Shown here: positions 1 through 64,000 of the stretch, in pieces
How positions within the stretch are numbered: the stretch's first letter is position 1
Layout: each line of letters begins with the position of its first letter
DNA from: Escherichia phage PNJ1902
DNA: 64,000 bases
Strand: one strand, 5' to 3'
Sequence record: OK254197.1
Notes under the pieces: generated by a model
Databases searched by the model: none
What the model was told of the DNA's origin: nothing
The model's input: only the letters and a program-made list of their open reading frames with translations
Program-made: the position numbers and the translations under genes

Positions 1-1806
1 ACGACGTAATGCCATACCCTTCTCATTCAGTTCATCCGGCCCACAGTCAGATACTAGGATAGATTTCTCACCCATCTCTAGAGAAGTCTGAAGTGCAACC
101 CAAATACTGGATTCATCCGGGAACTCATAAGCATGAGCTTTTGACAGCATCTTACGGTGATGGTTGTAAAATGCAACCGGTTTATCAAAATCAATTAGAG
201 AACCGTAGGCTTCAATCGTCTCAGCACTAATATCACCATCAGATAAGATTACAGTTTTAGCTGTCATGAGGATGTCACGTAGAACTTGAATACATTCGCG
301 ACGTTGTTTAACAACGGGGGCGAATAATAGATCATTCATTACAGCGTCACATTCATCAATAAAAATGGTGTCTATTTGACCAATAAAACTCTTGAACTTA
401 TGCAAAGAGTGAATAGTTGTGGACATACGGTCAATAGCGCCACGCTTAAAATTAAGCATATCTACAGACTTATCATATTGTCCTGCACTAAATTTCTTAG
501 CATTTGAAGATACCAGCGCTCTAGTATTTGTAACTGCTAAAAAGTTGCCAGGAAGAACACCTGCGTCCAGCCATTTAGTTACTGCCGTAGTTTTACCAGT
601 ACCAAGACTTGCCTTAACAAATGTTATATGGCCTTTTGGGGGCACAATGTTAATCTTCAGGTATGGAACTTCTGGTGGAGAATCCACTTCTAATTTCTTG
701 AGTGGAACACCTTTCAGATTTAATGGAATCTCACGTTTAGAATTATTAACAAACGCTTTGAGAGCCTGCTTGCGACCGTTATTAAAGTAATCTTGAATAT
801 TACGACTATTATCTTTAGTTGCAATATATTCAGATAAAGCGGGTTTAATCTCACGTTCTAGCCATGCGAAATCAACACCATCCTCTAATGCTCTATGGTA
901 TAGTTTGGGGATAATACGCAAGTACACCCCATCCTCAGCTTCTTCCAATTCGCTGATGGTTTCTTCTACTTTATCAGACGCGATCTTTTTGCCTTTAATT
1001 TGGTCAAGTAAGGAATAGAATTCCTCTTTAAACTCTCCTCTAGTTGTTTCATAATCAACCAGATTATTGGGCAAATTTACCTTCGAACCTTTAACATACA
1101 CCAGACGTGGCTTACTCTCCGCTTTAAACGGATCTACAATACCATCGCTAAATAAAGGGTCGGCAAAATAGTGAAGCTGGACAGATGAATAATAAGCTAA
1201 GTCGGCAATGTCAAAACCGAATTTTTGCTTACTACTATCGTTGATGGATGTAAATAAGAACTTTAGCTGACCCTGAGTTACCTTGACGTTAGATTCTAGC
1301 ATTAAGTGCATTCGGATACCTGGTTTTAGGCCAGCCGAAGATGATGCATGAGCAATAAACCCTGCATCAAGAGGAAACATGTCCTCACTAATACTATTCA
1401 ACATCTTAATAATGTGGCGGGCCATGCCTACAAGATTAAACTTGTCGTACCCACCGGTATCTAGGATACCATCCACGTCCATAGCAATAATATTGCTGGG
1501 GTTGGATACATTAAAGTTACCTTTCTTACGCCGCACGTTATTTTTAGGTGCAAGACATCGACCTCGTACCGCAACGATATGAGGATCAGACGTTAAACGT
1601 CTCATAAGTGGTAACATTTCGGCAAGGCTTTGCGGGTCATGCTCTTCTATTACATCAAATTTGAAGGGCATAGAGGCTGGTTTACCTTCTGGATGCTCTT
1701 TCGAGAATCGCTTGGCAAAGGTATAATCCTCCGCTTTGATTTCTCGCCAAATACCTGTTGCTAAATCACGAGAAAATCCGGCGTGACCTTGAAGAATAGA
1801 AAACAC
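1..1806 (-). CDS. Replication-associated P-loop NTPase (helicase/primase-like), 5' portion; continues beyond window start
   Basis: Continuous minus-strand reading frame from about 1806 (GTG after AGGAGT RBS) to position 1, absent from ORF track because stop lies outside window; Walker A motif GTGKTT and DExD-like IDECD in my translation. Confidence 0.55.
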   Translation of the reverse strand, partial: MFSILQGHAGFSRDLATGIWREIKAEDYTFAKRFSKEHPEGKPASMPFKFDVIEEHDPQSLAEMLPLMRRLTSDPHIVAVRGRCLAPKNNVRRKKGNFNVSNPSNIIAMDVDGILDTGGYDKFNLVGMARHIIKMLNSISEDMFPLDAGFIAHASSSAGLKPGIRMHLMLESNVKVTQGQLKFLFTSINDSSKQKFGFDIADLAYYSSVQLHYFADPLFSDGIVDPFKAESKPRLVYVKGSKVNLPNNLVDYETTRGEFKEEFYSLLDQIKGKKIASDKVEETISELEEAEDGVYLRIIPKLYHRALEDGVDFAWLEREIKPALSEYIATKDNSRNIQDYFNNGRKQALKAFVNNSKREIPLNLKGVPLKKLEVDSPPEVPYLKINIVPPKGHITFVKASLGTGKTTAVTKWLDAGVLPGNFLAVTNTRALVSSNAKKFSAGQYDKSVDMLNFKRGAIDRMSTTIHSLHKFKSFIGQIDTIFIDECDAVMNDLLFAPVVKQRRECIQVLRDILMTAKTVILSDGDISAETIEAYGSLIDFDKPVAFYNHHRKMLSKAHAYEFPDESSIWVALQTSLEMGEKSILVSDCGPDELNEKGMALRR

Positions 1807-2427
1807 AACAATACTCCTGTGTTGGTTAATCGAAAATCTTTTCTTTAGGACTATTCAGAAAGAATAGAACAACTATTACTACTGTTTACGTAAACATCAA
1901 TTATCATCAAGCAATATGAATAAGTTATCATATCTCAGTGCTGTGCTCTCTTCGCTCATATACAGAATAGAACCTAGGTCATTGGCCGCTAAGCCGATTC
2001 TATTTGTCCTCACTATCCTATTGGTAGGTGACTACTGTACGTGCCGCCATTCGCTGCTCTTTTCGTTCGCACCCCCATATAAAGCTCTGCCTATATAACG
2101 AGCTAAATATGCACGGTTTGGATTTACCTTTCCGAATTCAGGGTACACAGATCACTTAATTGAAGATTAACTAATGCAATATAAACACTAGTAATAGTTA
2201 AAACAACCCTTAATGGGGCAGCCTAACTGTTCCGTATCGCGGATTGTAAACAAGAAAAATTAGCAAAATCAATTTTTACTAATGTCTCTCAATTCAATAT
2301 AAATATTATATCAAGATTTTGGGCATCCGGCAAGTAAAATTTTCCGGATGGTGCTATCAGTGTCTTTGAGCATAGAGAAAACCGAGCCAAAATGACTCGG
2401 TAATCAGAGTTCAGCTAATAAAAATCA

Positions 2428-2817
2428 TTAGTCATTTAATCCCGGAACATAGATCCCAACACGGCTTAACTGTTCTTTAGCTTCTGCGAGAATATCTGGA
2501 GTGTACTCCCAAATATCATCTTCCACCTGTAAAAGATGGGGCGAACAACCGTCACCAGGCACACGACATATGGCCAAACCACGTGGATGGAATATAGAGA
2601 AGTTTAGGGCAACAATTAAACCCATAGCGGACAATTCATTCCAGTCCATCTCCCACTCCCTGGCATATCCAGATAGGAAAACGCCAATGCATGGATCATC
2701 TATTTGCTGCTCAGGAAAAGTGAAGGAGGCTTGTCTTACCCCCAACCAACGTTGTAGCAGCTTCTCCGCACGTTTCACCAAACTAGGGTCAATCTGACGC
2801 CAATATACTTGTTCCAT
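2428..2817 (-). CDS. Hypothetical protein, paralog of 2827..3255
   Basis: ORF track; shares CIG...W.E.D.MGL..ALN...PGL motifs with the adjacent ORF. Confidence 0.5.
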   Translation of the reverse strand: MEQVYWRQIDPSLVKRAEKLLQRWLGVRQASFTFPEQQIDDPCIGVFLSGYAREWEMDWNELSAMGLIVALNFSIFHPRGLAICRVPGDGCSPHLLQVEDDIWEYTPDILAEAKEQLSRVGIYVPGLND

Positions 2818-2826
2818 TCTGCCTCC

Positions 2827-3255
2827 TTAAGCAGTTAAACCTGGGATCATATACCCGAAACGGCGAAGTTTCTGAATCCCCTCATTTACTTCTTCCGGTG
2901 AGTAAGACCAACCATAACGTTCATTAACCTGAAAACCAGGAGATTCACTAGTTTTATAGTTAACAACGAGGCGATGCTTAACAGGCATAAACAGCTTATA
3001 ATTTAACGCAAAAACTAAGCCCATTTCGTCTAACTCTTTCCAGCCGACAATCTCTTCAAGACCCTCCTCTACCTGAACAATTAAACCAATACAGGGAGCC
3101 TCATCAATATCATCTTTAAAAGCAAAGGAGATTTCGTTATTCTCACACCATATTTTCAAGGAATTAATAGCCTCATTATACAGGCTAGAGGGGAGAGTAC
3201 GCCAAAAGTTAACTAAAATTGGGTTAACTTCTTTAGAGAAGACATTATTGAACAT
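2827..3255 (-). CDS. Hypothetical protein, paralog of 2428..2817
   Basis: ORF track; tandem paralog pair. Confidence 0.5.
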   Translation of the reverse strand: MFNNVFSKEVNPILVNFWRTLPSSLYNEAINSLKIWCENNEISFAFKDDIDEAPCIGLIVQVEEGLEEIVGWKELDEMGLVFALNYKLFMPVKHRLVVNYKTSESPGFQVNERYGWSYSPEEVNEGIQKLRRFGYMIPGLTA

Positions 3256-3257
3256 AT

Positions 3258-3764
3258 TTACACCTTAAATTGTTGTAAGGATTTACACATTTCAAGATCT
3301 GGGCTAAATTCTAGCATATAGCTAACAGCTTTTAAATCTTGAAGATTTATCCCAGTCCTACCGTTGACTATAACCGTTGGATACTGATACATCATAGCAC
3401 CCGCATCATCAAGCACACACCAATGTTTGAGCTTATGATTTTCAACAAAGCGAAGAACAGAATTACCCCTAGATAATCCACCCCCAGTAAAATCCGTTGT
3501 ACCAAGAAAACGATCGATAAGACCTAATCTGGTCATAATCTGAACGTTCTCCATTTCATTTCTGACAGAAAACCAAGATGATACTCCAACAATCATTATC
3601 GGAGAAGGACGAATAAAGTCCTGAAAAGCCTTGAGAAGCGGTTTGAAAACCCAATCACTTCCAAAGAAAATCTTTTCATCATCAGGTGCATGATGGTGGG
3701 AGATGCTCGAATTGAGCACCCCATCAATATCTAGAAAAATAATTGGAGTATTACTTATTTCCAT
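3258..3764 (-). CDS. HAD-superfamily phosphatase-like protein
   Basis: N-terminal FLDIDGVLN (HAD motif I, DxDG) in ORF translation. Confidence 0.5.
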   Translation of the reverse strand: MEISNTPIIFLDIDGVLNSSISHHHAPDDEKIFFGSDWVFKPLLKAFQDFIRPSPIMIVGVSSWFSVRNEMENVQIMTRLGLIDRFLGTTDFTGGGLSRGNSVLRFVENHKLKHWCVLDDAGAMMYQYPTVIVNGRTGINLQDLKAVSYMLEFSPDLEMCKSLQQFKV

Positions 3765-3960
3765 TTTTGTTCCTTTCTAAGAACGTATCATACTCAACCG
3801 TATCAACATATATAACACCATAGTCATCGGATTTATAGTCCATTTCCCACAGCTCACAGCGATAGCACCAACTACCATCCGCCCACACAAATATATCATC
3901 GGGATGTGTATACACAGGTTTAACTATGGACATATCTGTTTCCCTTGCTTCTCGACACAT
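3751..3960 (-). CDS. Hypothetical small protein
   Basis: ORF track, in operon context on minus strand. Confidence 0.35.
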   Translation of the reverse strand: MCREARETDMSIVKPVYTHPDDIFVWADGSWCYRCELWEMDYKSDDYGVIYVDTVEYDTFLERNKNGNK

Positions 3961-4756
3961 AAGGTCTACCCTCTAAATGAGCTTCTACACGAGCAATAAA
4001 ATTAGGGTCACTAAAAGCATCTACCGCACCTTTACTCCAGTAGGGGATACCACGTTCTTCTAGCTGGTACATCTCACTACGAGTCATACCTTGATAGCCC
4101 GGTTCCGCCGCTAGGGCACTATCATAGTAGTTAACAACCATAAGTTTCGCAGCAGTCAAATTAAGAACAGGAAATAATTCCCAGTAGAAGTTAATTACTT
4201 GGTTAGAGCAACCAACCACAATGATCATATCTTGACTGGTAATACCATCAAAAACATTATACATTTCTGCGTATGCAGGAGCATGCTCCCCAAAGAAGAT
4301 TACATTAGGTTTAACCCATTTATAATCATCTGGGTCAATAGAATTGTATCCTACATCAATAATCCGTTTATTGCTACTATTGTAGCTATCAGCTACAACA
4401 ACCTCTTTTAAATATCCGTGAATGTGCAGAATGTCACTATGTGGAACGCCAGCACGCTCAATAAGGTCATCAACGTTGGTAGTCAAGTTTACTACTTGAC
4501 CTGGATATTGTTTATACCATTCACCAATACGCAAATGCGCAAGATTGGGTTCAACAGTTTTTAGCTCTTCACGACGCTTGTTGTAAAACATATGGGTTTT
4601 ATGGTAAAAATTACCACGAAAGGCATGAATATTACATACTTCTTCTAGGTCATAATCATCCCACAGTGCTTTACCACTAGCAGTATCAGTACGAAAAGCT
4701 CGTACACCACTTTCAACACTCAAACCTGCACCGCTAATAATAATTAATCTACGCAT
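3920..4756 (-). CDS. Sir2-family (sirtuin-like) NAD-dependent deacylase/ADP-ribosyltransferase-like protein
   Basis: GAGLSVESG...FR near N-terminus and TTNVDDLIERAG...ILHIHG resemble sirtuin NAD-binding and catalytic His motifs. Confidence 0.55.
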   Translation of the reverse strand: MRRLIIISGAGLSVESGVRAFRTDTASGKALWDDYDLEEVCNIHAFRGNFYHKTHMFYNKRREELKTVEPNLAHLRIGEWYKQYPGQVVNLTTNVDDLIERAGVPHSDILHIHGYLKEVVVADSYNSSNKRIIDVGYNSIDPDDYKWVKPNVIFFGEHAPAYAEMYNVFDGITSQDMIIVVGCSNQVINFYWELFPVLNLTAAKLMVVNYYDSALAAEPGYQGMTRSEMYQLEERGIPYWSKGAVDAFSDPNFIARVEAHLEGRPYVSRSKGNRYVHS

Positions 4757-4970
4757 TTTTCACCTGTTCTCTGAAGTTTTGCCCAATACTGTCTAATAGC
4801 TCAGCTAATTCTTTATTGCCTTTCTCCATGAAGGTATTGGCAATAACTTCTAGCATAGTAGCGCAGGATTCAACACCATCCTTATAGCCAGTCTCCCAGT
4901 GCTGCATTAATGCGTTTTCCAAAGCGGAGTTTAAACCCTTATCTGGCAGCATCAGCTTCGAGAATGCCAT
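4749..4970 (-). CDS. Hypothetical small protein
   Basis: ORF track. Confidence 0.35.
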   Translation of the reverse strand: MAFSKLMLPDKGLNSALENALMQHWETGYKDGVESCATMLEVIANTFMEKGNKELAELLDSIGQNFREQVKNA

Positions 4971-5142
4971 AAAGTTTCTCCTCTAGTTCCATAACACGAT
5001 TTTCATAAGAGGCACGCAACTTTTCAATTGCCAGCGCACGCACTGTAACCTCATTAGAATTAATAGCTAACTGGGCCAGGTCTTCTGTTTCCATACGTCC
5101 GTTGTAAATTAAGCGATATTTAAGATGTTTTACGTTTTTCAT
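4939..5142 (-). CDS. Hypothetical small protein
   Basis: ORF track. Confidence 0.35.
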   Translation of the reverse strand: MKNVKHLKYRLIYNGRMETEDLAQLAINSNEVTVRALAIEKLRASYENRVMELEEKLYGILEADAAR

Positions 5143-5151
5143 TCTTGTTCC

Positions 5152-5433
5152 TTAGTTCTGTACTGTAAACTCATTCTTATCACAGTGAGCATAATAATAC
5201 CCATACATACGATAAATTTTCACAGCCTTAGTAGACCCCTTCGATTCTTCATAATCAATCCAGAGCCACTTGTCTTTACCTACATAATGTACCCGAAACT
5301 TCTTAACTTTCTTATCATTCCATGTTGCAACAACACGACGATAATCAAATCCTCCCAACCAATCTAGAGCCTTACGTTCTTCGCTAGGCTCTCCAAAATG
5401 GGAGACATCTACTTTAGGAAGCAACTCACTCAT
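5152..5433 (-). CDS. Hypothetical protein
   Basis: ORF track. Confidence 0.4.
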   Translation of the reverse strand: MSELLPKVDVSHFGEPSEERKALDWLGGFDYRRVVATWNDKKVKKFRVHYVGKDKWLWIDYEESKGSTKAVKIYRMYGYYYAHCDKNEFTVQN

Positions 5434-5532
5434 AGCTTTCTCCTCTCAAATTTATAAATCTATTATATATAAATTTTTGGCTGAAAGCAAATAAAATAAA
5501 AGCCAGGTCGACTAGCAACCCGGCTGATTAGC

Positions 5533-7407
5533 TTATTTAGCTCGAATATCCTGATGTTTCACCCTGCCCATCACCTCGTGCTGTTTGCCGGGGTTAAATG
5601 GACGAGCACCCGGATTTCCAAGATACCCACAAACTCGACGAGTTACTTCAAGAGTTTCGGGGTCATGATTACCACAGATAGGGCACTTAAATCCATCTTC
5701 GGATGCTATTGTTTCACCTAAGAATCCACATTTACCACAAGAATCCACTGGGGTATTAATACCGAAATAATGAACCTTACTAGCAGCATAATTAATAACC
5801 CATTCCAGTGCATCTGGGAATCGTTTCATATCCGGTAGTTCTACATAGGAAATGCACCCACCAGAAGCAATAGGAGTAAAGTTAGATTCATAATCAAATT
5901 TCACATTGGGAGCAACTTTACGTTCTACATCAAGGTGGTGCGAGTTAGTGTAGTATCCTTTGGACAGAATATCTTCATGCTCTGGGAAATATTCACGGTC
6001 TAGACGACAAAAACGGTCACATAGGGATTCTGATGGTGTAGCATACAGGCTATAACCTAATTTAGTTTCTTCCTTCTTCTGATCGACTCTATCCCGCATG
6101 TATTGCAATACACGCTGAACAAACTTGATGCAGGTCTCGGACATTGTGTCTACCTCTTTGCCAAACATGAACTGTAGCATTTCATGGCAACCAATATACC
6201 CTAGAGATACAGAAGCACGGTTATAGAAATGATCGAATACATATTCATCAGGCCCCAAGCGTAACCCAAAGGCTCCTGACATATAGAGGATAGGTGCAGC
6301 TTTAGCTTGAATGTATTTTAAGCGATCAACTCTCCATTCCAACGCTTTTAATGCTGTATCCACACGTAGCTCAAGCAAATCAAAGAATAGATCAATATTT
6401 CCTTCAGCTTCGATAGCAATTCTAGGCAAGTTTACAGAAACAACACCTAAGTTATTACGACCGGCAGTTTCACCATCTTCTGTAGCAGCTAGGAATGAAC
6501 GGCAGCCCATAGAAACTTTGTAGTCTCCAGTAACCTCTACAACCTTGTCATAGCTGATATAATCTGGATACATACGTTCAGCAGTACATTTCATAGCTAA
6601 CTTCTTGATGTCATAATTAACATCTCCTGGTTTCATATTTACTCCATCACGAAGTACAAATACCAGTTTCGGGAAGATAGCTGTACGTTTATTGATACCT
6701 AAACCATCCATGCGTACTTTCAGTATTGCTTTCTGTACTAGACGTGCTTCCCAAGAAGTTCCTAGACCAAAACCAAAGGTAATAAATGGACTCTGACCAT
6801 TAGAGTTGAACATGGTATTGATTTCATATTCTAAACCCTGACAAGCGTCATAGACTTCTTTTTCAGTCATCTCCGTAGCCATTACGGATGCTTTGGCTTC
6901 ATCCTTAGTCCAACGTTTTGCAAACGCATGATTTTTATCATAGGATTTACGTACATAAGGGGCTAATACTTCATCAAGGCGATCTACAGAAGTACCACCA
7001 TACTGATGGGAGCTAACCTGAGTGATAATCTGAGCAGTAATAGCCGCCGCAGTAGTGATAGAGTTTGGAGTGCTAATTTCAGCATTACCAACCTTCATAC
7101 CATTCTTCAACATATCTTCCAGAGCTACCAGACAACAGTTAGTCATACCTAATGCAGCATAATCAGCATCATGGAAATGAATATCCCCAATCATATGAGC
7201 ATTTCGAATCTGAATTGGCATTTCTTCTAGAATCAGATACTTACTCAATTCACCTGCAAGCATATCCCTTTGTGTAGGGAAACGTTCTGAGGGTTTATTA
7301 GCATTATTAAACAGCAGCTCTTCATCTGCTGACCCTTCGATAATCTCTTTGCAGTTTCTAATTAACGCCTGCATTTCTTTATACTTTAATTCTTCATTGC
7401 GATTCAT
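5533..7407 (-). CDS. nrdD: Anaerobic ribonucleoside-triphosphate reductase (class III RNR)
   Basis: 624 aa; C-terminal glycyl-radical motif RVCGYLG and Zn-ribbon CGKCGF...CPICGN; ATP-cone-like N-terminus. Confidence 0.85.
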   Translation of the reverse strand: MNRNEELKYKEMQALIRNCKEIIEGSADEELLFNNANKPSERFPTQRDMLAGELSKYLILEEMPIQIRNAHMIGDIHFHDADYAALGMTNCCLVALEDMLKNGMKVGNAEISTPNSITTAAAITAQIITQVSSHQYGGTSVDRLDEVLAPYVRKSYDKNHAFAKRWTKDEAKASVMATEMTEKEVYDACQGLEYEINTMFNSNGQSPFITFGFGLGTSWEARLVQKAILKVRMDGLGINKRTAIFPKLVFVLRDGVNMKPGDVNYDIKKLAMKCTAERMYPDYISYDKVVEVTGDYKVSMGCRSFLAATEDGETAGRNNLGVVSVNLPRIAIEAEGNIDLFFDLLELRVDTALKALEWRVDRLKYIQAKAAPILYMSGAFGLRLGPDEYVFDHFYNRASVSLGYIGCHEMLQFMFGKEVDTMSETCIKFVQRVLQYMRDRVDQKKEETKLGYSLYATPSESLCDRFCRLDREYFPEHEDILSKGYYTNSHHLDVERKVAPNVKFDYESNFTPIASGGCISYVELPDMKRFPDALEWVINYAASKVHYFGINTPVDSCGKCGFLGETIASEDGFKCPICGNHDPETLEVTRRVCGYLGNPGARPFNPGKQHEVMGRVKHQDIRAK

Positions 7408-7436
7408 TATACTCTCCTTCTCTAACTAAGACTACT

Positions 7437-7465
7437 ATTATAACTCATTCGAGGGCGGATGTCAA
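7437..7465 (-). promoter_or_regulatory. Consensus sigma70 promoter for nrdD (TTGACA-17-TATAAT on minus strand)
   Basis: Reverse complement reads ttgaca tccgccctcgaatgagt tataat. Confidence 0.6.
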
Positions 7466-7506
7466 CAATATTTTACTATAAAGTTCTGTAACATGATCTG
7501 AGTCAA

Positions 7507-7535
7507 AAAATTTTATTTGCCAATCTCTATTAAAA
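7507..7535 (+). promoter_or_regulatory. sigma70-type promoter (TTGCCA-17-TATAAT)
   Basis: Spacing and hexamers read from sequence. Confidence 0.45.
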
Positions 7536-7657
7536 ATTGTATAATCACGCACTCGTGCACGCGATATAAAATGATTATCTAGTATCACACATCTCACGTT
7601 AAAAGCAAGCAAATTTTTTATTTAAATGCAATATCATAGGCTTATTTAAAATTGTAG

Positions 7658-7686
7658 TTGCTTTTTACTGTATATATTGGTATAAT
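7658..7686 (+). promoter_or_regulatory. sigma70-type promoter (TTGCTT-17-TATAAT) upstream of phoH
   Basis: Hexamers with 17-bp spacer. Confidence 0.55.
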
Positions 7687-7759
7687 ATATTTGTAAGTTG
7701 ATAAACAAGATCTTTTTGTTGATCCTCTGTTAGCGAAGTACACTATAGGAGTGTTATTT

Positions 7760-8512
7760 ATGGGAAAAGCACGTCAAAAAAGAGAGAACCGCAATGGTTC
7801 AAGAAAGCGTGGCAACAAATATGAGAACAACGTAATTCAGGCTGATTTTTCTAATGATTACGCTAATCCAGTTGCTAAATCCCTAGTAGGTAAAAACCGC
7901 GAGCAAAAATCATATATCAATATGATCAAGAACAACACAGTGACTGTGGGTATCGGTGAGCCGGGTACTGGTAAAACCTTTATTCCGTCCGTTCTTGCAG
8001 CTCAGGAACTCGTAGACATTCACTCAGATATTGAGCAAGTGATCCTCGTACGTCCTAATGAACCTCTAGGTAAGTCTCTTGGTATGCTTCCTGGTGATCT
8101 AGCGGAAAAGCTAGAGCCTTGGTTGGAACCAATAGCTGATGGTATGAAATGGGCCATCGGCGATCATGCATATAAGGGATATGTCGAACGTCAGAAAATT
8201 AAATTTTTGGCTATCGAACATGCTCGTGGCAGAACTTTCAACAACTCCTATGTAATTGTCGATGAAGCTCAGAATATTTCCGTTGAGGCAATGATTTGTC
8301 TCCTAACTCGTGTAGGACAAGACTGCCGTTTAATTATCTGCGGAGATATAGCTCAGAAAGACATTAAAGGTGACTCAGGTCTAGCACTCCTTATGGAAGT
8401 CTATGAAAAATACGAAAATGCCCCATTCTCAATGATCGAATTGATTGATAACGTTCGTTCTGCTGAGTCTAAAGCATTCTATGACATTTTTAAAGACATG
8501 GGGAAGGTGTAA
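7760..8512 (+). CDS. phoH: PhoH-like ATPase
   Basis: Walker A GEPGTGKTF, DEAQN Walker B-like; start moved to ATG 7760 after AGGAG. Confidence 0.75.
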   Translation: MGKARQKRENRNGSRKRGNKYENNVIQADFSNDYANPVAKSLVGKNREQKSYINMIKNNTVTVGIGEPGTGKTFIPSVLAAQELVDIHSDIEQVILVRPNEPLGKSLGMLPGDLAEKLEPWLEPIADGMKWAIGDHAYKGYVERQKIKFLAIEHARGRTFNNSYVIVDEAQNISVEAMICLLTRVGQDCRLIICGDIAQKDIKGDSGLALLMEVYEKYENAPFSMIELIDNVRSAESKAFYDIFKDMGKV

Positions 8513-8514
8513 TA

Positions 8515-8756
8515 TGGGAAACGTCGTTCATCTGAGCCGTAAAACTAAAATACATCGTACTTCACTGAGTGCTGCTAATATGATTACACGTAAGGAAGGG
8601 GAAGAAAGTCCTAAGACAACCCTAGCGTGGAAAATTGTAACCTCAAATCCAAATAAACCATTCAATTATAACGAGCTGAGCACCTCCATAGATATTCTAT
8701 TAAAAGAGGCAGCTAGAGCTAAAGTAATTGAACAAGCTAAAAAGCTAGACTGGTAA
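8515..8756 (+). CDS. Hypothetical protein
   Basis: ATG 8515 after GAAGGTG RBS; in-frame part of track ORF 8445..8756. Confidence 0.4.
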
Positions 8757-8763
8757 TATACAG

Positions 8764-8797
8764 GGCCTGGGTATGAAAATACCCGGGCCTTTTCTAT
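8764..8797 (+). terminator. Rho-independent terminator-like hairpin
   Basis: gggcctgggtat...tacccgggcc followed by T-run. Confidence 0.4.
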
Positions 8798-8877
8798 CAG
8801 AAAATTTTATTTGCCTAATGACCGATAATAAAGTAGAATATTCCTTAAATCCTGATAACTATAAAAAGGAAAGCCAA

Positions 8878-11208
8878 ATGAGCCATCGCATTGAAAAAGT
8901 AATTAAACGTGACGGTACTGTAGAAGACTTTGCTCCCGAAAAAATCAATGGTTGGGCAGAGTATGGTTGCAAAACAGTTGATGTAAGTTGGTCAGCCATT
9001 ACTATGGCTGCTCAAAAAACTCTGCCTAAAGGGGTTGTAGATTCCGACACTCTGATGGATGCATTAATTAAAGCTGCTGAAAGTCTTATTAAAGATAATC
9101 CAGCATATGATGTGCCAGCAAAGGAATTACGTCTTGCGCAAATGCGTAAACGCCTTTATGATTCTTTCGAACCACCTTCTCTACGCTTCTTCCATGATCA
9201 CATGGTTAGCGTAGGTGCATGGGAAGACATGAGTGCATGGATTACCGATGAGCAATTTGAAGCTCTGAATCAAGTTATCGACCATGATCGTGATCGTCTT
9301 TTTACTAGTGGTGGACTGAAACAGTTCTTTGATAAGTATTCCCGTCGTAACATAGCCACTGGTGAAATTTATGAAACTCCGCAGTTTGCCTACATGGGTA
9401 TGGCAATGGCGATGTTATCTCAACCTAACTGGACAATTCTAGATGCAATCGACCTCTACAACGCAATGTCACTCCACAAAATCAACGTTCCTACGCCGCC
9501 ACTGGTTGGTCTGCGCTCTAGTGACCGTGGATTTGCTAGTTGCTGTCTCGTGGATTCCACTGACACGTTGGATTCAATCGACACCGCCGAGCACATCGTC
9601 TTCAAAATGGTCGCAGCCAGAGCGGGAATCGGGTATCATCTTGAAAGCCGATCAATTGCTGATCCGGTGCGAAATGGGGCATTCCCGCATTCCGGAAAAC
9701 TGCCATATTATCGACACATTGACCGCTCAGTAAAGGCCAATACTCAGCAAACTCGTGGTGGTTCTGCCACAGTGTCTTATCCGTACTTCGACCCTGAAAT
9801 CATTCAATTGATGCAGGTTAAGCAACAACGTGCTACAGATGAGAATAAAATCGATAAGATGGATTATTCTCTGAGCTTTAACAATCTTTTGTTAAAACGT
9901 TATCTTAAAAACGAAGATATTACGCTAATGTCATACTTCTATGCTCCAGAAGTTCATGAAGCGTTTTATAGTGATGACGAGGCTAAATTTGAAGAAATCT
10001 ACGTGGCAGCGGAGAAACGTGTGGCATCTCTTACAAAGATCGACCACGAAGGAAAAACAGTTCCTGCAGCTCCTAAAGTCTCTGCAAAAGAAATCCTAGA
10101 TACTTGGCTACGTATCCGAATGGAAACAGGACGTATGTATGCTCACCACATTGGGGAATCTAATCGTCACGGTAACTTCCTTGATCCGATCCGTATGACA
10201 AACCTTTGTGTTGAAATTACTCAGCCTACACGCCCGTTCCATCACATTACAGAGCTGTACAAGACAAAAGAGCAGCTTGATCAAATGAAGCCGGAGGATA
10301 TTGGTGAAGTATCTCTGTGTAACTTAGGTGGTGTTGTACTTGGACGCATGGAATCTCTGGCTGAGTGGGAAAAAACTTGCTACATCCTTCTGAAATTCGT
10401 TGATACAATTATTGAAATTCAGGATTATCCGTTCCCAACTATGGAATATACGGCTAAGAAACGTCGTAATGTTGGTATTGGCCTGATGAACGCAGCAGGT
10501 GCAATGGCAGCAGAAGGTCTGGCTTACGAAGGTATTGAAGCTCGTAACTGGATTCACCGTGAGGCTGAAAAACTGTCTTACTTCCTGCATAAAGCCTCTG
10601 TACGCCTAGCTAAAGAACAGGGTGCATGTGAGTGGTTTGATCGTACTAAACCATCTAAAGGAATCCTGGTAATCGACACGTACAAGAAAACTGTTGATGA
10701 ACTGGTATCCGTAGGTCTAGAAATGGATTGGGAGTCTCTGCGTGCAGATATTCTGAAATATGGTATGCGTAACTCTGTTCTGACTGCTCAGATGCCAGGA
10801 GAAAGTTCTTCTGTTCTGTTAGGTGTTACTAACTCTATCGAACCACCTCGTAAGATTGTATCTATCAAGGGTAGTGCAGTAAATAAAGTAATTGCAATTG
10901 CTCCAGGTGCAACCGATTGGGAAACGTTAATGAGCTATAAACTGGCTTATGATGTAGATCGTATCGAGTGGATCAAGTGGGTAGCAACTATGCAGAAATT
11001 CTTCAGTCAGTCTATCAGTACGAATATGTACTATGACTACACCAAGTTTGAGAATGAAATCATTCCTGGCCCAGTAGTAGTTCGTGATTTCATGACTGCT
11101 GTTAAGTATGGATGGAAAACTTGGTATTATGCTAACTTCAATACCGCAAATGGTGGAGGTGCTGGAGAAGAAGCAGCCGGTTGTGCATCCGGTGGTTGTA
11201 CTATTTAA
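8878..11208 (+). CDS. nrdA: Ribonucleoside-diphosphate reductase large subunit (class Ia)
   Basis: ATP-cone N-terminus (IKRDGTVEDF), NLCVEI active-site region, C-terminal Cys pair; start taken at ATG 8878 after AAAGGAAAG. Confidence 0.85.
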   Translation: MSHRIEKVIKRDGTVEDFAPEKINGWAEYGCKTVDVSWSAITMAAQKTLPKGVVDSDTLMDALIKAAESLIKDNPAYDVPAKELRLAQMRKRLYDSFEPPSLRFFHDHMVSVGAWEDMSAWITDEQFEALNQVIDHDRDRLFTSGGLKQFFDKYSRRNIATGEIYETPQFAYMGMAMAMLSQPNWTILDAIDLYNAMSLHKINVPTPPLVGLRSSDRGFASCCLVDSTDTLDSIDTAEHIVFKMVAARAGIGYHLESRSIADPVRNGAFPHSGKLPYYRHIDRSVKANTQQTRGGSATVSYPYFDPEIIQLMQVKQQRATDENKIDKMDYSLSFNNLLLKRYLKNEDITLMSYFYAPEVHEAFYSDDEAKFEEIYVAAEKRVASLTKIDHEGKTVPAAPKVSAKEILDTWLRIRMETGRMYAHHIGESNRHGNFLDPIRMTNLCVEITQPTRPFHHITELYKTKEQLDQMKPEDIGEVSLCNLGGVVLGRMESLAEWEKTCYILLKFVDTIIEIQDYPFPTMEYTAKKRRNVGIGLMNAAGAMAAEGLAYEGIEARNWIHREAEKLSYFLHKASVRLAKEQGACEWFDRTKPSKGILVIDTYKKTVDELVSVGLEMDWESLRADILKYGMRNSVLTAQMPGESSSVLLGVTNSIEPPRKIVSIKGSAVNKVIAIAPGATDWETLMSYKLAYDVDRIEWIKWVATMQKFFSQSISTNMYYDYTKFENEIIPGPVVVRDFMTAVKYGWKTWYYANFNTANGGGAGEEAAGCASGGCTI

Positions 11209-11212
11209 TAAA

Positions 11213-11240
11213 AACAAGGAGATCTTCGGGTCTCCTTTTT
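11213..11240 (+). terminator. Rho-independent terminator
   Basis: ggagatcttcgggtctcc + TTTTT. Confidence 0.55.
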
Positions 11241-11254
11241 CTTTGAAATTTTAC

Positions 11255-11283
11255 TTGCTAATCGCTACCAGATTTGCTATAAT
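11255..11283 (+). promoter_or_regulatory. sigma70-type promoter (TTGCTA-17-TATAAT) for nrdB
   Basis: Read from sequence. Confidence 0.55.
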
Positions 11284-11314
11284 ATTCCTGAAATAGTGAG
11301 AAAGAGGAAAATCA

Positions 11315-12460
11315 ATGACTACTTTACTAAACCTGAATTGGGATCATACTAACGCTGACCTTTTCCTGGGAGATTCTCTCGGTATCGCAGATTATGTACG
11401 TGTAGCACACCCAGAACTAGAACGTCTAGCACTTTTGCAACGCTCTCAATTTTGGACTGAAACTGAAATCAGTCTAGAAGCAGATAAGAAACAATGGCCT
11501 AATCTCCCACGTGAAATTCAGGAAATTACACTCCTGAACTTAGCATGGCAGACTCAAACTGATTCCTTTATCAGTCGTGCTCCTGAAGCAGCTATTATGC
11601 CGCTTGTAAGTCGTCCAGAATTGGAAGGTATGCTCAAACAGTGGAGCTATTTTGAAGACCTGCATAGTCGTGCTTATAGCAATATTATTCGTAATGTGCT
11701 AACTGATCCAGCAGAATTTATTGATTCTGTAACCAAAAACCAAGAAGCATTCGCACGCATCGCTGATTCTGTTGAACTATTCGATGAACTGTACCAGTTA
11801 GGTCAGTATTTCATCGCAGTACGCGATCATCGTGGTGACAATACATATCCAGAAACTGAGTTCCCTGAAGTTAAACGTGAAACTCAGGCTAAACTATTAG
11901 ACGCTTACTTTGCGATCTACGGTCTGGAAGCAATGCAGTTTTACGCATCCTTTGCATGTACCTTTGCATTAGCAGAAAACGATATTCTGCAAGGTATTGC
12001 TAAAAATCTGCAATTAATCGCTAAAGATGAAGCTCTGCACACTCAGATGTCCAAAGCAATCATCCAGATTATGTTTCAACAATTTGACAAAGATCTGGTA
12101 GAGGAAGCAGTGGCTAAAGCACCAGCACAGCTCCTGAAAACTCTGAAAACTGAAATTGAATGGGGTCATTTCATTTTCAAAGGTCGTAGTCTGATTGGCT
12201 TGAATGCAGAACTTCTAGAAGAATATCTGTACTTTGTGGGGCGTAATGCATTTATGCACATCGGTGTAGAATGGCCAAGTAACCTGCCGGTAATCACCAA
12301 GAACCCTATTCCATGGATCATGAACTGGTTGGATACCACTTCTTTACAGCCTGCTCCACAAGAAATCCAGATTGGTGCAGCATATCGTGTAGGTCAGGTA
12401 ACTGAGACCTCTACTGATACTCTGAAAGATCTGGGCAATGAATTTGGAGATTTCTTATGA
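11315..12460 (+). CDS. nrdB: Ribonucleoside-diphosphate reductase small subunit
   Basis: 381 aa directly downstream of nrdA; di-iron ligand-like E/H motifs. Confidence 0.8.
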   Translation: MTTLLNLNWDHTNADLFLGDSLGIADYVRVAHPELERLALLQRSQFWTETEISLEADKKQWPNLPREIQEITLLNLAWQTQTDSFISRAPEAAIMPLVSRPELEGMLKQWSYFEDLHSRAYSNIIRNVLTDPAEFIDSVTKNQEAFARIADSVELFDELYQLGQYFIAVRDHRGDNTYPETEFPEVKRETQAKLLDAYFAIYGLEAMQFYASFACTFALAENDILQGIAKNLQLIAKDEALHTQMSKAIIQIMFQQFDKDLVEEAVAKAPAQLLKTLKTEIEWGHFIFKGRSLIGLNAELLEEYLYFVGRNAFMHIGVEWPSNLPVITKNPIPWIMNWLDTTSLQPAPQEIQIGAAYRVGQVTETSTDTLKDLGNEFGDFL

Positions 12461-12990
12461 TAACGGCATTATATGCAGTTGGGCCGAATGGGGAGTTCGG
12501 CCTCCGAGGTAAACTCCCCTGGGGTTCCTTCAAAGAAGAACTAGATGCTTTCTACTCTCAACTGGACGTGTTGAACCCAGATAACATCATCATTGGTGCG
12601 GGCACTTATTTAGCACTTCCAGAAGTTGTTCGGCAACGTATGATTGGAGAATCTGACCTCTTTATTCGTGCGGATCGTCCTCTGCCTGATGATATTAAAC
12701 ATGGTATTTACACTCCAATTTCTAAGATTGGGGATACATTACCTACATTCTTAAAAGATCAACAGACAGTGGTTTTAGGTGGCGCAACATTATTGTACGA
12801 AATGTATATTCATGGACATATTGAAAGTGCTTTTGTATCCACAATCTTTAGTAATCAAAAACTAGAGGCAGATGTACATCTGGATAATACGATTCTAGAT
12901 TACAACTATGAATCTACTCGTTTAGTTTACGCAACTGGCGCAAACAGTGATAACAGCCTGCGATTTGTACAGGAATTGGTTACTTATTAA
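12457..12990 (+). CDS. frd: Dihydrofolate reductase
   Basis: 177 aa, N-terminal M.ITALYAV...G..G.LPW pattern; sits between nrdB and thyA; overlapping stop/start codons. Confidence 0.65.
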
Positions 12991-13844
12991 TGGATCAGTA
13001 TATCGAAGTTGGAAAACGTATTCTATCAGAGGGTCAGTGGGTAACGAATCCTAGAACAGGGGTTCGTTGCCTAACTATTATTGACGCAGATTTTACTTTT
13101 AACGTAGGTGCAGGTGAATTCCCCCTTATTACTACCCGTAAGGCGTTTGCAAAACAAGCAATAATGGAAATGATTGGGTATCTACGTGGATATGACTCAG
13201 CAGCACAATTCCGCGCTATTGGTGTTAACACATGGAATGCTAATGCAAATGAAAACTTAGCTTGGCTAGACAATCCATACCGTAAAGGTGAGGATGATAT
13301 GGGGCGAGTCTATGGTGTTCAAGGACGTCAGTGGACTAATTCCGATGGTCTTATGTTTGACCAACTAGCCAAGATTTATCATAATCTGAAGAAGGGCATT
13401 GATGATCGTGGGGAAATTCTAACATTCTGGAATCCGGGAGAGTTCTCAAAGGGTTGCTTACGTCCATGTATGCACACTCATCAGTTCTCTATTTTGGGAG
13501 ATACATTATACCTGAACTCTTTCCAGAGATCTAATGACTTCCTGTTAGGCCAAGTATTTAACATGGTTCAGTGCTATACGCTTCTAGCATTAATGGCACA
13601 GATTACAGGCCTTAAACCAGGAATTGCACGCCAGAAGATTATCAATCTTCATATCTATGAGGATCAGTATAATGTTTTGATGGAGCATAAGCAATTCGAT
13701 CGTGAACCTTTTGCACATCCTACTCTAGAAATCAATCCAAATATCCGAACTCTGGAGGATGTATTGACCTGGGTAAGTAAGGATGATTTTACTGTCCGTG
13801 GTTACGAACACCACCCTGCTATTGCATATCCATTCACTGTGTAA
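12990..13844 (+). CDS. thyA: Thymidylate synthase
   Basis: 284 aa; RPCMHTHQF (catalytic Cys region) and S/Q-R-S-N-D-F-LG motif. Confidence 0.75.
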
Positions 13845-13848
13845 TTTA

Positions 13849-13872
13849 AATAGCCCTTCGGGGCTATTATAT
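13849..13872 (+). terminator. Rho-independent terminator
   Basis: tagcccttcggggcta + T-rich. Confidence 0.55.
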
Positions 13873-13883
13873 TTAAATTTCAT

Positions 13884-13912
13884 TTGCTTATTTAGTGAAA
13901 TTTAAATATAAT
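13884..13912 (+). promoter_or_regulatory. sigma70-type early promoter (TTGCTT-17-TATAAT)
   Basis: Read from sequence. Confidence 0.55.
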
Positions 13913-13937
13913 ATATTTTATAAATTGGAGGCATATA

Positions 13938-14219
13938 ATGATCTCAGCCAAAGAAGCTCAAGAACTTGCAGGATTAACAGAAGTACCTGCATTTCTAAAG
14001 TTTATAGAAGAAAAGATCGTAGAAGCTGCTAAGTCTGGAAATACAGAAGTAATTATTCGAGATAATCCTTACGCTAGGTGGCTATATAATCCTAGAGAAA
14101 TGCCAGGAGCAGCTAAATCGGTACTAAAAACCTTATCGGATAAGGGGTATCATATCTCTCAATACTACCGAGAAGCTGCCTTTGTAGACATGGGTCTTAA
14201 AATTAGTTGGGAGGTATAA
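13938..14219 (+). CDS. Hypothetical protein
   Basis: ORF track; GGAGG RBS upstream. Confidence 0.5.
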   Translation: MISAKEAQELAGLTEVPAFLKFIEEKIVEAAKSGNTEVIIRDNPYARWLYNPREMPGAAKSVLKTLSDKGYHISQYYREAAFVDMGLKISWEV

Positions 14220-14695
14220 TGTCGGTTTTCCACATTTACACAGATGGTGCTTGTAAGTCTAACCCAGGTCCAGGTGCTTGGGGTTTTATTGTCTATAATG
14301 ATAACGACGATCGTTTAGGTTCTAAATCTGGTTATAATCCTAAAACTACAAATAATGAGATGGAACTCACAGCTATTGTAGAGGCTTTACGTTGGTCTGT
14401 TAAAAAAGATAATAGACCAATTGCTATCTATACTGACTCTGCTTATTGCAAAAATGGCATGGAAAGTTGGATGTTTTCTTGGCAAAGGAAAGGCTGGAAG
14501 AAAGCAGATGGTGAAGCTCCTCTTAATCTAGAACTTTGGCAGGAAGCATTTAAATTAACACAGCAGTATATCAACTTTCATAATACTAACCCTACCTTTA
14601 TTAAGGTTAAAGGACACTCTGGTATTAGTGGTAATGAAGCTGTAGATGCATTGTGTAATACAGTTATTACTGAAGCTGAAATGGCTGAGATGTAA
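14219..14695 (+). CDS. rnh: Ribonuclease H
   Basis: YTDGAC...TNNEMEL...YTDS...GHSG..GNE..D motifs (DEDD of RNase H); start moved to ATG 14219 after GGGAGG. Confidence 0.8.
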   Translation: MSVFHIYTDGACKSNPGPGAWGFIVYNDNDDRLGSKSGYNPKTTNNEMELTAIVEALRWSVKKDNRPIAIYTDSAYCKNGMESWMFSWQRKGWKKADGEAPLNLELWQEAFKLTQQYINFHNTNPTFIKVKGHSGISGNEAVDALCNTVITEAEMAEM

Positions 14696-14715
14696 TAAAT
14701 AAATTAAAAATTCAC

Positions 14716-14744
14716 TTGCTTAAAGCCCTCTAATTTAGTATAAT
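14716..14744 (+). promoter_or_regulatory. sigma70-type early promoter (TTGCTT-17-TATAAT)
   Basis: Read from sequence. Confidence 0.55.
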
Positions 14745-14771
14745 ATTCGTATTGAAAGTGAGGAGGGCTTT

Positions 14772-15056
14772 ATGCGGATTTATAACTCAAATTCATTAGG
14801 ATTTAAGCCATTGAGAAAACGTGCACAATCACCTCGTCAAATAAGAAAGGCTAATATTGGTGAGCCAGAAACACGTCTTCCACCTCCTCCAGAGCAACGT
14901 TTAGTTTATCTGGACGAAGAGTTAGCTGAACGCGAAAGAAAAGCTCAAGAAGAGATTGAGCGTAAGAAAATGTGTACTGCTCCAGCCTACTCCAAAGGAG
15001 CTTATCAGTATATCTATACAGCCGAGGAGGCTAAAGATGCGGGGCGTAAAAAATGA
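14772..15056 (+). CDS. Hypothetical protein
   Basis: ORF track; GAGGAGGG RBS. Confidence 0.5.
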   Translation: MRIYNSNSLGFKPLRKRAQSPRQIRKANIGEPETRLPPPPEQRLVYLDEELAERERKAQEEIERKKMCTAPAYSKGAYQYIYTAEEAKDAGRKK

Positions 15057-15502
15057 AGATTACCGAATTTAAAGGTACTTATAGTTTCTTATCTAACTTT
15101 TATTTATCACCAATTACTTTCGAATACCTAAACGAGATATGGCATGCTGATACTGTAGAACATGCTTTTCAGGCTATGAAATCCGACCAAAAAGATGATG
15201 TAGCTCATGTACTGCGCTCCCTAAATGCAGGAGTTGCCAAACGTAGAGGACGTAAATTAACTCTACGCTCTGACTGGGATAAGGTAAAAGATGATGTAAT
15301 GCTAGAGCTTTTACGGTTAAAGTTTGCAATCCCTGATTTGAGAGACAAACTGTTAGCAACAAAAAATGCAACTTTGATCGAAGGAAATACCTGGGGAGAT
15401 ACATATTGGGGTGTTTGCCGAGGCATCGGGGATAATACTCTAGGTGTTCTTTTGATGCAGGTAAGGTCTGAAATTAAAAGAAGCTTACAGTTAATAAATT
15501 AA
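15053..15502 (+). CDS. NADAR-domain (YbiA-like) protein, putative
   Basis: SNFY...EHAFQAMK...NTWGDTYWGV pattern resembles the NADAR/YbiA family. Confidence 0.4.
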   Translation: MKITEFKGTYSFLSNFYLSPITFEYLNEIWHADTVEHAFQAMKSDQKDDVAHVLRSLNAGVAKRRGRKLTLRSDWDKVKDDVMLELLRLKFAIPDLRDKLLATKNATLIEGNTWGDTYWGVCRGIGDNTLGVLLMQVRSEIKRSLQLIN

Positions 15503-15510
15503 AAATTCAT

Positions 15511-15539
15511 TTGCTAAATGCTTCAAATTCTCGTATAAT
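15511..15539 (+). promoter_or_regulatory. sigma70-type early promoter (TTGCTA-17-TATAAT) with A-rich upstream element
   Basis: aaaaattcatttgcta...tataat. Confidence 0.6.
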
Positions 15540-15577
15540 ATACTTCATAAATTGATAAACAAAAAGGAAAACAAATA

Positions 15578-16093
15578 ATGGCTAAGCAGAAAAACGCAAA
15601 AACTCAAGCAGCTCCGGCAGTTAAAACTTTCCCGCAGACCGAGGCTAATCGCAAAGCTCGCCTGGAACGTCACCTGCGTAAGCATCCTACCGATACCCAG
15701 GCTGCGCAAGCACTGAATAATCCGGCTCCGATTCGTCAGAAGCCTAAAGCTAAAAATGCCACCCGTAAATCCTACAAAATGGTTATGTATGTAGAAAATT
15801 ACGGCCACAAATCTGTCCCAGTTTCCCTGAGCTTTAACGCTGGGGCTGAATTGTTCTCTCGTAATGGTATGTCTATGAAAGACTATGAGAAGGCAGTTAA
15901 CCAGAAGCGTAAACCAACAGCAGATGTATTGCGCGATACTCGTGGACAGTTTGGTTCTGTTAAGCCAAATATCTTTGGCGTAGAGTATAGTAAAGATAAT
16001 GTTCGTGCTCTGTGTTACGGTGTAGGCATTAAGTTCACGGGTGATTCTGCTTGTAAATCTGCTAAACCAGCTCGTAAGCGTAAAGCGAAGTAA
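15578..16093 (+). CDS. Hypothetical basic protein
   Basis: ORF track; strong RBS AAGGAAAACAAATAATG. Confidence 0.55.
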   Translation: MAKQKNAKTQAAPAVKTFPQTEANRKARLERHLRKHPTDTQAAQALNNPAPIRQKPKAKNATRKSYKMVMYVENYGHKSVPVSLSFNAGAELFSRNGMSMKDYEKAVNQKRKPTADVLRDTRGQFGSVKPNIFGVEYSKDNVRALCYGVGIKFTGDSACKSAKPARKRKAK

Positions 16094-16102
16094 TAGATAA
16101 AT

Positions 16103-16120
16103 AGGGGCGAAAGCCCCTAC
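16103..16120 (+). terminator. Terminator-like hairpin
   Basis: aggggcgaaagcccct. Confidence 0.4.
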
Positions 16121-16157
16121 AATCGATTAATTCTCTAACTAATCAAGGATATTTTTT

Positions 16158-16373
16158 ATGTTCTCTAAGAAACCACGTTCTGTTACTGAAATTGTTGCTT
16201 CCTTTACCACTATCACTGATGAGCTTCAAGCTCGTATTGAGGCTGATCAAAAAATCGCAGCTGATATTCAGAAACAGCAGGAAGAACTCGCTTTAAAGTT
16301 GGCTGAAACTAACAAGAGTGAAAAATCTGCCCAAACTATTATGGAAAATATCCTTAAACTGCTGGGCAAGTGA
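16158..16373 (+). CDS. Hypothetical small protein
   Basis: ORF track. Confidence 0.45.
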   Translation: MFSKKPRSVTEIVASFTTITDELQARIEADQKIAADIQKQQEELALKLAETNKSEKSAQTIMENILKLLGK

Positions 16374-16380
16374 TTTAAAT

Positions 16381-16400
16381 CAGGGGGCAAAAGCCCCTCT
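16381..16400 (+). terminator. Terminator-like hairpin
   Basis: agggggcaaaagcccct + T-rich. Confidence 0.4.
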
Positions 16401-16414
16401 TATTTGGAGAAACT

Positions 16415-16636
16415 ATGCGTAATTTTGTAGCAAAGAATGATTTTAACCGTGCTAGCACCCATAAGTCAGCTAGGGATTATACACGACTTTCTAGTCATGA
16501 GGTAATGGATTTAGCAGTGGATGAGTTAGACTTAGATGACCCCTATATGGAAGAGAACTGGGATGTCAGTGAGGATATGCTTCCTGGTTTTAAAGACCCC
16601 AAGAAGTGGGAGTCTATTAAAGAGACAGCTCTTTAA
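16415..16636 (+). CDS. Hypothetical small protein
   Basis: ORF track. Confidence 0.45.
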   Translation: MRNFVAKNDFNRASTHKSARDYTRLSSHEVMDLAVDELDLDDPYMEENWDVSEDMLPGFKDPKKWESIKETAL

Positions 16637-16664
16637 TAGTTTTCTACACAATAAAGGATAAGTT

Positions 16665-17366
16665 ATGAAAGTAAAACCATTTGGTATGCTAGATATTGAA
16701 TCTCTAGGAACTCCAGGAGATTGTGGTACTACTCATATCGCAATGCCTTCTTTCGCTTTTGTGGCTATGCATGGAATTGATAAAGACCCTGATCTAGTAT
16801 TTGTTACTTTGGATGTGCAAGATCAACTTAATTCTGGTGCCAAAGTTACAGCATCTACTCTAGCATTCTGGATGGATCAAGCTAAAAATAGTCCGTCTGC
16901 TATCCACATTATGGAAGCTATGAAGGAACGTAATCCAAAACTGATTGCCTTCCAAAATGGTAAACATCATTGCACTAATAAATTAGGCTCAAACTATGCT
17001 GCCTTCTCTATGGCTCAAAATATTATGGAGTTGGCTCTAGGCGAAAATGCTTTGTATTATGGCAATGGCCCAGAGTTTGATATGACTATCTACTCTGCAA
17101 ATACGTTCCATGCTGGAACCAATGAAGAGGTAGTTCCGTGGAAATTCTGGAATTTGGGCAATGTTCGATCTCTTCGTAATCTCTGGATGCAAGCTGGATA
17201 CAGTTATAAAGCTCTAGAGACCGAAGGTATTAGCTGGGCAATAGCTAAAATGGAGAAGATGGACACTATTCGTTATGGGATCTATCCGGTTAAGCACGAC
17301 CCAGCATTCGATGCCTTAGTTGAGAGCTATTGTGTTGCAGCTATGATCGAAAAAATGAAAATTTGA
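16665..17366 (+). CDS. DnaQ-like (DEDDh) 3'-5' exonuclease, putative
   Basis: MLDIESLG (Exo I D-x-E), ...EFD... and HDPAFDAL (Exo III H...D) motifs. Confidence 0.45.
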   Translation: MKVKPFGMLDIESLGTPGDCGTTHIAMPSFAFVAMHGIDKDPDLVFVTLDVQDQLNSGAKVTASTLAFWMDQAKNSPSAIHIMEAMKERNPKLIAFQNGKHHCTNKLGSNYAAFSMAQNIMELALGENALYYGNGPEFDMTIYSANTFHAGTNEEVVPWKFWNLGNVRSLRNLWMQAGYSYKALETEGISWAIAKMEKMDTIRYGIYPVKHDPAFDALVESYCVAAMIEKMKI

Positions 17367-17367
17367 T

Positions 17368-17396
17368 TTGCTTCCGGCTCCAAAATTCTGTATAAT
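17368..17396 (+). promoter_or_regulatory. sigma70-type early promoter (TTGCTT-17-TATAAT)
   Basis: Read from sequence. Confidence 0.55.
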
Positions 17397-17436
17397 ATAT
17401 TCATAAATTTGAGAAAACAATAAAAGGAAAACAAAT

Positions 17437-17619
17437 ATGCCAGTATCTAAAAATGTTCGTAAAAATGGTAAGAAAGCTACTCGTGATCTGGGTATCCGTC
17501 GTATGGCTGAACGTCAATCAGGTATCCAGAAAATCTTTAATCTACTAAATCGTGCTAATCCTAAAATTGATAACAGTAACGATACTGTTCTGCGCACTCT
17601 GCTGGCAATTGGTCTGTAA
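17437..17619 (+). CDS. Hypothetical small basic protein
   Basis: ORF track; AAGGAAAACAAATATG RBS. Confidence 0.5.
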   Translation: MPVSKNVRKNGKKATRDLGIRRMAERQSGIQKIFNLLNRANPKIDNSNDTVLRTLLAIGL

Positions 17620-17672
17620 TAGACCAAATTTAAACAAATTCAAATCTCAAACTTCATATAAGGAAGCAAATA

Positions 17673-18311
17673 ATGACTACTCGTATTTCTAAAACTCGTG
17701 CTCTGGCAACTATCAAATCTCTGGAAGCTAAAATCCGTAAAGCTACTGAACAGCAGCTTCTGATCGCTGTTGGTGAAGGTAAGGATAAAAACCAGGTTGT
17801 AGTTGGCGCTGCAATCGAAGTAGCCGATCTGTCTACTCGTATTAAGACTGATTTCCAGTCTCTGCTGGATATGATGTCTAAGCGTGATAGTATCAAATCT
17901 GCTCTGATTAAGAGCAATGCAGAAACAATCGTTGAGATTGGTTCTCGTAAGATGACTGTTGCGGAAGCAATTGAAGCTAAGCGTTCTATGGAGCTTAAAG
18001 CTCAGCTGCTGGCTAACATGCGTAAGCAGTTCCATGCCGCTACGGTTAAGTTTAATACGCAGAAAGCACAGTTTGACGCTAAATATGAGCGTTTGCAGGA
18101 TAGCATGGCTACCCGCGATAAGAAAACTTCCGAAGATGAAGTTAAAATGCAGCTCAACCTGCTGGAACTCAAGAATACTCCATTCTTGATTGATCCGCTG
18201 GAACTGGAGAAGCTGATTAAGCAGCATGACGAGGAATACCAGGACTTTGCAACAAATGTTGACTTTGTTCTGTCCGAGTCTAACGCCTCTACCTTCATTG
18301 AAGTAGAGTAA
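17673..18311 (+). CDS. Hypothetical coiled-coil protein
   Basis: ORF track; AAGGAAGCAAATAATG RBS; opposite-strand ORFs look like low-complexity artefacts. Confidence 0.55.
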   Translation: MTTRISKTRALATIKSLEAKIRKATEQQLLIAVGEGKDKNQVVVGAAIEVADLSTRIKTDFQSLLDMMSKRDSIKSALIKSNAETIVEIGSRKMTVAEAIEAKRSMELKAQLLANMRKQFHAATVKFNTQKAQFDAKYERLQDSMATRDKKTSEDEVKMQLNLLELKNTPFLIDPLELEKLIKQHDEEYQDFATNVDFVLSESNASTFIEVE

Positions 18312-18694
18312 TAATTTAAAAGCTAGTAAATCGGTAGACGAAAGCCTAAGCATCTTACCTCGCAGCAGCGGTTGAAATACGAGGTTAAATAAGACCGCTG
18401 ACCATACTATAAAGTATAATCTATTGGAGATTATGTTTATTACACCAGCCTTTTAAGCTGACACGTAAGAACAAAGCGTCGTTGATATTACCGACACAAC
18501 TTCAAAGATCAACATTTAAGTATGAAAGCTGAAAAGTTTAAAGAACTCAAACTTCTAAACTTCTAAAGCTAAAAGATGCAAAGTATTCGTTGATGATTCA
18601 AACCCTAGATCAAAGGTACATGGCTCATAAGATATGGCCTGTGGCGCCTCTAGGCTGTTTATCGGTTTACTAGTTTCACAATTTAAAAATGTAT

Positions 18695-18723
18695 TTGCTA
18701 ATCTACTAAATTATATGTATAAT
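18695..18723 (+). promoter_or_regulatory. sigma70-type early promoter (TTGCTA-17-TATAAT)
   Basis: Read from sequence. Confidence 0.55.
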
Positions 18724-18753
18724 ATATTTTTAAATTGATGAAACGAGGCTATT

Positions 18754-19071
18754 ATGACTTTTCATATTTTGATTGATGATGTGCGTAATCTTCACGGAAT
18801 GGACATTATCATTCGAACCCCAGAAGCCGCTGTAGAGTTTCTGAATAAAACTGATACCACAGGCCATTTTGTTTATATGGATAATGACTTGGCTGTAGAT
18901 GGTATGGAAGGTTATCAAATTCTTCGTTTACTCTTAGAATTTGGGCAGAGACCAAAGAAAGTGGTACTAGTAACCTCGAACCCAGTAGCTAAGCAAAATA
19001 TGCGTAATGATTTGCTTGACTTAGGGTATAAAGAAAATCCCAATCGTGTTGAATATGATTGGCAGGAGTAA
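18754..19071 (+). CDS. Hypothetical protein
   Basis: ORF track. Confidence 0.5.
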   Translation: MTFHILIDDVRNLHGMDIIIRTPEAAVEFLNKTDTTGHFVYMDNDLAVDGMEGYQILRLLLEFGQRPKKVVLVTSNPVAKQNMRNDLLDLGYKENPNRVEYDWQE

Positions 19072-19076
19072 AAAGA

Positions 19077-19526
19077 ATGAAGGCAGCTTTGCTTTTAGTA
19101 GCTGCCCTTACCTTCAGCTTTAGTAGTCAGGCATCGCACGATGCAAAAGAAATAGATTGCATTGCTAAAAATATCTATTTCGAGAGTCGTGGTGAGGGCA
19201 TAAAGGGAATGACGGCGATTGCACATGTTACTAAAAACCGTGTAAACTCCGGTAAATTCCCAGATTCCTACTGTAAAGTAGTATATCAGTCTAACCAGTT
19301 CTCTTGGGTATCTAAGAGACCAAAAGTTGATAAAACCGATGAGGCTTGGCAAACAGCCAAGAATTTAGCTAGAGTGATATACTACGTTGATTTACCACAA
19401 GATCCTACACATGGAGCACTATACTTCCATAGTGGTAAAGATAAACCTTATTGGACAAAGAAGTTTAAGAAAACAACTAAGATTAAGGGACATACGTTTT
19501 ATAAACCTGTTGTCACTAAAACTTAA
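19077..19526 (+). CDS. Secreted cell-wall hydrolase (SleB/Hydrolase_2-like), putative
   Basis: Signal-peptide-like N-terminus MKAALLLVAALTFSFSSQA; IYFESRGEG...AHV..NRV...FP...C.VV.Q.NQFSW pattern; start moved to ATG 19077. Confidence 0.55.
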   Translation: MKAALLLVAALTFSFSSQASHDAKEIDCIAKNIYFESRGEGIKGMTAIAHVTKNRVNSGKFPDSYCKVVYQSNQFSWVSKRPKVDKTDEAWQTAKNLARVIYYVDLPQDPTHGALYFHSGKDKPYWTKKFKKTTKIKGHTFYKPVVTKT

Positions 19527-19534
19527 AAATTTAC

Positions 19535-19563
19535 TTGCTTAAATACTTAAATTTCTGTATAAT
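19535..19563 (+). promoter_or_regulatory. sigma70-type early promoter (TTGCTT-17-TATAAT)
   Basis: Read from sequence. Confidence 0.55.
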
Positions 19564-19594
19564 ACTTCCATAAACTAATGAGAGGAAGCGAAAT

Positions 19595-19765
19595 ATGAAA
19601 TCAGTTGTAATTATTGGTGTTAACACTCGCGGTATTCGTACTACGAAAACTGTTAAAACATCTAACGTGGCTGAAATTACTACTAACCCTAAAAAGTTTG
19701 ATTTCGCCAAAGTCTCGGCAGTTATGACAGAACAATCTTTTAACCAAGCGTTAGGAATGAAATAA
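19595..19765 (+). CDS. Hypothetical 56-aa protein (below ORF-track size cutoff)
   Basis: ATG 19595 after GAGGAAG RBS, directly downstream of promoter. Confidence 0.4.
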   Translation: MKSVVIIGVNTRGIRTTKTVKTSNVAEITTNPKKFDFAKVSAVMTEQSFNQALGMK

Positions 19766-20208
19766 TGGAAGAGAATATTTTAGATGTTTTGCGTAGAGCT
19801 TTGCAGGATTCTAAGTTTAATGGTTCTGATAAAGAAGTCGCTAAAAGCTACCAGACCATAATCGGGGATCTTCAGCGTATTGATAAAGATTTCATCACTT
19901 CTGAACAATTTGTGTCTTATCTCAAAGCTCAACTAAAAAGCATTAACCAGATGAAAGCTAAACTTCATGGTCAAGATCTTGATAGTTATAGCTTGCAGTC
20001 TGCTCAGTATGAGTACATTCTAAATAAATGGTTGCAGGAGTATCTGCCTCCTCAGTTATCTGATACTGAGATTCGTAAATACTTTGCAGAATTAGTTAAG
20101 CTAAACCCTGGAATTACAAAGGGTATGCTGATGAAAGCGATTAAGGAAGAATTTCCTGGGCGTTATGATGGCGGTACTGCTGCTCAGATTGCTGGCGAAT
20201 TTAATTAA
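19765..20208 (+). CDS. Hypothetical protein (possibly GatB/YqeY-domain-like)
   Basis: ORF track; weak resemblance only. Confidence 0.3.
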   Translation: MEENILDVLRRALQDSKFNGSDKEVAKSYQTIIGDLQRIDKDFITSEQFVSYLKAQLKSINQMKAKLHGQDLDSYSLQSAQYEYILNKWLQEYLPPQLSDTEIRKYFAELVKLNPGITKGMLMKAIKEEFPGRYDGGTAAQIAGEFN

Positions 20209-20216
20209 AAATTTAT

Positions 20217-20245
20217 TTGCTAAATGCCTTTAAATTCTGTATAAT
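20217..20245 (+). promoter_or_regulatory. sigma70-type early promoter driving the non-coding/tRNA region
   Basis: TTGCTA-17-TATAAT with no ORF downstream for about 900 bp. Confidence 0.55.
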
Positions 20246-20468
20246 ATATTCATAAATTAGGGAACAGCGAGCCGATTACGCTGAGTGCAGAATCCCAACC
20301 GGAGCGCATTGAATAGAGTCGGTGGGTTAGTTGTAAAACTAGTACACAGGGGGCGGCAATCCCGGTTAGTGGCTAGAACGTGTAAAATGAGGCGTCTGAA
20401 ACCTCTCCCCTAAACTCTTCTCTAATTTATAAATAGTGGGGTGTGGAAATCACTTATGTAGTAACACT

Positions 20469-20540
20469 GCCGTCCTAGTATAATTGGTATTATCAAGCCG
20501 TAACTGGTGGAAGATGTAGGTTCGAATCCTACGGTCGGTA
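20469..20540 (+). tRNA. Possible tRNA or tRNA-like element (anticodon not resolved)
   Basis: T-arm gtagg-ttcgaat-cctac with acceptor-like pairing; anticodon arm could not be folded by hand. Confidence 0.25.
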
Positions 20541-21042
20541 AGAACTGGATAACTGGTGCTTTTAATGTAAAAGCTTCCGAGGTTAGTTGCGCACTGCCTA
20601 AACCACGCGGTAGTTGGTTCCAGACTAGCCAACCAGTCTGCTGAATAGTTTTATTACGATTTAACTATGTCCAGACTAAAGAAGAACTTTAGAAGGTATT
20701 CTAGGATAGTGAAGTTCTTTCTCCATATCGGAGTAGTTTTTCAAGCTATCCACAAAGTGGGAAATGCTGACATGAGAGATGTCACTAATGGTGCACAATA
20801 GCACAGGTAATTCGCGATAATTCCTGTTGAGTAGCAGCAAAAGGCGGGAAGTCATGACCCCAAGCCTAACCGAGTCCTCAATATACCGCAGGACATAACC
20901 ACTAAGTCACCCTGACTTAAACTGGAAAATAATAGACGTTACCGTATTTTGTCTTGAAATACTTAATGAGTGAGACTTATGACTCTCCCGGTATCGTCTG
21001 TATTTTTAAGAGTTTTTACGAGAGTTCTTAAAAATACTTAAA

Positions 21043-21117
21043 CGGGGTGTAGTCTAAGGGAGAGGCAGGAGTCTTCTAAATTCCTTTATGCAGGTTCGAA
21101 TCCTGTCACCTCGGCCA
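21043..21117 (+). tRNA. tRNA-Arg (anticodon UCU)
   Basis: Cloverleaf folded by hand: 7-bp acceptor, T-arm gcagg-ttcgaat-cctgt, anticodon loop cttctaa, encoded CCA. Confidence 0.65.
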
Positions 21118-21151
21118 ATTTTATTAACTGTAACTAAAACAAAGGAAATAT

Positions 21152-22099
21152 ATGTTTGCTACTAAAAACACTAAAGAACTGACTTATGAGCAAAAATTAA
21201 TGCGTAATATCAAACGTTGGGGTATTGGGGCTGCAGTTGGTTTGGTAGGTTTAGTTCTGGCTCTTAACTCTTACACTGTTGTTCAAGACGGTACTGTTAA
21301 AACCCAGACTTTCCTGGGTAAAGTTGACCCTAGCCCAGTATTACCCGGCTTTCATATTGTAAATCCTTTTGCTTCTTTCGATACTTTTAGTACTAAAGAT
21401 ATTGCTCTAAAATTAGATAAACTTCAGGTTCCTAGTCAGGATAAGTTTAAATCCACTGTTGACCTGACTGTTATGTTGCAGTTTGATGGTTCTAAGGCAC
21501 CGATTAACCGTATTAATGCAGGTACTCAGGATCAAGCATTAGACAAATATGTAACTGAAAAATTACTGTCTACTATTCGTGAGTTTGGTAAGTCTGTACC
21601 TAAAGCACAAGATTTATTTGATGCTAAAATTCAGGCTCAATTGCAAACCGCAATTCAACAGGAAGTTGAAGAGTATGCACGCCCATATGGTTACACAGTT
21701 AAGCAGGTGTTTCTTCAGGATATTACTTTGCCACCGGTAATCATGGAACAGGTACAGAATACCAAAGTTCGTGAAGAGCAAGTTAACGCTGCGAAAGCTG
21801 AACTTGCCCGCGTTGAACAGGAAGCACAGCAAAAAGTTAAACAAGCAGAAGCAGATCGTGAAGCTCGCAACAACCAAGCTATTGCTAATGAACGTGACGC
21901 AGATGCTAAACTGTACGCAGCTAAGAAAGAAGCTGAAGCTAACGCCGCACTGCAACGTACCATTACTCCTGAGATGATTCGTTGGAAACAACTGGAAGTT
22001 GAAATGATTCGTGCTCAGAAGTATCAAGGTGGTGTACCTCAGACTGTAGTTGGCACTGGCTATGATGGTCAAATGATTATGGATATGCGTAACAAGTAA
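21152..22099 (+). CDS. SPFH/band-7 (prohibitin/HflC-like) membrane protein
   Basis: N-terminal TM helix, SPFH-like core and C-terminal charged coiled coil (EAQQKVKQAEADREARN...). Confidence 0.5.
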   Translation: MFATKNTKELTYEQKLMRNIKRWGIGAAVGLVGLVLALNSYTVVQDGTVKTQTFLGKVDPSPVLPGFHIVNPFASFDTFSTKDIALKLDKLQVPSQDKFKSTVDLTVMLQFDGSKAPINRINAGTQDQALDKYVTEKLLSTIREFGKSVPKAQDLFDAKIQAQLQTAIQQEVEEYARPYGYTVKQVFLQDITLPPVIMEQVQNTKVREEQVNAAKAELARVEQEAQQKVKQAEADREARNNQAIANERDADAKLYAAKKEAEANAALQRTITPEMIRWKQLEVEMIRAQKYQGGVPQTVVGTGYDGQMIMDMRNK

Positions 22100-22124
22100 T
22101 AGTTACACGTAATCTTCGAACTAA

Positions 22125-22155
22125 GCCCGCGTTTTCTCCGAGAGCGCGGGCTTTT
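22125..22155 (+). terminator. Rho-independent terminator
   Basis: agcccgcg...cgcgggct + TTTT. Confidence 0.55.
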
Positions 22156-22183
22156 CTGTATTTAAGGCAAAAGAAAAAGCCCC

Positions 22184-22208
22184 TAAGTCTTTCGACTAGG
22201 GGCTTTAC
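22184..22208. terminator. Bidirectional terminator hairpin
   Basis: aaaaagcccctaagtctttcgactaggggcttt; A/T runs on both sides. Confidence 0.5.
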
Positions 22209-22219
22209 TGTTTGGTTCT

Positions 22220-22414
22220 TTAGAACCATATACTCTTGTTACAGCAACCACCCATACGGGAGGCCAATCTTGACTGAAAATCTACTCTAGGGGGCAGGAT
22301 AAGAGTAGGCTTAAAGGCAAACGGATTGAACGCCGGTATTTGCGTAAACATTGCTGGAGAGCAACAACGTGCTACAGGCATTGGGCAGCACGAAACAGAT
22401 TTTCTGCAACACAT
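22220..22414 (-). CDS. Hypothetical Cys-rich small protein
   Basis: ORF track; AGGAGG RBS 5 nt upstream of ATG on minus strand; 10 Cys in 64 aa. Confidence 0.4.
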   Translation of the reverse strand: MCCRKSVSCCPMPVARCCSPAMFTQIPAFNPFAFKPTLILPPRVDFQSRLASRMGGCCNKSIWF

Positions 22415-22423
22415 AATTCCTCC

Positions 22424-22840
22424 TTAGGAGTTATTACCACCATTTTGAGCTTTTGCAACTTGGCTTTGGCAGAAGCTATTAAACTTACCCATAAGTGATA
22501 CAAGCTGCTTCCCATCCTCTGTCTTTGCGAAGTCTTCGAAAAGGGCTAGTACTGCCTGTCCTTCCGCAGAAACCTGCGGTTGTTGGGTTTGTTGCTGAAC
22601 TTGCTGCTGCGGCATCTGTTGCTGCATTTGTTGGGGCATTTGCGACTGCCCGCTCATTTGCTGCATCATTTGCATAGGACTCACACTTCCAGGGTTTTGC
22701 TGGAGTTGTTGCTGCATCTGTTGCGCTTCTGCTAAACGCTGTTGCAATTGTTGTAAGTAGGGGTTATCCAGACCCGGAATGGGCTGCTGGGAGCCCATAC
22801 TTTGATTAAGTCCGTTATTTACAAAACCATATTTACTCAT
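22424..22840 (-). CDS. Gln-rich low-complexity protein
   Basis: ORF track; long Q/M-rich repeats. Confidence 0.45.
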   Translation of the reverse strand: MSKYGFVNNGLNQSMGSQQPIPGLDNPYLQQLQQRLAEAQQMQQQLQQNPGSVSPMQMMQQMSGQSQMPQQMQQQMPQQQVQQQTQQPQVSAEGQAVLALFEDFAKTEDGKQLVSLMGKFNSFCQSQVAKAQNGGNNS

Positions 22841-22861
22841 AATGGGCTCCTCCCCTTAATA

Positions 22862-23848
22862 TTAAGCCGGCAGTTTAGCCTGCAGACCAGCCAGAGTCTG
22901 AGTGATAGCACCAAGACTTAAAGCGATTTGATTAATTACCTGACCGTTAGCACCACTACCCGCAGCGATTGCTTCACGTAGGCGACATGCGTCTAACTCG
23001 TCCTGGATACGTGCAGTAGTTACACCAGCGATCGCAGTCTGAAGTTCACAGCAACATTCAGCGATCTGACGTTCCAGAGAGTTCTGGTTAGCACACATCT
23101 GAGCCTGAACAGCGGCAAACTGGTTATTAGTTTGTAAAGTCTGCTGGAAAGCGATCTGTGCAGAATCAAACTTATCTTGTGCACGAGCTATCTGGTTAGC
23201 TGCGAAAGATTGATCAATCTGGCGAGAAAGATCGAACTGACCCTGAATAACGTTGCGAGTTTCCTGGCAGATCTGATTAGACAGATTAGCACCTGTACCA
23301 TAGATCGTAGTTAGTACAGACTGAGTATCACGGCTCTGGTTTTGGGATGTCTGGCTAAAACCATTGTTAACTGCGCTTAAAACAGCCCCAGTACCCTGGT
23401 TAGCTTCTGTACGAGTAGTGTTAATAGCTGCTAGAATACTAGCGGTATCTTGATTCTGAAGTACTGCATCAACTGCGCTACCATCACCAACTACACCACG
23501 TCCACCGAATCCACCGAAACCACCGAATCCGCCTGTTAATAGAGCACCGATTAGGATAGCTCCGAATAGTCCCATACCTTCACCACCGAAAGCACCTGCG
23601 TTTGCTGGGTAACCACCTAGTAGGCCAGGGAAGCCACTAGTGAATACGTTTACTGGTTCTTGCATTTTATGTTTTCCATGTTTATGACAATGTTCATCAT
23701 CGTCATCTTCTTCATCATCATGTTCACGATGTTTTTCTTCGTAGGCTCTGACCTTCTCCCACTTTTTCTTATCTGATTCCTCGTGACGGTGCAGTTCTGC
23801 TGCAACGCTAGCGACGGTCTCAGGACTCTTAGCTACTTCTTCTGTCAT
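22862..23848 (-). CDS. Hypothetical protein with His/acidic N-terminus, Gly-rich hydrophobic segment and Q/N-rich coiled-coil region
   Basis: ORF track; upstream divergent promoter-like TTGACA-17-TAAAGT on minus strand. Confidence 0.5.
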   Translation of the reverse strand: MTEEVAKSPETVASVAAELHRHEESDKKKWEKVRAYEEKHREHDDEEDDDDEHCHKHGKHKMQEPVNVFTSGFPGLLGGYPANAGAFGGEGMGLFGAILIGALLTGGFGGFGGFGGRGVVGDGSAVDAVLQNQDTASILAAINTTRTEANQGTGAVLSAVNNGFSQTSQNQSRDTQSVLTTIYGTGANLSNQICQETRNVIQGQFDLSRQIDQSFAANQIARAQDKFDSAQIAFQQTLQTNNQFAAVQAQMCANQNSLERQIAECCCELQTAIAGVTTARIQDELDACRLREAIAAGSGANGQVINQIALSLGAITQTLAGLQAKLPA

Positions 23849-24055
23849 TTTTTAACACCTCCTAGTATATAGAAAATGTGTGTCTCTTTGATCACTCATC
23901 CATAACATATACTTTACACTACCCCAACAAAAATGTCAAGGGGTCTTTAAAAATTGCCCCCGGATTTTTAGTGGGGTCACAAATTTTGGTCCTCACCACT
24001 TATCTGCTACCCTTAAGTGCCCTATGATTTTCCTCTAAAAAGTTAAAAATTTTGA

Positions 24056-24084
24056 TTGCTTGAATGCTAAATTCTCTGTATAAT
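24056..24084 (+). promoter_or_regulatory. sigma70-type early promoter (TTGCTT-17-TATAAT)
   Basis: Read from sequence. Confidence 0.55.
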
Positions 24085-24114
24085 ATATCTATAAATTTGA
24101 GAGAGGAATAAGAT

Positions 24115-24633
24115 ATGAATGTTGATGAGCTAACACAGCACCTCTTATCTAGAGGATTTGATACAGATAAATATCATTGCTGGTTAAGCCCGGAAGGGTG
24201 GCTAACAGTCCCATTGTATGACTTCTCTGGGATGTTGCGGGGCTATCAGACGTATAATCCTTCTGCTCCAAAAGGGCATGGTAAGTGCCCCTTTGAGGCT
24301 AAATATTTTACCTACTCCACTACACAGTGTGTATGGGGACTAGAAACTCTCAATGGAGATGAAAAAGTAGTATTGATTGCTGAATCTGTATTTAAGGCAG
24401 TTGCATTACATAATGCTGGTTATCCAGCCCTAGCAATGTTGGGTTCTACCCCAGGAAAAGCGTTATTAAAGCAACTGAAATTACTACCTTTTAAATTGGT
24501 AGCTGTCGGGGATAATGATCCTGCGGGTGAAAAATTTGCTAGAAAATTGAACGGCTTTGTTTCTCCTGTAGATGTGGATGAGATGTCTACCGAAAACTTG
24601 AAAAATTTTCTTGCTATGAAGCTAAATTTCTAA
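24115..24633 (+). CDS. Toprim-domain protein (primase-like), putative
   Basis: VVLIAESVFKAVAL (Toprim Glu) and AVGDNDPAGEKFA (DxD) motifs. Confidence 0.45.
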   Translation: MNVDELTQHLLSRGFDTDKYHCWLSPEGWLTVPLYDFSGMLRGYQTYNPSAPKGHGKCPFEAKYFTYSTTQCVWGLETLNGDEKVVLIAESVFKAVALHNAGYPALAMLGSTPGKALLKQLKLLPFKLVAVGDNDPAGEKFARKLNGFVSPVDVDEMSTENLKNFLAMKLNF

Positions 24634-24654
24634 TATAATATATCTTATAAATTC

Positions 24655-24743
24655 GGAAGAATAGCATAACGGTATTGCAGCAGATTGCTAATCTGTCGGT
24701 TTGAAATATAGCCTTGTGGGTTCGATTCCCACTTCTTCCGCCA
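24655..24743 (+). tRNA. tRNA-Ser (anticodon GCU), class II
   Basis: Acceptor ggaagaa/ttcttcc, T-arm gtggg-ttcgatt-cccac, anticodon loop ttgctaa, long variable arm, encoded CCA. Confidence 0.65.
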
Positions 24744-24749
24744 GATTTT

Positions 24750-24827
24750 GGTTCTCAAGCTCATATGGTATGAGCACCCGGCTCATAACCGGAAGGTACG
24801 TAGGTTCGAATCCTCGGGGAGCCACCA
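24750..24827 (+). tRNA. tRNA with CAU anticodon (Met or Ile2)
   Basis: Acceptor ggttctc/gggagcc, D-arm gctc...gagc, anticodon loop ctcataa; T-stem partly mismatched. Confidence 0.5.
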
Positions 24828-24845
24828 ATTAAATAGAGGTCACAA

Positions 24846-25034
24846 ATGGATCTATATATAGTTTATGTTGTGTTTATTCAAGATAGAGAATACCCGGATG
24901 AATATAAAAAAGGATATAGGCTAGCCAGAGCTACCTCTGAAGCCCAAGCTATGGATAAAGTGGCAGATTATATGATTACGGTAGAAAACGTACACTATAT
25001 AGACTACCTCGAAGCCTCAAAAGTAATTGACTAA
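24846..25034 (+). CDS. Hypothetical small protein
   Basis: ORF track. Confidence 0.4.
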   Translation: MDLYIVYVVFIQDREYPDEYKKGYRLARATSEAQAMDKVADYMITVENVHYIDYLEASKVID

Positions 25035-25043
25035 GGAGACTAT

Positions 25044-25229
25044 ATGTCCAAGTTTCAAGAACTCAAGCAAGAGCTAGAAGAATGTGCCTGCCCTGAGTGT
25101 AGGGGAATTGGTGAAAGTTCTGATGCAGAAGCAGGAGATACTTTTTGCAATATCTGGGTTTGCCCAAATTGCAGTGGTACAGGTATTAATCCTAACTGTG
25201 GTATTTCCCTAGATATTGAACGAGGATAA
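25044..25229 (+). CDS. Small zinc-ribbon protein (CPECRG...CPNCSG)
   Basis: ORF track; two CxxC pairs. Confidence 0.4.
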   Translation: MSKFQELKQELEECACPECRGIGESSDAEAGDTFCNIWVCPNCSGTGINPNCGISLDIERG

Positions 25230-25330
25230 TACCTATGAAACTAAAAGATTATTATATTGGTTGGTTTGTGGGACTAGTAGTAGGATTTTCACTAGGCTAT
25301 AATATGTATCAACTAATAAACTGATTACAC

Positions 25331-25407
25331 GGGGGTGTAATCGAATTGGCATAGGTACTGGACTTAAAATTCAGGTTTTGTGGGTTCGAATCCCACCACC
25401 CCTACCA
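25331..25407 (+). tRNA. tRNA (anticodon tentatively UAA, Leu-like)
   Basis: Acceptor gggggtg/cacccct, T-arm gtggg-ttcgaat-cccac, CCA encoded; D-arm non-canonical. Confidence 0.45.
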
Positions 25408-25582
25408 AATTAAGGAAATAAGATGTATAGACATCCACCTCCGCCAACACGTCGTTCTAGGGAAGTTATCCTCATGGAATTGACTAAAAACTTCAAGGCA
25501 ACTCTTGAAGACAGAGATCTAGGCACGGATGAAGACATTGATTTTATTTGTAGACTATTAAAGATGAAACTGGAGAAAAAAC

Positions 25583-25789
25583 ATGGCTAATCCTGAAATT
25601 ACAGCACAACGTTTCATGCTTAAAGGCATGATTGCTGAGGCAGGTATAACTCAAGAGGTTGCAGATTTTCATAAGCAATTTCTTGACATTATAACTCTAG
25701 CTAAAGAGACTGGAGAAAAAGAGCATGGAGCGGCAATTATGGCTATATCTCTTATTAGTCTAGACTTGGCTGAAGAATCTGGAATTTAG
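25583..25789 (+). CDS. Hypothetical small protein
   Basis: ORF track. Confidence 0.4.
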   Translation: MANPEITAQRFMLKGMIAEAGITQEVADFHKQFLDIITLAKETGEKEHGAAIMAISLISLDLAEESGI

Positions 25790-25819
25790 CTCCTCCAAAC
25801 AGAATTTTTAAAAATGTAC

Positions 25820-25849
25820 TTGCCTTTTGCTTTAAATTTCTGATATAAT
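25820..25849 (+). promoter_or_regulatory. sigma70-type promoter (TTGCCT-18-TATAAT)
   Basis: Read from sequence. Confidence 0.45.
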
Positions 25850-25879
25850 AGTTATATAAATTGATGAAGGAGTTAATGA

Positions 25880-26155
25880 ATGCAAAATCGTGTTATAGCA
25901 GCTGGTATTGAAAGTGCAATCTGTAAATCCTGGGAAGGCTGGGAAGGTGAGATTGAATGGCTTTATTTCTACGATGTAGAACTTCTGCCGGAAATTAAAG
26001 CTAAATGTATTGAAGCTGGCATGGCTCCAGATGCAAAAGCTGATATTGATATTTCAATGTCTGAACTTAAAGGTCGTGTAATTACTGTTAGTGATGAGGG
26101 CGAAGAAGTTTTCGAACTTCCGTTCTCCTTAACTGTCGCTCCTAAGTTCGACTAA
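25880..26155 (+). CDS. Hypothetical protein
   Basis: ORF track; GAAGGAG RBS. Confidence 0.5.
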   Translation: MQNRVIAAGIESAICKSWEGWEGEIEWLYFYDVELLPEIKAKCIEAGMAPDAKADIDISMSELKGRVITVSDEGEEVFELPFSLTVAPKFD

Positions 26156-26191
26156 CTAATACAGCACTGAGCAAGTTCTTTAAAATTTGAC

Positions 26192-26220
26192 TTGCTCAGT
26201 GCCTTAAAACTTGGTATAAT
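26192..26220 (+). promoter_or_regulatory. sigma70-type promoter (TTGCTC-17-TATAAT) upstream of tRNA block
   Basis: Read from sequence. Confidence 0.5.
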
Positions 26221-26286
26221 AGTTATCTAATTTGGAAACATATTTAAAAGTGTTTAAATTAGAATTTTTTTGAATACTTCTAAATA

Positions 26287-26374
26287 TGGGGAAATATTCT
26301 GTAAGTGGTAGCAGAGCTGACTGTAAATCAGTTGTCATTGCGACTCGGGTGGTTCGACTCCATCTTTCCCCACC
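26287..26374 (+). tRNA. tRNA-Tyr (anticodon GUA), class II
   Basis: Acceptor ggggaaa/tttcccc, anticodon loop ctgtaaa, T-arm ggtgg-ttcgact-ccatc, CCA. Confidence 0.65.
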
Positions 26375-26380
26375 AATTTA

Positions 26381-26457
26381 AGTCCTGTTAGACAAACTGG
26401 TAAAGTCACTACCCTTTCAAGGTAGGATTTGCGGGTTCGATCCCCGCACAGGACGCC
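26381..26457 (+). tRNA. tRNA-Glu (anticodon UUC)
   Basis: Acceptor gtcctgt/acaggac, anticodon stem ctacc/ggtag, loop ctttcaa, T-arm gcggg-ttcgatc-cccgc, CCA. Confidence 0.65.
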
Positions 26458-26465
26458 AATTCCTG

Positions 26466-26542
26466 CATTCCTAGAGTGTTACTGGACAGCATGTCGGTCT
26501 CCAAAACCGTACGGTCTAGGTTCGAGTCCTAGTAGGTTTGCC
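26466..26542 (+). tRNA. tRNA-Trp-like (anticodon CCA), acceptor stem imperfect
   Basis: Anticodon arm cggt-ctccaaa-accg, T-arm ctagg-ttcgagt-cctag; 5' boundary uncertain. Confidence 0.4.
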
Positions 26543-26548
26543 AAAATT

Positions 26549-26623
26549 TGCACCTTTAGCTGAGATGGATTAGCGCTTGCCTGAAGAGCTTGAGAGGTTC
26601 GTTCGATACGAACAGGGTGCACC
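26549..26623 (+). tRNA. tRNA (anticodon not resolved)
   Basis: Acceptor gcacctt/agggtgc with CCA, T-arm gttcg-ttcgata-cgaac. Confidence 0.45.
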
Positions 26624-26641
26624 AATTTGAAGGAGCTGCTT

Positions 26642-26914
26642 ATGCATCCTGAAAACTTCTTTATTTACTGCGCGGATAAGTCGCTGAAACGTAGAATTAA
26701 CAAAGTCTATCATTATCGTGCTAGTCAACAGCCTTATGTATACGCTTTTGACGGTGATCACATTCCATTAGAACAATTATCTTGTGATTACATGATATTG
26801 AAGAACTTTGACGAGACAAAGATCTCAAGCGTTCACAATCGACAGAATCCATTAACGTGGAAATATAAGAAGAAAAAGAAAGGCATCAAATTCTTAAAAA
26901 ATGTAGTTGCTTAG
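26642..26914 (+). CDS. Hypothetical protein
   Basis: ATG 26642 after GAAGGAG; in-frame part of track ORF 26627..26914. Confidence 0.45.
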   Translation: MHPENFFIYCADKSLKRRINKVYHYRASQQPYVYAFDGDHIPLEQLSCDYMILKNFDETKISSVHNRQNPLTWKYKKKKKGIKFLKNVVA

Positions 26915-26935
26915 TTTCCAAAAGTTCTGTATAAT
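26907..26935 (+). promoter_or_regulatory. sigma70-type promoter (TTGCTT-17-TATAAT)
   Basis: Read from sequence. Confidence 0.55.
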
Positions 26936-26983
26936 AATTACATAAATTGAACTGGAGAAGCAACATGATAGAATAAGATAAAT

Positions 26984-27059
26984 CGACCGTTGGCTGAATG
27001 GCTTAGGCGAAGGATTGCAAATCCTTTTTATGTGAGTTCAAATCTCATGCGGTCGTCCA
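26984..27059 (+). tRNA. tRNA-Cys (anticodon GCA)
   Basis: Acceptor cgaccgt/gcggtcg, anticodon stem aagga/tcctt, loop ttgcaaa, T-arm gtgag-ttcaaat-ctcat, CCA. Confidence 0.65.
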
Positions 27060-27061
27060 AT

Positions 27062-27201
27062 TTGCTGAAAGAATTGTTTTAACAATTCAGGCACGCGTAG
27101 GAACACTGTCTCCGTAATTGAAAGATGAGGCACGGTTTGGAGAGGTATGCCGCTACACGCTACGGTGCTAACTCCGTCTAGGTGAAAATCCTAGTCAGCA
27201 A
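27062..27201 (+). ncRNA. Long tRNA-like element (about 140 nt) closed by a perfect 7-bp terminal helix
   Basis: ttgctga...tcagcaa closure; internal T-arm-like ctagg-tgaaaat-cctag. Confidence 0.3.
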
Positions 27202-27211
27202 TATAAATTTA

Positions 27212-27294
27212 GGGTCGTTAGCCAAGCGGTTTGGCGGTGGACTGTTAATCCATGTCGAAAGACAACGTAGGTTCGAATCCTACACGGCCCGCCA
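27212..27294 (+). tRNA. tRNA-Asn-like (anticodon GUU) with unusually long variable arm
   Basis: Acceptor gggtcgt/acggccc, D-stem gcca/tggc, anticodon loop ctgttaa, hairpinned 13-nt variable arm, CCA. Confidence 0.55.
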
Positions 27295-27396
27295 AATTCT
27301 GTGTAGAGTTAAGTAAACCGGTAGCCAACCAGCTATCATTGCTGACATCGAATTCAGCCACAGATACCATTTTCATTAATAACTGAGGAAACAAGC

Positions 27397-27582
27397 ATGT
27401 CCAAGAATGTAATTGCGCAGCTAGAAGTTCATCGTGATAGCACTATCAACAATATTGAAGTTGAGAAGAAATACATCGAAGAACTTAAACATGATATACT
27501 AGTAAGTCTTAATCGTCTTAATGTACGAAAAGAGTTTCTTAAGGAACTTAATGCAGCTATTGAAAAACTCAAAGCTGAGTAA
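27397..27582 (+). CDS. Hypothetical small protein
   Basis: ORF track; GAGGAAACAAGCATG. Confidence 0.45.
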   Translation: MSKNVIAQLEVHRDSTINNIEVEKKYIEELKHDILVSLNRLNVRKEFLKELNAAIEKLKAE

Positions 27583-27591
27583 ATGAATTAT

Positions 27592-27668
27592 GCGACAGGG
27601 GCTGGCTTGGTAATGGTACTCCCCTGTCACGGGAGAGAATGTGGGTTCGAATCCCATCGGTCGCGCCA
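27592..27668 (+). tRNA. tRNA-Asp (anticodon GUC)
   Basis: Anticodon stem ctccc/gggag, loop ctgtcac, T-arm gtggg-ttcgaat-cccat, CCA. Confidence 0.65.
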
Positions 27669-27694
27669 AATTAAACTAGCACGAGAAATATGCT

Positions 27695-28042
27695 ATGATT
27701 AATGCTAAAGAAGAGTTGTTACTTGCCCTAAAGAATACTAATTCTGAAGTTAAGTGTATTAAGATAGAATTCGGTTATTATGGAGACAAAGAAGTTTGGG
27801 TATTGCCCGTAGGTTATACAGAAAAAGATATTGAAGATTTTCTAAATAATCTAGACTTTAAATATGACTCGGGTTTCGGTGGACAATTGCTTTATGGTAA
27901 CGTATGGTTTACTGATGGAACTTGGTTAGAACGTGGTGAATATGATGGTTCTGAATGGTGGGAGTATAAGACTACACCAGCAATCCCTGAGGAATGCCGA
28001 ACAATTAATGGTGAAGTAGATAATACTTTACGGTTAAACTAA
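27695..28042 (+). CDS. Hypothetical protein
   Basis: ORF track. Confidence 0.5.
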   Translation: MINAKEELLLALKNTNSEVKCIKIEFGYYGDKEVWVLPVGYTEKDIEDFLNNLDFKYDSGFGGQLLYGNVWFTDGTWLERGEYDGSEWWEYKTTPAIPEECRTINGEVDNTLRLN

Positions 28043-28046
28043 TAAA

Positions 28047-28157
28047 ATTTCAGTGCAGAACACGGAGCTAGCAATTCGGAAGTGCTGACTCATGATAAGC
28101 TGCCTATGTACTTGCGAAGCGGTCGTGTCCAAGACTCGGACTCTTGCACTGAAAACA
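28047..28157 (+). ncRNA. Candidate structured RNA closed by 10-bp terminal helix
   Basis: tttcagtgca...tgcactgaaa complementarity; no ORF. Confidence 0.25.
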
Positions 28158-28165
28158 ATCAAACA

Positions 28166-28287
28166 TTCTAGCGTGGTTGATGGGGAAACCAGCTTGGCTA
28201 GGGCAGAAGCTCGTTCGATTCGAGTGAAAGAATGGTTCTCGTAAGTCCGCACAAGTGATAACAGGTTCGAGTCCTGTCTAGAATGAC
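28166..28287 (+). ncRNA. Long tRNA-like element (about 120 nt)
   Basis: 7-bp closure attctag/ctagaat, D-arm-like tggt...acca, T-arm acagg-ttcgagt-cctgt with about 60-nt insertion. Confidence 0.3.
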
Positions 28288-28434
28288 ACTATAAAGTTTA
28301 CTTATTATGTAGGTTCCGATAGATCGGCGGGTCTATTCTGGCATTTAAGAGAGGTCTCGCAAACTTCTTTGTCAGCCGTGGGGTTGGTAGCCTCCAGGTG
28401 GCCTACACAATAAGTAAATTTATTAAAAATTCAT

Positions 28435-28463
28435 TTGCTATTCTGCTTAATTCTCTGTATAAT
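28435..28463 (+). promoter_or_regulatory. sigma70-type early promoter (TTGCTA-17-TATAAT)
   Basis: Read from sequence. Confidence 0.55.
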
Positions 28464-28496
28464 ATATTTTATAAAGTGAAGAGAAGGAAAGCAAAA

Positions 28497-28655
28497 TGAA
28501 ACACAAGATAGCTCAAGTTTTTATGGCATTATGGTGTATGCCAGTAGCTATAACAGCATTTAATCTAGATACTTTTACTATAGAAGAAAAATGTATCGGG
28601 TTAGTTAGCGGCTTTAGTATGCTGGGCTTATCCTTGTTGTGGTTGAAGAAATAAT
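28497..28655 (+). CDS. Hypothetical 52-aa membrane protein
   Basis: ATG after GAAGGAAAG RBS downstream of promoter; hydrophobic. Confidence 0.35.
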
Positions 28656-28658
28656 ATT

Positions 28659-28736
28659 CTCCGTGTAGCTCAGTTTGGCCAGAGCGTTTCGTTTGGGGCG
28701 ATAGGGTCGGGGGTTCAAATCCTCCCACGGAGACCA
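28659..28736 (+). tRNA. tRNA-Pro (anticodon UGG)
   Basis: D-arm gctc...gagc, anticodon loop tttgggg, T-arm ggggg-ttcaaat-cctcc, CCA. Confidence 0.65.
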
Positions 28737-28742
28737 AACAAT

Positions 28743-28820
28743 TGCGGGTTAGATCTCTGGTAGAGATCGCTAGTCTCATAAGCTAGAAAGAGGTAGGTTC
28801 GATTCCTGCACCCGCTTCCA
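28743..28820 (+). tRNA. tRNA with CAU anticodon (Met/Ile2), 1-72 mismatch
   Basis: D-arm gatc...gatc, anticodon stem ctagt/gctag, loop ctcataa, T-arm gtagg-ttcgatt-cctgc. Confidence 0.55.
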
Positions 28821-28840
28821 TTTTAATAGAGGATTTCGAA

Positions 28841-29001
28841 ATGAAAGTATTTCGATTAGTAGTAAGTGACAAACGTTTAGGTAAGAATACATCAAAATCC
28901 TTAATCGCTCATTACGGTAAAAATTGGGATGAAGTAATGGCAGAGTTTAATACTAATCACCCTTACTTGAAAGTTCACTCTATTAAAGAAGTATACAATG
29001 G
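28841..29001 (+). CDS. Hypothetical 52-aa protein
   Basis: ATG 28841 after GAGGA; below ORF-track cutoff. Confidence 0.3.
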
Positions 29002-29009
29002 TTACTAAT

Positions 29010-29088
29010 AGATCGCTAGCTCAATAGGTTTAGTAGCATCCGACTTTTAATCGGAAGGTTCTGGGTTCGAGTCCCAGGCGATCTACCA
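29010..29088 (+). tRNA. tRNA-Lys (anticodon UUU)
   Basis: Acceptor agatcgc/gcgatct, anticodon stem tccga/tcgga, loop cttttaa, T-arm ctggg-ttcgagt-cccag, CCA. Confidence 0.7.
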
Positions 29089-29107
29089 ATTTCAAGAAAA
29101 ACGCAGT

Positions 29108-29135
29108 TGCTTGATGCTTAATTTCTTGTTATAAT
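29108..29135 (+). promoter_or_regulatory. sigma70-type promoter (TTGCTT-16-TATAAT)
   Basis: Read from sequence. Confidence 0.5.
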
Positions 29136-29182
29136 ATTTATATAAATTGATGAGGAGAGATCCTCATCATAGTTCACTAAGG

Positions 29183-29350
29183 TATTAGCTCGACCTAGGA
29201 CTGGCTGCCAAAAAGCACGATCCCTTCTACTTGGGAGAAGTTCTAGATTAGTCCACTAGATTCAGCGGCAACTGAATAGTGTATCGGGTTTGCGAGATGA
29301 CGCAGTTCCTTCCGCTCGAAGCGAAGGTGCTGTAGTTACGCCGAGCTAAT
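29183..29350 (+). ncRNA. Candidate structured RNA closed by 9-bp terminal helix
   Basis: attagctcg...cgagctaat complementarity; multiple internal hairpins; no ORF. Confidence 0.25.
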
Positions 29351-29373
29351 AGCCTTAGTAAACTAAAGATTTT

Positions 29374-29448
29374 GGGCGGTTAGTTTATCTGGGAAAATAC
29401 CTGACTTGCACTCAGGAGTGAGGAGTTCGACTCTCCTACTGTCCACCA
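29374..29448 (+). tRNA. tRNA-Ala (anticodon UGC)
   Basis: Anticodon stem cctga/tcagg, loop cttgcac, T-arm aggag-ttcgact-ctcct, CCA. Confidence 0.65.
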
Positions 29449-29466
29449 AATTAAAGGGTATGTAGT

Positions 29467-29967
29467 ATGAAGGTAGCTAAAAATGGGAGAAAAGATAACT
29501 TAAATGAGTTAGAAATATTCCTCCACAATAACAAACTAGACGTAACCGCTAGTAATTACATGCAAATAGCTCTATGGTATAATGGGTATATAGTTAGGAA
29601 GGCCAATCCTAGTAAGGATAAGAAGTCAAATACATACCAAAAGAGACTAGAGCATAGCTATCAAAGATCCCTAAGAGTAGTACAGCTTTATTGTTATATC
29701 AATAATATAAATAATAAGCTGGGATATATTTATATAATATCTAATCCAGCTTTTCCAGGCTGGTTTAAAGTAGGAGCAGCCAAAGATGCTGAGACTAGAT
29801 TAAATACCTATCAAACATACTCCCCTTTTCGGGACTATGTATTAGAGTATTATAAACTAGTAGATAATTATGAACTCAAAGAAAAAGAAATCCTAAGTTC
29901 TTTTTCATCTAGAAATAATGAGTGGGTTCATGCTCCACTTGAAGAAATAATTGCTTGCGTGGCGTAA
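29467..29967 (+). CDS. GIY-YIG / T5orf172-type nuclease-domain protein (homing-endonuclease-like)
   Basis: GYIYIISNPAFPGWFKVGAAKD...R...Y..Y...E motif; 3' end overlaps tRNA-Leu by about 15 nt. Confidence 0.5.
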   Translation: MKVAKNGRKDNLNELEIFLHNNKLDVTASNYMQIALWYNGYIVRKANPSKDKKSNTYQKRLEHSYQRSLRVVQLYCYINNINNKLGYIYIISNPAFPGWFKVGAAKDAETRLNTYQTYSPFRDYVLEYYKLVDNYELKEKEILSSFSSRNNEWVHAPLEEIIACVA

Positions 29968-30035
29968 TTGGTAGACGCGCGATCCTTAGGAGTTCGTGTT
30001 AATTCGTGTGGGTTCGAGTCCCTCCGCAAGCACCA
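29953..30035 (+). tRNA. tRNA-Leu (anticodon UAG), class II
   Basis: Acceptor gcttgcg/cgcaagc, D-loop aattggtagac, anticodon loop cttagga, long variable arm, CCA. Confidence 0.65.
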
Positions 30036-30039
30036 AATT

Positions 30040-30112
30040 TGATGGTCAGAGTAAATTAAACCTACTATCTCGGTTGAGCTGTTTTAATGGGTTCGAATCC
30101 CAGCGAGGCGTA
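30040..30112 (+). tRNA. Possible degenerate tRNA or pseudo-tRNA
   Basis: T-arm-like tggg-ttcgaat-ccca but no complementary acceptor strand found. Confidence 0.2.
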
Positions 30113-30147
30113 ACTGCCTGGTGTGATAGGGGCATCATCTTATTATT

Positions 30148-30238
30148 GGAAGAGCAAATCGAATTGGCGACGAAAACCGCTTGGAAAGTGGCTGACTGGT
30201 AAAACGGCTTGAGAGTTCAAATCTCTCCTCTTCCGCCA
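30148..30238 (+). tRNA. tRNA-Ser (anticodon GGA), class II
   Basis: Acceptor ggaagag/ctcttcc, anticodon loop ttggaaa, T-arm gagag-ttcaaat-ctctc, CCA. Confidence 0.65.
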
Positions 30239-30250
30239 AACAATTTATAT

Positions 30251-30345
30251 GGTAGGTCAATCCAACGGCTGGCGCTGGACTCCGACTTGAAATCGGTTGA
30301 TCGTAGTGATACGGTGTAAGGGTTCGATCCCCTTACCTACCTCCA
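30251..30345 (+). tRNA. tRNA-Ser (anticodon UGA), class II
   Basis: Acceptor ggtaggt/acctacc, anticodon loop cttgaaa, T-arm aaggg-ttcgatc-ccctt, CCA. Confidence 0.6.
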
Positions 30346-30350
30346 AATCT

Positions 30351-30482
30351 TGAAGTATGCCGGAATTGGTAGACGGGGCTGCCTAAAAGGTTTATAGAGA
30401 ACATCCACTCTCTACAACATACCTCATAAAGCGGCTGAGATAAATGGTCTATCTCGTGAAGGTTCAAGTCCTTCTGCTTCTT
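30351..30482 (+). ncRNA. Long tRNA-like element with Leu-type D-arm and canonical T-arm, about 55-nt insertion
   Basis: D-loop aattggtagac, T-arm gaagg-ttcaagt-ccttc, acceptor-like pairing of ends. Confidence 0.3.
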
Positions 30483-30711
30483 GATACATCTATGGCTCAA
30501 AGTGTAACGGTGCTATTTGATGCTCTTAGTAAGACTTCCCCGACATGCGTTCGGGAGTAAGCTGCTAAGGCTAGGGTAGAAGAGTTTCGGAGAGCCGCCA
30601 CAATTGAAAATTCGTACTCGTCTTGAGCTGCGTGCAATAGGAGATAACTTGATTAGTATTCTAGAACATGCTAATTGAGGAAGGTTTCGCTAACCCTGCG
30701 AGTTTTCAATT

Positions 30712-30788
30712 GTGGCTATATCATAATTGGTTAATGATCCTGATTGTGAATCAGGCCTATGTGGATTCGAATTCCACTAGCCACCCCA
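30712..30788 (+). tRNA. tRNA-His (anticodon GUG)
   Basis: Acceptor gtggcta/tagccac, anticodon stem cctga/tcagg, loop ttgtgaa, T-arm gtgga-ttcgaat-tccac, CCA. Confidence 0.7.
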
Positions 30789-30813
30789 AATTAACTTAAA
30801 TAGGAAATAAAAT

Positions 30814-31008
30814 ATGGCTGATTTCTGCAAACAATGCTCCATTGATATGTGGGGCAGAGATACTGGTGATCTTTCTGGTTTGATTACAGAAGCTGAAGTT
30901 AAAGAAGGCTACGGTGCTGTTGTGATTTGCGAGGGATGCGGAGTTATTCGAGTAGATCATGAAGGCAAACGTTTGGAAGAATCTGAGCCAACAACAATTT
31001 TTCCGTAG
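30814..31008 (+). CDS. Small Cys-rich (zinc-binding-like) protein
   Basis: ORF track; CKQC...CEGC. Confidence 0.45.
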   Translation: MADFCKQCSIDMWGRDTGDLSGLITEAEVKEGYGAVVICEGCGVIRVDHEGKRLEESEPTTIFP

Positions 31009-31020
31009 AATAAAAATTAT

Positions 31021-31096
31021 TGGGATGTAGATCAATTGGCAGATCGTCGGCCTCTGACTCCGAAGGTTCCACGTTCGATCCGTGGCATCCCAGCCA
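31021..31096 (+). tRNA. tRNA-Gln (anticodon CUG)
   Basis: Acceptor tgggatg/catccca, loop ctctgac, T-arm ccacg-ttcgatc-cgtgg, CCA. Confidence 0.6.
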
Positions 31097-31102
31097 AATA
31101 AT

Positions 31103-31178
31103 TGGAGAGTAGTGTAACGGTTAGCACAACGGCCTTTGACTCCGTTAATGGTAGGTTCGATTCCTCCTTCTCCAGCCA
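31103..31178 (+). tRNA. tRNA-Gln (anticodon UUG)
   Basis: Acceptor tggagag/ttctcca, D-arm gtgt...caca, loop ctttgac, CCA. Confidence 0.55.
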
Positions 31179-31186
31179 AACAATAA

Positions 31187-31262
31187 GCGGTTAAGCACAC
31201 GGGTTGTGCCGCAGGCCTTCCAAGCCTCGCTGAGTAGGGTTCGATTCCCTCTAGCCGCTCCA
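31187..31262 (+). tRNA. tRNA-Gly (anticodon UCC)
   Basis: Acceptor gcggtta/tagccgc, loop cttccaa, T-arm taggg-ttcgatt-ccctc, CCA. Confidence 0.55.
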
Positions 31263-31278
31263 ACTTTAAGGAAACGTT

Positions 31279-31533
31279 ATGCACGTTTTTGAATTTCGTA
31301 ATAAAAGTACCGATAAACGAGTTATTGTTATTGGGGAAACATACCGAGCATACGAACAAACTGACGGCTCTGTTATCCTGAATGATGAGAAAGGAGGTTT
31401 TAGCTTTTATCCAGAAGAACCTTATGAAGAGTTTCGAAAACAATTTAACCTAGACTGGAGAAAGCATTTAAACACTGTTGCTTCATCTGTAATACTGCCA
31501 ACTACCAGTACTGAGTCCTCTAATGGCCGATAA
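31279..31533 (+). CDS. Hypothetical protein
   Basis: ORF track. Confidence 0.5.
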   Translation: MHVFEFRNKSTDKRVIVIGETYRAYEQTDGSVILNDEKGGFSFYPEEPYEEFRKQFNLDWRKHLNTVASSVILPTTSTESSNGR

Positions 31534-31687
31534 CCTAAAAGTAAAGATCGATAAACAAAAGAAACGTGTAGAAGTAGAGATTGGTGAAGAACGTGTAGCC
31601 TTCACCTTTGAATTTCTACAACAAATGGCAATGACAGTTATGACTGACAAGTCTCCTATTATTGAAAAAGAAATCCCGTTGGAATAA
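31523..31687 (+). CDS. Hypothetical 54-aa protein
   Basis: ATG overlapping previous stop; below ORF-track cutoff. Confidence 0.3.
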   Translation: MADNLKVKIDKQKKRVEVEIGEERVAFTFEFLQQMAMTVMTDKSPIIEKEIPLE

Positions 31688-31695
31688 CGGGTTCT

Positions 31696-31782
31696 GCTGG
31701 GTTGGCAGAATGGTTGAATGCACCTGATTTGTAATCAGGAGGAGTAATCCCGTTGCAGGTTCGAATCCTGTGCCCAGCACCA
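31696..31782 (+). tRNA. tRNA-Thr-like (anticodon UGU) with long hairpinned variable arm
   Basis: Acceptor gctgggt/gcccagc, anticodon stem cctga/tcagg, loop tttgtaa, T-arm gcagg-ttcgaat-cctgt, CCA. Confidence 0.55.
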
Positions 31783-31797
31783 ATTTAAGGATTAGTA

Positions 31798-31964
31798 TGT
31801 TTAAACTCCTAGTAGTTATCTGGTATAGCCAATCAAACAGAGCTAATACCTCTCACGTTATAGACTTTAATACTAAAAATGAAGCTGAAGAAGCATATGC
31901 TAATTTAATACAACGTAATAAAGAATCTCGTAGTATAGTTTATGAAGTGACTAAACTTTATTAA
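31798..31964 (+). CDS. Hypothetical 55-aa protein
   Basis: ATG 31798 after AAGGA; track ORF 31770 start would overlap tRNA. Confidence 0.35.
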
Positions 31965-31973
31965 AAATTCATT

Positions 31974-32001
31974 TGCCTTCTCTCTTATTTCTTGTTATAA
32001 T
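31974..32001 (+). promoter_or_regulatory. sigma70-type promoter (TTGCCT-16-TATAAT)
   Basis: Read from sequence. Confidence 0.5.
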
Positions 32002-32031
32002 ATTTATATAAATTAATGAGAGGGAAACCAA

Positions 32032-32325
32032 ATGAAACGTTATCTTTCTGTTATGTTCCAAACTGGTGGTCAACGCTATACTTATGAATTTCCTAGCTCT
32101 TGGAAGATCAAAGAAGGTGATCAAGTAGTAGTGTTAACACCGCGCGAGGGTTTCAAGGTAGTAACGGTTAAGCAAGTATTTCCAAAAGATCGTGAACCAG
32201 CTAAAGGCATTCGCTATAAGATGATTCATGGTGTAGTTCGTCAAGTACCACGAGCGGAAGTCGAAATCAAAGTAGATAAAGATGGTAAACTTAAATATAC
32301 CTCTTGCTTAGACGAGTTGCTATAA
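32032..32325 (+). CDS. Hypothetical protein
   Basis: ORF track; GAGGGAAACCAAATG. Confidence 0.5.
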   Translation: MKRYLSVMFQTGGQRYTYEFPSSWKIKEGDQVVVLTPREGFKVVTVKQVFPKDREPAKGIRYKMIHGVVRQVPRAEVEIKVDKDGKLKYTSCLDELL

Positions 32326-32531
32326 TGAGAATTACTTTCACAGAAAAGATTATGGGTAATGGTGTTATGATCATTACCGCATGGGATGGTAATCAGTGGT
32401 GTAGTGTTTCAGGTATTAAGCCTGAAGAACAAACACTAGAAAATATCTCAAAGATTAAGCGAAGAATGGCAGAACGTGCACGACTTCCAGGTGCGCCTAG
32501 AAATGGTAAACGTTCTGCAATTAAATATTAA
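32325..32531 (+). CDS. Hypothetical protein
   Basis: ATG 32325 overlapping previous stop. Confidence 0.4.
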   Translation: MRITFTEKIMGNGVMIITAWDGNQWCSVSGIKPEEQTLENISKIKRRMAERARLPGAPRNGKRSAIKY

Positions 32532-32532
32532 T

Positions 32533-32609
32533 GCTTCGGTAGCTTAGCGATCTAAAGCACTCGGCTGATAACCGAGAGATCGGGGGTTTAAATCCCTCCC
32601 GGAGTACCA
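32533..32609 (+). tRNA. tRNA-Ile (anticodon GAU)
   Basis: D-arm gctt...aagc, anticodon stem ctcgg/ccgag, loop ctgataa, T-arm ggggg-tttaaat-ccctc, CCA. Confidence 0.65.
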
Positions 32610-32705
32610 AATTTAGGAATTAAGACTATGCGTCCAGGAAAGTTTAAAAAAGCTAATTGGTCTAAAGAGTATAAAGAATACTTACTTAGTCTAGTAAAAC
32701 ATAAC

Positions 32706-32781
32706 AGTTAGTTGGCAGAGTGGTTATGCACCTCCTTCATACGGAGCGACTACAGTGGTTCAAATCCACTACTAACTACCA
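32706..32781 (+). tRNA. tRNA with CAU anticodon (Met/fMet/Ile2)
   Basis: Acceptor agttagt/actaact, loop ttcatac, T-arm agtgg-ttcaaat-ccact, CCA. Confidence 0.6.
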
Positions 32782-32818
32782 TTAAAATAGCTAGAGATAG
32801 CTAAATTTAGGAGCAGCT

Positions 32819-33013
32819 ATGTTAACAATTAAAATAATGTCAGCCAAGAATGGTGAACATATCCATACGGGCAAAAGCGTAAGCTTTAATCCTAGAAATA
32901 AGAGATTGGCTATAGTTGGAGTAGATCAAGCCATCTTTTTAAAAGAAGATGAAGTAGCATACGTCATGAACCAAACTGGTAAGACAGTTTCCGTATACTA
33001 TGGAAAAGTATAA
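32819..33013 (+). CDS. Hypothetical small protein
   Basis: ORF track; AGGAGCAGCTATG. Confidence 0.45.
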   Translation: MLTIKIMSAKNGEHIHTGKSVSFNPRNKRLAIVGVDQAIFLKEDEVAYVMNQTGKTVSVYYGKV

Positions 33014-33055
33014 AGAATAAAGAGCTGAGCCAAATTCTAACATCGGGGAGATCTA

Positions 33056-33424
33056 ATGAAAGCATATCAAAATCTTAAATCTGGCGTAATTAACCTTGTT
33101 CATGAAAATCAGATTATTCAGCTATACTCCGACAATGGTGAACTTAAACAGAAAGTTCTAGTTGAAGATCTAGAAGGTATCACACCACAATTCGATCCCG
33201 AAGCCTTCCGTGAAGTCAAAGTGGAAGTCGCCCCTCAAATCGAAGGTGGTCAGCACCTAAATGTCAATGTGTTAAGCCGTGATCAGCTTTTGGATGCGCA
33301 GAAACATCCTGAAAAATATCCTCAGTTGACCATCCGTGTTTCCGGGTACGCTGTACGTTTTAATGCACTGACTCGTGAACAGCAGAACGACGTTATTAGT
33401 CGTACATTTACTCAGGCGATGTAA
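33056..33424 (+). CDS. grcA: Autonomous glycyl-radical cofactor (GrcA/YfiD-like)
   Basis: C-terminal half [11 protein letters not shown]...[37 protein letters not shown] closely matches the E. coli YfiD/GrcA sequence as I recall it, including the RVSGY glycyl-radical motif. Confidence 0.8.
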
Positions 33425-33505
33425 TGGGGTTTGGATACGATTTCTACCAGCTACGCAAGGTAGTCGAGCAAACTCCATTTATCTCCCAAGTTTTAGGAGA
33501 AATGT

Positions 33506-33811
33506 GTGGATCGAGCATTAAGACGCCATCACCGGCAACGTGTGAAGAACAACCGCAAGAAGTATTGGACAGTCTTTCCACATGAAGAAAGCCCTAAGCG
33601 GTTAGGTATTGTCACTACTACTCCTTGCATCTGTTCTTGTTGGATGTGTGGGAACCCTCGCAAATACTATAAGAATAGTAAAGCAGGCATGAAAACCTCG
33701 GAGATCCGGAAAATGGAAGCGATGATTGCTGACATCACCTATACTGGTGGTATTTCAAATGATGAATTTGATGGCTTCGTGGCGTTCGAAGATGAACGCC
33801 CCGATCTGTAA
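33506..33811 (+). CDS. Hypothetical basic Cys-containing protein
   Basis: ORF track (GTG start after AGGAGAAA). Confidence 0.4.
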   Translation: MDRALRRHHRQRVKNNRKKYWTVFPHEESPKRLGIVTTTPCICSCWMCGNPRKYYKNSKAGMKTSEIRKMEAMIADITYTGGISNDEFDGFVAFEDERPDL

Positions 33812-33825
33812 TTAATAACAAACCC

Positions 33826-33866
33826 CAGCTATTGAATAAGTAGTCTGGGGTTTTTCTGTATAAAGG
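33826..33866 (+). terminator. Rho-independent terminator
   Basis: aaaccccag...ctggggttttt. Confidence 0.6.
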
Positions 33867-33932
33867 TACATAATATATGTATAATAAAATTCATCCACAT
33901 TAGGTTAATTTAAAAGACTTAATGGAGGTAAT

Positions 33933-34280
33933 ATGAGCCGTACTTACCGTAAACAATCTGGTGATCAGTGGTGGAAGTCTAAAGAACAATTCTCTCAAGA
34001 ATATTCTTTCCTCAAAGAAAATGGCTACTGGATTCGTGTTATTTATGCCAAATCTTGGGATGACATCAAGAAAGAAATGAAGGAAGCAACCATTCGTAAT
34101 GAGAAAAAGGATGGTTATAACTGGAATTCTATTAGTAAGAATGTTAAGTGGCATTCTAATAAAATGGTTCGTCAAGGGAATCGTCAAGAACTCCACCGCG
34201 TGATGAAAGATCCAGAAAATTATGACTATAATCGCGATCATGACATGCGTAAGCGTGGATTATGGTGGTGCTATGACTAA
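33933..34280 (+). CDS. Hypothetical protein
   Basis: ORF track; GGAGG RBS. Confidence 0.5.
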   Translation: MSRTYRKQSGDQWWKSKEQFSQEYSFLKENGYWIRVIYAKSWDDIKKEMKEATIRNEKKDGYNWNSISKNVKWHSNKMVRQGNRQELHRVMKDPENYDYNRDHDMRKRGLWWCYD

Positions 34281-34297
34281 ATTCTGAAATAATTCAT

Positions 34298-34326
34298 TTG
34301 CTAAACCTCTCTTTTCTTGCTATAAT
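34298..34326 (+). promoter_or_regulatory. sigma70-type early promoter (TTGCTA-17-TATAAT)
   Basis: Read from sequence. Confidence 0.55.
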
Positions 34327-34356
34327 ATGTTTATAAATTGATGAGAGAGGTTTGAA

Positions 34357-34638
34357 ATGAAAACTCGTCTAGACTGTGCTGTTCATGTTCTTGAACATGA
34401 TGTTGCAGGAACCTGTATGTCTTACCACGAAGCAGGTCGTTTAATTAAAGAACGTGTGGCAGATGTGTGCGGATTGAAGATTACTGCTGAGGAAGCTGAT
34501 GATCTTTTAGGCCAAGCACTGGAGAAAACCGAAATGTTTCTCTGCGATTCTTGTTCTTGGTGGTGTGAAGCTCACGAACGTTCTTTCAACGATTATGATG
34601 TATGTCGTGACTGTAGTGGGGAGGATGAAGATGAATAA
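34357..34638 (+). CDS. Small Cys-rich protein (CDSCSWWC...CRDCSG)
   Basis: ORF track. Confidence 0.5.
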   Translation: MKTRLDCAVHVLEHDVAGTCMSYHEAGRLIKERVADVCGLKITAEEADDLLGQALEKTEMFLCDSCSWWCEAHERSFNDYDVCRDCSGEDEDE

Positions 34639-34930
34639 GTTTATTATTGCACTGGTGATCTCCGCAGTTAGTTTAGGTTCTCTAGCGTCTACCAAAGTTT
34701 CTATGAAAAATGGCAGTGTTAAAGTCCAACAGAACGGCATTATTACCGAGTATGGTAAAGTTCGTGATGTTAAGGAACGTAATGGTAAAGTAGAAATCTA
34801 TACTAATAAAAACTTCTCTACTCCAGCCGTTACTATTAGCAAACGCGGTGAAATAACCACTCAACGTACTAATAGCTCCAGTTCTTTTACTTGTCGTTAT
34901 GATTGCGACTTTGAAGGTGAAGATGAATAA
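34631..34930 (+). CDS. Secreted/periplasmic small protein with signal peptide
   Basis: MNKFIIALVISAVSLGSLAS N-terminus; ATG 34631 overlapping previous stop. Confidence 0.45.
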   Translation: MNKFIIALVISAVSLGSLASTKVSMKNGSVKVQQNGIITEYGKVRDVKERNGKVEIYTNKNFSTPAVTISKRGEITTQRTNSSSSFTCRYDCDFEGEDE

Positions 34931-35318
34931 TTTAGACCCTAGAATTAAATTTGCAATTACAGAAATCCAAGATCAAATTGATGAGGATTTCACTGTTTGG
35001 TCAAGGTCTGGTAATGGAGAATATTGCCAGCTTTATAGTATGAAAATGGGTATCTCAATTGAGCTTAATATCAACTCTGAAGGTAGAGTAGAAGCCCGAC
35101 CCATGTTCAGTGTTCCAGGCTTCTCTGGATTTGTTGCAGGTATAAAATTGTGTCTACCAAATAACCATCTTCATCGAGTTATTTGTCAGCTAGAGACTAT
35201 TAAGCATTTCTTACCAGAAGGTAACATTAATGACTACTACCATGAAGTTGTAGCAGCTCATATGATGAAAGAAACTAAACGTAGGAGAGAAGAACGTGAA
35301 AAGACTAAACATCAATAG
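34923..35318 (+). CDS. Hypothetical protein
   Basis: In-frame part of track ORF 34899..35318. Confidence 0.45.
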   Translation: MNNLDPRIKFAITEIQDQIDEDFTVWSRSGNGEYCQLYSMKMGISIELNINSEGRVEARPMFSVPGFSGFVAGIKLCLPNNHLHRVICQLETIKHFLPEGNINDYYHEVVAAHMMKETKRRREEREKTKHQ

Positions 35319-35592
35319 CACGGTGCAGATTCCAGCAACTAAGGATGTTTTAACATTCCTACGTAGTGAGAATACCCAGTTTTGGCATGACTATATTCAG
35401 GAAAATAAAAATAATCCAGATGTAGTTGCCTTTGCCAAAAAACGTATCGAAGAATATAAAGATCCAGAGATTAAAGATGGGATGATTACTATGCAATTGT
35501 GGGTAGCCATGAATACGTTTGGACCCACTATGAGTCTAGGAGTTACTCCACTGTTTACTAATATTCTAATTAATGAAAAGGATCTGAAATGA
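35296..35592 (+). CDS. Hypothetical protein
   Basis: ORF track. Confidence 0.4.
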   Translation: MKRLNINSTVQIPATKDVLTFLRSENTQFWHDYIQENKNNPDVVAFAKKRIEEYKDPEIKDGMITMQLWVAMNTFGPTMSLGVTPLFTNILINEKDLK

Positions 35593-35873
35593 TTATCTCT
35601 CCATTTGCTCTTTGGTTCGTCATTGGATCTATAGTAGCTATTTACAGCTTGGTTGATGATCTGTATATTTCTAAGAATAAAGATGTAATATTATACGTTA
35701 TACATAAAACTCGACCGTTAGATCTGTCTCCTCTTGATGATAAAACATTACTCAGATGTGCTAGATCTATGATATTTATTGTGGATATTCTTCTAGGCCC
35801 AACATCTGTGTTTTTCTTTTATAGAAAAACTCGTAATATGAAAAAATTTAAAGCTGAAATGCAGAATACCTAA
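35589..35873 (+). CDS. Hypothetical membrane protein
   Basis: ORF track; hydrophobic N-terminus. Confidence 0.45.
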   Translation: MIISPFALWFVIGSIVAIYSLVDDLYISKNKDVILYVIHKTRPLDLSPLDDKTLLRCARSMIFIVDILLGPTSVFFFYRKTRNMKKFKAEMQNT

Positions 35874-35947
35874 AGAACTCGCGTAGGACCGAGTTGCGTC
35901 ACCTGCAACTGTTACGGATAAGGGAGTCGTGCCCCTTAGTGCGGTAA

Positions 35948-36328
35948 GTGGTGAGGTGGCTGCTAGCCCTAACTGGAGATAATATGACTATATTACTAAT
36001 TCTTGTTACAACCTGGTTTTTAATCAGTGCTGGATATGCGATAGCTATTATTAGACATTTGGATGAATATTCTGCTGAATGGTTTGTTAAGTATCTACGT
36101 ATTGATGATCAAGAACAGAAGTTTAAAGATGAAAAGCAGAAAAAAGCAGTAAATAATATGACAGCCAAAGAATACTTGTTCTACATGCGTATTGTAGGGT
36201 TCTTTGGACTATTAGTTGCTGGCCCAATTGGTTCCACCATTGCTCCATATAAGGAAACAGTTGCTGACATCAAATTGTGGAGAAATGCAGGGGTACTGCA
36301 CAAAGCTAGAAAAACTAATATTACATAA
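35948..36328 (+). CDS. Hypothetical membrane protein
   Basis: ORF track; two hydrophobic segments. Confidence 0.45.
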   Translation: MVRWLLALTGDNMTILLILVTTWFLISAGYAIAIIRHLDEYSAEWFVKYLRIDDQEQKFKDEKQKKAVNNMTAKEYLFYMRIVGFFGLLVAGPIGSTIAPYKETVADIKLWRNAGVLHKARKTNIT

Positions 36329-36372
36329 GATTGACACTAAGTCAACTTACTAGCAAAAGCAAATAATGACAA

Positions 36373-36412
36373 AGCCCAGCCTGCACTTTTGCGACTGGGC
36401 TATTTTTATAAT
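36373..36412 (+). terminator. Rho-independent terminator
   Basis: cccagcc...ctggg + TTTTT. Confidence 0.5.
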
Positions 36413-36422
36413 AAAATTTTAG

Positions 36423-36451
36423 TTGCTTAGATGCCCAAACTTTTGTATAAT
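36423..36451 (+). promoter_or_regulatory. sigma70-type early promoter (TTGCTT-17-TATAAT)
   Basis: Read from sequence. Confidence 0.55.
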
Positions 36452-36482
36452 ATGTTTATAGATTGAGGCAAGAGGATTAAAT

Positions 36483-37181
36483 ATGAGGATTATTTCTAAG
36501 TTCGCCGATGTGTATGATTTGCAGAACAGTTTGTTCGACCCAGATCGTGTGTGGGAACGTAAAACTGAGGAGTTACTGGTTAAAGTAACTGATGATGCAG
36601 AAAAGAACATTGTGCATACTCGCCAGGTATTTCGTGATGGTTCGCTATCTTTCCATGGTGATTTCGAATATTTTGTAAACCCACTATTTGTTGCAGGTGA
36701 AGTTTACTGGTTACACGAGCTGTACTGCTGGCATCCAGCATTTAGCTTCAAAACGTTTAATCTCGACACTATGTTCGATAAAATGGAAGAGATGGGATTG
36801 CATGCTCGCTCTTACTTAATGGATAAGAGTCGTGGAGATGTTCGTGAAACAATGCGTGATTTGCTCGCTGAAGCAAAACCTAAAGCAGAACGTATCTTAT
36901 CCGAACTGCGTGTACCGATTGCATATGTGAAAGGTATTAAAAAGAACGATAACGATGATGTTCGTAACTTCGTGATTCAGACTAACATTCGTTTCCATCA
37001 GTCAGGTATTCCGTGGCAGGAAATTGAAAGTAACTTATACCGTTTACACCAAGTTCTCGAACAGTATATCTTCGGTGTACTAGGAACTGGTGAGCCTGAT
37101 ATGATTAAAGTATCAGATAAAGACAGGTTAGCAGCGCATGGATTTGATACAAAAACTTCTTTCAGGAATATGGCACGGTAA
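36483..37181 (+). CDS. Hypothetical protein
   Basis: ORF track; AGAGGATTAAATATG. Confidence 0.55.
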   Translation: MRIISKFADVYDLQNSLFDPDRVWERKTEELLVKVTDDAEKNIVHTRQVFRDGSLSFHGDFEYFVNPLFVAGEVYWLHELYCWHPAFSFKTFNLDTMFDKMEEMGLHARSYLMDKSRGDVRETMRDLLAEAKPKAERILSELRVPIAYVKGIKKNDNDDVRNFVIQTNIRFHQSGIPWQEIESNLYRLHQVLEQYIFGVLGTGEPDMIKVSDKDRLAAHGFDTKTSFRNMAR

Positions 37182-37587
37182 GTGGTATATCCTGGGAGCA
37201 GGTCTAGCGATAGGCATCGGGTTCGGTGCTTATCACTTAGTAGATAGAGTGGAGACTTTAGCGGGAGATCTTGCAGTAGCTACTAAAAAGATCTCTTCTC
37301 TAGAGACTTCCCTTAATAAGGTGAAAGCTGAAAGCGAACTTCGTGAGACTAGAATGAATCAGTATTTCACAATGAATAATATTTCGCAAGCAGATCTAGA
37401 CAAAAAGATTAAGCAGCTAGATAAAGCTCTTAGTCGTCAAGATGTTATCGCTGCAAAGCCTGGATTGGTAACATTAATTGCTAAAAAGCAGAATAAAGAG
37501 TTCGAGGAAAGATTAGCATGTTTAACTGGAAACTTGGAGTACTGCTCGCAGCCACAATCACAATCACAGGCTGTGCAGAAGAAATAA
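37138..37587 (+). CDS. Membrane-anchored coiled-coil protein
   Basis: ORF track; N-terminal TM then coiled coil. Confidence 0.4.
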   Translation: MDLIQKLLSGIWHGKWYILGAGLAIGIGFGAYHLVDRVETLAGDLAVATKKISSLETSLNKVKAESELRETRMNQYFTMNNISQADLDKKIKQLDKALSRQDVIAAKPGLVTLIAKKQNKEFEERLACLTGNLEYCSQPQSQSQAVQKK

Positions 37588-37871
37588 AACCAGAGCCATC
37601 TCATGAGTTAAAGCAAGCTCATGTAGACTGGCCTAAAGGACTTCAACCTTGTAGCTTTGACTTTAAGTTTGAAAAGAAATTAGCTACAAATGGAGAAGAT
37701 GGCGTAGTAGTTGTTATACCATACAAAGATTGGAATGCAAAAGCAAAATGTGAGGAAGCAGTTTACTCTTACATTTCACGACTGACTGGTATGGTCTGCT
37801 TCTATCGTCAAGATTTACAAGAAAAACGTTGCTTAGTTTACTATCCACCCATTACAAATAGGAAAGATTAA
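37518..37871 (+). CDS. Putative lipoprotein (signal peptide + lipobox ITGC)
   Basis: MFNWKLGVLLAATITITGC... Confidence 0.4.
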   Translation: MFNWKLGVLLAATITITGCAEEIKPEPSHELKQAHVDWPKGLQPCSFDFKFEKKLATNGEDGVVVVIPYKDWNAKAKCEEAVYSYISRLTGMVCFYRQDLQEKRCLVYYPPITNRKD

Positions 37872-38623
37872 TGTCAGTATTAGTCGGTTTACATGGTGAA
37901 GCTGGTTCGGGAAAAGATACCGTTGCAAAATTAATTATCGATTGGTGTAATGACACATATCCAACGTGTTTATCACGTCGTTACAGTTTTGCTAAGCCCG
38001 TTTATGAACTTGCATCTGTAATCCTCGGTGTAACTCCAGAGTTTCTAGGAGAGCGCAAGGGAAAAGAGATTGACCAATGGTTTACGGTCACACAATCTCA
38101 ATTGGAGCGAGCCAGAGATGTGTGGTTTAAGTACGGTATCGATAAGTTTGAAGATTTCTCGTACGTTTGGCCTATTTTTGAGGAAAAATATCTTAATCCT
38201 CAACAACTTATCTCAGAGAGTAAAGAAGACGGACTTTATAGTTTATTTATTTCTCCGAGAAAAATGTTACAGCTCGTAGGGACAGAGCTAGGAAGGCAGC
38301 TGGTGCATGAACGCATTTGGCTCATAATTCTGGAGCAATCCATCGCTAAAGACGACCCAGATGTCGCCGTAATAACAGATGTTAGATTCCCCAATGAAGG
38401 AGAGTTACTCAGAGAAACAAACCATTTAGATATGGATTCTTTGATAGTAAATGTAGTGCCCGCTGAGCAGAAGTTCACTATTAAATCAGATCATCCATCT
38501 GAAAGTGGTATTCCTGCAAAATATATTACTCACGAATTAGTTAATAAATTCGATGGTATCAATAACCTTAAACTAGAAGTTTATAACTTCTGTGACTTAG
38601 AGCTAGAACCACTAGTTGGATAA
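37871..38623 (+). CDS. dnk: Deoxynucleoside monophosphate kinase
   Basis: N-terminal P-loop LHGEAGSGKDT typical of phage dNMP kinases; 250 aa. Confidence 0.65.
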   Translation: MSVLVGLHGEAGSGKDTVAKLIIDWCNDTYPTCLSRRYSFAKPVYELASVILGVTPEFLGERKGKEIDQWFTVTQSQLERARDVWFKYGIDKFEDFSYVWPIFEEKYLNPQQLISESKEDGLYSLFISPRKMLQLVGTELGRQLVHERIWLIILEQSIAKDDPDVAVITDVRFPNEGELLRETNHLDMDSLIVNVVPAEQKFTIKSDHPSESGIPAKYITHELVNKFDGINNLKLEVYNFCDLELEPLVG

Positions 38624-38635
38624 TCAAGGATCGCT

Positions 38636-39235
38636 ATGACTAATAAAAAAGAAGAAAAGACTAACCTGTTTCACTCCATTCGCCAATCTAATGAGTATAC
38701 CTTTTTCTTTGATGAAGAATTAGGCCCGCCGGATGAATACCGTGATTTATCAATGGTACTTATGCAGGCACATGAGGACGACGAAATTAATCTGATGATT
38801 AATGGCCCGGGTGGTTATGTTGATACTGCTGCACAGTTATCTAACTTAATTGCTAATTGCCGTGGAACAGTTATAGGACATCTGGTTGGTCCTAGTGCTT
38901 CTGCTTACTGCACAATTTTCCTATCCTGTCATGGATGGGTAGTACATCCACATGCTACGCTAATGGGACACACGTTCTCTGGCGGATTCTGTGAGAAGGG
39001 TCAAGAAATCAAGAAAGCCTATGAATCTTACAACAAGTTCGTAGAAGATATGATGTTAGATGTCTACTATCCGTTCTTCTCAATAGACGAAATCGACGAG
39101 ATGGTAAAAGACAACAAAAATATCTATCTAGATAGCAAAGAAATCCATAAGCGTATTGAAATCTTGGCAAAATATCGATCTGAGCAATATAATAAAGCCC
39201 AGTTACCTCAACCAGAAGAGCATAACGAAGGGTAA
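38636..39235 (+). CDS. ClpP-like serine protease domain protein, putative
   Basis: INGPGG...GPSASAYC...H pattern resembling the ClpP/S14 Ser-His region. Confidence 0.4.
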   Translation: MTNKKEEKTNLFHSIRQSNEYTFFFDEELGPPDEYRDLSMVLMQAHEDDEINLMINGPGGYVDTAAQLSNLIANCRGTVIGHLVGPSASAYCTIFLSCHGWVVHPHATLMGHTFSGGFCEKGQEIKKAYESYNKFVEDMMLDVYYPFFSIDEIDEMVKDNKNIYLDSKEIHKRIEILAKYRSEQYNKAQLPQPEEHNEG

Positions 39236-39242
39236 GTAATTT

Positions 39243-39275
39243 TAAGCCAGGGTTTAACGACCCTGGCTTTTCTTT
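39243..39275 (+). terminator. Rho-independent terminator
   Basis: agccagggtttaacgaccctggct + TTTT. Confidence 0.6.
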
Positions 39276-39391
39276 TATCTAAAATTCTTCTTGACAACGA
39301 CAAAATTTTATGCTCCAGAAGTGATCTTTAAAAACACATTGTAATTTTCCTCCAAAATTAGTATAATGGTACTGGTTAGAGGAGGTTACAA

Positions 39392-40048
39392 TTGGAAAAG
39401 TTCTTACAATTATTAACGGTACTGCTCCAAGAAGCGAAAGATCCAGCATCGCTTCTTAAACGTCTGCTAACTATCTTAGTTGCTGTCATTATTTTCTTAT
39501 TTGTTAGTAATACTAGTGAGGTGATGTCATTCTTAAAGACTTTCTCCACGTCTGCGGTTCTACAGGATGTTCAAACTCAAAGGATAGATAACTTTCCTAA
39601 TGTAGCTAGAGAAAAGAGCATGGTACTCTTTTCTCAAACGGGTGCGGATGCTGTTTTTGTCGTCAAGTATAAACCCGATGCCATTAATGATTATTCTAAC
39701 ATTATTGCATGGGAAAGCAATGCGCAATTAGATAGGGCTGACTTGGCCGATAAAGCGGTAAATAAAACGTCTGAGCTATATAGACGTCACTTGGAAGGCT
39801 TTAACTACGCATCGGATTTAAGTGTAAAAGTAAATAAATACATGGGGTTAAATATACCTGCGTTTAAGAACGTTACTTTTAATTACATATACACTTGTCC
39901 GTATTTCAATCTAAACAATATCTATGCTGGATATATTGGTATTGCTTGGAAAGATAATCCTGTAGATGCAGCCGATTCTGAGAAATTTAACGAGTATTTA
40001 ACAAAGCTCTGTTCCCCACAACAGAGATCTTTAGGTAGATCAATATGA
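39392..40048 (+). CDS. Holin (T5-type), putative
   Basis: 218 aa with TM segment LTILVAVIIFLFV, immediately upstream of and overlapping endolysin gene; TTG start after GAGGAGG. Confidence 0.5.
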   Translation: MEKFLQLLTVLLQEAKDPASLLKRLLTILVAVIIFLFVSNTSEVMSFLKTFSTSAVLQDVQTQRIDNFPNVAREKSMVLFSQTGADAVFVVKYKPDAINDYSNIIAWESNAQLDRADLADKAVNKTSELYRRHLEGFNYASDLSVKVNKYMGLNIPAFKNVTFNYIYTCPYFNLNNIYAGYIGIAWKDNPVDAADSEKFNEYLTKLCSPQQRSLGRSI

Positions 40049-40458
40049 GTTTTAAATTTGGTAAAAATAGCGAAAAACAATTAGCTACCGTTAAGCCAGA
40101 GCTACAAAAAGTAGCTCGTAGAGCTTTAGAATTATCTCCGTATGATTTCACGATCGTACAGGGTATTCGTACAGTAGCACAAAGTGCCCAGAATATCGCT
40201 AATGGTACTTCATTTTTAAAAGATCCTAGTAAAAGCAAGCATATTACTGGGGATGCACTTGATTTTGCTCCATACATTAATGGCAAAATTGATTGGAATG
40301 ATTTAGAAGCATTTTGGGCAGTTAAAAAGGCTTTTGAACAAGCTGGTAAAGAACTAGGCATTAAACTTCGCTTTGGTGCTGATTGGAATGCTTCGGGAGA
40401 TTATCATGATGAAATAAAACGTGGTACCTATGATGGCGGTCATGTCGAACTAGTTTAA
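40045..40458 (+). CDS. Endolysin, L-alanyl-D-glutamate peptidase (M15-like)
   Basis: 137 aa; H...D...H zinc ligand pattern (HITGDALDF ... GGHVE); size and position match T5 endolysin as I recall it. Confidence 0.65.
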   Translation: MSFKFGKNSEKQLATVKPELQKVARRALELSPYDFTIVQGIRTVAQSAQNIANGTSFLKDPSKSKHITGDALDFAPYINGKIDWNDLEAFWAVKKAFEQAGKELGIKLRFGADWNASGDYHDEIKRGTYDGGHVELV

Positions 40459-40471
40459 TTAATAACTTAGG

Positions 40472-40496
40472 CGGGAATATTCCCGCCTTTTTAGGC
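40472..40496 (+). terminator. Rho-independent terminator
   Basis: ggcgggaatattcccgcc + TTTTT. Confidence 0.6.
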
Positions 40497-40535
40497 AAAG
40501 GGGGCTTTAATAATTTTTGAAGATAGGAGAAAGCC

Positions 40536-40952
40536 ATGTTTGCAGAACTATTCACTATGATGCTGCTAGGTATCTGGAAAATAAGTCTAGTAGTATTCGT
40601 TTTAATGATAGTCTTTACTATCCTTGCATTAACTACCCGAAATAGCTTATTAATAAAGGTTATTCACGGACTAGAGTATATAATTATGGGTTCATTCGGC
40701 GTTTGTAAATGCAATTGCCATAGAGATACGAAATATTGTTGGTTATGGATGGAACTAGAGAATCCTATATCCATAGCTTTGGCTGTTTCATTCGGCATGA
40801 TTCTTATGGCCCTTACTCTAGCATTAATACCTTTGATGTTAGCTGGGGGAGTTACAGCGTATTTCACCCTTTTCTCCCCGATACTTATGTACTCAATTTA
40901 CCCAATAACTATGTATCTAGTTAGGAAAAGATTTATACATACAGTAGATTAA
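40536..40952 (+). CDS. Polytopic membrane protein
   Basis: ORF track; 3-4 hydrophobic segments. Confidence 0.5.
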   Translation: MFAELFTMMLLGIWKISLVVFVLMIVFTILALTTRNSLLIKVIHGLEYIIMGSFGVCKCNCHRDTKYCWLWMELENPISIALAVSFGMILMALTLALIPLMLAGGVTAYFTLFSPILMYSIYPITMYLVRKRFIHTVD

Positions 40953-40965
40953 GATAAAAAAGTAG

Positions 40966-40994
40966 TTGACTTTTAGCCCTAGTTATTATATAAT
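40966..40994 (+). promoter_or_regulatory. sigma70-type promoter (TTGACT-17-TATAAT)
   Basis: Read from sequence. Confidence 0.55.
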
Positions 40995-41027
40995 ATATAC
41001 ATAAATTAGTTAAGAGAGGTATATATT

Positions 41028-41459
41028 ATGTCTGATCGTTTCTATACTCAAATGGCGGAACATTTTCGTATACCACATTACGAGCTAAACATTGCACTCC
41101 GTGATCATGACTCTCCTGAGTACAAAAAGCTCGAAAAGAAAGCGGAAAAATCTATTGATACAAAGGTAGGTGCATCTATGTCTAAGGGCAAAAAGTTAAC
41201 TCGTCTTGATCTTAATAAAATTTTAACTGAACTTTTGGGTACTGATATTGAAGGTGCTAAATTACCGCTTCTTGTACTAGAGACTATGATTAAAAAGGTC
41301 AAAAATAAAGAGTATAAAAAGGTAGAAGTCCCAGAAGGCAGATTGAAGGCTCCTTATCAGGAAGCATTAACCGAGTGTTTGGGTGTAAATCTTGATCTAA
41401 GCACCGCAACCGTAAAAACTATGAAAAACTTCTTAGAGGCCATTAATAACTATGAGTAA
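41028..41459 (+). CDS. Hypothetical protein
   Basis: ORF track; GAGAGG RBS. Confidence 0.5.
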   Translation: MSDRFYTQMAEHFRIPHYELNIALRDHDSPEYKKLEKKAEKSIDTKVGASMSKGKKLTRLDLNKILTELLGTDIEGAKLPLLVLETMIKKVKNKEYKKVEVPEGRLKAPYQEALTECLGVNLDLSTATVKTMKNFLEAINNYE

Positions 41460-41742
41460 ATTAGTATATCTATTGAAAGGTTCCACTTGCAATCCTTGCA
41501 AAATGTTTGAGCCAGTATTTGATAAAGTAGTCAATGACTATAATTTGGAAATCCATAAAGAGACTGATAATACAGAATTAATGCAGAAATTTGGTGTGCG
41601 CCAAGTTCCTGTAGTAGTTCTGGCAGATCGCTTACCTAATGGTCGAGTAGAAGCTAATCATATTCTGATTGGACGTCAGCTTCGTAAAGAAACTATGCAC
41701 GAAGCTATTAAAAATTTCCTGGATGATAATCCAGAGGACTAA
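41452..41742 (+). CDS. Thioredoxin-fold protein (CxxC motif CNPC)
   Basis: STCNPCKMFEP...VRQVPVVV pattern typical of thioredoxin family. Confidence 0.5.
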   Translation: MSKLVYLLKGSTCNPCKMFEPVFDKVVNDYNLEIHKETDNTELMQKFGVRQVPVVVLADRLPNGRVEANHILIGRQLRKETMHEAIKNFLDDNPED

Positions 41743-41744
41743 TA

Positions 41745-41780
41745 AACAAAGCCTGATCTTAGCTGATCAGGCTTTTATTT
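41745..41780 (+). terminator. Rho-independent terminator
   Basis: agcctgatcttagctgatcaggct + TTTATTTT. Confidence 0.6.
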
Positions 41781-41783
41781 TAC

Positions 41784-41812
41784 TTGCTTTTTGCTAAAAA
41801 TTTTGGTATAAT
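41784..41812 (+). promoter_or_regulatory. sigma70-type promoter (TTGCTT-17-TATAAT)
   Basis: Read from sequence. Confidence 0.5.
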
Positions 41813-41839
41813 AATTATATAAATTGATTGGAGGATTAA

Positions 41840-42085
41840 ATGTTAGCGGAACAAGCAAAACGTTTAGCCAGGATAAATAGAGCTACACTCCTTAAGAGCA
41901 GAAAGAAACCATATAAATACGTTAAAAAGAGAATAGTTTCTTCTGTGGAGATTGGGGGTTCTTTTGTACAGTTTAATCGTGATGAAATTAGTTATGAAGC
42001 TATAAAAGCCCTATATAAAGAGGGTTATAATCTCCAACTATCTAATGATTATGGCACAACTATTTTAACTGTTATTTGGGAATAA
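41840..42085 (+). CDS. Hypothetical protein
   Basis: ORF track. Confidence 0.45.
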   Translation: MLAEQAKRLARINRATLLKSRKKPYKYVKKRIVSSVEIGGSFVQFNRDEISYEAIKALYKEGYNLQLSNDYGTTILTVIWE

Positions 42086-42087
42086 TT

Positions 42088-42951
42088 ATGAAAAAAGAAT
42101 TTAATGTACATAAAACTCTAGTAGTGCCGGATGACGCCAACTTGTTTTTCGTTGGTGATATTCATGGATGCAACGATTTACTAGAAGATGCGTTGAAATT
42201 AGCTGGGTATAATAGCAAAAAAGATTATGTAGTATGTGTTGGTGACTTAATTGACCGAGGCACACAAAACTTACAAGTTTTAGCCAAATTCCTGTATAAT
42301 CCACGTTTTATTAGTGTCCGTGGTAATCATGACCAATTTATGATTGTAGGAGATTGGGCTAATTGGATGTATAATGGTGGTATGTGGGCCATGAATGAAC
42401 TAGATGCAGACACCATTAAAAATATTGCCGAAGATATGGCTGAAAAAATGCCAGTATTCCTAACTGTTAGACATCGTGGTAAGAAATTTGGTGTTGTTCA
42501 CGGTGGTGTACCTTTTACATACAAAGAATGTGGTAATGAAGTAGAAACCCCAGTATGGGATAATCTTATTGCACAAGTAGAAGCAGCTAAGGAAGACCCA
42601 CATGACCATCCTGGATACCATATTGAACCATATTTATGGGATCGAGATGTAATCCAAGAAATAGGCTTCTACTTGTCCAAAAATAGTGAGGAACACCCGT
42701 ATTTCCAGCGTTATGCAGGATTTAAAGAAAAATACATGGTAGAAGTGCCAGAAGTTAAAGGTGTAGATTTCGTGTTTCACGGACATACTGGAGTTCCTTA
42801 CCCACTTCTTTATAAGAACCGTGTTTATCTTGATACTGGCGGTGTTTTCAACGGGCAGTTGACGGTTGCGCAAGTTAACGATGAAACTGGCAAAATCACC
42901 ACATTTACCACACTCCGGGAAGATAGCTGTGGTGTACAGAGGGTTCTTTAA
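42088..42951 (+). CDS. Ser/Thr protein phosphatase (calcineurin-like metallophosphoesterase)
   Basis: GDIHG, GDLIDRG, GNHD motifs. Confidence 0.7.
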   Translation: MKKEFNVHKTLVVPDDANLFFVGDIHGCNDLLEDALKLAGYNSKKDYVVCVGDLIDRGTQNLQVLAKFLYNPRFISVRGNHDQFMIVGDWANWMYNGGMWAMNELDADTIKNIAEDMAEKMPVFLTVRHRGKKFGVVHGGVPFTYKECGNEVETPVWDNLIAQVEAAKEDPHDHPGYHIEPYLWDRDVIQEIGFYLSKNSEEHPYFQRYAGFKEKYMVEVPEVKGVDFVFHGHTGVPYPLLYKNRVYLDTGGVFNGQLTVAQVNDETGKITTFTTLREDSCGVQRVL

Positions 42952-43472
42952 TGAAAGTTTGTTTTTGGAGTGATCTCCACTTGGGGCATGCAAATATTAC
43001 TAAATTCAGACCAATCTTCTCTACTATGGAAGAGCATGACGAATTTATTATGGATACTATTACATCCGTGAAAGATAAGCGTACAGTATTCTATATTTTA
43101 GGAGACGCATTTGTATCTAGAAATGGTTTGGAAAAGTTCGAAAAACTCTTTGGCAATGTTAGAACTACGTTAGTTTTGGGAAACCACGACTTAGAACGAG
43201 AAGGATTATCTTTCAAAGACTTAATAGGGGTTGTAGATAACGTACAATCACTAGTTAAGTATAAAAACTTCTGGCTTTCCCATGCTCCAATACACCATGG
43301 GGAGCTGAGGGGTAAGAAGAACTTACATGGGCATACTCACTTTGAGCTAATGGGGGATCCTCGTTATATTAACGTTTGTGTCGAGTATGCAAAATCACCA
43401 GTACGTCTGGAAGACATCATGAGTGGTAAGTATACCTCACATGATAAAACTAGCTGGATGTTAAATGTCTAA
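42951..43472 (+). CDS. Calcineurin-like metallophosphoesterase
   Basis: SDLHLGH, GD, GNHD, HGHTH motifs. Confidence 0.6.
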   Translation: MKVCFWSDLHLGHANITKFRPIFSTMEEHDEFIMDTITSVKDKRTVFYILGDAFVSRNGLEKFEKLFGNVRTTLVLGNHDLEREGLSFKDLIGVVDNVQSLVKYKNFWLSHAPIHHGELRGKKNLHGHTHFELMGDPRYINVCVEYAKSPVRLEDIMSGKYTSHDKTSWMLNV

Positions 43473-43580
43473 GTATATAGCTGAGGCTATTATTAAACGA
43501 ATCATACAAGCGATAGCAATACTTATAATCATTTGTATTGCTATTGGTACAGGATTAGGCATTTTAATTAAAAGTTTTAT

Positions 43581-43609
43581 TTGCTAAAATGCTTAAGTTT
43601 CTGTATAAT
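43581..43609 (+). promoter_or_regulatory. sigma70-type early promoter (TTGCTA-17-TATAAT)
   Basis: Read from sequence. Confidence 0.55.
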
Positions 43610-43639
43610 TACTTTATAAATTGATGAGAAGGAATCAAA

Positions 43640-44071
43640 ATGAACAAAGTTGATAAAGCTCTAGTTTTCGCAGCAGCAGATAAGTTTGAACAAGTTAAGG
43701 CAACTTTCCGAACCTTGTTCCAGTCTTACGTTCAGGATAAGTCTAATCCTATCTCTGAACGTTTGATGGTCTGGGAATGTCATGCTTGCAATGCCCTATT
43801 AATTGCGGATTATCGTAGCGATATAGATAAAGATCTGTGCGAAATTCTTATCGCTGAGGAGGCAGAACGTTATCAGTTAATCTCTTTCCAAGATTTGGCG
43901 GAGCATATCATTCCTGATGATCTTTGGGATAAATACTATGGGGATCCTGAAGATGAAGGAATGACTCCAGAAGCCTGTATTGAGCTAATCTGCAAAAATC
44001 ATCCTGAAATTGCAGAGAAATTTGAAAAAGTTTTTGCTTCTGAGTTCTCCGGCGTTGTTAACGATTGGTAA
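43640..44071 (+). CDS. Hypothetical acidic protein
   Basis: ORF track; GAAGGAATCAAAATG. Confidence 0.5.
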   Translation: MNKVDKALVFAAADKFEQVKATFRTLFQSYVQDKSNPISERLMVWECHACNALLIADYRSDIDKDLCEILIAEEAERYQLISFQDLAEHIIPDDLWDKYYGDPEDEGMTPEACIELICKNHPEIAEKFEKVFASEFSGVVNDW

Positions 44072-44088
44072 GTAATTAAAAAATTCAG

Positions 44089-44116
44089 TTGCTTTAAGCC
44101 TTAAAATTCTGTATAA
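44089..44116 (+). promoter_or_regulatory. sigma70-type promoter (TTGCTT-16-TATAAT)
   Basis: Read from sequence. Confidence 0.5.
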
Positions 44117-44131
44117 TAAGTTCATAAATTA

Positions 44132-44401
44132 ATGAGAGAGGAAATTCTAATGGAAAACATGACTAAAAACGAAATGGCTAACGTTCTGGCAATTCTCCTC
44201 GACATGCAGGGTTTTGAGGGTCAGCTCATGAAGATGTCTATTCCGGCAATGAAAAAGATGTATGATTCTCTAAATAAGAATGCTATGGCATTCAACCTCG
44301 CAAAACAGGAAGCACGTTTTGCGAAAGAACATCAGGCTACTGCTGAACGCCGTGCAGCATCTTTTGAGCGTGAAGTTAAGCAACTGAAAGGTAAGAAATA
44401 A
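44132..44401 (+). CDS. Hypothetical protein
   Basis: ORF track. Confidence 0.45.
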   Translation: MREEILMENMTKNEMANVLAILLDMQGFEGQLMKMSIPAMKKMYDSLNKNAMAFNLAKQEARFAKEHQATAERRAASFEREVKQLKGKK

Positions 44402-44565
44402 TGGAAAGAGTATCAATCTCAATACTGTCATTCCTTATAGGAATACTAATATATAATATAGTTGCTCTTAATGTACACTTAACTGAGGTAGACAAATCTC
44501 TCCATGAGTTAAATGTAGAAATGTGTAAATTAGTCCCGGATAACGAAAAATGTAGGGGTACTTAA
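44401..44565 (+). CDS. Small membrane protein (54 aa)
   Basis: Hydrophobic; below ORF-track cutoff; translationally coupled. Confidence 0.3.
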   Translation: MERVSISILSFLIGILIYNIVALNVHLTEVDKSLHELNVEMCKLVPDNEKCRGT

Positions 44566-44846
44566 TGTTAATTGAAATTCTTATTGGATTGCTAGTGCTT
44601 ATGACACTAGTAGCTATAGGTGGGATTATTGGTATTGTAAGCATACGAAAAAATATGGAGAGTATGCTTATTACTAATAGTGGACTTCATTGCCGCTTAA
44701 TAGAACAAGAACAAGATATTGAACTAGCGCAAAGACGCTCAGATATTCTAAAAGAAAAACTAAACAATATTGAAGCAATAGCTGGGAATACAAAATTACC
44801 TAATAAAGTAATGCGTGCACAGATAATTACGGAGATTAAAAAATGA
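44565..44846 (+). CDS. Small membrane protein
   Basis: ORF track; N-terminal TM. Confidence 0.45.
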   Translation: MLIEILIGLLVLMTLVAIGGIIGIVSIRKNMESMLITNSGLHCRLIEQEQDIELAQRRSDILKEKLNNIEAIAGNTKLPNKVMRAQIITEIKK

Positions 44847-45088
44847 TGATGTTTATTCTAGCGTTTTATCTAATTGTGGTTGGTGTACTGGTTACTAAGT
44901 ATCACACATGGGCACCAAAGAATGTTGTTAAGGTAGCTTTATTTGTTATTCCAGTTCCACTTATTATCTTTTCTATGCTACTGGTAATGTTAGTTGGTAA
45001 AGTAACAAAAACCGATATTAAACGAATTGCGGATGAATTGCAACAGTCTTGTGATATGGTAGAGGACATTCTTAAAGATGAAGCTTAA
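44843..45088 (+). CDS. Small membrane protein
   Basis: ORF track; two TM segments. Confidence 0.45.
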   Translation: MMMFILAFYLIVVGVLVTKYHTWAPKNVVKVALFVIPVPLIIFSMLLVMLVGKVTKTDIKRIADELQQSCDMVEDILKDEA

Positions 45089-45404
45089 TTTTAATGAATT
45101 AAATACCTTACATGAGATATTACAGTTTGTGAATAATAATATTAGTATTCCAGATAATACATTAGAAGTTCTCATGTTAATCGAGAAAAAGGTAGGGATT
45201 GAAATTGAGGACTCTTGGAAACCACTTTCTGTATTAACACCTCTTAATATGAAAGTGATAGTTAAAAATATCGATACTGGTGAAGAATGTAAGATGATTC
45301 GTAAAGAGCTAGCTGATAGTTATTCACCAAAGTCTGTAGTAATGTATCATGATGACACACCTAAGGTTCTACAGACAGCTAATTACGTATGGCGTCTCCC
45401 ATGA
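45078..45404 (+). CDS. Hypothetical protein
   Basis: ORF track. Confidence 0.45.
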   Translation: MKLNFNELNTLHEILQFVNNNISIPDNTLEVLMLIEKKVGIEIEDSWKPLSVLTPLNMKVIVKNIDTGEECKMIRKELADSYSPKSVVMYHDDTPKVLQTANYVWRLP

Positions 45405-45503
45405 TTGATTTAGTACCAATTACTGCGGGGCTATTAGCACTATTAGTGCTTGCAGTTTTTATTATAGTGGAGCAGGCCAAAGTAATAAGGAGACTTAAAA
45501 ACA

Positions 45504-45704
45504 ATGATAAAACGTCTTGTTTATCAGGCACCAAAGATTGTAACTGAGTATTTTGTATTACTGCCTCAGATTGTATTTCTAACAGCATTATTTAATATAC
45601 TTTTTCGACATCTAGGAATAACAGAAAATATCTTCTACACTTCTGGACTACTTCCTTTTATGTACGAAGGCATCATCGTGGCAATTAACGGAGTTCGTAA
45701 ATGA
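45504..45704 (+). CDS. Small membrane protein
   Basis: ORF track. Confidence 0.4.
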   Translation: MIKRLVYQAPKIVTEYFVLLPQIVFLTALFNILFRHLGITENIFYTSGLLPFMYEGIIVAINGVRK

Positions 45705-46162
45705 CAGCACTACAACAACTACAGAATTACTGGTTTGATAACCAATTTAACGATCTCTTCATCCAGTTGTTTGTCGAAACGAACGGACGCTTCAACTACC
45801 GATTCTTTAATAAGTTTCACGAAACAAAATTCTCGCATACAGAAATTAATACAGCGATCCAAGACCTAACTGGTTCTAAAGTAGTTCAATATCGTGAAGT
45901 AGACTTTACACCAGATTGTTTTGGGTTTGAATTGTTTAAGAAAGCATATAAATTTGGTAAGTTTGAGGATGCTCGTCAATGGGTTCATGATTTCTGGTAC
46001 AACACTGATATTGTTCCTAGTCGTGTACTGATTCTTAACTGGATTGCTAAACAACATCCGCCTAAAGCTCAATCGTCCTTCTTACCAACTGACACAGGAA
46101 ACCTCTACCATGACAGAAAAGAAAAATCCATTGCTGGAGCAGATGAAGGAATGGGAGAGTAA
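45701..46162 (+). CDS. Hypothetical protein
   Basis: ORF track. Confidence 0.5.
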   Translation: MTALQQLQNYWFDNQFNDLFIQLFVETNGRFNYRFFNKFHETKFSHTEINTAIQDLTGSKVVQYREVDFTPDCFGFELFKKAYKFGKFEDARQWVHDFWYNTDIVPSRVLILNWIAKQHPPKAQSSFLPTDTGNLYHDRKEKSIAGADEGMGE

Positions 46163-46481
46163 TATTGAATCTGGTCTAGTAGACGGAGAAGATATTGTTA
46201 ACTCCATGTTAGAAGTAACAATAGATAATATTGATCCTATTTTGGCCAGTGAAACTTCAGATCTTATAGGACTTTCTATTGCATTTGATTCTTTGGGTCG
46301 GTTAGCCTTAGATGACGAAGAGATAACTAAAGAAGATCTTGCGAAGGCCATGGATATGGCTATTGTAGCTTACATTAGTAAACGCACTGATGAACTCGGC
46401 AAACAGATCAAAAAGCGTGATACAACATTAAATCTTATGGAAACGGCCACTATTTTAAGAAGTGGTAAACAACTTCATTAA
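46107..46481 (+). CDS. Hypothetical acidic protein
   Basis: In-frame ATG within track ORF 46044..46481. Confidence 0.4.
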   Translation, partial: TMTEKKNPLLEQMKEWESNIESGLVDGEDIVNSMLEVTIDNIDPILASETSDLIGLSIAFDSLGRLALDDEEITKEDLAKAMDMAIVAYISKRTDELGKQIKKRDTTLNLMETATILRSGKQLH

Positions 46482-46488
46482 TTCTAGA

Positions 46489-46517
46489 GGCCAGGACTTA
46501 ATTGTTCTGGCCTTTTG
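46489..46517 (+). terminator. Rho-independent terminator
   Basis: ggccaggacttaattgttctggcc + TTTT. Confidence 0.55.
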
Positions 46518-46739
46518 TGTTTCAAGGAACTTCAGATGCAAGTATATGTACTTACTAGAGATATAAATGAGTATAATCAGGATGGTGAATATTTTGTAAA
46601 GGTATTCGCTGAAAAGCCAAGTAAACAACAATTATTAGATGCTGGAGTACCAGAAGACCAGGCTAAGTGTATACTACAAGATAAAGAATTTACTGGTGAT
46701 GCTTACGAATGTTTCTACCTTAGCTGTGAGAATATCTAA
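46515..46739 (+). CDS. Hypothetical small protein
   Basis: ORF track. Confidence 0.4.
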   Translation: MCFKELQMQVYVLTRDINEYNQDGEYFVKVFAEKPSKQQLLDAGVPEDQAKCILQDKEFTGDAYECFYLSCENI

Positions 46740-46740
46740 T

Positions 46741-47187
46741 ATGAGAGAAAAAGTAAATGAATTACTAATCGAGGAAGCTAACAACTTTCCAATAAACAGG
46801 TTTATCAAATCGGATGGATCTATTAATAGAACTAAGATTAAGCAGCTACATCCTGACTTTCAACAAGAAGCACTAAACCTTATATTTATCAAGAAAGCTA
46901 TTGCAGTTCATGGAGCTTTCTTTGGATATGAGCGTGTAAATTACAAAACAATGCAACAGCAAGTCGAGATCTATTGTCCAGATCATGATGGTTATTACTG
47001 GCAAACTGCTAGATCTCATTTAGAAGGGCATGGTTGTCGACTGTGTGCACACAAGGTTGTGCAGCGTGTCACAGATTATGGAACCTATACCGTACCAGCA
47101 TGTTATCATAAATTTGTAGTTGACGATAATCATATAGTTTGGTATAATAAGTTTTCAAAGTTAAGAATGGAGATAAATAGTGAGTAG
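46741..47187 (+). CDS. Zn-finger domain protein, paralog of N-terminal domain of 49208..49936
   Basis: Shared block QLHPDFQQEALNLIFI.KA...YERVNYKT...QTARSHL.GHGC..CA. Confidence 0.5.
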   Translation: MREKVNELLIEEANNFPINRFIKSDGSINRTKIKQLHPDFQQEALNLIFIKKAIAVHGAFFGYERVNYKTMQQQVEIYCPDHDGYYWQTARSHLEGHGCRLCAHKVVQRVTDYGTYTVPACYHKFVVDDNHIVWYNKFSKLRMEINSE

Positions 47188-47470
47188 CTATATTATATGG
47201 TCAAATCCATTAGCAGCACTTAGTAACAAACTATTTAAAACAACATGGGGCTATAATGAAATAGACTTAAGCAGTCGCCCCATACCAAATACATGCTCTC
47301 TAGTCCCAGATCTGTATAAAGTAGTAATAAATAACGTAGAATATTTGGTTGACGAATTTGACAGAAGGTATATACTAGAGTGCATTTATGATAACAATAC
47401 ATCAATGAATGAACTAATAGATCATGCCCAAATGTGTGATAAAAGCTGGATGTTAATATGGAAATCATAG
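47180..47470 (+). CDS. Hypothetical protein
   Basis: ORF track. Confidence 0.45.
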   Translation: MSSYIIWSNPLAALSNKLFKTTWGYNEIDLSSRPIPNTCSLVPDLYKVVINNVEYLVDEFDRRYILECIYDNNTSMNELIDHAQMCDKSWMLIWKS

Positions 47471-47691
47471 CAATTATTTTAGTAGTTATGTTATTCATCG
47501 TAGTACTTGTATCTTTTGCTATTATGCGTAGAGCTAGAGAACTAGCAGAAGATCTAATAAAATTACGTGGTGAGGTAGCGGGTCTAAAACTACAACGTGA
47601 AGCTCTCAAGCTATTCGTAGCTCAAGGTAGTGTAGAGCATACAGCAGAAGACTTCATCATATATCTCAAACGTTACATGGGAGTTAAATAA
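47458..47691 (+). CDS. Small membrane protein
   Basis: ORF track; N-terminal TM. Confidence 0.45.
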   Translation: MEIIAIILVVMLFIVVLVSFAIMRRARELAEDLIKLRGEVAGLKLQREALKLFVAQGSVEHTAEDFIIYLKRYMGVK

Positions 47692-47876
47692 TGGAAACTC
47701 TTTTTCTTTTAATGCTCGTAGGTTCTCTGTTACTAATACTAGCACTTCTACTAATCTGCAACATTCTTAACAACAAGAATCTAGAATTAAAGTGTGAGAA
47801 CCAAATCCTTAATCGTGAACTTAAACAATATAACATCGCAGCCCATAAACTATTAGACAAACTGGAGAATAAATAA
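47691..47876 (+). CDS. Small membrane protein
   Basis: ORF track. Confidence 0.4.
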   Translation: METLFLLMLVGSLLLILALLLICNILNNKNLELKCENQILNRELKQYNIAAHKLLDKLENK

Positions 47877-48490
47877 TGTTTACACAACAACCTATTCAAG
47901 TAGTACCAGACCATGAACTGAACACATGGGATTATAGCTTTAAAGATTTAATTGCTACTGTACAATTCAAATCTATGAAGCTAACATTTGCACACAATGA
48001 CCTTAGAGCCTGTAAAGATCTTGAAAGTAAGCTCGAAGATGCTCGTAAGATTTTTGGCAAGGCTCGCATCCCAGCTGATAATCTAATTAACGCATTAATC
48101 GATGCAGGGTACAAACTTGTGAAGACTGAGGTGAACCGCCCTAGTACTCCAGTGACTATTAGAGATCCGTGGCAGTCAGGGACAATCTCAATGCTGAATA
48201 ACTCCGATAAAAGATTAATGTCGGATTTGCACAATGTTCCTTGTGGGGGTGTGGTAAGTAGTACGCAGTCATATAAGTTTGCGGAAGATTACGGCCCTTC
48301 TGTACAGTTGAAACATACTCAAGAAGCTTTTGAATCTGATATGCAAAGCGTAGCACCTGCGGATGCTGGAGTTTCTAGGAGTTCTGTTTGTACTATTCAT
48401 TTTAATAATCCTAGTAAACATGGAAGTTTAGAGGATGCTATTATGGAGGCGTTGGGAGCTGCTCTTAATGAAGATAAGAGAGGTAATTAA
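47876..48490 (+). CDS. Hypothetical protein
   Basis: ORF track. Confidence 0.5.
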   Translation: MFTQQPIQVVPDHELNTWDYSFKDLIATVQFKSMKLTFAHNDLRACKDLESKLEDARKIFGKARIPADNLINALIDAGYKLVKTEVNRPSTPVTIRDPWQSGTISMLNNSDKRLMSDLHNVPCGGVVSSTQSYKFAEDYGPSVQLKHTQEAFESDMQSVAPADAGVSRSSVCTIHFNNPSKHGSLEDAIMEALGAALNEDKRGN

Positions 48491-49215
48491 TGAGTATAAA
48501 AAAGAATTTAGCAGAGATTATTAAGTTAGCTAGAGCTTGTAATGGGAAATATGTTTCTCAGCTTAATGAACTAGAGGCACATGCAGTAGCATTTTGTGCA
48601 GAGTTTTATCCTGCATACCTTAATGCTAGTGGACAGCCCAAATATAATAAAGATGCAGGAGAAGTTACGTTAGCTCCTTCATATATTAGCTTGCGTCGTC
48701 TAATCCAAACTGTTGATCCTACTATTAAAGGATTCTCAGCAGATTCATTCCACGTCTTTGCAGATAAAGAACTCCCGTATTTTAAAGAAGGAAATGCAAA
48801 GTCATGTTTAGAATGTTATCCAAATATTCTGATGATTCCTCAAAAGCAATGTAAATACGATCATCTTCCTAGACTTACAAAGAAAGTAGAACCACCTTAT
48901 TCTTCTCTATCTGAATTAAAGCTAGGAATTGTATCTACACTTGCGCAGGTTCATCTAAGTATAGTTGACGACTCAACAACATCTAATCCTATTCTAGATG
49001 CTGCACACTTTGAAATTTTACGTGATCCTGAACAAGCTAGAAAAGTTGCAAAGTCTGTTAAGTTTGATATATCAACAATTCTTGACACTAAACAAGAAAC
49101 TAGACCTAGAGGAAGTGTAGATTATTCTGCACTAAATTCCGAGTCATCTTATTTAGCAACATTCCTTTTCATGGCGTCAAAAGGGGTTATTCTAAAGGTT
49201 AATAAAGATGGATGA
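48490..49215 (+). CDS. Hypothetical protein
   Basis: ORF track. Confidence 0.5.
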   Translation: MSIKKNLAEIIKLARACNGKYVSQLNELEAHAVAFCAEFYPAYLNASGQPKYNKDAGEVTLAPSYISLRRLIQTVDPTIKGFSADSFHVFADKELPYFKEGNAKSCLECYPNILMIPQKQCKYDHLPRLTKKVEPPYSSLSELKLGIVSTLAQVHLSIVDDSTTSNPILDAAHFEILRDPEQARKVAKSVKFDISTILDTKQETRPRGSVDYSALNSESSYLATFLFMASKGVILKVNKDG

Positions 49216-49936
49216 TTTACGTGCTGAAATTAATAAAAAGCTACGCGAGGAAGCCAGGAGGTTTCCTCTTAAAAACTTTTTGAAGTCAAATGGCTCTACT
49301 AATATAACGAAGATTAGGCAACTTCACCCTGACTTCCAACAAGAGGCCTTAAACCTTATCTTTATTAGGAAAGCTTTAAAAGTCCAGAAAGAAGAGTATG
49401 GGTATGAAAGAGTTAATTATAAGACAGCCAATCAGTTAGTAGAGATATGGTGCTATAAACACAAAGGATACTTTATGCAAACTGCTAGATCTCACCTAGA
49501 TGGGCACGGTTGTTTACAATGTGCTAGAGAAAGCAACCTCAATACACCTATCGAGAAACCGGAAGTAGAAGAAGATGTTCAGTTCCCCACATATCTCTAT
49601 ATCTTCTCTAATAAAGATCAGTCTAGGAAGAAATTAAAGACAAAGATTGGGGTTTCTAGAGAGCCACATCAAAGGTTTAAGAATCTAGAGTATGATAAAT
49701 TACGTGTGCCGGGTTTTGAAGATATGGAAGTATTTGGTATCTACCAATATAAGAAAGGATCGAAAGAACTCGCTTACAAAATAGAACACCAAGCACATAA
49801 ATTTTTCGAGAATAAATTTGCTAATCATTATAAATTCGATGGAGCAAAAGAGATATTCAACATTAAAGCTGTAGAGGCAGAAGAATATCTATTAAGTCAA
49901 GGTTGCATAAAAATTTACCCAACTCCAAACTCATGA
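49208..49936 (+). CDS. Zn-finger + GIY-YIG-like nuclease domain protein (putative homing endonuclease)
   Basis: N-terminal paralogous Zn-finger block; C-terminal YLYIFSNKD...KIGVS...R...Y pattern. Confidence 0.4.
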   Translation: MDDLRAEINKKLREEARRFPLKNFLKSNGSTNITKIRQLHPDFQQEALNLIFIRKALKVQKEEYGYERVNYKTANQLVEIWCYKHKGYFMQTARSHLDGHGCLQCARESNLNTPIEKPEVEEDVQFPTYLYIFSNKDQSRKKLKTKIGVSREPHQRFKNLEYDKLRVPGFEDMEVFGIYQYKKGSKELAYKIEHQAHKFFENKFANHYKFDGAKEIFNIKAVEAEEYLLSQGCIKIYPTPNS

Positions 49937-49963
49937 CAAAAATTTAAAAGTAACGAAATTTGC

Positions 49964-49993
49964 TTGACATTCGTGAGAATAATGTGTTATAAT
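49964..49993 (+). promoter_or_regulatory. Consensus sigma70 promoter (TTGACA-18-TATAAT) reading into ORF-free repeat region
   Basis: Read from sequence. Confidence 0.5.
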
Positions 49994-50344
49994 AATCTCA
50001 TAGATTAAAAACATCAACTTGTTTTTACCTCTAGGCCGTAGATTTACATCATTCCTCGTAGGAAAACACTTGATGACGGTTCTGCTCGCAGGTTCTCGTC
50101 AATTGTTCTTCCACACCGAGACTTAGGAGGATGTATCAAATCGCACGCGCCTAGAGGGGCTAACTCTCATGAAATGGGGGTATATTTACTTTTAAATAAC
50201 TAAAAATATTTAAAGGCAATATCTGTGTTCAAGATGATACACCGGTTGCCTCTCATCTGCTAGGATGGCACAACACTTTCTCCTAGACTCCTAAGTTTCT
50301 AGGAATAGTTGAACACTACCTCTAGCGTTTACACTAAACTTTAA

Positions 50345-51082
50345 ATCGGATTTGCACATGTTCTAGGGCAGTTTTTCACCTACTATAAATATCCTAGGCC
50401 GGTTTTCCTATACAGGGCGGTTATGGGGAGGGCGGTTATTTCTAGACAACATTTTTTGAAAACACATTTCTGGATTTTACTGTCGGATTTGCACATTGTG
50501 TTTCTAGAAATTTATGGTCGGATTTGCACAATTGCCTAAGTTTTTAGGAACATATAATCTCCTGAAAATGGCAGCATTATTTCGGGCCGAAGGCCCATGT
50601 TTGCCTGAGTTTTTGGAGCCACAGAAATTTTCACTTGTCAAACTATTTTGCCCCATTTTGCTAATAAAATTTTACTTTATCTCCTCTAATCTCAAATTAA
50701 CCTAAATCTTCTCAACTCTTCCCCAAAATCCCCGCAAATCGGGTGCCCCGCACCAAACATGCGCCCCTCCAGTTTCTCCTCTTATTTTCTCTCGCTCTCT
50801 CATCTTCTCCCCAAACCCACACAATCACACACCCTCCAATCGAAGTCACAAAAATCTTGTCGGATTCGCACATCTTAATCCTAGAAAAACCATGTCGGAT
50901 TTGCACATACCCCACAGGATTCGAACGCAGTTCGTGATTGCTGGAGTTTTTGGGAAAATTCATTGTCGGATTTGCACACTATAAAAATTTTTCGGGTCGG
51001 ATTTGCACACTACCAAAAATTGTCGGATTCGCACATACACGCCCGCACGTAACACCCGTGGAGCAATGTCGGATTTGCACAA
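50345..51082. repeat. Array of at least 9 dispersed direct repeats of a 14-bp motif GTCGGATT(T/C)GCACA (iteron-like)
   Basis: Copies near 50345, 50482, 50518, 50859, 50894, 50965, 50998, 51022, 51068. Confidence 0.8.
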
Positions 51083-51084
51083 AA

Positions 51085-51106
51085 GCGCAGGGCAATTGCC
51101 CTGCGC
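51085..51106. repeat. Perfect 22-bp palindrome gcgcagggcaattgccctgcgc
   Basis: Seen in sequence. Confidence 0.8.
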
Positions 51107-51109
51107 TAA

Positions 51110-51310
51110 AATACGAATGATAATAAGAATCATTCTCATTTAAAAAGCGGAATGAGAATGATAATAATTCGCATTTAGAAAGTGAAATGATAATCATTAT
51201 CATTTAAAAAGCGGAATGATTCTCATTTAAGAAGTGAAACGATTCTCATTTAAGAAGTGAAACGATTCTCATTTAGAAAGTGAAATGCAAATGATAATGA
51301 TTCTCATTTA
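51110..51310. repeat. Tandem and palindromic repeats resembling Fur boxes
   Basis: aatgataatcattatcatt palindrome; three tandem copies of about 22-bp unit gattctcatttaagaagtgaaac. Confidence 0.7.
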
Positions 51311-51339
51311 AGAATGGAAGTGAGAAACACTATTATTTA

Positions 51340-51520
51340 AGTTATCCACAGACTTATCAACAGCACGATTTGACTTGACAAAATTCTAGCCGTTTTGAAG
51401 CGTTATCAACAGACTTATCCACAGCTTATCCTACTGTATAAATATACAGTATTCCTACGCAGCGAATAATTCTAATATACCGCTAAAACGCTCTCAAACG
51501 CATTCTAACGCGTTTAATTT
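51340..51520. repeat. Left arm of imperfect inverted repeat with DnaA-box 9-mers and LexA-box-like palindrome
   Basis: TTATCCACA at 51342 and 51415, TTATCAACA at 51355 and 51403; CTGTATAAATATACAG at 51434-51449. Confidence 0.7.
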
Positions 51521-51641
51521 TGTTGGGGATACTAAAACAAGGGCAAAATTGGAGGAGGCTTGAAAATTAGTTAGCCCGCTAACGATCACACAAGGCGACA
51601 CGTAACACCCTAACCATTAGCAGGCTAACCATCGCGGGCGC

Positions 51642-51662
51642 GGTCAAATGAGAATGATTCTC
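51642..51662. promoter_or_regulatory. Fur-box-like 21-bp palindrome aaatgagaatgattctcattt
   Basis: Seen in sequence. Confidence 0.4.
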
Positions 51663-51707
51663 ATTTGAGAATTGGGGGCACTTCCAGATAGTTGCGCCCC
51701 GTGATTA

Positions 51708-51902
51708 TTAGTCGGGTAGTCGATGCGTGATTTTTTCCTCCTCCCCATAGGAATCTACCAAATACTGATAATAACCATCGTGATCATAAATCACTTTATC
51801 ATAATCGCCACGCTCGACCGCTTGTCGGTTTTCCGGCGTATCGGGCACGTAAAAAATATCAACCATTGTACTAGTTTTGGTTACAACAATTTTATTGCTC
51901 AT
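51708..51902 (-). CDS. Hypothetical small protein
   Basis: ORF track. Confidence 0.4.
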   Translation of the reverse strand: MSNKIVVTKTSTMVDIFYVPDTPENRQAVERGDYDKVIYDHDGYYQYLVDSYGEEEKITHRLPD

Positions 51903-52175
51903 AATAACGCCCTAGTAAATATATTTTTGCCAATAGTGGCGAACGTTATCGCCACCAGCGGAATCATTAGCGGCCTTACTATTACCAACGAAAGTATATA
52001 ATCTCATTAGTATTATTTTCCTTGCATTAATTTATATATAACGAACATCCCGCAAAACTGCCCTAATATAGTGCAGACAACAAGGGATAACACAATATTG
52101 CCGATCATGTTATAAGTAACCATACCAGTAATAAGGGATAGCGCATACCCTAGCAAAGCAATATAAACAGCCATA

Positions 52176-52526
52176 TTATTTACCTATTTTTCGAAACGCT
52201 GTTTCAATACTATCAGCCGTGGATTGAATATATGCGCCTTTCATTATCAGGCGCTCAGTGCATACTTTACGGAAAATATTAATAAAATCATCTTCATTTT
52301 CTGCGATTAATGCCTCACCCATAACCTGAACGTCGCAAGATGCAAAGGTCAAAAATTGAAACGCTAGTTCACGGGCAACGACCGCATTGATTTTATAATG
52401 CGCCTTTCCCTCGTAAATATTAATAACGCCCTTATATGCTGGCGAAAGCTGGTTTAAATAGTTTGCTAACAATGCCGGGCGGCAGTTAGCAACAAAACGA
52501 TTGCCCTCGTAAATGATCATTTGCAT
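52176..52526 (-). CDS. Hypothetical protein
   Basis: ORF track. Confidence 0.45.
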   Translation of the reverse strand: MQMIIYEGNRFVANCRPALLANYLNQLSPAYKGVINIYEGKAHYKINAVVARELAFQFLTFASCDVQVMGEALIAENEDDFINIFRKVCTERLIMKGAYIQSTADSIETAFRKIGK

Positions 52527-52644
52527 AACCTCCCGATCAGATAGCCTGATAAAAGCATAAAGACCCCCAACGAAATGGGATCATTCTTAAATAAGGTGGC
52601 GATAAAACCGCCAGCCATTGCAAGGAGAATAACAATAACGCTTT

Positions 52645-52857
52645 TCATAGTACCCCACGAAACGCAGCGTAAAAGGTGGCAAAATATTTAACCGTTTCAG
52701 TGATCACGTTGCCGCGCTTATCGAATTTCTTTTCAGTAACACGAAAAGCGTTTTTGTTACGTGCTACATATTCGATTTTACAGTCTGGGCGCTCGAACGT
52801 GTTAGCATCCACCAGCTTAAAACCTTTTGAACGTGCAAGAGAAACGTTGCGGATCAT
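52645..52857 (-). CDS. Hypothetical small protein
   Basis: ORF track. Confidence 0.4.
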   Translation of the reverse strand: MIRNVSLARSKGFKLVDANTFERPDCKIEYVARNKNAFRVTEKKFDKRGNVITETVKYFATFYAAFRGVL

Positions 52858-53058
52858 TTTTATTCTCCTTTACCAGTCATGCAGCCCAGCAGATAAGAAA
52901 ATGCAGCGATACCCGCGCCAATAATAACCGCGTGAACGTCGAAAGCTATTGCAAACAAAGATAAAATAGCGCCCAAGATACCCGCCAGAATAGCTCGAAA
53001 AATAACCATATGTAATACTCCCTAGTTAGTGGGGGCGAAAGTAACGCCCCGTTATTAA

Positions 53059-53322
53059 TTACATTAAAATAATTTTTGCCGCTTGTTTTTTGGTACAGTG
53101 TTCCGCCTTCAGGGTATCCAGCAAAAAGCCCGCCGTTTGCTGATCGATTTGATCATTATCATAAAGCGCCTGTATGGTAGTATAAGTTTTAGCGATGCCG
53201 TACTCTTGCACCATTTCCTGAATAATCCAGCGATTTGATACCCAGCCTTTACCAGTGAAAAGATGACTAGCAGAAGAATATGCAACCATTATAAGCCTCC
53301 AAAATTTTGGGAAAATTTTCAA
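53059..53322 (-). CDS. Hypothetical protein
   Basis: ORF track. Confidence 0.4.
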   Translation of the reverse strand: MKIFPKFWRLIMVAYSSASHLFTGKGWVSNRWIIQEMVQEYGIAKTYTTIQALYDNDQIDQQTAGFLLDTLKAEHCTKKQAAKIILM

Positions 53323-53519
53323 CCGTCCTCAAACGGTGTAAAGGCATTATAACAAAAAAGGCCACCATAAAAGGCGACCTTTACAAAACTTTACATTAGA
53401 TTATTTATTACTCGTTTTCGGTGTTATTGGTAAAAGTAGAAATATCGATACCTTTTACCATTTCCAGCATTGCCGCCACCTGGCCGCCGTGTTGGGTCTT
53501 TACTTTAATATTACCCCGC

Positions 53520-53705
53520 AGCGTTTAGCTCGTTAGAAAGCGTTTTAGGCCGCTTAAAATTGATTGCAGTCGTTAACACTACCTTTTTACCCTGTATATT
53601 TATACAGTAGGATAACCTGTGGATAAGTCTGTGTAAAAGTCCCTATATCGCCGCCTATCGTGTCAAGTCAAAAAGTGCTGTGGATAACGTTGTGGATAAC
53701 TTAAA
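53520..53705. repeat. Right arm of inverted repeat with DnaA boxes and LexA-box-like palindrome
   Basis: CTGTATATTTATACAG at 53592-53607; TGTGGATAA copies near 53617, 53681, 53693. Confidence 0.7.
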
Positions 53706-53890
53706 TGATAGTGGTTCTCACTAATTAATTTATGTAGTTATTATATCGTAAAATATAGTTAGTTGCCTAATAGGTTTTTAGAGTGATTATGAGTCAGCTA
53801 ATTAAACCTGAAAAACTCATTAGCTAGTCTGCTAATCATTTTGATATAATATAATAGAGATTAAAGTAATAACATAAGGAAACTATAACA

Positions 53891-54412
53891 ATGGGTAAAT
53901 ATAAAGAAATTAATTATAATGATATAAAAGATCACGTATATTATGATGAATCGTCGCCATCATTTCTACGATGGAAAGTAACGCGGGATAATATTTCAGC
54001 AGGTGATATTGCCGGTTGTATTAATTCCAGTGGTTATTATATCGTAACTATTAATAACGTTAGTTACCGAGTACATCGTATCATATGGGTATTATTTCAT
54101 AAAGAAATAGATAGCAATCTAACAATCGATCATATTGATCGTAACCGCGCTAATAATAACATTAAAAACTTACGCCTTGTTACTCATTCGCAGAATTGTA
54201 GTAACAAGGGTGATAGTTTGCGTGCTAATGGTTTACCTAGAAATATTTCATATCATTCTAATAATCGTGTTGATAGTAACGGGCGTAAATATATGACGGC
54301 TATGTTTCGAGTGCCTAATAGTAACAAGCGTGTTAGTAAGTCTGGTTATGATTTACAAGAGTTATTATTATGGCTTGAAACTAAAAAAGCTGAATTTGGA
54401 ATTGTCAATTAA
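53891..54412 (+). CDS. HNH homing endonuclease
   Basis: IDHIDRNRANNNIKNLRLVTHSQN (HNH_3-type motif); AT-rich relative to neighbours. Confidence 0.65.
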   Translation: MGKYKEINYNDIKDHVYYDESSPSFLRWKVTRDNISAGDIAGCINSSGYYIVTINNVSYRVHRIIWVLFHKEIDSNLTIDHIDRNRANNNIKNLRLVTHSQNCSNKGDSLRANGLPRNISYHSNNRVDSNGRKYMTAMFRVPNSNKRVSKSGYDLQELLLWLETKKAEFGIVN

Positions 54413-54925
54413 TTAATTTAATAAATTAAGTCATTTGATCTTGATTTTTAAAAGTCAAGACCTTTTCTAACTTTATTTCAATTTTGCTTTTGTTAAATAT
54501 TTGTTAAGTCCAATTTAAGGCATCTAGAACGCATTCTAAGCGCCTTAAAAACTAACCTAAGCAAGTGCATTGCTTATACGCCTTTATCGCCATCAGGAGG
54601 ATTCTAGATTTTGTCAATACCCCCAAAGCAAATATAAATGAAAAAATTACTTGCCTATCTGTCATGTTTTGTGGTATTCGCGCGCCCGTTTCTTTTAATT
54701 TTAATGCGCCGCGCCCAGGTCGCCGCACGGTGTCCGGTGGCGTTTGTCTTTACATTTCTTTACAAAAAGAAGGTTGCGCCTTTTTCGTTGTTTGTTATTA
54801 TTTATCTCGTAGGGCGGCAATGACGAACTACACGGCGGGAAGTTTACCGCCGCGCTCTTTAAAAATTGGGTATATCTTAAAGCCTATCGGCGGTAAACTT
54901 ATTTACATTATAAGGAATCGACGAT

Positions 54926-55084
54926 ATGACAACAATATTTAATGATCATCCAGCTACTCACGACACGATCGAAAAGATCGAGCAATGGGTAAAAAAGGCA
55001 AATGAATACTATGCTAATCATTCAGAAGCGGTAATAATCTGCAATGATGGCAAAGGTTTATACGCTTTGGAGGATCTCAAATAA
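54926..55084 (+). CDS. Hypothetical 52-aa protein
   Basis: ATG after AGGAATCGACGATATG; below ORF-track cutoff. Confidence 0.3.
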   Translation: MTTIFNDHPATHDTIEKIEQWVKKANEYYANHSEAVIICNDGKGLYALEDLK

Positions 55085-55284
55085 TGCAAACTTTATTGAT
55101 CACTGGTAAACCTAGCAAGGCACTGGATACCAGAACAAAAAATTTGTTGACAGTAGCGCAAAGATCGGTAAAATATCGATTTAAGCAGTACAAGAAAGGT
55201 CGCCAGCAGGGTCTGGAAATGATCTGGCGAAATATTATGATTGACCTGAAAGAAAATCATAAAAAATCTCAAAAAACTGTTTGA
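55084..55284 (+). CDS. Hypothetical small basic protein
   Basis: ORF track. Confidence 0.4.
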   Translation: MQTLLITGKPSKALDTRTKNLLTVAQRSVKYRFKQYKKGRQQGLEMIWRNIMIDLKENHKKSQKTV

Positions 55285-55514
55285 CAACCTAGCCGATAGG
55301 TTTTAAGATGTACCCAGTTCGATGAGAGCGATAACTTGATAAAATTTGACGGTCGGTGCTTACCATAATGCATCCCGCCCCCTAACTGGGATATAGCGGC
55401 CTGCGTGGAGTTCTTTAAATTGATTTAACTGGCGAGCGGATTGTTACTTATTACCTGCTACTATTTTCTAGCAGGTAATGCGAAACAATCCCCTAAATAA
55501 CTGGAGTTTATACT

Positions 55515-55766
55515 ATGCAAAACGTTACTAATGCGCCGAAAATTGGTCAATCCGTTTTTATCCCTTTCGTTACCAAAACGGATGAATTAACCGGAAAAGC
55601 CGAACGTATTAAAGGTGCGGCGCTTATGCCGTTTGATACAATCGATGCGGTATACGCTGAAAATGAACGCAGTAACAACGGAAAAACCGTTTATAACGTT
55701 CGCGTTAAATCCGGCGACGTTGTAAAGGTTGTTCAACGCAACGAAAAATGGGAAGCCGTTTTATAA
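55515..55766 (+). CDS. Hypothetical protein (pre-early-like module)
   Basis: ORF track; CTGGAG RBS; terminator hairpin downstream. Confidence 0.5.
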   Translation: MQNVTNAPKIGQSVFIPFVTKTDELTGKAERIKGAALMPFDTIDAVYAENERSNNGKTVYNVRVKSGDVVKVVQRNEKWEAVL

Positions 55767-55774
55767 ATTAGTGT

Positions 55775-55812
55775 TAACTTTATATGCCCCAGTAGTTCGG
55801 GGCATATAACGA
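55775..55812 (+). terminator. Rho-independent terminator
   Basis: atatgccccagtagttcggggcatat. Confidence 0.55.
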
Positions 55813-55863
55813 TTAACATTAGTTAATCTTATCCCTTAAATTAAATTAATTGGAGTTTTTACC

Positions 55864-56271
55864 ATGACTAACGCAAAAGCCGCAAAATTTTCTTGGAACG
55901 AAGAAAACACCCAAAAAGCTGTTACCATGTATCAGCAGTTAATCAATGAAAACGGTTTAGATTTCGCAAATAGCGACGGCCTGAAAGAGATTGCGAAAGC
56001 AGTTGGCGCGGCTTCTCCCGTGTCAGTTCGCTCAAAATTGACCAGCGCGAAAGCATATCAAAAAAGCGATAAGCCGCGCAAAGTTGGCGGCGGTAGTTCA
56101 ATCCGTAAAGCTCACTATGTACGAGTAATTGCAAAACACGCTATCGATTCCGGCATTATCAAGGACGCCGATGATCTGGCAAGCCTTGAAAGCGCAAAAT
56201 TAGAAACGTTGGACGCCGTGGCGCAACTGTTAGGCGTTGCCGATGAGGTAAAGCAGGCCGCAGGTGAATAA
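55864..56271 (+). CDS. Hypothetical protein (pre-early-like module)
   Basis: ORF track; TGGAG RBS. Confidence 0.5.
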   Translation: MTNAKAAKFSWNEENTQKAVTMYQQLINENGLDFANSDGLKEIAKAVGAASPVSVRSKLTSAKAYQKSDKPRKVGGGSSIRKAHYVRVIAKHAIDSGIIKDADDLASLESAKLETLDAVAQLLGVADEVKQAAGE

Positions 56272-56276
56272 ATTTA

Positions 56277-56310
56277 AATAGCGGGGGATTATTCCCCCGC
56301 TGTAATTCCC
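56277..56310 (+). terminator. Rho-independent terminator
   Basis: agcgggggattattcccccgct. Confidence 0.55.
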
Positions 56311-56330
56311 CTTTAATTGGAGTTATTAAA

Positions 56331-56528
56331 ATGATCTTTTACCCCGCTGAATCGCTCATTCTAGGCTTATTTATTATGGCGGCCTCATTATTGTTCGCTT
56401 ATTTTCAAAATGATTTAGATTCGTATTATTTTAAACGCAAATCTAAGTTAGCAAAGCGGTTAGGTCTGATTTGTTTTATTGCTGCCATTGTTTGTGGTGT
56501 TAGTTCTAGCCTGATGCCTATTAGTTGA
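56331..56528 (+). CDS. Small membrane protein
   Basis: ORF track; two hydrophobic segments. Confidence 0.45.
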   Translation: MIFYPAESLILGLFIMAASLLFAYFQNDLDSYYFKRKSKLAKRLGLICFIAAIVCGVSSSLMPIS

Positions 56529-56624
56529 ATGTTGCAAATTATAACGCCTATTATTGGAGGCGTTATATTTGGCAATATTGCCAATAATAAACGTTTTTTA
56601 ATCCCTTTAATGGAGTTTATTACT

Positions 56625-58289
56625 ATGATTTTTTCCGCAGAAAAACAAACCGTTATCCTGAAACTAGCCGCTGACTTTAATTTCTATGGTAAACGTCTGC
56701 GCGCTACTAAATTGGAGGTCTGCGACGATATTTCTAAAGCGGTTTATGATACTGCAAAGCATTCAACCGCTATCTGCGACTGGTTAGAAGCAAATAAACC
56801 AGCGAAACCGAAAACAGCGAAAGCGGTGAAAGCCATTAAAAACGACGAGCGCCCTGAAGCGGCTGGAATTATTTCCAGCACGGTGGAACAGTGGGAAGTA
56901 AAACAAGGCAAACGCTTTATTATTACGTCGATTCAGAATAATACTTTCCCGCATAAAAACTTTTTAGCCTCACTTGAACAATATGCTAAATTTATCGGCG
57001 CTGATTTGCTTGTTTCTAAGTATATTTATAATAAAAACGGTTTTCAGAATGGAGAAGGCGCAGACGGTGTAAAATATGCTTCCGCGTTTGATAAATATAT
57101 TTGCAGCAAAAACGTGTTTTTAAATAATCGCCGTTTTGCTTTCATGGCTGAAATTAATGTTTTGCCCACCGCGGATTATCCGCTATCTGGATTTGCAGAA
57201 ACTGCAACCGCGCTTAATCTGGAAGGTCTGGCAATTGGTCACGCTAAAATCACCGCCGAAAGCGTCCCAGCTCTCAAAGGTGAAGTAGTACGCCGCATGT
57301 ATTCAACCGGAACGGCAACGCTTAAAAACTACATTCAGCAAAAAGCAGGGCAAAAAGCGGAAGCATTACATAATTACGGCGCGCTTATTGTCGAGTTTGA
57401 CGAAGACGGTGAATTTTTTGTTCGCCAGCTTGAAACGATGGACGAAAGCGGCATGTTTTATGATCTTAATGTTTGCGCTACTCCCGCCGGATGTTTTGAA
57501 ACGTCGGGGCATGTTTTAGGCTTGCAGTATGGCGACGTGCACGCTGAAAAATTAGATGATGAGTGCGCCGCAGCGTCATGGGCTGGCGACAATAGTTTGC
57601 TCGATATTCTCAAACCAAAATATCAGTTTATCCATGACGTGCATGATTTTACATCACGCAATCATCACAACCGCGCGTCTGGTGTATTTCTAGCGAAACA
57701 GTATGCAGCCGGACGTGATAAAGTTCTGGATGATCTCATCGACACCGGGCGAGTGCTGGAATCAATGGAGCGCGATTTTAGTCAAACGATCATTGTCGAA
57801 TCGAATCACGATTTGGCGTTATCTCGTTGGCTTGATGATCGCAATGCTAACATTAAAGACGATCCAGCCAACGCCGAACTGTACCACCGCCTTAATGCCG
57901 CTATCTACGCAGCTATTGCAAAGCAGGATGATACTTTCAACGTGTTAGATTATGCGTTGCGTACGGTTGCAGGTTGCGAGTTTAACGCGATTTTCCTAAC
58001 GACTGATCAATCTTTCAAGATTGCAGGCATTGAATGCGGCGTACACGGTCACAACGGCATTAACGGCAGCCGTGGCAATCCTAAGCAGTTTAAGAAATTG
58101 GGCAAGTTAAACACGGGGCACACCCACACCGCCAGCATATACGGCGGCGTATATACGGCGGGCGTTGCTGGTTCCCTAGATATGGGCTATAACGTTGGCG
58201 CGTCAAGCTGGACGCAAACGCATTTAATTACCTATGCAAACGGTCAGCGCACTTTGATTGACTTTAAAAACGGTAAATTCTTTGCGTAA
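56625..58289 (+). CDS. A1: A1-like pre-early protein with calcineurin-like metallophosphatase/nuclease domain
   Basis: GDVHAE, HD, SNHD, HGHNG, GHTHT motifs; about 554 aa from ATG 56625 after GGAG; followed by A2-like and dmp-like genes. Confidence 0.55.
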   Translation: MIFSAEKQTVILKLAADFNFYGKRLRATKLEVCDDISKAVYDTAKHSTAICDWLEANKPAKPKTAKAVKAIKNDERPEAAGIISSTVEQWEVKQGKRFIITSIQNNTFPHKNFLASLEQYAKFIGADLLVSKYIYNKNGFQNGEGADGVKYASAFDKYICSKNVFLNNRRFAFMAEINVLPTADYPLSGFAETATALNLEGLAIGHAKITAESVPALKGEVVRRMYSTGTATLKNYIQQKAGQKAEALHNYGALIVEFDEDGEFFVRQLETMDESGMFYDLNVCATPAGCFETSGHVLGLQYGDVHAEKLDDECAAASWAGDNSLLDILKPKYQFIHDVHDFTSRNHHNRASGVFLAKQYAAGRDKVLDDLIDTGRVLESMERDFSQTIIVESNHDLALSRWLDDRNANIKDDPANAELYHRLNAAIYAAIAKQDDTFNVLDYALRTVAGCEFNAIFLTTDQSFKIAGIECGVHGHNGINGSRGNPKQFKKLGKLNTGHTHTASIYGGVYTAGVAGSLDMGYNVGASSWTQTHLITYANGQRTLIDFKNGKFFA

Positions 58290-58291
58290 TT

Positions 58292-58335
58292 AAATTATTC
58301 CCTAGCGGCTTGAAATATAGCCGCTATTATAGGAG
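58292..58335 (+). terminator. Terminator-like hairpin
   Basis: tagcggcttgaaatatagccgcta. Confidence 0.45.
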
Positions 58336-58342
58336 TCAAAAA

Positions 58343-58600
58343 ATGAAAGTTATTCTACCCAAAACACTAGACGAAAAAGCGTTTATTTCCCCCGATGAAA
58401 TGGAATCCGATAAAGTTTACAGCTTCGGGCCTATCCTAGCCGCCAAAACTAATACTGATGGAATTATTACAGTCGATTATCGTGATAATGATATTGTTCC
58501 TTTTGACGATGATGACGCTTTTTATGAGTGGTTAAGCGATAATAATTTACCCGTAAGTGGTGAATTAACGCCGTATCAGATGCAAATCATTATCAAATAA
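58343..58600 (+). CDS. Hypothetical acidic protein
   Basis: ATG 58343 after AGGAGT; track ORF 58310 start lies in the hairpin. Confidence 0.45.
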   Translation: MKVILPKTLDEKAFISPDEMESDKVYSFGPILAAKTNTDGIITVDYRDNDIVPFDDDDAFYEWLSDNNLPVSGELTPYQMQIIIK

Positions 58601-58638
58601 TTTAAATCCCCTATTAAACTAATTGGAGTTTTATAACT

Positions 58639-59031
58639 ATGAAAAAGCAAAATATTCCATTCGATCGCGCTCAATCTTCCATTGTTCTGGTTTATTCTAA
58701 TGGTGAACGTTACCACGTCGAGGCGGGGCACGTTATTGATGACCTATTAGATTTCAATGACGCATTGCAGGTTACAACATTTGCATATATGCAAGGCAAA
58801 CTAACAAGCCATATTAAAGCAAAAGGTGTTTATGTTGACACGATGAAACAAGAAACGATTATCATCGACGCAGTAAAATCCGGTCTAGCCTTTGCAGTTG
58901 TCGCGCCTTGTCCGGCTTGTCTTGATGATCAACTAATGAGCGCGAAGGTATTTACATGCGCGGGCATTCGTTCCCATGTATCCGGCGAAGATATTAGTTA
59001 TATCGCTGATGCGTTGGCGTATGGTCTTTGA
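58639..59031 (+). CDS. A2: A2-like pre-early protein, putative
   Basis: 130 aa, position between A1-like and dmp-like genes; assignment by synteny and size only. Confidence 0.35.
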   Translation: MKKQNIPFDRAQSSIVLVYSNGERYHVEAGHVIDDLLDFNDALQVTTFAYMQGKLTSHIKAKGVYVDTMKQETIIIDAVKSGLAFAVVAPCPACLDDQLMSAKVFTCAGIRSHVSGEDISYIADALAYGL

Positions 59032-59039
59032 TAGTTGAT

Positions 59040-59070
59040 TTATTATTGCCCGCTTATAAATAGCGGGCAA
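59040..59070 (+). terminator. Terminator-like hairpin
   Basis: ttgcccgctataaatagcgggcaa. Confidence 0.5.
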
Positions 59071-59111
59071 TGCTGGATAAACTACATCCCTTTAATGGAG
59101 AACGTAACAAA

Positions 59112-59846
59112 ATGAATCAAGTTAAAACGAATATTACCCGTAATTTCCCGCATATTTCCCGCGTCATGATTTGGGATCTTGATGGCACTATCGTTAATTC
59201 ATTCCATCGTGTCGCGCCTTGCTTTGATAGCGATGGGAATTTAGATTTAAATAAGTATAAAAATGAAGCGTGTAAGCATGATTTAATAATGCAAGATACT
59301 TTATTGCCTTTGGTGGAATATATGCGCCAATGCATGAATGACGCAAATACTTTAAACATTATTTGCACCGCTCGACTGATGAGCAAATCAGATTATTACT
59401 TCCTACGCAAACAAGGTTTGCGCGGTCGTGGTGATAGTAATATCCGTGTATTTTCCCGCGATACACTGCATAAATATTTTGAAGCTGATAAGGTTAGCGA
59501 GATATACCACAGCAAGGACGCAGTTTATAAAAGTTATTATTTTGAGCTATTCAAGCAACTATATCCGAACGCTGATTTTACAATGATTGATGATCATAAA
59601 GGTGTATTATCAGCGGCGGCATCATACGGATTTAAAACGCTGGACGCGCAAGCCGTTAATGATATTCTATCAATCGGCGTGGCATTGATAGGCGGAACCT
59701 TTATTGATGAATCTCTCGATGATGATAATGATTATCAGTTCCTAGCTGATCGCTTAAAGTTATGTTGGGAAAGTATGACAGAAGAAGAACGCGCAGAATA
59801 TAGTTGCAGCCCGCAACAATATATCGAGAAATTAAAAGTTGCGTAA
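59112..59846 (+). CDS. dmp: 5'-deoxyribonucleotidase (HAD-type), Dmp-like
   Basis: IWDLDGTIVNS (HAD motif I DxDGT); 244 aa from ATG 59112 after GGAGAA. Confidence 0.55.
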   Translation: MNQVKTNITRNFPHISRVMIWDLDGTIVNSFHRVAPCFDSDGNLDLNKYKNEACKHDLIMQDTLLPLVEYMRQCMNDANTLNIICTARLMSKSDYYFLRKQGLRGRGDSNIRVFSRDTLHKYFEADKVSEIYHSKDAVYKSYYFELFKQLYPNADFTMIDDHKGVLSAAASYGFKTLDAQAVNDILSIGVALIGGTFIDESLDDDNDYQFLADRLKLCWESMTEEERAEYSCSPQQYIEKLKVA

Positions 59847-59857
59847 TAATTAAAGTT

Positions 59858-59900
59858 GAGATAGTTTCACCTTGCAATTAAAATGGTTGCAGGGTGAAAC
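59858..59900 (+). terminator. Rho-independent terminator hairpin
   Basis: gtttcaccttgcaattaaaatggttgcagggtgaaac. Confidence 0.55.
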
Positions 59901-60021
59901 AGTTAGCATGGTAATAGTAACGGGGGTGGCGGTTAGCAGACTAAGTATTCTCCCCCTAGCCACTGCACCCACCCACGCGTACGTAATCCAAAGAATTTGA
60001 CAAAAGTCATTTTAGTGCTAA

Positions 60022-60558
60022 TTAACTGTTTAACTGAACAACATCTGGTATATTCCCTTTGAATGCCTCTTGTACTGCAAAGCTGCCATGAAATTTCTTT
60101 CTTAGTAAATTCGCATAATTTACTGCGTCTTCCAATCTGTCATAGGAAAAATACTTAGTAGTACCTTTTATAAGTCCATGCTTATCATGTAACCTTACCA
60201 TCCATTTCTGGAGTCCCTTATGCCACGTAACATTTAGGTAGCCTGAGGATGTTTTTGAGGTTCTACCATTATGATTATTTTCCGTAATTGTAGCTTCTCG
60301 CAGATTTGACCACCTATTATTTAGCTTATTTCTATCTATATGGTCTACACATTCCCCCGGCCACCTATTTTCCATAATAACAAAAGCTACTTGATGTGCA
60401 TAAGCTTTAAATCCTCGATACTTAAGCTGCCTATACCCCCTATTTAAAGTACCTGCTTCTTTATCCTTACGATTGCCACTTTTCCAGGTGAAAACTCCAG
60501 TTTCGGGATTATAAGCAAATGCTTCTTGTATATCCTGTATACTTAAATTATTCTTCAT
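60022..60558 (-). CDS. HNH homing endonuclease
   Basis: VDHIDRNKLNNRWSNLREAT..EN motif. Confidence 0.65.
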   Translation of the reverse strand: MKNNLSIQDIQEAFAYNPETGVFTWKSGNRKDKEAGTLNRGYRQLKYRGFKAYAHQVAFVIMENRWPGECVDHIDRNKLNNRWSNLREATITENNHNGRTSKTSSGYLNVTWHKGLQKWMVRLHDKHGLIKGTTKYFSYDRLEDAVNYANLLRKKFHGSFAVQEAFKGNIPDVVQLNS

Positions 60559-60772
60559 CGCTCACCTTTGTCCGAAATCTCTTCCGCGACGCCCGAGATC
60601 CATCCGACCATTCCCTCTCAAACTCCGCACGTTTCTCGTCAAACTTCCGCTCCCTTTCCGCAATCTCCCGCGACACTCCCGCAATATATTTACGATGCTC
60701 GTTGATTGCCGCAGTCGTCCCGAAAACTCCCGCAAGTATCCCGATAATAAAAGCAATTATAATACTAAACAT
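60548..60772 (-). CDS. Small membrane protein
   Basis: ORF track; N-terminal TM. Confidence 0.4.
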   Translation of the reverse strand: MFSIIIAFIIGILAGVFGTTAAINEHRKYIAGVSREIAERERKFDEKRAEFEREWSDGSRASRKRFRTKVSDEE

Positions 60773-60959
60773 CTAATTCCCTCTCAATTTGCAGAATACG
60801 GGTGCTATCACAACGTTGCAGTAGTACTAGCTTTTCTAGGATAACTTGTTGTTGTTTTACCTGAGCTTCTAGAGTTTTTAGGCGGAGATACACGATACGA
60901 GAGACAATGAGGATTACCCAGACTAATATTACTATTAGTGTAACTGCCACTTCCATCAT
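60765..60959 (-). CDS. Small membrane protein
   Basis: ORF track; N-terminal TM. Confidence 0.4.
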   Translation of the reverse strand: MMEVAVTLIVILVWVILIVSRIVYLRLKTLEAQVKQQQVILEKLVLLQRCDSTRILQIERELDV

Positions 60960-61368
60960 TTACGTTTCTCCGATAGTAAGGTTTCAATTCTAGCTAGATG
61001 ATTATCTAAAATACACTGCCCAATAATCACAATCCCCAGTAGTGTAATAATTACCCATTCCATTAAATCCACCCCGCCATAGCTGCCAACCAAAAACCTA
61101 CAAAAATAAAGAATAAGATAGTTCCGAACCCAAAACTATTTATCCAGCTATCATACACCTCTCCACGTCTGCTCTTTCTTTTATTTGACATATCTTTCAT
61201 GCTCCAATAAATATGGTATTTTAAAATATTTTATAGTTTGTGCATAACCAACCATGCTCGTGACTTCCTAGAAGGGCTTTTCACTTTCTTACATAGTGTT
61301 TTCTGCTAGTACACCATCCAAGAAATAAAAAATTTAGTTTACTTGGATGTCTTTTTGCTTTATACTAA

Positions 61369-61635
61369 TTACAGGTAGTTAGATTGCTCTAGTTTAAATT
61401 TACAATCACCATATTTAAGGTCAAACTGACTGAGATCCCACCATCCAAACTTAGTACGGAGCTGTACTACTGGAAAGCGATCTCCCTTAATACGAACTTT
61501 TTGAATCTTGAGACCGTAATGTTCTTCTCCCGCACCACCAAAAGATTTTACAAATCCAGTACAAAATGGTTTGGGAGCAGGTACACAACCAGATAACATA
61601 ACTGCGGCAACTAGTGCAATCACAAACTTTTTCAT
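61369..61635 (-). CDS. llp: Lipoprotein Llp-like (lytic-conversion / receptor-blocking lipoprotein), putative
   Basis: Signal peptide with lipobox LSGC; small; divergently adjacent to receptor-binding protein gene. Confidence 0.5.
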   Translation of the reverse strand: MKKFVIALVAAVMLSGCVPAPKPFCTGFVKSFGGAGEEHYGLKIQKVRIKGDRFPVVQLRTKFGWWDLSQFDLKYGDCKFKLEQSNYL

Positions 61636-61720
61636 ATTTATCTCTCCATTTCTAATTTATGAATCTATTATAGCAAAATAGAGGGATGAAAGCAAATACA
61701 TTTTTATAATAGGAGATTAT

Positions 61721-63508
61721 ATGGGGTTTTTCGCTGGAAAATATAGCGATGGTAAGACCGTACTATCTTTAAATACTGAATCTGGTGGTGACATTAATCG
61801 TCACTATAGTCCAAATGCCAATAGTATTTTTCATAGTGATATGCCATTTGTCCTAGTTGACGGTACTTATGAAGCTGGGTTAGGTAATGCCGGAAATGGG
61901 TTTTTTGTATGTCAGATGCCCTCTGACATAATAAATATTAAATCCAACGACCCAGGTAGAGTTATACTAACTGCTATTGAGATTAATGGTACTCATAGGG
62001 CTTTTCTTAATGGTACTCAGTCTCAAGTTGGTCAATTTACTGCATTTTTTGAAGATCCGCCTATTGGTAGGGCAGGTGCAGAAGTAGGTCTTACGTCAGC
62101 TTTTGCATCAGGTAATAGTTTAGCACATGGCACCTATATTTATAACTCTGGTTTAGGCCATGAAGAATCAATTGCTAGACAGGGTACAGGTGGTACCATA
62201 TCTCAAGCCTCCGGGTTTAATTTATATAGGCCTGGTGGTGCATATGCTGGTGAGGCTATTGGAAGGGCGTGGACTCTAGCAGGATTTCCAGCAGGAGCGT
62301 CTACAGTACCTATAGACGGTGGTAATGCTGACTACTGGCACCCTAATTGGCAAGCTCCTATAGGAGCCGCCTATAGAGGACATAATTGGTTCTACGTTTG
62401 TAACTCTAATATACGAGGTTACGTAGGTAAAAAGGGCACAGTACCAGCTAATGTTAACTTATTATACCAATCTCCTACGTACCCTGATAAGGTTTATATA
62501 TGTAAAGGTTCAACGTCTAATCTAGCAGCACAGGCCGCTAAGAAAGTGTATGTGCAGGATTGGTATAACATAACTCCTACTAAGGTTATTTGGTATGTAC
62601 TTAATCTAAGGTACTCTAATGGTAATATGGGCGTATCTGGTAATCCATTTACTGGGTCAGATATACTTATAACTCCATCTAATTTTACTATAAAAGGGGT
62701 TAGTTTACCAAATACTGGATATAAGTTTATTAACCAAAATGCTTTTGGTAACTTAGGTTATAGGCCAGATATGGAATACGTCGGAAATAACGCAGCGTAT
62801 ACTGGAGCCTTTGGAGATACCACTGCGCGTTGTGAAATTGTAGGATCTAGTAATGGATCTTTATGGTCTCCTGTAGATTATGGAGGAGCCAAGTCTCAAA
62901 TCAGTATTTACAAATTCGGAGCAGGTAAGCAATGGTACGTAAACTCAAATAATAACACTATTGGTAATGAGCATGGAGCTGTGTGGAGTCCTAGTACTGT
63001 ACCATTAAGACTATTTCCAAATAATGTTGCTAGCACCTACGTTGGTGATGACATAACCCCCGCATATCCTGGAGCAGGCAACTACTATAGAGCTTTGGCC
63101 ACCGTAGGATTAGGATTGCCTAACGCTAACGCAACGGTAATATTAACTACGGAAGTTATTATGGGTAATATTAATACGGCTGGAGGAGCCATACGCACAT
63201 ACGGTGGTACTGCTTGGCAAGTACAAGGAAGAAGGCAGCATAGTTACACGGAAGGTGATGGAATATTCCATCAAATATTAACCTTACCTCCTGGATACTT
63301 AGTCCCATATCACTCCACTACTGCATACAGTTATACTCAAACTTGGGCAAGTAGACCTGATGAGTTAACATTTAGAAGAAACGGATATATTTATACTATT
63401 AAAAATCTAGGAAATGGTAATGCTGAATTGGGCGTAATTATTCACGCTGATGAGGCTGCAGCTATTTTCCTACCGAGATTAAGAGTAACAGTTCAACGCC
63501 TTACCTAA
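61721..63508 (+). CDS. Receptor-binding tail protein (pb5/Oad-like), putative
   Basis: 595 aa Gly/Asn/Thr-rich protein divergent from the Llp-like gene; assignment by synteny and size. Confidence 0.45.
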
Positions 63509-63518
63509 AGGAGGAAAT

Positions 63519-64000
63519 ATGGCAAATGATGTATTAGTACCAGATCTTATGTCCCCTGAAGGGATGGATGTAATTGAAGCTTATTTACAGTGTGGCAGCG
63601 ATGTGCCTTCTGCCGCACGTAGTCTTGGAATGTCCGAAATTGCTTTTCGAGATATTATGAATCGTAGTGAAGTTAAGAACTACTTAAATGATATTTTTAT
63701 GGAAAGTGGTTTCCGTAATAGGGATCGTTTATTTGGTGTTCTAGATGAAGTTATTAAACGTAAACTAGAGGAACTAGAAGAAACTGGTATGGGTTCTGAC
63801 CAGGATATTATGGATATTCTCTGGAAAGCACACAAGATGAAGATGGAAGAGATGAAAATGATGGTAGAATTGGAGAAAGTGAAGGCAGCAGCCCGTACTC
63901 CAGCTAACCAGACCAACATCCAGAATAATATTATTGCTGGAGCTGGGGATCAAAACTACATGGATTTAATTACTTCCCTAGCTACTGGAGGTAAGAAGTA
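63519..64000 (+). CDS. Hypothetical HTH-containing protein (possibly terminase-small-subunit-like), 3' end beyond window
   Basis: ATG 63519 after AGGAGG; open to window end. Confidence 0.3.

Follow-up and report, generated by a model that had tools for sequence, protein, structure and literature searches.

Terminal block and its relatives

In T5-like phages, the first-step-transfer (FST) DNA makes up the leading 8% of the genome and enters the cell ahead of the rest. In T5, the reference used here, it is the left terminal repeat (NC_005859 1..10219; AY587007 1..10139); its numbered genes have been expressed individually, and reverse genetics has been applied to 15 of the 17, in studies from 2021 to 2026. 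Published functions or phenotypes exist for hdi, T5.015, T5.013, T5.014 and T5.007. Indeed, (i) Hdi is an FtsZ-targeting host division inhibitor, (ii) T5.015 is a Ung-dependent AP-site nickase (PMC8201957; 10.64898/2026.04.02.716235), (iii) the T5.013 protein is lytic when expressed alone, (iv) ORF015 of AY587007 (= T5.014) inhibits bNACHT defence (10.1101/2022.07.19.500537) and (v) co-expression of 'orf008' of AY587007 (= T5.007) with bNACHT proteins is toxic. Furthermore, degradation of host DNA requires A1 and can be brought about by A1 alone, second-step transfer also depends on it, and the purified protein is so far a candidate nuclease; A2 binds DNA and is essential, second-step transfer being impossible without it; a 002 deletion mutant is viable; and T5.007 has been proposed as a restriction-insensitivity candidate. 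That FST genes hide a restriction-insensitivity factor is a speculation already in print.

The window analysed here is a 64,000-nucleotide stretch of Escherichia phage PNJ1902 (OK254197.1), and its segment 50616..59969 (unstranded) is almost certainly the long terminal repeat, or FST DNA, of a T5-like phage of the genus Tequintavirus. It is collinear with positions 2..10400 of T5 NC_005859 (blastn) and runs inverted relative to the 10.2-kb T5 terminal repeat. The T5 repeat end (10219) maps to 50616, exactly where the record of Salmonella phage SP01 begins; strong T5 similarity starts only at the T5 right-repeat boundary (~59969), and the Sw2 terminus, as defined by PhageTerm, falls at ~59967. 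The physical genome ends are placed by homology, one of them probably at ~59969, next to a hairpin (59864-59900) whose T5 counterpart (69-105) is annotated as a putative terminator; hairpin and end (59864..59969, unstranded) together match T5 2..105. The single repeat copy is very probably an assembly collapse of two terminal copies, the duplication in the virion being deduced by homology.

A gene-by-gene tblastn search with the T5 FST genes gave 65-98% identity in conserved order, which bears out the proposal of the initial annotation that a T5-type pre-early module with A1 and Dmp orthologs lies here. The module is an ordinary, already known one: almost all its genes share 85-98% identity with genes catalogued in T5 or its relatives, matches to the region occur in 554 phage records, and all but one of the small ORFs that the initial annotation called unknown fall within existing PHROG families. 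The closest relative is SP01, with 93% identity over 90% of the region.

Injection-stop repeats and promoters

The block contains injection-stop repeats and two divergent pre-early operons. The injection-stop-signal (iss) region (50346..51543, unstranded; repeat families D1-D7) shares 85% identity with T5 9317-10400 and includes nine copies of TCGGATTTGCACA and a ATTCTCATTTAA-type array (51109-51320). It also contains a 39-nt segment (51065-51103), 100% identical to T5, that corresponds to the major nick site there. The left arm of the 131-nt inverted repeat I1 (51319..51449, unstranded) carries DnaA-box-like TTATCCACA motifs, such boxes having been described previously (10.1101/866236); the right arm lies at 53592-53722, the arms are 80% complementary, and each has a counterpart in the arms of the T5 repeat (6098-6228 and 9411-9541).

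Promoter equivalents map to T5 at 89-98% identity. They comprise the strong promoter P-H22 (55138-55199, inside hdi), which holds the best sigma-70-like site (55147-55174; 11 of 12 consensus positions), T5P1 (55270-55335), T5P3 (53808-53896, directly upstream of the hegG-like gene) and, on the minus strand, T5P5 (53272-53358; 98% identity to AY587007 T5P5). The latter follows a terminator-like hairpin with a T-run (53357-53382), a leftover of the deleted gene 011; promoter and hairpin span 53272..53382. The GC-rich intergenic hairpins mentioned in the initial annotation exist (-16 to -28 kcal/mol), but most have no T-run and a terminator scan gave 15 sites against 11.3 +/- 3.7 expected, which is no enrichment; the terminator label is therefore putative.

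Plus-strand genes

All the ORFs listed in the initial annotation are present where it placed them, and its assignments of A1 and Dmp were sound. Indeed, A1 (56625..58289, 554 aa) shares 93% identity with T5 A1 from end to end and has a metallophosphoesterase fold, and dmp (59112..59846, 244 aa), predicted by homology to encode a deoxynucleoside-5'-monophosphatase, shares 96% identity with T5 Dmp, with the invariant residues D22-x-D24-x-T26, T86, K140 and D160-D161. Across 54 homologs, the most distant at 41% identity, the residues of five metallophosphoesterase-type motifs of A1 do not vary (G303-D304-x-H306, H337-D338-x-x-D341, S393-N394-H395, H474-G475 and H499-x-H501), and H476, adjoining the fourth, is nearly invariant. 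Sequence-profile searches of Pfam, NCBIfam and PDB with A1 gave no match, and Foldseek gave none at E <= 1e-3. Compared with the calcineurin-like metallophosphoesterase nucleases PolD DP1 (a proofreading exonuclease) and SbcD/Mre11, A1 differs by an N-terminal region of its own (~290 residues) and by a motif II that reads H-D-x-x-D instead of G-D-x-x-D.

The placement of A2 had to be revised. The 130-aa protein called A2-like (58639..59031) is the T5.002 homolog (92% identity; phrog_4576), and A2 itself is an ORF that had been left as unknown (55864..56271, 135 aa, 98% identity to T5 A2), so that it lies upstream of A1 and not, as had been proposed, between A1 and dmp. The other plus-strand genes are homologs of T5.005 (56331..56528, 65 aa, 92% identity; phrog_4820), a predicted membrane protein whose T5 counterpart is annotated with two transmembrane domains; of T5.007 (55515..55766, 83 aa, 93% identity; Pfam DUF7177, E = 1e-42), corresponding to AAX11945.1, the 'orf008' of the bNACHT study; of hdi (T5.008; 55084..55284, 66 aa, 85% identity; Pfam DUF7416); of T5.009 (54820..54942, 40 aa, 97% identity over 29 aa); and a hegG-like HNH homing endonuclease (53891..54412; Pfam HNH_3, E = 1.9e-15), 65% identical to T5 HegG and 100% identical to its SP01 homolog.

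Minus-strand genes

The minus strand encodes homologs of T5.017 (51708..51902, 64 aa, acidic with a pI of 4.6, 86% identity; phrog_6973), T5.015 (52176..52520, 114 aa, 90% identity), T5.014 (52645..52857, 70 aa, basic), T5.013 (52860..53009, 49 aa, 65% identity; phrog_5607) and T5.012 (53059..53289, 76 aa, 93% identity over 76 aa; phrog_5145). The T5.014 homolog shares 94% identity with AAX11952.1, which is ORF015 of AY587007, the numbering having been settled from that annotation. The T5.013 homolog is a predicted membrane protein, and T5.013 is annotated with two transmembrane domains. The 53322 limit of the minus-strand set in the initial annotation corresponds to an upstream TTG start of the T5.012 homolog. 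Only the last 24 codons of T5.011 remain (53411..53479, minus strand; tblastn, 75% identity over 24 aa), and neither the 011 promoter nor T5P4 has a match in the region, these having been deleted with the rest of 011.

All gene functions are carried over from T5 experiments, and the module would work as follows. The dmp-proximal end (~59969) would enter the cell first, and transfer would stop at the repeats at 50346-51543. Host sigma-70 RNA polymerase would then transcribe the two divergent pre-early operons from strong promoters, namely the P-H22 and T5P1 equivalents (55138-55335) and the T5P5 equivalent (53272-53358). A1, as a divergent metallophosphoesterase-fold enzyme, would bring about the destruction of host DNA and the shut-off of host expression, and Dmp would dephosphorylate the released dNMPs. 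Hdi may block FtsZ, the 015 homolog may nick at Ung-generated abasic sites, the 014 homolog may counter bNACHT immunity, and several small membrane proteins may act on the envelope.

ORFs absent from T5 and comparison with relatives

The description of the small ORFs as unknown was overstated, since 13 of them have numbered T5 counterparts at 65-98% identity, but it holds for four ORFs without a T5 counterpart (85, 52, 43 and 53 aa). The 85-aa protein (58343..58600, plus strand; phrog_8297; 182 phage records) is very acidic (pI 4.05, net charge -10.5); its place matches the T5 slot of T5.003, to which it does not align, and its structural model (pLDDT 62) gave no fold match. The acidic 52-aa ORF (54926..55084, plus strand; phrog_21018; 47 phage records) rides on an insertion of ~140 bp relative to T5 and SP01 (gap 54949-55086). 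A 43-aa predicted membrane ORF (52517..52648, minus strand; phrog_19184) is located between the 014 and 015 homologs, with homologs in SP01 (95%) and DT57C (73%) and none in T5, Sw2 or S116. Finally, a 53-aa ORF (52013..52174, minus strand), predicted from hydropathy to be a membrane protein, recurs in 39 phage records (81-98% identity) and has no PHROG match; it takes the place of T5.016, of which a 19-aa remnant persists at 51911-51967.

PNJ1902 thus has in common with T5 the iss repeats, the DnaA-box inverted repeat, the two divergent operons, the ends, the promoter equivalents and, at 65-98% amino acid identity, dmp, 002, A1, 005, A2, 007, hdi, 009, hegG, 012, 013, 014, 015 and 017. It differs by an unrelated acidic 85-aa ORF in place of T5.003, the loss of T5.011 and its promoter, the replacement of T5.016 by the 53-aa membrane ORF, the extra 43-aa and 52-aa ORFs and a hegG that is just 65% identical. 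The SP01 group (SP01, NC_047859, Tequintavirus SP01; vB_Sen_H9, S124, ABTNLsp4, HildyBeyeler and Spc35) shows 89-94% nucleotide identity over 85-93% of 51000-61500 and shares the 011 deletion, the 53-aa and 43-aa ORFs and the hegG allele, whereas SP01 lacks the 85-aa and 52-aa ORFs and has a different HNH gene just outside the repeat. The Epseptimavirus Salmonella phages Sw2 and S116 have the same order and core genes and, in the same slot, a homolog of the 85-aa ORF at 54-55% identity; unlike PNJ1902, they keep 011, have a 005 homolog only 36% identical, and lack the hegG allele and the 43-aa, 53-aa and 52-aa ORFs.

Anti-defence candidates and restriction sites

It is conceivable, though we would not favour it, that some uncharacterised small ORF is a new host-takeover or anti-defence gene inhibiting a defence system, the candidates being the 85-, 52-, 43- and 53-aa ORFs or the 002, 005, 012 and 017 homologs. 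Restriction of types I, II and III is ineffective against Tequintaviruses except where the FST DNA carries sites, and CRISPR targeting follows the same pattern; moreover, T5.014, an FST protein, already inhibits bNACHT immunity, and the strongly acidic 85-aa protein occupies a slot filled differently among phages. The idea is reasonable, yet it has already been published for T5 FST genes and is not new, and T5 deletions of 002, 005 or 007 have little phenotype on a laboratory host. As for the 85-aa ORF, its low-confidence model matches no fold, and it is missing from T5 and DT57C, both restriction-insensitive, and occurs in Epseptimavirus, reported to be more restriction-sensitive; it is therefore not a general restriction-insensitivity factor. 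A related proposal, that short motifs are depleted by selection against restriction sites, FST DNA being exposed ahead of any anti-restriction protein, is unlikely. Tequintavirus restriction sensitivity does correlate with sites in FST DNA, and the block holds no CAGAG/CTCTG (presumably the recognition site of Salmonella StyLTI; 14.9 expected), two Dcm sites (11.1 expected) and one BREX GGTAAG (6.3 expected). However, the CAGAG-free gap (48599-61921) extends ~2 kb beyond the block on each side, and depletion already affects the 4-mer AGAG/CTCT (4-fold, 17 vs 72.7 expected) along with GAAG, AAGA, TAGA and AGGA, which fits a by-product of codon usage; for classic 6-bp sites the expectation is just 0-1.4, so that their absence is uninformative.

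Composition and codon usage

The composition signal is a codon-usage shift and not a GC island. The region had been described as GC-richer, which is true relative to the 10 kb directly upstream (35.7%) and for A1 (44.9%) and A2 (47.1%), but not relative to the whole 64-kb stretch (39.8% vs 39.05%), in which 39.5% of all 8.3-kb windows have an equal or higher GC. The codon shift noted at the same time is real: GC3 is 0.391 in FST genes vs 0.330 elsewhere (Mann-Whitney p = 2e-5), pre-early genes come closer to host codon usage and avoid AGA (GCG 0.31 vs 0.09, CGC 0.47 vs 0.11, GGC 0.40 vs 0.12, AGA 0.03 vs 0.21). By codon log-odds, A1, A2 and the 007, 012, 014 and 017 homologs are host-like, and all 44 ORFs outside the FST set are phage-like. 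An origin of the block as a foreign island acquired horizontally from the host or another phage might be read from codon usage, which resembles that of E. coli more in the block than elsewhere in the genome (correlation with E. coli codon fractions 0.74, vs 0.56 for other phage ORFs), and from the GC of A1 and A2 (45-47% vs 39% for the whole stretch). This is highly improbable: position and order of the block are the same in every T5-like phage examined, its overall GC equals the genome average, and the variable cassettes (53 aa, 52 aa, 85 aa and HNH), presumably the most recently exchanged, have phage-like codons.

Instead, the shift may, with about an even chance, reflect translation at a stage when the 21 phage tRNA genes (21043-32781), carried on the second-step DNA, have yet to enter, a weaker reading than the module identification. 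Against it speak the choice of Leu and Val codons in FST genes, which departs from that of the host (CTG 0.17 vs 0.57 in E. coli), and two results in Klebsiella phage IME260, in which GC3 does not differ between the gene sets and the contrast in AGA falls short of significance (p = 0.1). The codon shift is nevertheless partially replicated in IME260, where CGC (0.42 vs 0.24), GGC (0.49 vs 0.31), CTA (0.09 vs 0.19) and ATA (0.03 vs 0.12) change in the same direction.

Identity and boundaries of the pre-early block

The region is a mosaic version of the T5-type pre-early module, which is already known and well described, and each of its pieces is present in other GenBank phages. A megablast search with window 51000-61500 as query matched 554 of 50,697 phage records, all of them T5-like; the best matches were Salmonella phage SP01 (93% identity, 90% of the query), vB_Sen_H9, S124 and HildyBeyeler. 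The result is a routine annotation, with a correction of the A2 assignment made in the initial annotation.

Two-step DNA transfer and the timing of pre-early expression are known for T5 and BF23. In T5, the first-step-transfer (FST) DNA is the left terminal repeat (positions 1-10219; NC_005859), in which dmp occupies the extreme end, followed by A1 and A2 and finally by the injection stop signal. According to tblastn and blastn, the window is collinear with this DNA but inverted: T5 positions 2 and 10400 align with window 59968 and 50435, respectively (blastn). The T5 repeat ends at 10219, equivalent to window 50616, and the first base of the SP01 record falls exactly at this window position. 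At the other end, strong similarity to T5 begins only where the T5 right repeat starts, and the PhageTerm-defined terminus of the Epseptimavirus Sw2 maps to window ~59967. Judged by homology to T5, SP01 and Sw2, the virion DNA would carry a direct terminal repeat of ~10 kb, present in one copy in the window, and would physically end at window 59969. Past this position are found an HNH gene, small membrane ORFs, an llp/Cor lipoprotein gene (61369..61635) and a receptor-binding protein gene (61721..63508). As their T5 counterparts are situated just inside the right repeat, the assembly appears to have collapsed two repeat copies into one.

The HNH endonuclease gene (60022..60558, minus strand) is located directly outside the inferred junction between repeat and unique DNA. 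At this site, the HNH gene of SP01 is a different one and T5 has none, a variation that fits homing-endonuclease turnover.

Gene content and comparison with T5

Genes were mapped by tblastn and blastn against the T5 FST DNA, and start codons and ribosome-binding sites were also inspected; T5 genes are numbered as in NC_005859. The plus strand encodes a hegG-like HNH protein (53891..54412; 65% identity to T5, 100% to SP01), a T5.009 homolog (54820..54942, detected by tblastn), a 52-aa ORF absent from T5 (54926..55084), hdi (T5.008) (55084..55284; 85% to T5), a T5.007 homolog with the Pfam domain DUF7177 (55515..55766; 93% to T5), A2 (55864..56271), a T5.005 homolog predicted to be a membrane protein (56331..56528; 92% to T5), A1 (56625..58289), an 85-aa ORF unrelated to T5.003 (58343..58600), a T5.002 homolog (58639..59031) and dmp (59112..59846). 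The gene order is therefore A2, 005, A1, (003 slot), 002, dmp, and dmp lies towards the genome end, at a distance of 123 nt from the putative terminus, as it does in T5. On the minus strand are encoded homologs of T5.012 (53059..53289; 93% to T5), T5.013 (52860..53009; 65% to T5), T5.014 (52645..52857; 94%), T5.015 (52176..52520; 90% to T5) and T5.017 (51708..51902; 86% to T5), together with a 43-aa membrane ORF absent from T5 (52517..52648) and a 53-aa membrane ORF (52013..52174) in place of T5.016.

The A1 and Dmp orthologs expected in the module from the initial annotation were recovered, A1 with 93% identity to T5 A1 across its full length and Dmp with 96% identity to T5 Dmp. The 130-aa ORF at 58639..59031, which had been taken for A2, is the T5.002 homolog (92% identity); T5 A2 matches 55864..56271 only, and this ORF, previously listed among the unknown ones, is A2 itself (98% identical to T5 A2).

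T5.011 and its promoter T5P4 are deleted from the region at window 53323-53890, leaving the last 24 codons at 53411..53479 and the terminator hairpin, and SP01 has the same deletion. More than 75% of Tequintavirus genomes carry T5.011, a gene toxic in E. coli.

A1 and Dmp

A1 is a sequence-divergent, structurally supported member of the calcineurin-like metallophosphoesterase superfamily. It shows the beta-alpha-beta-alpha-beta sandwich fold of these enzymes, and the residues of five metallophosphoesterase-type motifs are kept down to 41% identity. In 54 sequences, G303-D304-x-H306, H337-D338-x-x-D341, S393-N394-H395, H474-G475 and H499-x-H501 are invariant and H476 is nearly so; the motifs were assigned by eye against D-x-H, G-D-x-x-D, G-N-H-D/E, H and G-H-x-H, motifs II and III being variant forms. 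The divergence is apparent from the sequence searches: A1 gave zero matches to Pfam (Metallophos included) even at E <= 10, and none to NCBIfam or to PDB sequences, the latter even with the 54-sequence profile. In vivo, T5 A1 proved both necessary and sufficient for the degradation of host DNA (2026 preprint, 10.64898/2026.04.02.716235), a result with which the motif conservation agrees. Furthermore, tblastn with A1 retrieved 1134 phage records, and homologs sharing 30-38% identity over >80% of the protein occur in Caulobacter phiCbK-like, Rhizobium, Flavobacterium and Cellulophaga phages, so A1-like proteins are not confined to Demerecviridae.

In Dmp, D22, D24 and T26 (D-x-D-x-T), T86, K140, D160 and D161 do not vary among 26 homologs. 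These residues are consistent with the four HAD motifs, motifs II-IV being assigned by order and spacing in the sequence. Matches to Pfam HAD_2 (E = 0.14) and to HAD hydrolases of the PDB (E = 0.03-0.09) were marginal and covered motif I only. Dmp homologs carry a precomputed PF26880 assignment, a family outside the Pfam copy searched. Neither Dmp nor A2 had a significant match in the Pfam, NCBIfam and PDB sequence searches, and the 014 and 015 homologs had none among PDB sequences.

Non-coding anatomy and expression signals

On its inner side, the block is bordered by the non-coding region of injection-stop-signal (iss) repeats, which shares 85% identity with T5 9317-10400 and contains repeat families D1-D7 and inverted repeat I1, nine copies of TCGGATTTGCACA and an array of ATTCTCATTTAA type at 50346-51543, and a 39-nt stretch 100% identical to the T5 major nick site. 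The minus-strand operon is flanked by the arms of a 131-nt inverted repeat (51319-51449 and 53592-53722) carrying DnaA-box-like TTATCCACA motifs, and the same bracketing is found in T5.

Four T5 promoters have equivalents in the window, at 89-98% identity: P-H22/T5P2 (55138-55199), T5P1 (55270-55335), T5P3 (53808-53896) and T5P5 (53272-53358). The top sigma-70-like site of the promoter scan (11/12 consensus positions) falls within the P-H22 equivalent. A translation-initiation box, composed of TAATTGGAGTT followed by 5-9 nt and ATG, precedes 007 (55497-55518), A2 (55846-55867), 005 (56313-56334), A1 (56604-56627), 002 (58613-58641) and also dmp, in the variant form TAACTGGAGTT at 007 and TAATGGAG at A1 and dmp; the start codons of these genes are therefore supported. 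Most plus-strand genes are separated by stable GC-rich hairpins (-16 to -28 kcal/mol) in which T-runs are mostly missing. In T5, the equivalents of two of them are annotated as palindromes, not terminators, and a terminator scan of the region gave no excess over chance.

Fur-box-like sequences (consensus GATAATGATAATCATTATC, <=3 mismatches) were matched five times at three loci vs 0.06 expected, two loci being within the iss repeat array (51119-51137 and 51183-51201) and one, palindromic, inside dmp (59718-59742); the T5 iss preprint makes no mention of them. The Rfam search yielded nothing beyond a sub-threshold PrrF match in the iss repeats (51078-51214; 38 bits vs a gathering score of 90), which was taken as chance and probably reflects the same repeats as the Fur-box-like sequences.

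Base composition, codon usage and restriction sites

A GC-richer module had been proposed for this region, along with a shift in codon usage, and only the shift held. The GC content is 39.8% vs 39.05% for the window, and 39.5% of equal-sized segments are at least as GC-rich. This value is unremarkable, and a foreign GC island was rejected on GC content and codon usage; the step visible around 50-52 kb comes from the unusually low GC content (35.7%) of the 10 kb before it. The codon-usage shift is real: GC3 is 0.391 in 17 FST ORFs vs 0.330 in 42 other long ORFs (p = 2e-5), and GCG, CGC and GGC are about 3-4 times more frequent in the pre-early genes (51708..59846) than in the rest of the window. 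In brief, the fractions in FST and other ORFs are, respectively, 0.31 and 0.09 for GCG, 0.47 and 0.11 for CGC, 0.40 and 0.12 for GGC, 0.28 and 0.09 for ACG, and 0.03 and 0.21 for AGA (of Arg codons). Codon usage correlates with that of E. coli (reference of 42 K-12 genes) at r = 0.74 for FST genes and r = 0.56 for the rest of the phage. The A1, A2, 007, 012, 014 and 017 homologs score as host-like; the variable cassettes inside the block and both HNH genes score as phage-like, as do all 44 other ORFs.

The window carries 21 phage tRNA genes (21043-32781), including tRNA-Arg(TCT), the reader of AGA, on DNA that enters only in the second step. The pre-early genes would then depend entirely on host tRNAs, and their host-like codon usage may stem from translation ahead of the entry of the phage tRNA genes, a setting in which avoidance of AGA, CTA and ATA would make sense. 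Klebsiella phage IME260 (A1 73% identical) shows a weaker shift in the same direction (CGC, GGC and ACG up, CTA and ATA down in FST genes), with a non-significant AGA difference and no GC3 difference between FST and other genes. The point was not found in the literature searched, and it is given here as a side observation rather than as a demonstrated mechanism.

The composition of the block also bears on its restriction sites. CAGAG, which we take to be the StyLTI site, does not occur in the FST block (14.9 expected), and Dcm and BREX sites are few. Avoidance of these sites as a specific signal was rejected in favor of a general depletion of AGAG/GAAG-type words tied to codon usage. Indeed, the CAGAG-free gap is wider than the FST block, AGAG/CTCT is 4-fold underrepresented in the block and related purine-rich 4-mers (GAAG-type) are also low, so codon usage best explains the depletion and the CAGAG-free stretch is probably compositional. 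The stretch free of CAGAG/CTCTG spans 48599-61921 (13.3 kb), and the median spacing elsewhere is 324 nt.

Variable cassettes and the 85-aa protein

None of the cassettes that differ from T5 is unique to the window: (i) the 85-aa ORF is found in 182 records, including Epseptimaviruses at about 55% identity, and is absent from T5, SP01 and DT57C, (ii) the 52-aa ORF is found in 47 phage records, (iii) the 53-aa ORF is found in 39, and (iv) the 43-aa ORF is also present in SP01 and DT57C. A presence/absence matrix of T5, SP01, DT57C, Sw2 and S116 was searched for an FST gene that the restriction-insensitive Tequintaviruses carry and Epseptimaviruses lack, and no window ORF fits. The 005 homolog is the only ORF strongly diverged between the two genera (36% identity).

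The slot between A1 and 002 holds T5.003 in T5, is empty in SP01 and DT57C, and holds the 85-aa protein in the window. Because its slot is variably filled, this protein, which apparently has been the subject of no experimental study so far, is the most reasonable accessory candidate. It is the most acidic of the block (pI 4.05, net charge -10.5), and four strands and one helix are predicted. An unlikely reading is that the slot is an exchangeable accessory cassette and that the 85-aa protein is a novel pre-early protein inhibiting a nuclease or defence protein of the host, perhaps as a DNA mimic or small beta-barrel binder. A role as a general restriction-insensitivity factor is contradicted by T5 and DT57C, which resist restriction without it. 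Its structure model reached a pLDDT of 62 (alignment of 7 sequences), and Foldseek returned only generic beta-meander/WD40-blade matches (E ~ 1) and no fold match. An exhaustive HMMER search yielded 12 clusters; a match to a 1267-aa repeat protein (P0182) was dismissed as an artefact of repeated weak matches. From its sequence, the protein is possibly a small beta-barrel, for which a Tudor-like likeness is only a weak lead: its core (FGPILAAKTNTDGIITVDYRDND) resembles, over a short match, the repeat unit of a 924-aa protein with Tudor-type domains (P0187).

Previous work on the small ORFs and T5 gene numbering

The small ORFs had been considered unknown. For most of them this did not stand, as all ORFs of the block except the 53-aa ORF belong to existing PHROG families and the T5 counterparts have already been studied; it stands for the 85-, 52-, 43- and 53-aa ORFs insofar as they are absent from T5. 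In 2021, thirteen T5 pre-early and early genes were expressed singly, of which 008, 011 and 015 were toxic, and T5 015 was identified as an Ung-dependent AP-site nickase (PMC8201957). In 2026, all 17 T5 pre-early genes were studied and thirteen were dispensable (10.64898/2026.04.02.716235). Genes 003, 009, 016 and hegG are each present in <15% of Demerecviridae genomes. It has also been proposed that second-step DNA escapes restriction and CRISPR through an FST gene, for which T5.007 is a named candidate.

T5 mutants escaping bNACHT01, a bacterial NLR-like defence, carry mutations in 'orf008' (AAX11945.1) and 'orf015' (AAX11952.1); orf015 inhibits several bNACHT systems and orf008 is toxic upon co-expression with bNACHT proteins (10.1101/2022.07.19.500537). 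In AY587007, the second T5 record, AAX11945.1 is annotated as the 83-aa T5.007 protein and AAX11952.1 as the 70-aa T5.014 protein, to which 55515..55766 and 52645..52857 are 93% and 94% identical, respectively. Two of the candidate ORFs are therefore orthologs of proteins with a published defence-related phenotype, and by analogy with the T5 proteins they may act as bNACHT modulators.

The numbering of these genes is a trap: 'orf008' of the bNACHT study is T5.007, not hdi, and 'orf015' is T5.014, not the Ung-dependent nickase. The nickase gene is T5.015 according to the primary paper (PMC8201957) and the 2026 preprint (10.64898/2026.04.02.716235); in RefSeq (T5, SP01, Sw2), the label 'endonuclease nicking abasic sites generated by host Ung' sits on T5.014 homologs, probably by off-by-one propagation. 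The loci concerned are window 52645..52857 and 52176..52520, NC_005859 8086-8644 and AY587007 8007-8565, and a cross-reference settling the gene numbering between the T5 records is a useful by-product of the analysis.

Follow-up and report, generated by a model that had tools for sequence, protein, structure and literature searches.

Toward the end of the genome stretch analyzed here, a 64,000-nt window of Escherichia phage PNJ1902 (OK254197.1), two adjacent genes of opposite orientation encode a small lipoprotein and a large protein, both of which are deposited by exact sequence as "hypothetical protein" (UIS65923.1 and UIS66023.1, respectively). The locus raises the question of which outer-membrane receptor the large protein would recognize, and whether the lipoprotein would close the same receptor to other phages. 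Our answer, given with high confidence, is that the pair forms a matched BtuB-specific module for host recognition and lytic conversion in a T5-like phage (Tequintavirus, SPC35/BF23 type). BtuB is the TonB-dependent transporter of vitamin B12. The basis of this reading is twofold: the present analysis shows family membership, near-identity to studied proteins, a lipoprotein signal, and the conservation of both gene order and promoter, and BtuB dependence and exclusion activity come from the literature on near-identical proteins.

Megablast searches with the region and with the last 25 kb of the window matched T5-like phages (Demerecviridae, Markadamsvirinae, Tequintavirus) by the hundreds, and the best full-length nucleotide matches, approximately 95–97% identical, were HMD-P5, GSP044, vB_SenS_S124, and SPC35. 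The gene order A1, dmp, small membrane ORFs, llp, receptor-binding protein (RBP) gene, and terS is common to the window, T5, BF23, SPC35, and DT57C. The RBP gene is flanked by the divergently oriented llp and by the terminase small-subunit gene (Table 1), and it lies close to the right terminal repeat. The ORF of the terminase small subunit (SciB) had no match in the Pfam search; in T5, SPC35, and DT57C, terS/sciB lies in synteny approximately 10 nt after the RBP gene. Both the 88-aa and the 595-aa ORFs are real genes and not chance ORFs, since their homologues are found in hundreds of phage records and the codon differences in the RBP gene are mostly synonymous. A first-pass annotation of this DNA had proposed a divergent pair of a lipoprotein and a large protein, arranged as in the T5 llp/oad module. 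The pair is indeed divergent at the exact coordinates given below, with a gap of 85 bp, and the likeness to T5 is borne out by the full-length homology of the large protein to pb5, by the llp position and orientation of the lipoprotein gene, and by llp promoter elements that are conserved even in comparison with T5. A T5-type cluster of 21 tRNA genes was observed elsewhere in the window.

Table 1. Features of the llp–RBP locus of phage PNJ1902 (positions in the 64,000-nt window)
Feature	Coordinates	Strand	Basis and details
llp, 88-aa lipoprotein precursor	61369..61635	-	ORF listing; exact match to UIS65923.1
Predicted lipoprotein signal peptide (aa 1-16) and lipidated Cys17	61585..61635	-	Pfam LPAM_1, PROSITE-type pattern
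Lipobox L-S-G-C	61585-61596	-	Within the llp signal region
llp Shine-Dalgarno sequence GGAGAG	61642..61647	-	Sequence reading; 6 nt upstream of ATG
Divergent intergenic region, 85 bp	61636..61720	.	Alignments; contains the llp promoter and both ribosome-binding sites
llp -10 hexamer TATAAT	61667..61672	-	Aligned to the annotated -10 of BF23 (DQ097178); direct sequence reading
llp -35 hexamer TTGCTT	61690..61695	-	Aligned to the annotated -35 of BF23; 3/6 consensus matches, 17-nt spacer
RBP Shine-Dalgarno sequence AGGAG	61711..61715	+	Sequence reading; 5 nt upstream of ATG; kept in 5/5 aligned phages
Predicted receptor-binding tail-tip protein (pb5/Hrs family, BF23/SPC35 BtuB type), 595 aa	61721..63508	+	phrog_4815, PDB, tblastn
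Terminase small subunit (SciB) gene, start; continues past the window end	63519..64000	+	Synteny with T5, SPC35, and DT57C

The intergenic region is 100% identical to that of SPC35 and 96.5% identical to that of BF23. A σ70 consensus scan of this region returned no promoter and no terminator, and the llp promoter was placed via alignment to the -10 and -35 signals annotated in BF23 (DQ097178); the scan missed it because the -35 hexamer agrees with the consensus at just three positions of six, which is under the scan threshold. In the alignment of five phages, neither hexamer varies; T5 also has both, and its record lists the matching feature as a putative early promoter. Both genes are preceded by good Shine-Dalgarno sequences. 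Transcription of llp would be expected early, from this divergent σ70-type promoter.

The small protein had from the outset been called a lipoprotein with the lipobox LSGC, and its N-terminus (MKKFVIALVAAVMLSGC) agrees with this designation in two respects. With the Pfam model LPAM_1, which describes the lipoprotein lipid attachment site, the score is 22.8 (cut-off, 20), and the PROSITE PS51257-type pattern is present, with two Lys in the first 7 residues, the lipobox L-S-G-C, Cys17, and Val at position +2. The hydrophobic core comprises 10 residues with a mean Kyte-Doolittle value of 3.1, and the mature lipoprotein has 72 aa. The same PROSITE-type lipobox pattern was found in all members of the lipoprotein family (12/12). 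In E. coli, a +2 residue other than Asp directs a lipoprotein to the outer membrane by the Lol rule; since the +2 residue here is Val and not Asp, the protein, once exported and lipidated at Cys17, would probably be carried by the Lol system to the outer membrane and reside in its inner leaflet.

Alignments place this lipoprotein firmly in the BF23-type Llp family: its identity is 98% to BF23 Llp (86/88 residues), 97% to DT57C Llp, and 99% to the SPC35 protein (YP_004306627), with V18A as the one substitution in the last case. A search of 5.8 billion proteins yielded 11 clusters of BF23-type Llp homologues at 58–97% identity, and the family alignment (12 clusters at 58% identity or above) contains 25 invariant columns; Cys25 and Cys78 are invariant across the family. 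Among 1.84 billion representative proteins, a profile search recovered only the own cluster of the lipoprotein and one remote 86-aa lipoprotein (P0013, E = 6e-4); a 541-aa repeat protein matched in this search (P0012) was rejected as spurious. BF23 Llp was reported to block BtuB, and with expression of llp from DT57C, the product of which differs from BF23 Llp by one residue, the plating of both BF23 and DT57C fell by a factor of more than 100, T5 being unaffected (PMC4728585). The PNJ1902 lipoprotein would similarly inactivate BtuB as a phage receptor, which would prevent superinfection and keep progeny phages from being lost to receptors on cellular debris.

The lipoprotein is the positional and, as judged from its studied relatives, the predicted functional equivalent of T5 Llp (Q38162), and the two were further compared at the level of the mature proteins. 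Full-length matches to phrog_1119, labeled "Cor superinfection exclusion protein," were obtained for the lipoprotein, BF23 Llp, and T5 Llp (E = 4e-26, 2e-26, and 1e-19, respectively); this profile is mixed, and the signal peptide accounts for at least part of the lipoprotein match. The BLASTP match to the T5 Llp/Cor family (E = 4e-4) likewise rests on the signal peptide. In hhalign comparisons, the BF23-type and T5-type Llp profiles that include the signal peptide align with 92% probability, whereas the profiles of the mature domains only give 0.4%, with 33 of 100 column shuffles scoring at least as high. Because removal of the signal peptide drops the hhalign result to the level of shuffles, with loss of the 92% signal, homology of the mature-domain sequence to the T5-type Llps was rejected for lack of support. 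A phmmer search of the lipoprotein against the PDB, including the T5 Llp chains 8A60_B and 7QJF_A, revealed no T5 Llp match at E-values up to 10 and only chance matches (E > 0.3). Of the earlier description of the protein as "Llp-like," position, architecture, and function stand, whereas similarity of the mature domain to T5 Llp is undetectable by phmmer and hhalign; the protein is a BF23-type Llp.

T5 Llp binds FhuA on its periplasmic side, and the extracellular loops of the receptor fold over the RBP site (PMC9586334). By analogy, the PNJ1902 lipoprotein may act on the periplasmic face of BtuB in such a way that the extracellular loops close allosterically over the site of RBP binding; this step is the weakest of the proposed mechanism, because it is drawn without sequence homology to T5 Llp. 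Foldseek comparison of the lipoprotein with the PDB gave nothing significant. The top structural match in BFVD was the receptor-blocking protein of phage phiR2-01 (E = 9e-9, TM 0.79), and the second was a protein of phage CEC_Kaz_2018 labeled "super-infection exclusion protein" (E = 5e-3, TM ~0.45). The mature cysteines, Cys25/Cys78 here and Cys26/Cys73 in T5 Llp, are similarly placed, and in T5 Llp the pair forms a disulphide (PMC9586334). The lipoprotein may share a fold with T5 Llp.

The strongest competing explanation concerns this same step. It holds that the lipoprotein blocks BtuB in a manner unlike that of T5 Llp, e.g., by surface occlusion or by interference with BtuB assembly, and that the BF23-type and T5-type Llps are analogues and not homologues. 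We consider it unlikely, although several observations favor it: the mature domains share no sequence similarity by phmmer and hhalign, Foldseek found no PDB match, the profile search of 1.84 billion proteins gave only the own cluster and one other small lipoprotein, and the two types of Llp are described in the literature as lacking homology (PMC4728585; PMC10644984). The broader proposal that the BF23-type and T5-type Llps have one small β-barrel fold and a common origin is put forward tentatively, as plausible if short of probable. According to it, the BtuB blocker would act as T5 Llp does on FhuA, from the periplasmic face and with the extracellular loops closed, and the allosteric shutdown of receptors by lipoproteins would have arisen once, long ago, and then been redirected from one TonB-dependent transporter to another.

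The membership of the large protein in the pb5 family is established by its alignments. The Pfam search returned no model for this protein, and it was identified via PHROGs, PDB, and BLAST. Residues 1–595 align with phrog_4815 "receptor binding tail protein" (E = 1.5e-282), and the phmmer search of the PDB retrieved the T5 pb5 chains 8B14_B and 8A8C_B from pb5–FhuA complexes (E = 5e-48, residues 1–199 and 280–595, approximately 31% identity); the tblastn alignment with T5 pb5 covers 100% of the query at 30.6% identity. The comparison with pb5 and Hrs that the first-pass annotation had proposed as a check was run, and the protein turned out to be a full-length pb5 homologue with 84% identity to BF23 Hrs. 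It had also been described, correctly, as rich in Gly, Asn, and Thr (G 12.8%, N 8.4%, and T 7.7%, with A second at 9.2% and S at 6.7%) and as shorter than T5 pb5, from which it differs by 45 aa (595 and 640 aa, respectively). Identity to T5 pb5 peaks in the first 50 residues (50%) and is lowest in segments 101–150 and 251–300 (22–24%), consistent with conservation of the attachment end and divergence of the putative receptor-contact region.

Identities of the RBP were determined by tblastn across 537 phage records, with H8 compared separately. The values are 99.3% for vB_SenS_S124, 99.0% for SPC35 (YP_004306626), 84% for BF23 Hrs, 65.6% for DT57C, and 58.9% for phiR2-01, the SPC35 and BF23 proteins also having 595 aa; identity is approximately 28% for the Klebsiella T5-like phages and 28% for the FepA-type phage H8. 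The RBP thus groups with the RBPs of BtuB-dependent phages, apart from the FhuA and FepA types. BtuB dependence was reported for BF23, DT57C, and phiR2-01 (PMC8624392; PMC4728585; PMC10644984), and SPC35 is named as a BtuB user in a second-hand citation (PMC8624392). The reported receptors of the remote RBPs are FhuA for T5 (30.6%) and FepA for H8 (28%), and both are equally distant from the RBP of PNJ1902. Among Markadamsvirinae, the vast majority of phages target BtuB, and a few target FhuA or FepA (BASEL paper, PMC8594841). The possibility that vB_SenS_S124 is the FepA-using S124 of the BASEL paper was rejected, the former being a distinct phage from chicken excrement in China.

Because the RBP is 59–99% identical to those of four BtuB-dependent phages and 28–31% identical to the FhuA and FepA types, we assigned the module to the BtuB type, and the RBP most likely binds BtuB, the vitamin B12 transporter. 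The initial suggestion that receptor specificity may differ from that of T5 agrees with this placement in the BF23/SPC35 clade, the tested members of which use BtuB and not FhuA. It is very improbable that the RBP targets another outer-membrane transporter, be it FhuA (the T5 receptor), FepA (the H8 receptor), or a further one. Such a change would be in keeping with the receptor switches known for the pb5 family (PMC8594841; PMC12980165) and with the six substitutions that separate the RBP from that of SPC35, but against it stand the low identity to T5 pb5 and H8 (30.6 and 28%) as opposed to 59–99% for the four BtuB phages, the retention of BtuB by users down to 59% identity, and the adjoining Llp, which is of the BtuB-blocking type (97–98% identity). 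The central straight tail fibre would carry the RBP at its tip, and irreversible binding of the RBP to BtuB would lead to the opening of the tail and ejection of DNA (PMC4728585; PMC10644984).

It is equally hard to maintain that the product of the small ORF is a generic phage lipoprotein or a moron that plays no part in receptor blocking, and that its gene adjoins the RBP gene incidentally: Pfam gives nothing beyond the lipobox, and the protein is annotated as "hypothetical protein" in PNJ1902 and several relatives, but its identity to proteins whose exclusion activity was shown by experiment is 97–98%, and its position and promoter are strictly conserved among T5-like phages.

At the nucleotide level, llp is 97% identical to its counterparts in BF23 and DT57C alike, whereas the RBP gene is 78.6% identical to that of BF23 and 67.2% identical to that of DT57C; a recombination boundary is therefore located between the llp and RBP genes. 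Mosaicism of llp and the RBP gene with a breakpoint between the two was earlier described for DT57C (PMC4728585), and mismatched llp/RBP combinations were recently reported for phage Cit2 (PMC12980165). In PNJ1902, the two halves are matched, as both are assigned by sequence to the BtuB type.

The closest known system is that of SPC35, which shares the RBP (99.0%), the lipoprotein (99%), the identical intergenic region, and the gene order. It differs by one substitution in Llp (V18A), by six in the RBP (Y218H, W281G, V354I, N410S, R457T, and V462I), and by approximately 5% nucleotide divergence in the RBP gene, which is almost all synonymous. The 84 synonymous versus 6 non-synonymous codon differences point to strong purifying selection on the RBP. 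The prototype of the BtuB-type module is the Hrs/Llp pair of BF23 (DQ097178; Mondigler et al. 2006), with a 595-aa Hrs (84%), a 98% identical Llp, and conserved promoter elements; it differs in that the RBP gene has only 78.6% nucleotide identity while llp has 97%. The T5 pair of pb5 (oad) and Llp (8B14 and 8A8C for pb5–FhuA; 8A60 and 7QJF for Llp) shares the architecture, orientation, neighbors, and llp promoter core, its pb5 is homologous over the full length, with the N-terminal 50 residues 50% identical, and its Llp belongs to the same lipoprotein class. Nonetheless, T5 targets FhuA, its 640-aa pb5 is only 30.6% identical, and the mature domains of the Llps have no detectable similarity, with the likeness in fold only suggestive. 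The Cor lipoproteins of T1/phi80-like phages, the source of the phrog_1119 label, are likewise small outer-membrane lipoproteins that exclude phages using TonB-dependent transporters. They differ in having been described for FhuA-using phages (PMC9586334), and the phrog_1119 match is, as noted above, at least partly due to the signal peptide.

The module, its receptor, the exclusion function, and the llp/rbp mosaicism are already known from published work, and the two proteins are approximately 99% identical to known ones. For PNJ1902, two "hypothetical" genes can now be named, as a receptor-binding protein of the predicted BtuB type and a receptor-blocking lipoprotein Llp of the BF23 type. 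It is predicted that btuB mutants would be resistant to this phage, and that, in a phage cocktail, it would duplicate other T5-like phages that depend on BtuB.

The divergent module formed by the 88-aa BF23-type receptor-blocking lipoprotein gene (llp) and the 595-aa pb5/Hrs-family receptor-binding protein (RBP) gene has a sharp mosaic boundary when compared with the BtuB-dependent phages BF23 and DT57C. The llp gene together with the intergenic region shares 97% nucleotide identity with both phages, whereas the identity of the adjoining RBP gene drops to 78.6% (BF23) and 67.2% (DT57C). This contrast implies that recombination has taken place between llp and the RBP gene, as already published for DT57C. 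Within the intergenic region, the core of the llp promoter (-10 box TATAAT, -35 box TTGCTT) and the ribosome-binding site of the RBP gene are conserved even in comparison with T5, and the flanking coding sequences are too diverged from those of T5 for DNA alignment.

Genomic features considered in this part
Feature	Coordinates	Strand	Remarks
llp/RBP module	61369-63508	-/+	divergent genes
Intergenic region	61636-61720		llp promoter, RBP ribosome-binding site
Four small overlapping ORFs	60548-61200	-	74, 64, 45, and 45 aa; hydrophobic segments
HNH_3 homing-endonuclease ORF	60022-60558	-	178 aa; Pfam E 2e-12
Cluster of 21 tRNA genes	21043-32781	+	tRNA-Met, tRNA-Gln, and tRNA-Leu genes, two each, among them

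The small ORFs located downstream of llp have counterparts in T5 (ORF148-151) and in DT57C, where they are annotated as 'putative membrane proteins'; the sole match obtained for the four ORFs in a Pfam search was a sub-threshold one to LapA_dom. The HNH_3 ORF is flanked by these membrane ORFs on one side and by dmp on the other. Some relatives (vB_Sen_H9, ECOP18, HildyBeyeler, and SHSML-45) carry this ORF, and T5, SPC35, and vB_SenS_S124 lack it at the equivalent position; this distribution suggests a mobile element inserted close to the boundary of the terminal repeat. The tRNA cluster is typical of T5-like phages.

The exact protein sequences of the module (UIS65923.1 and UIS66023.1) are deposited for Escherichia phage PNJ1902 under no name other than 'hypothetical protein', their accession numbers being 100 apart despite the adjacency of the genes. 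Functional names for the module appear to be absent from the public record.

A single protein among 1.84 billion representatives is related to the BF23-type Llp family without belonging to its 50% cluster: P0013 (E 6e-4), an 86-aa lipoprotein from outside the window (MKAIMVATVLLLAGC...). It aligns with the family over 78 columns (hhalign probability 96%) and retains both family cysteines; P0013 may serve a more distant phage as a receptor-blocking protein.

Phage Cit2 is reported to have a T5-type (FhuA) RBP and an Llp clustering with the BtuB-type Llps, and in the FepA-using phage S124, distinct from vB_SenS_S124, the FepA-type RBP is reported to be accompanied by an Llp related most closely to the group of DT57C (PMC12980165). 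Both combinations would be mismatched modules.
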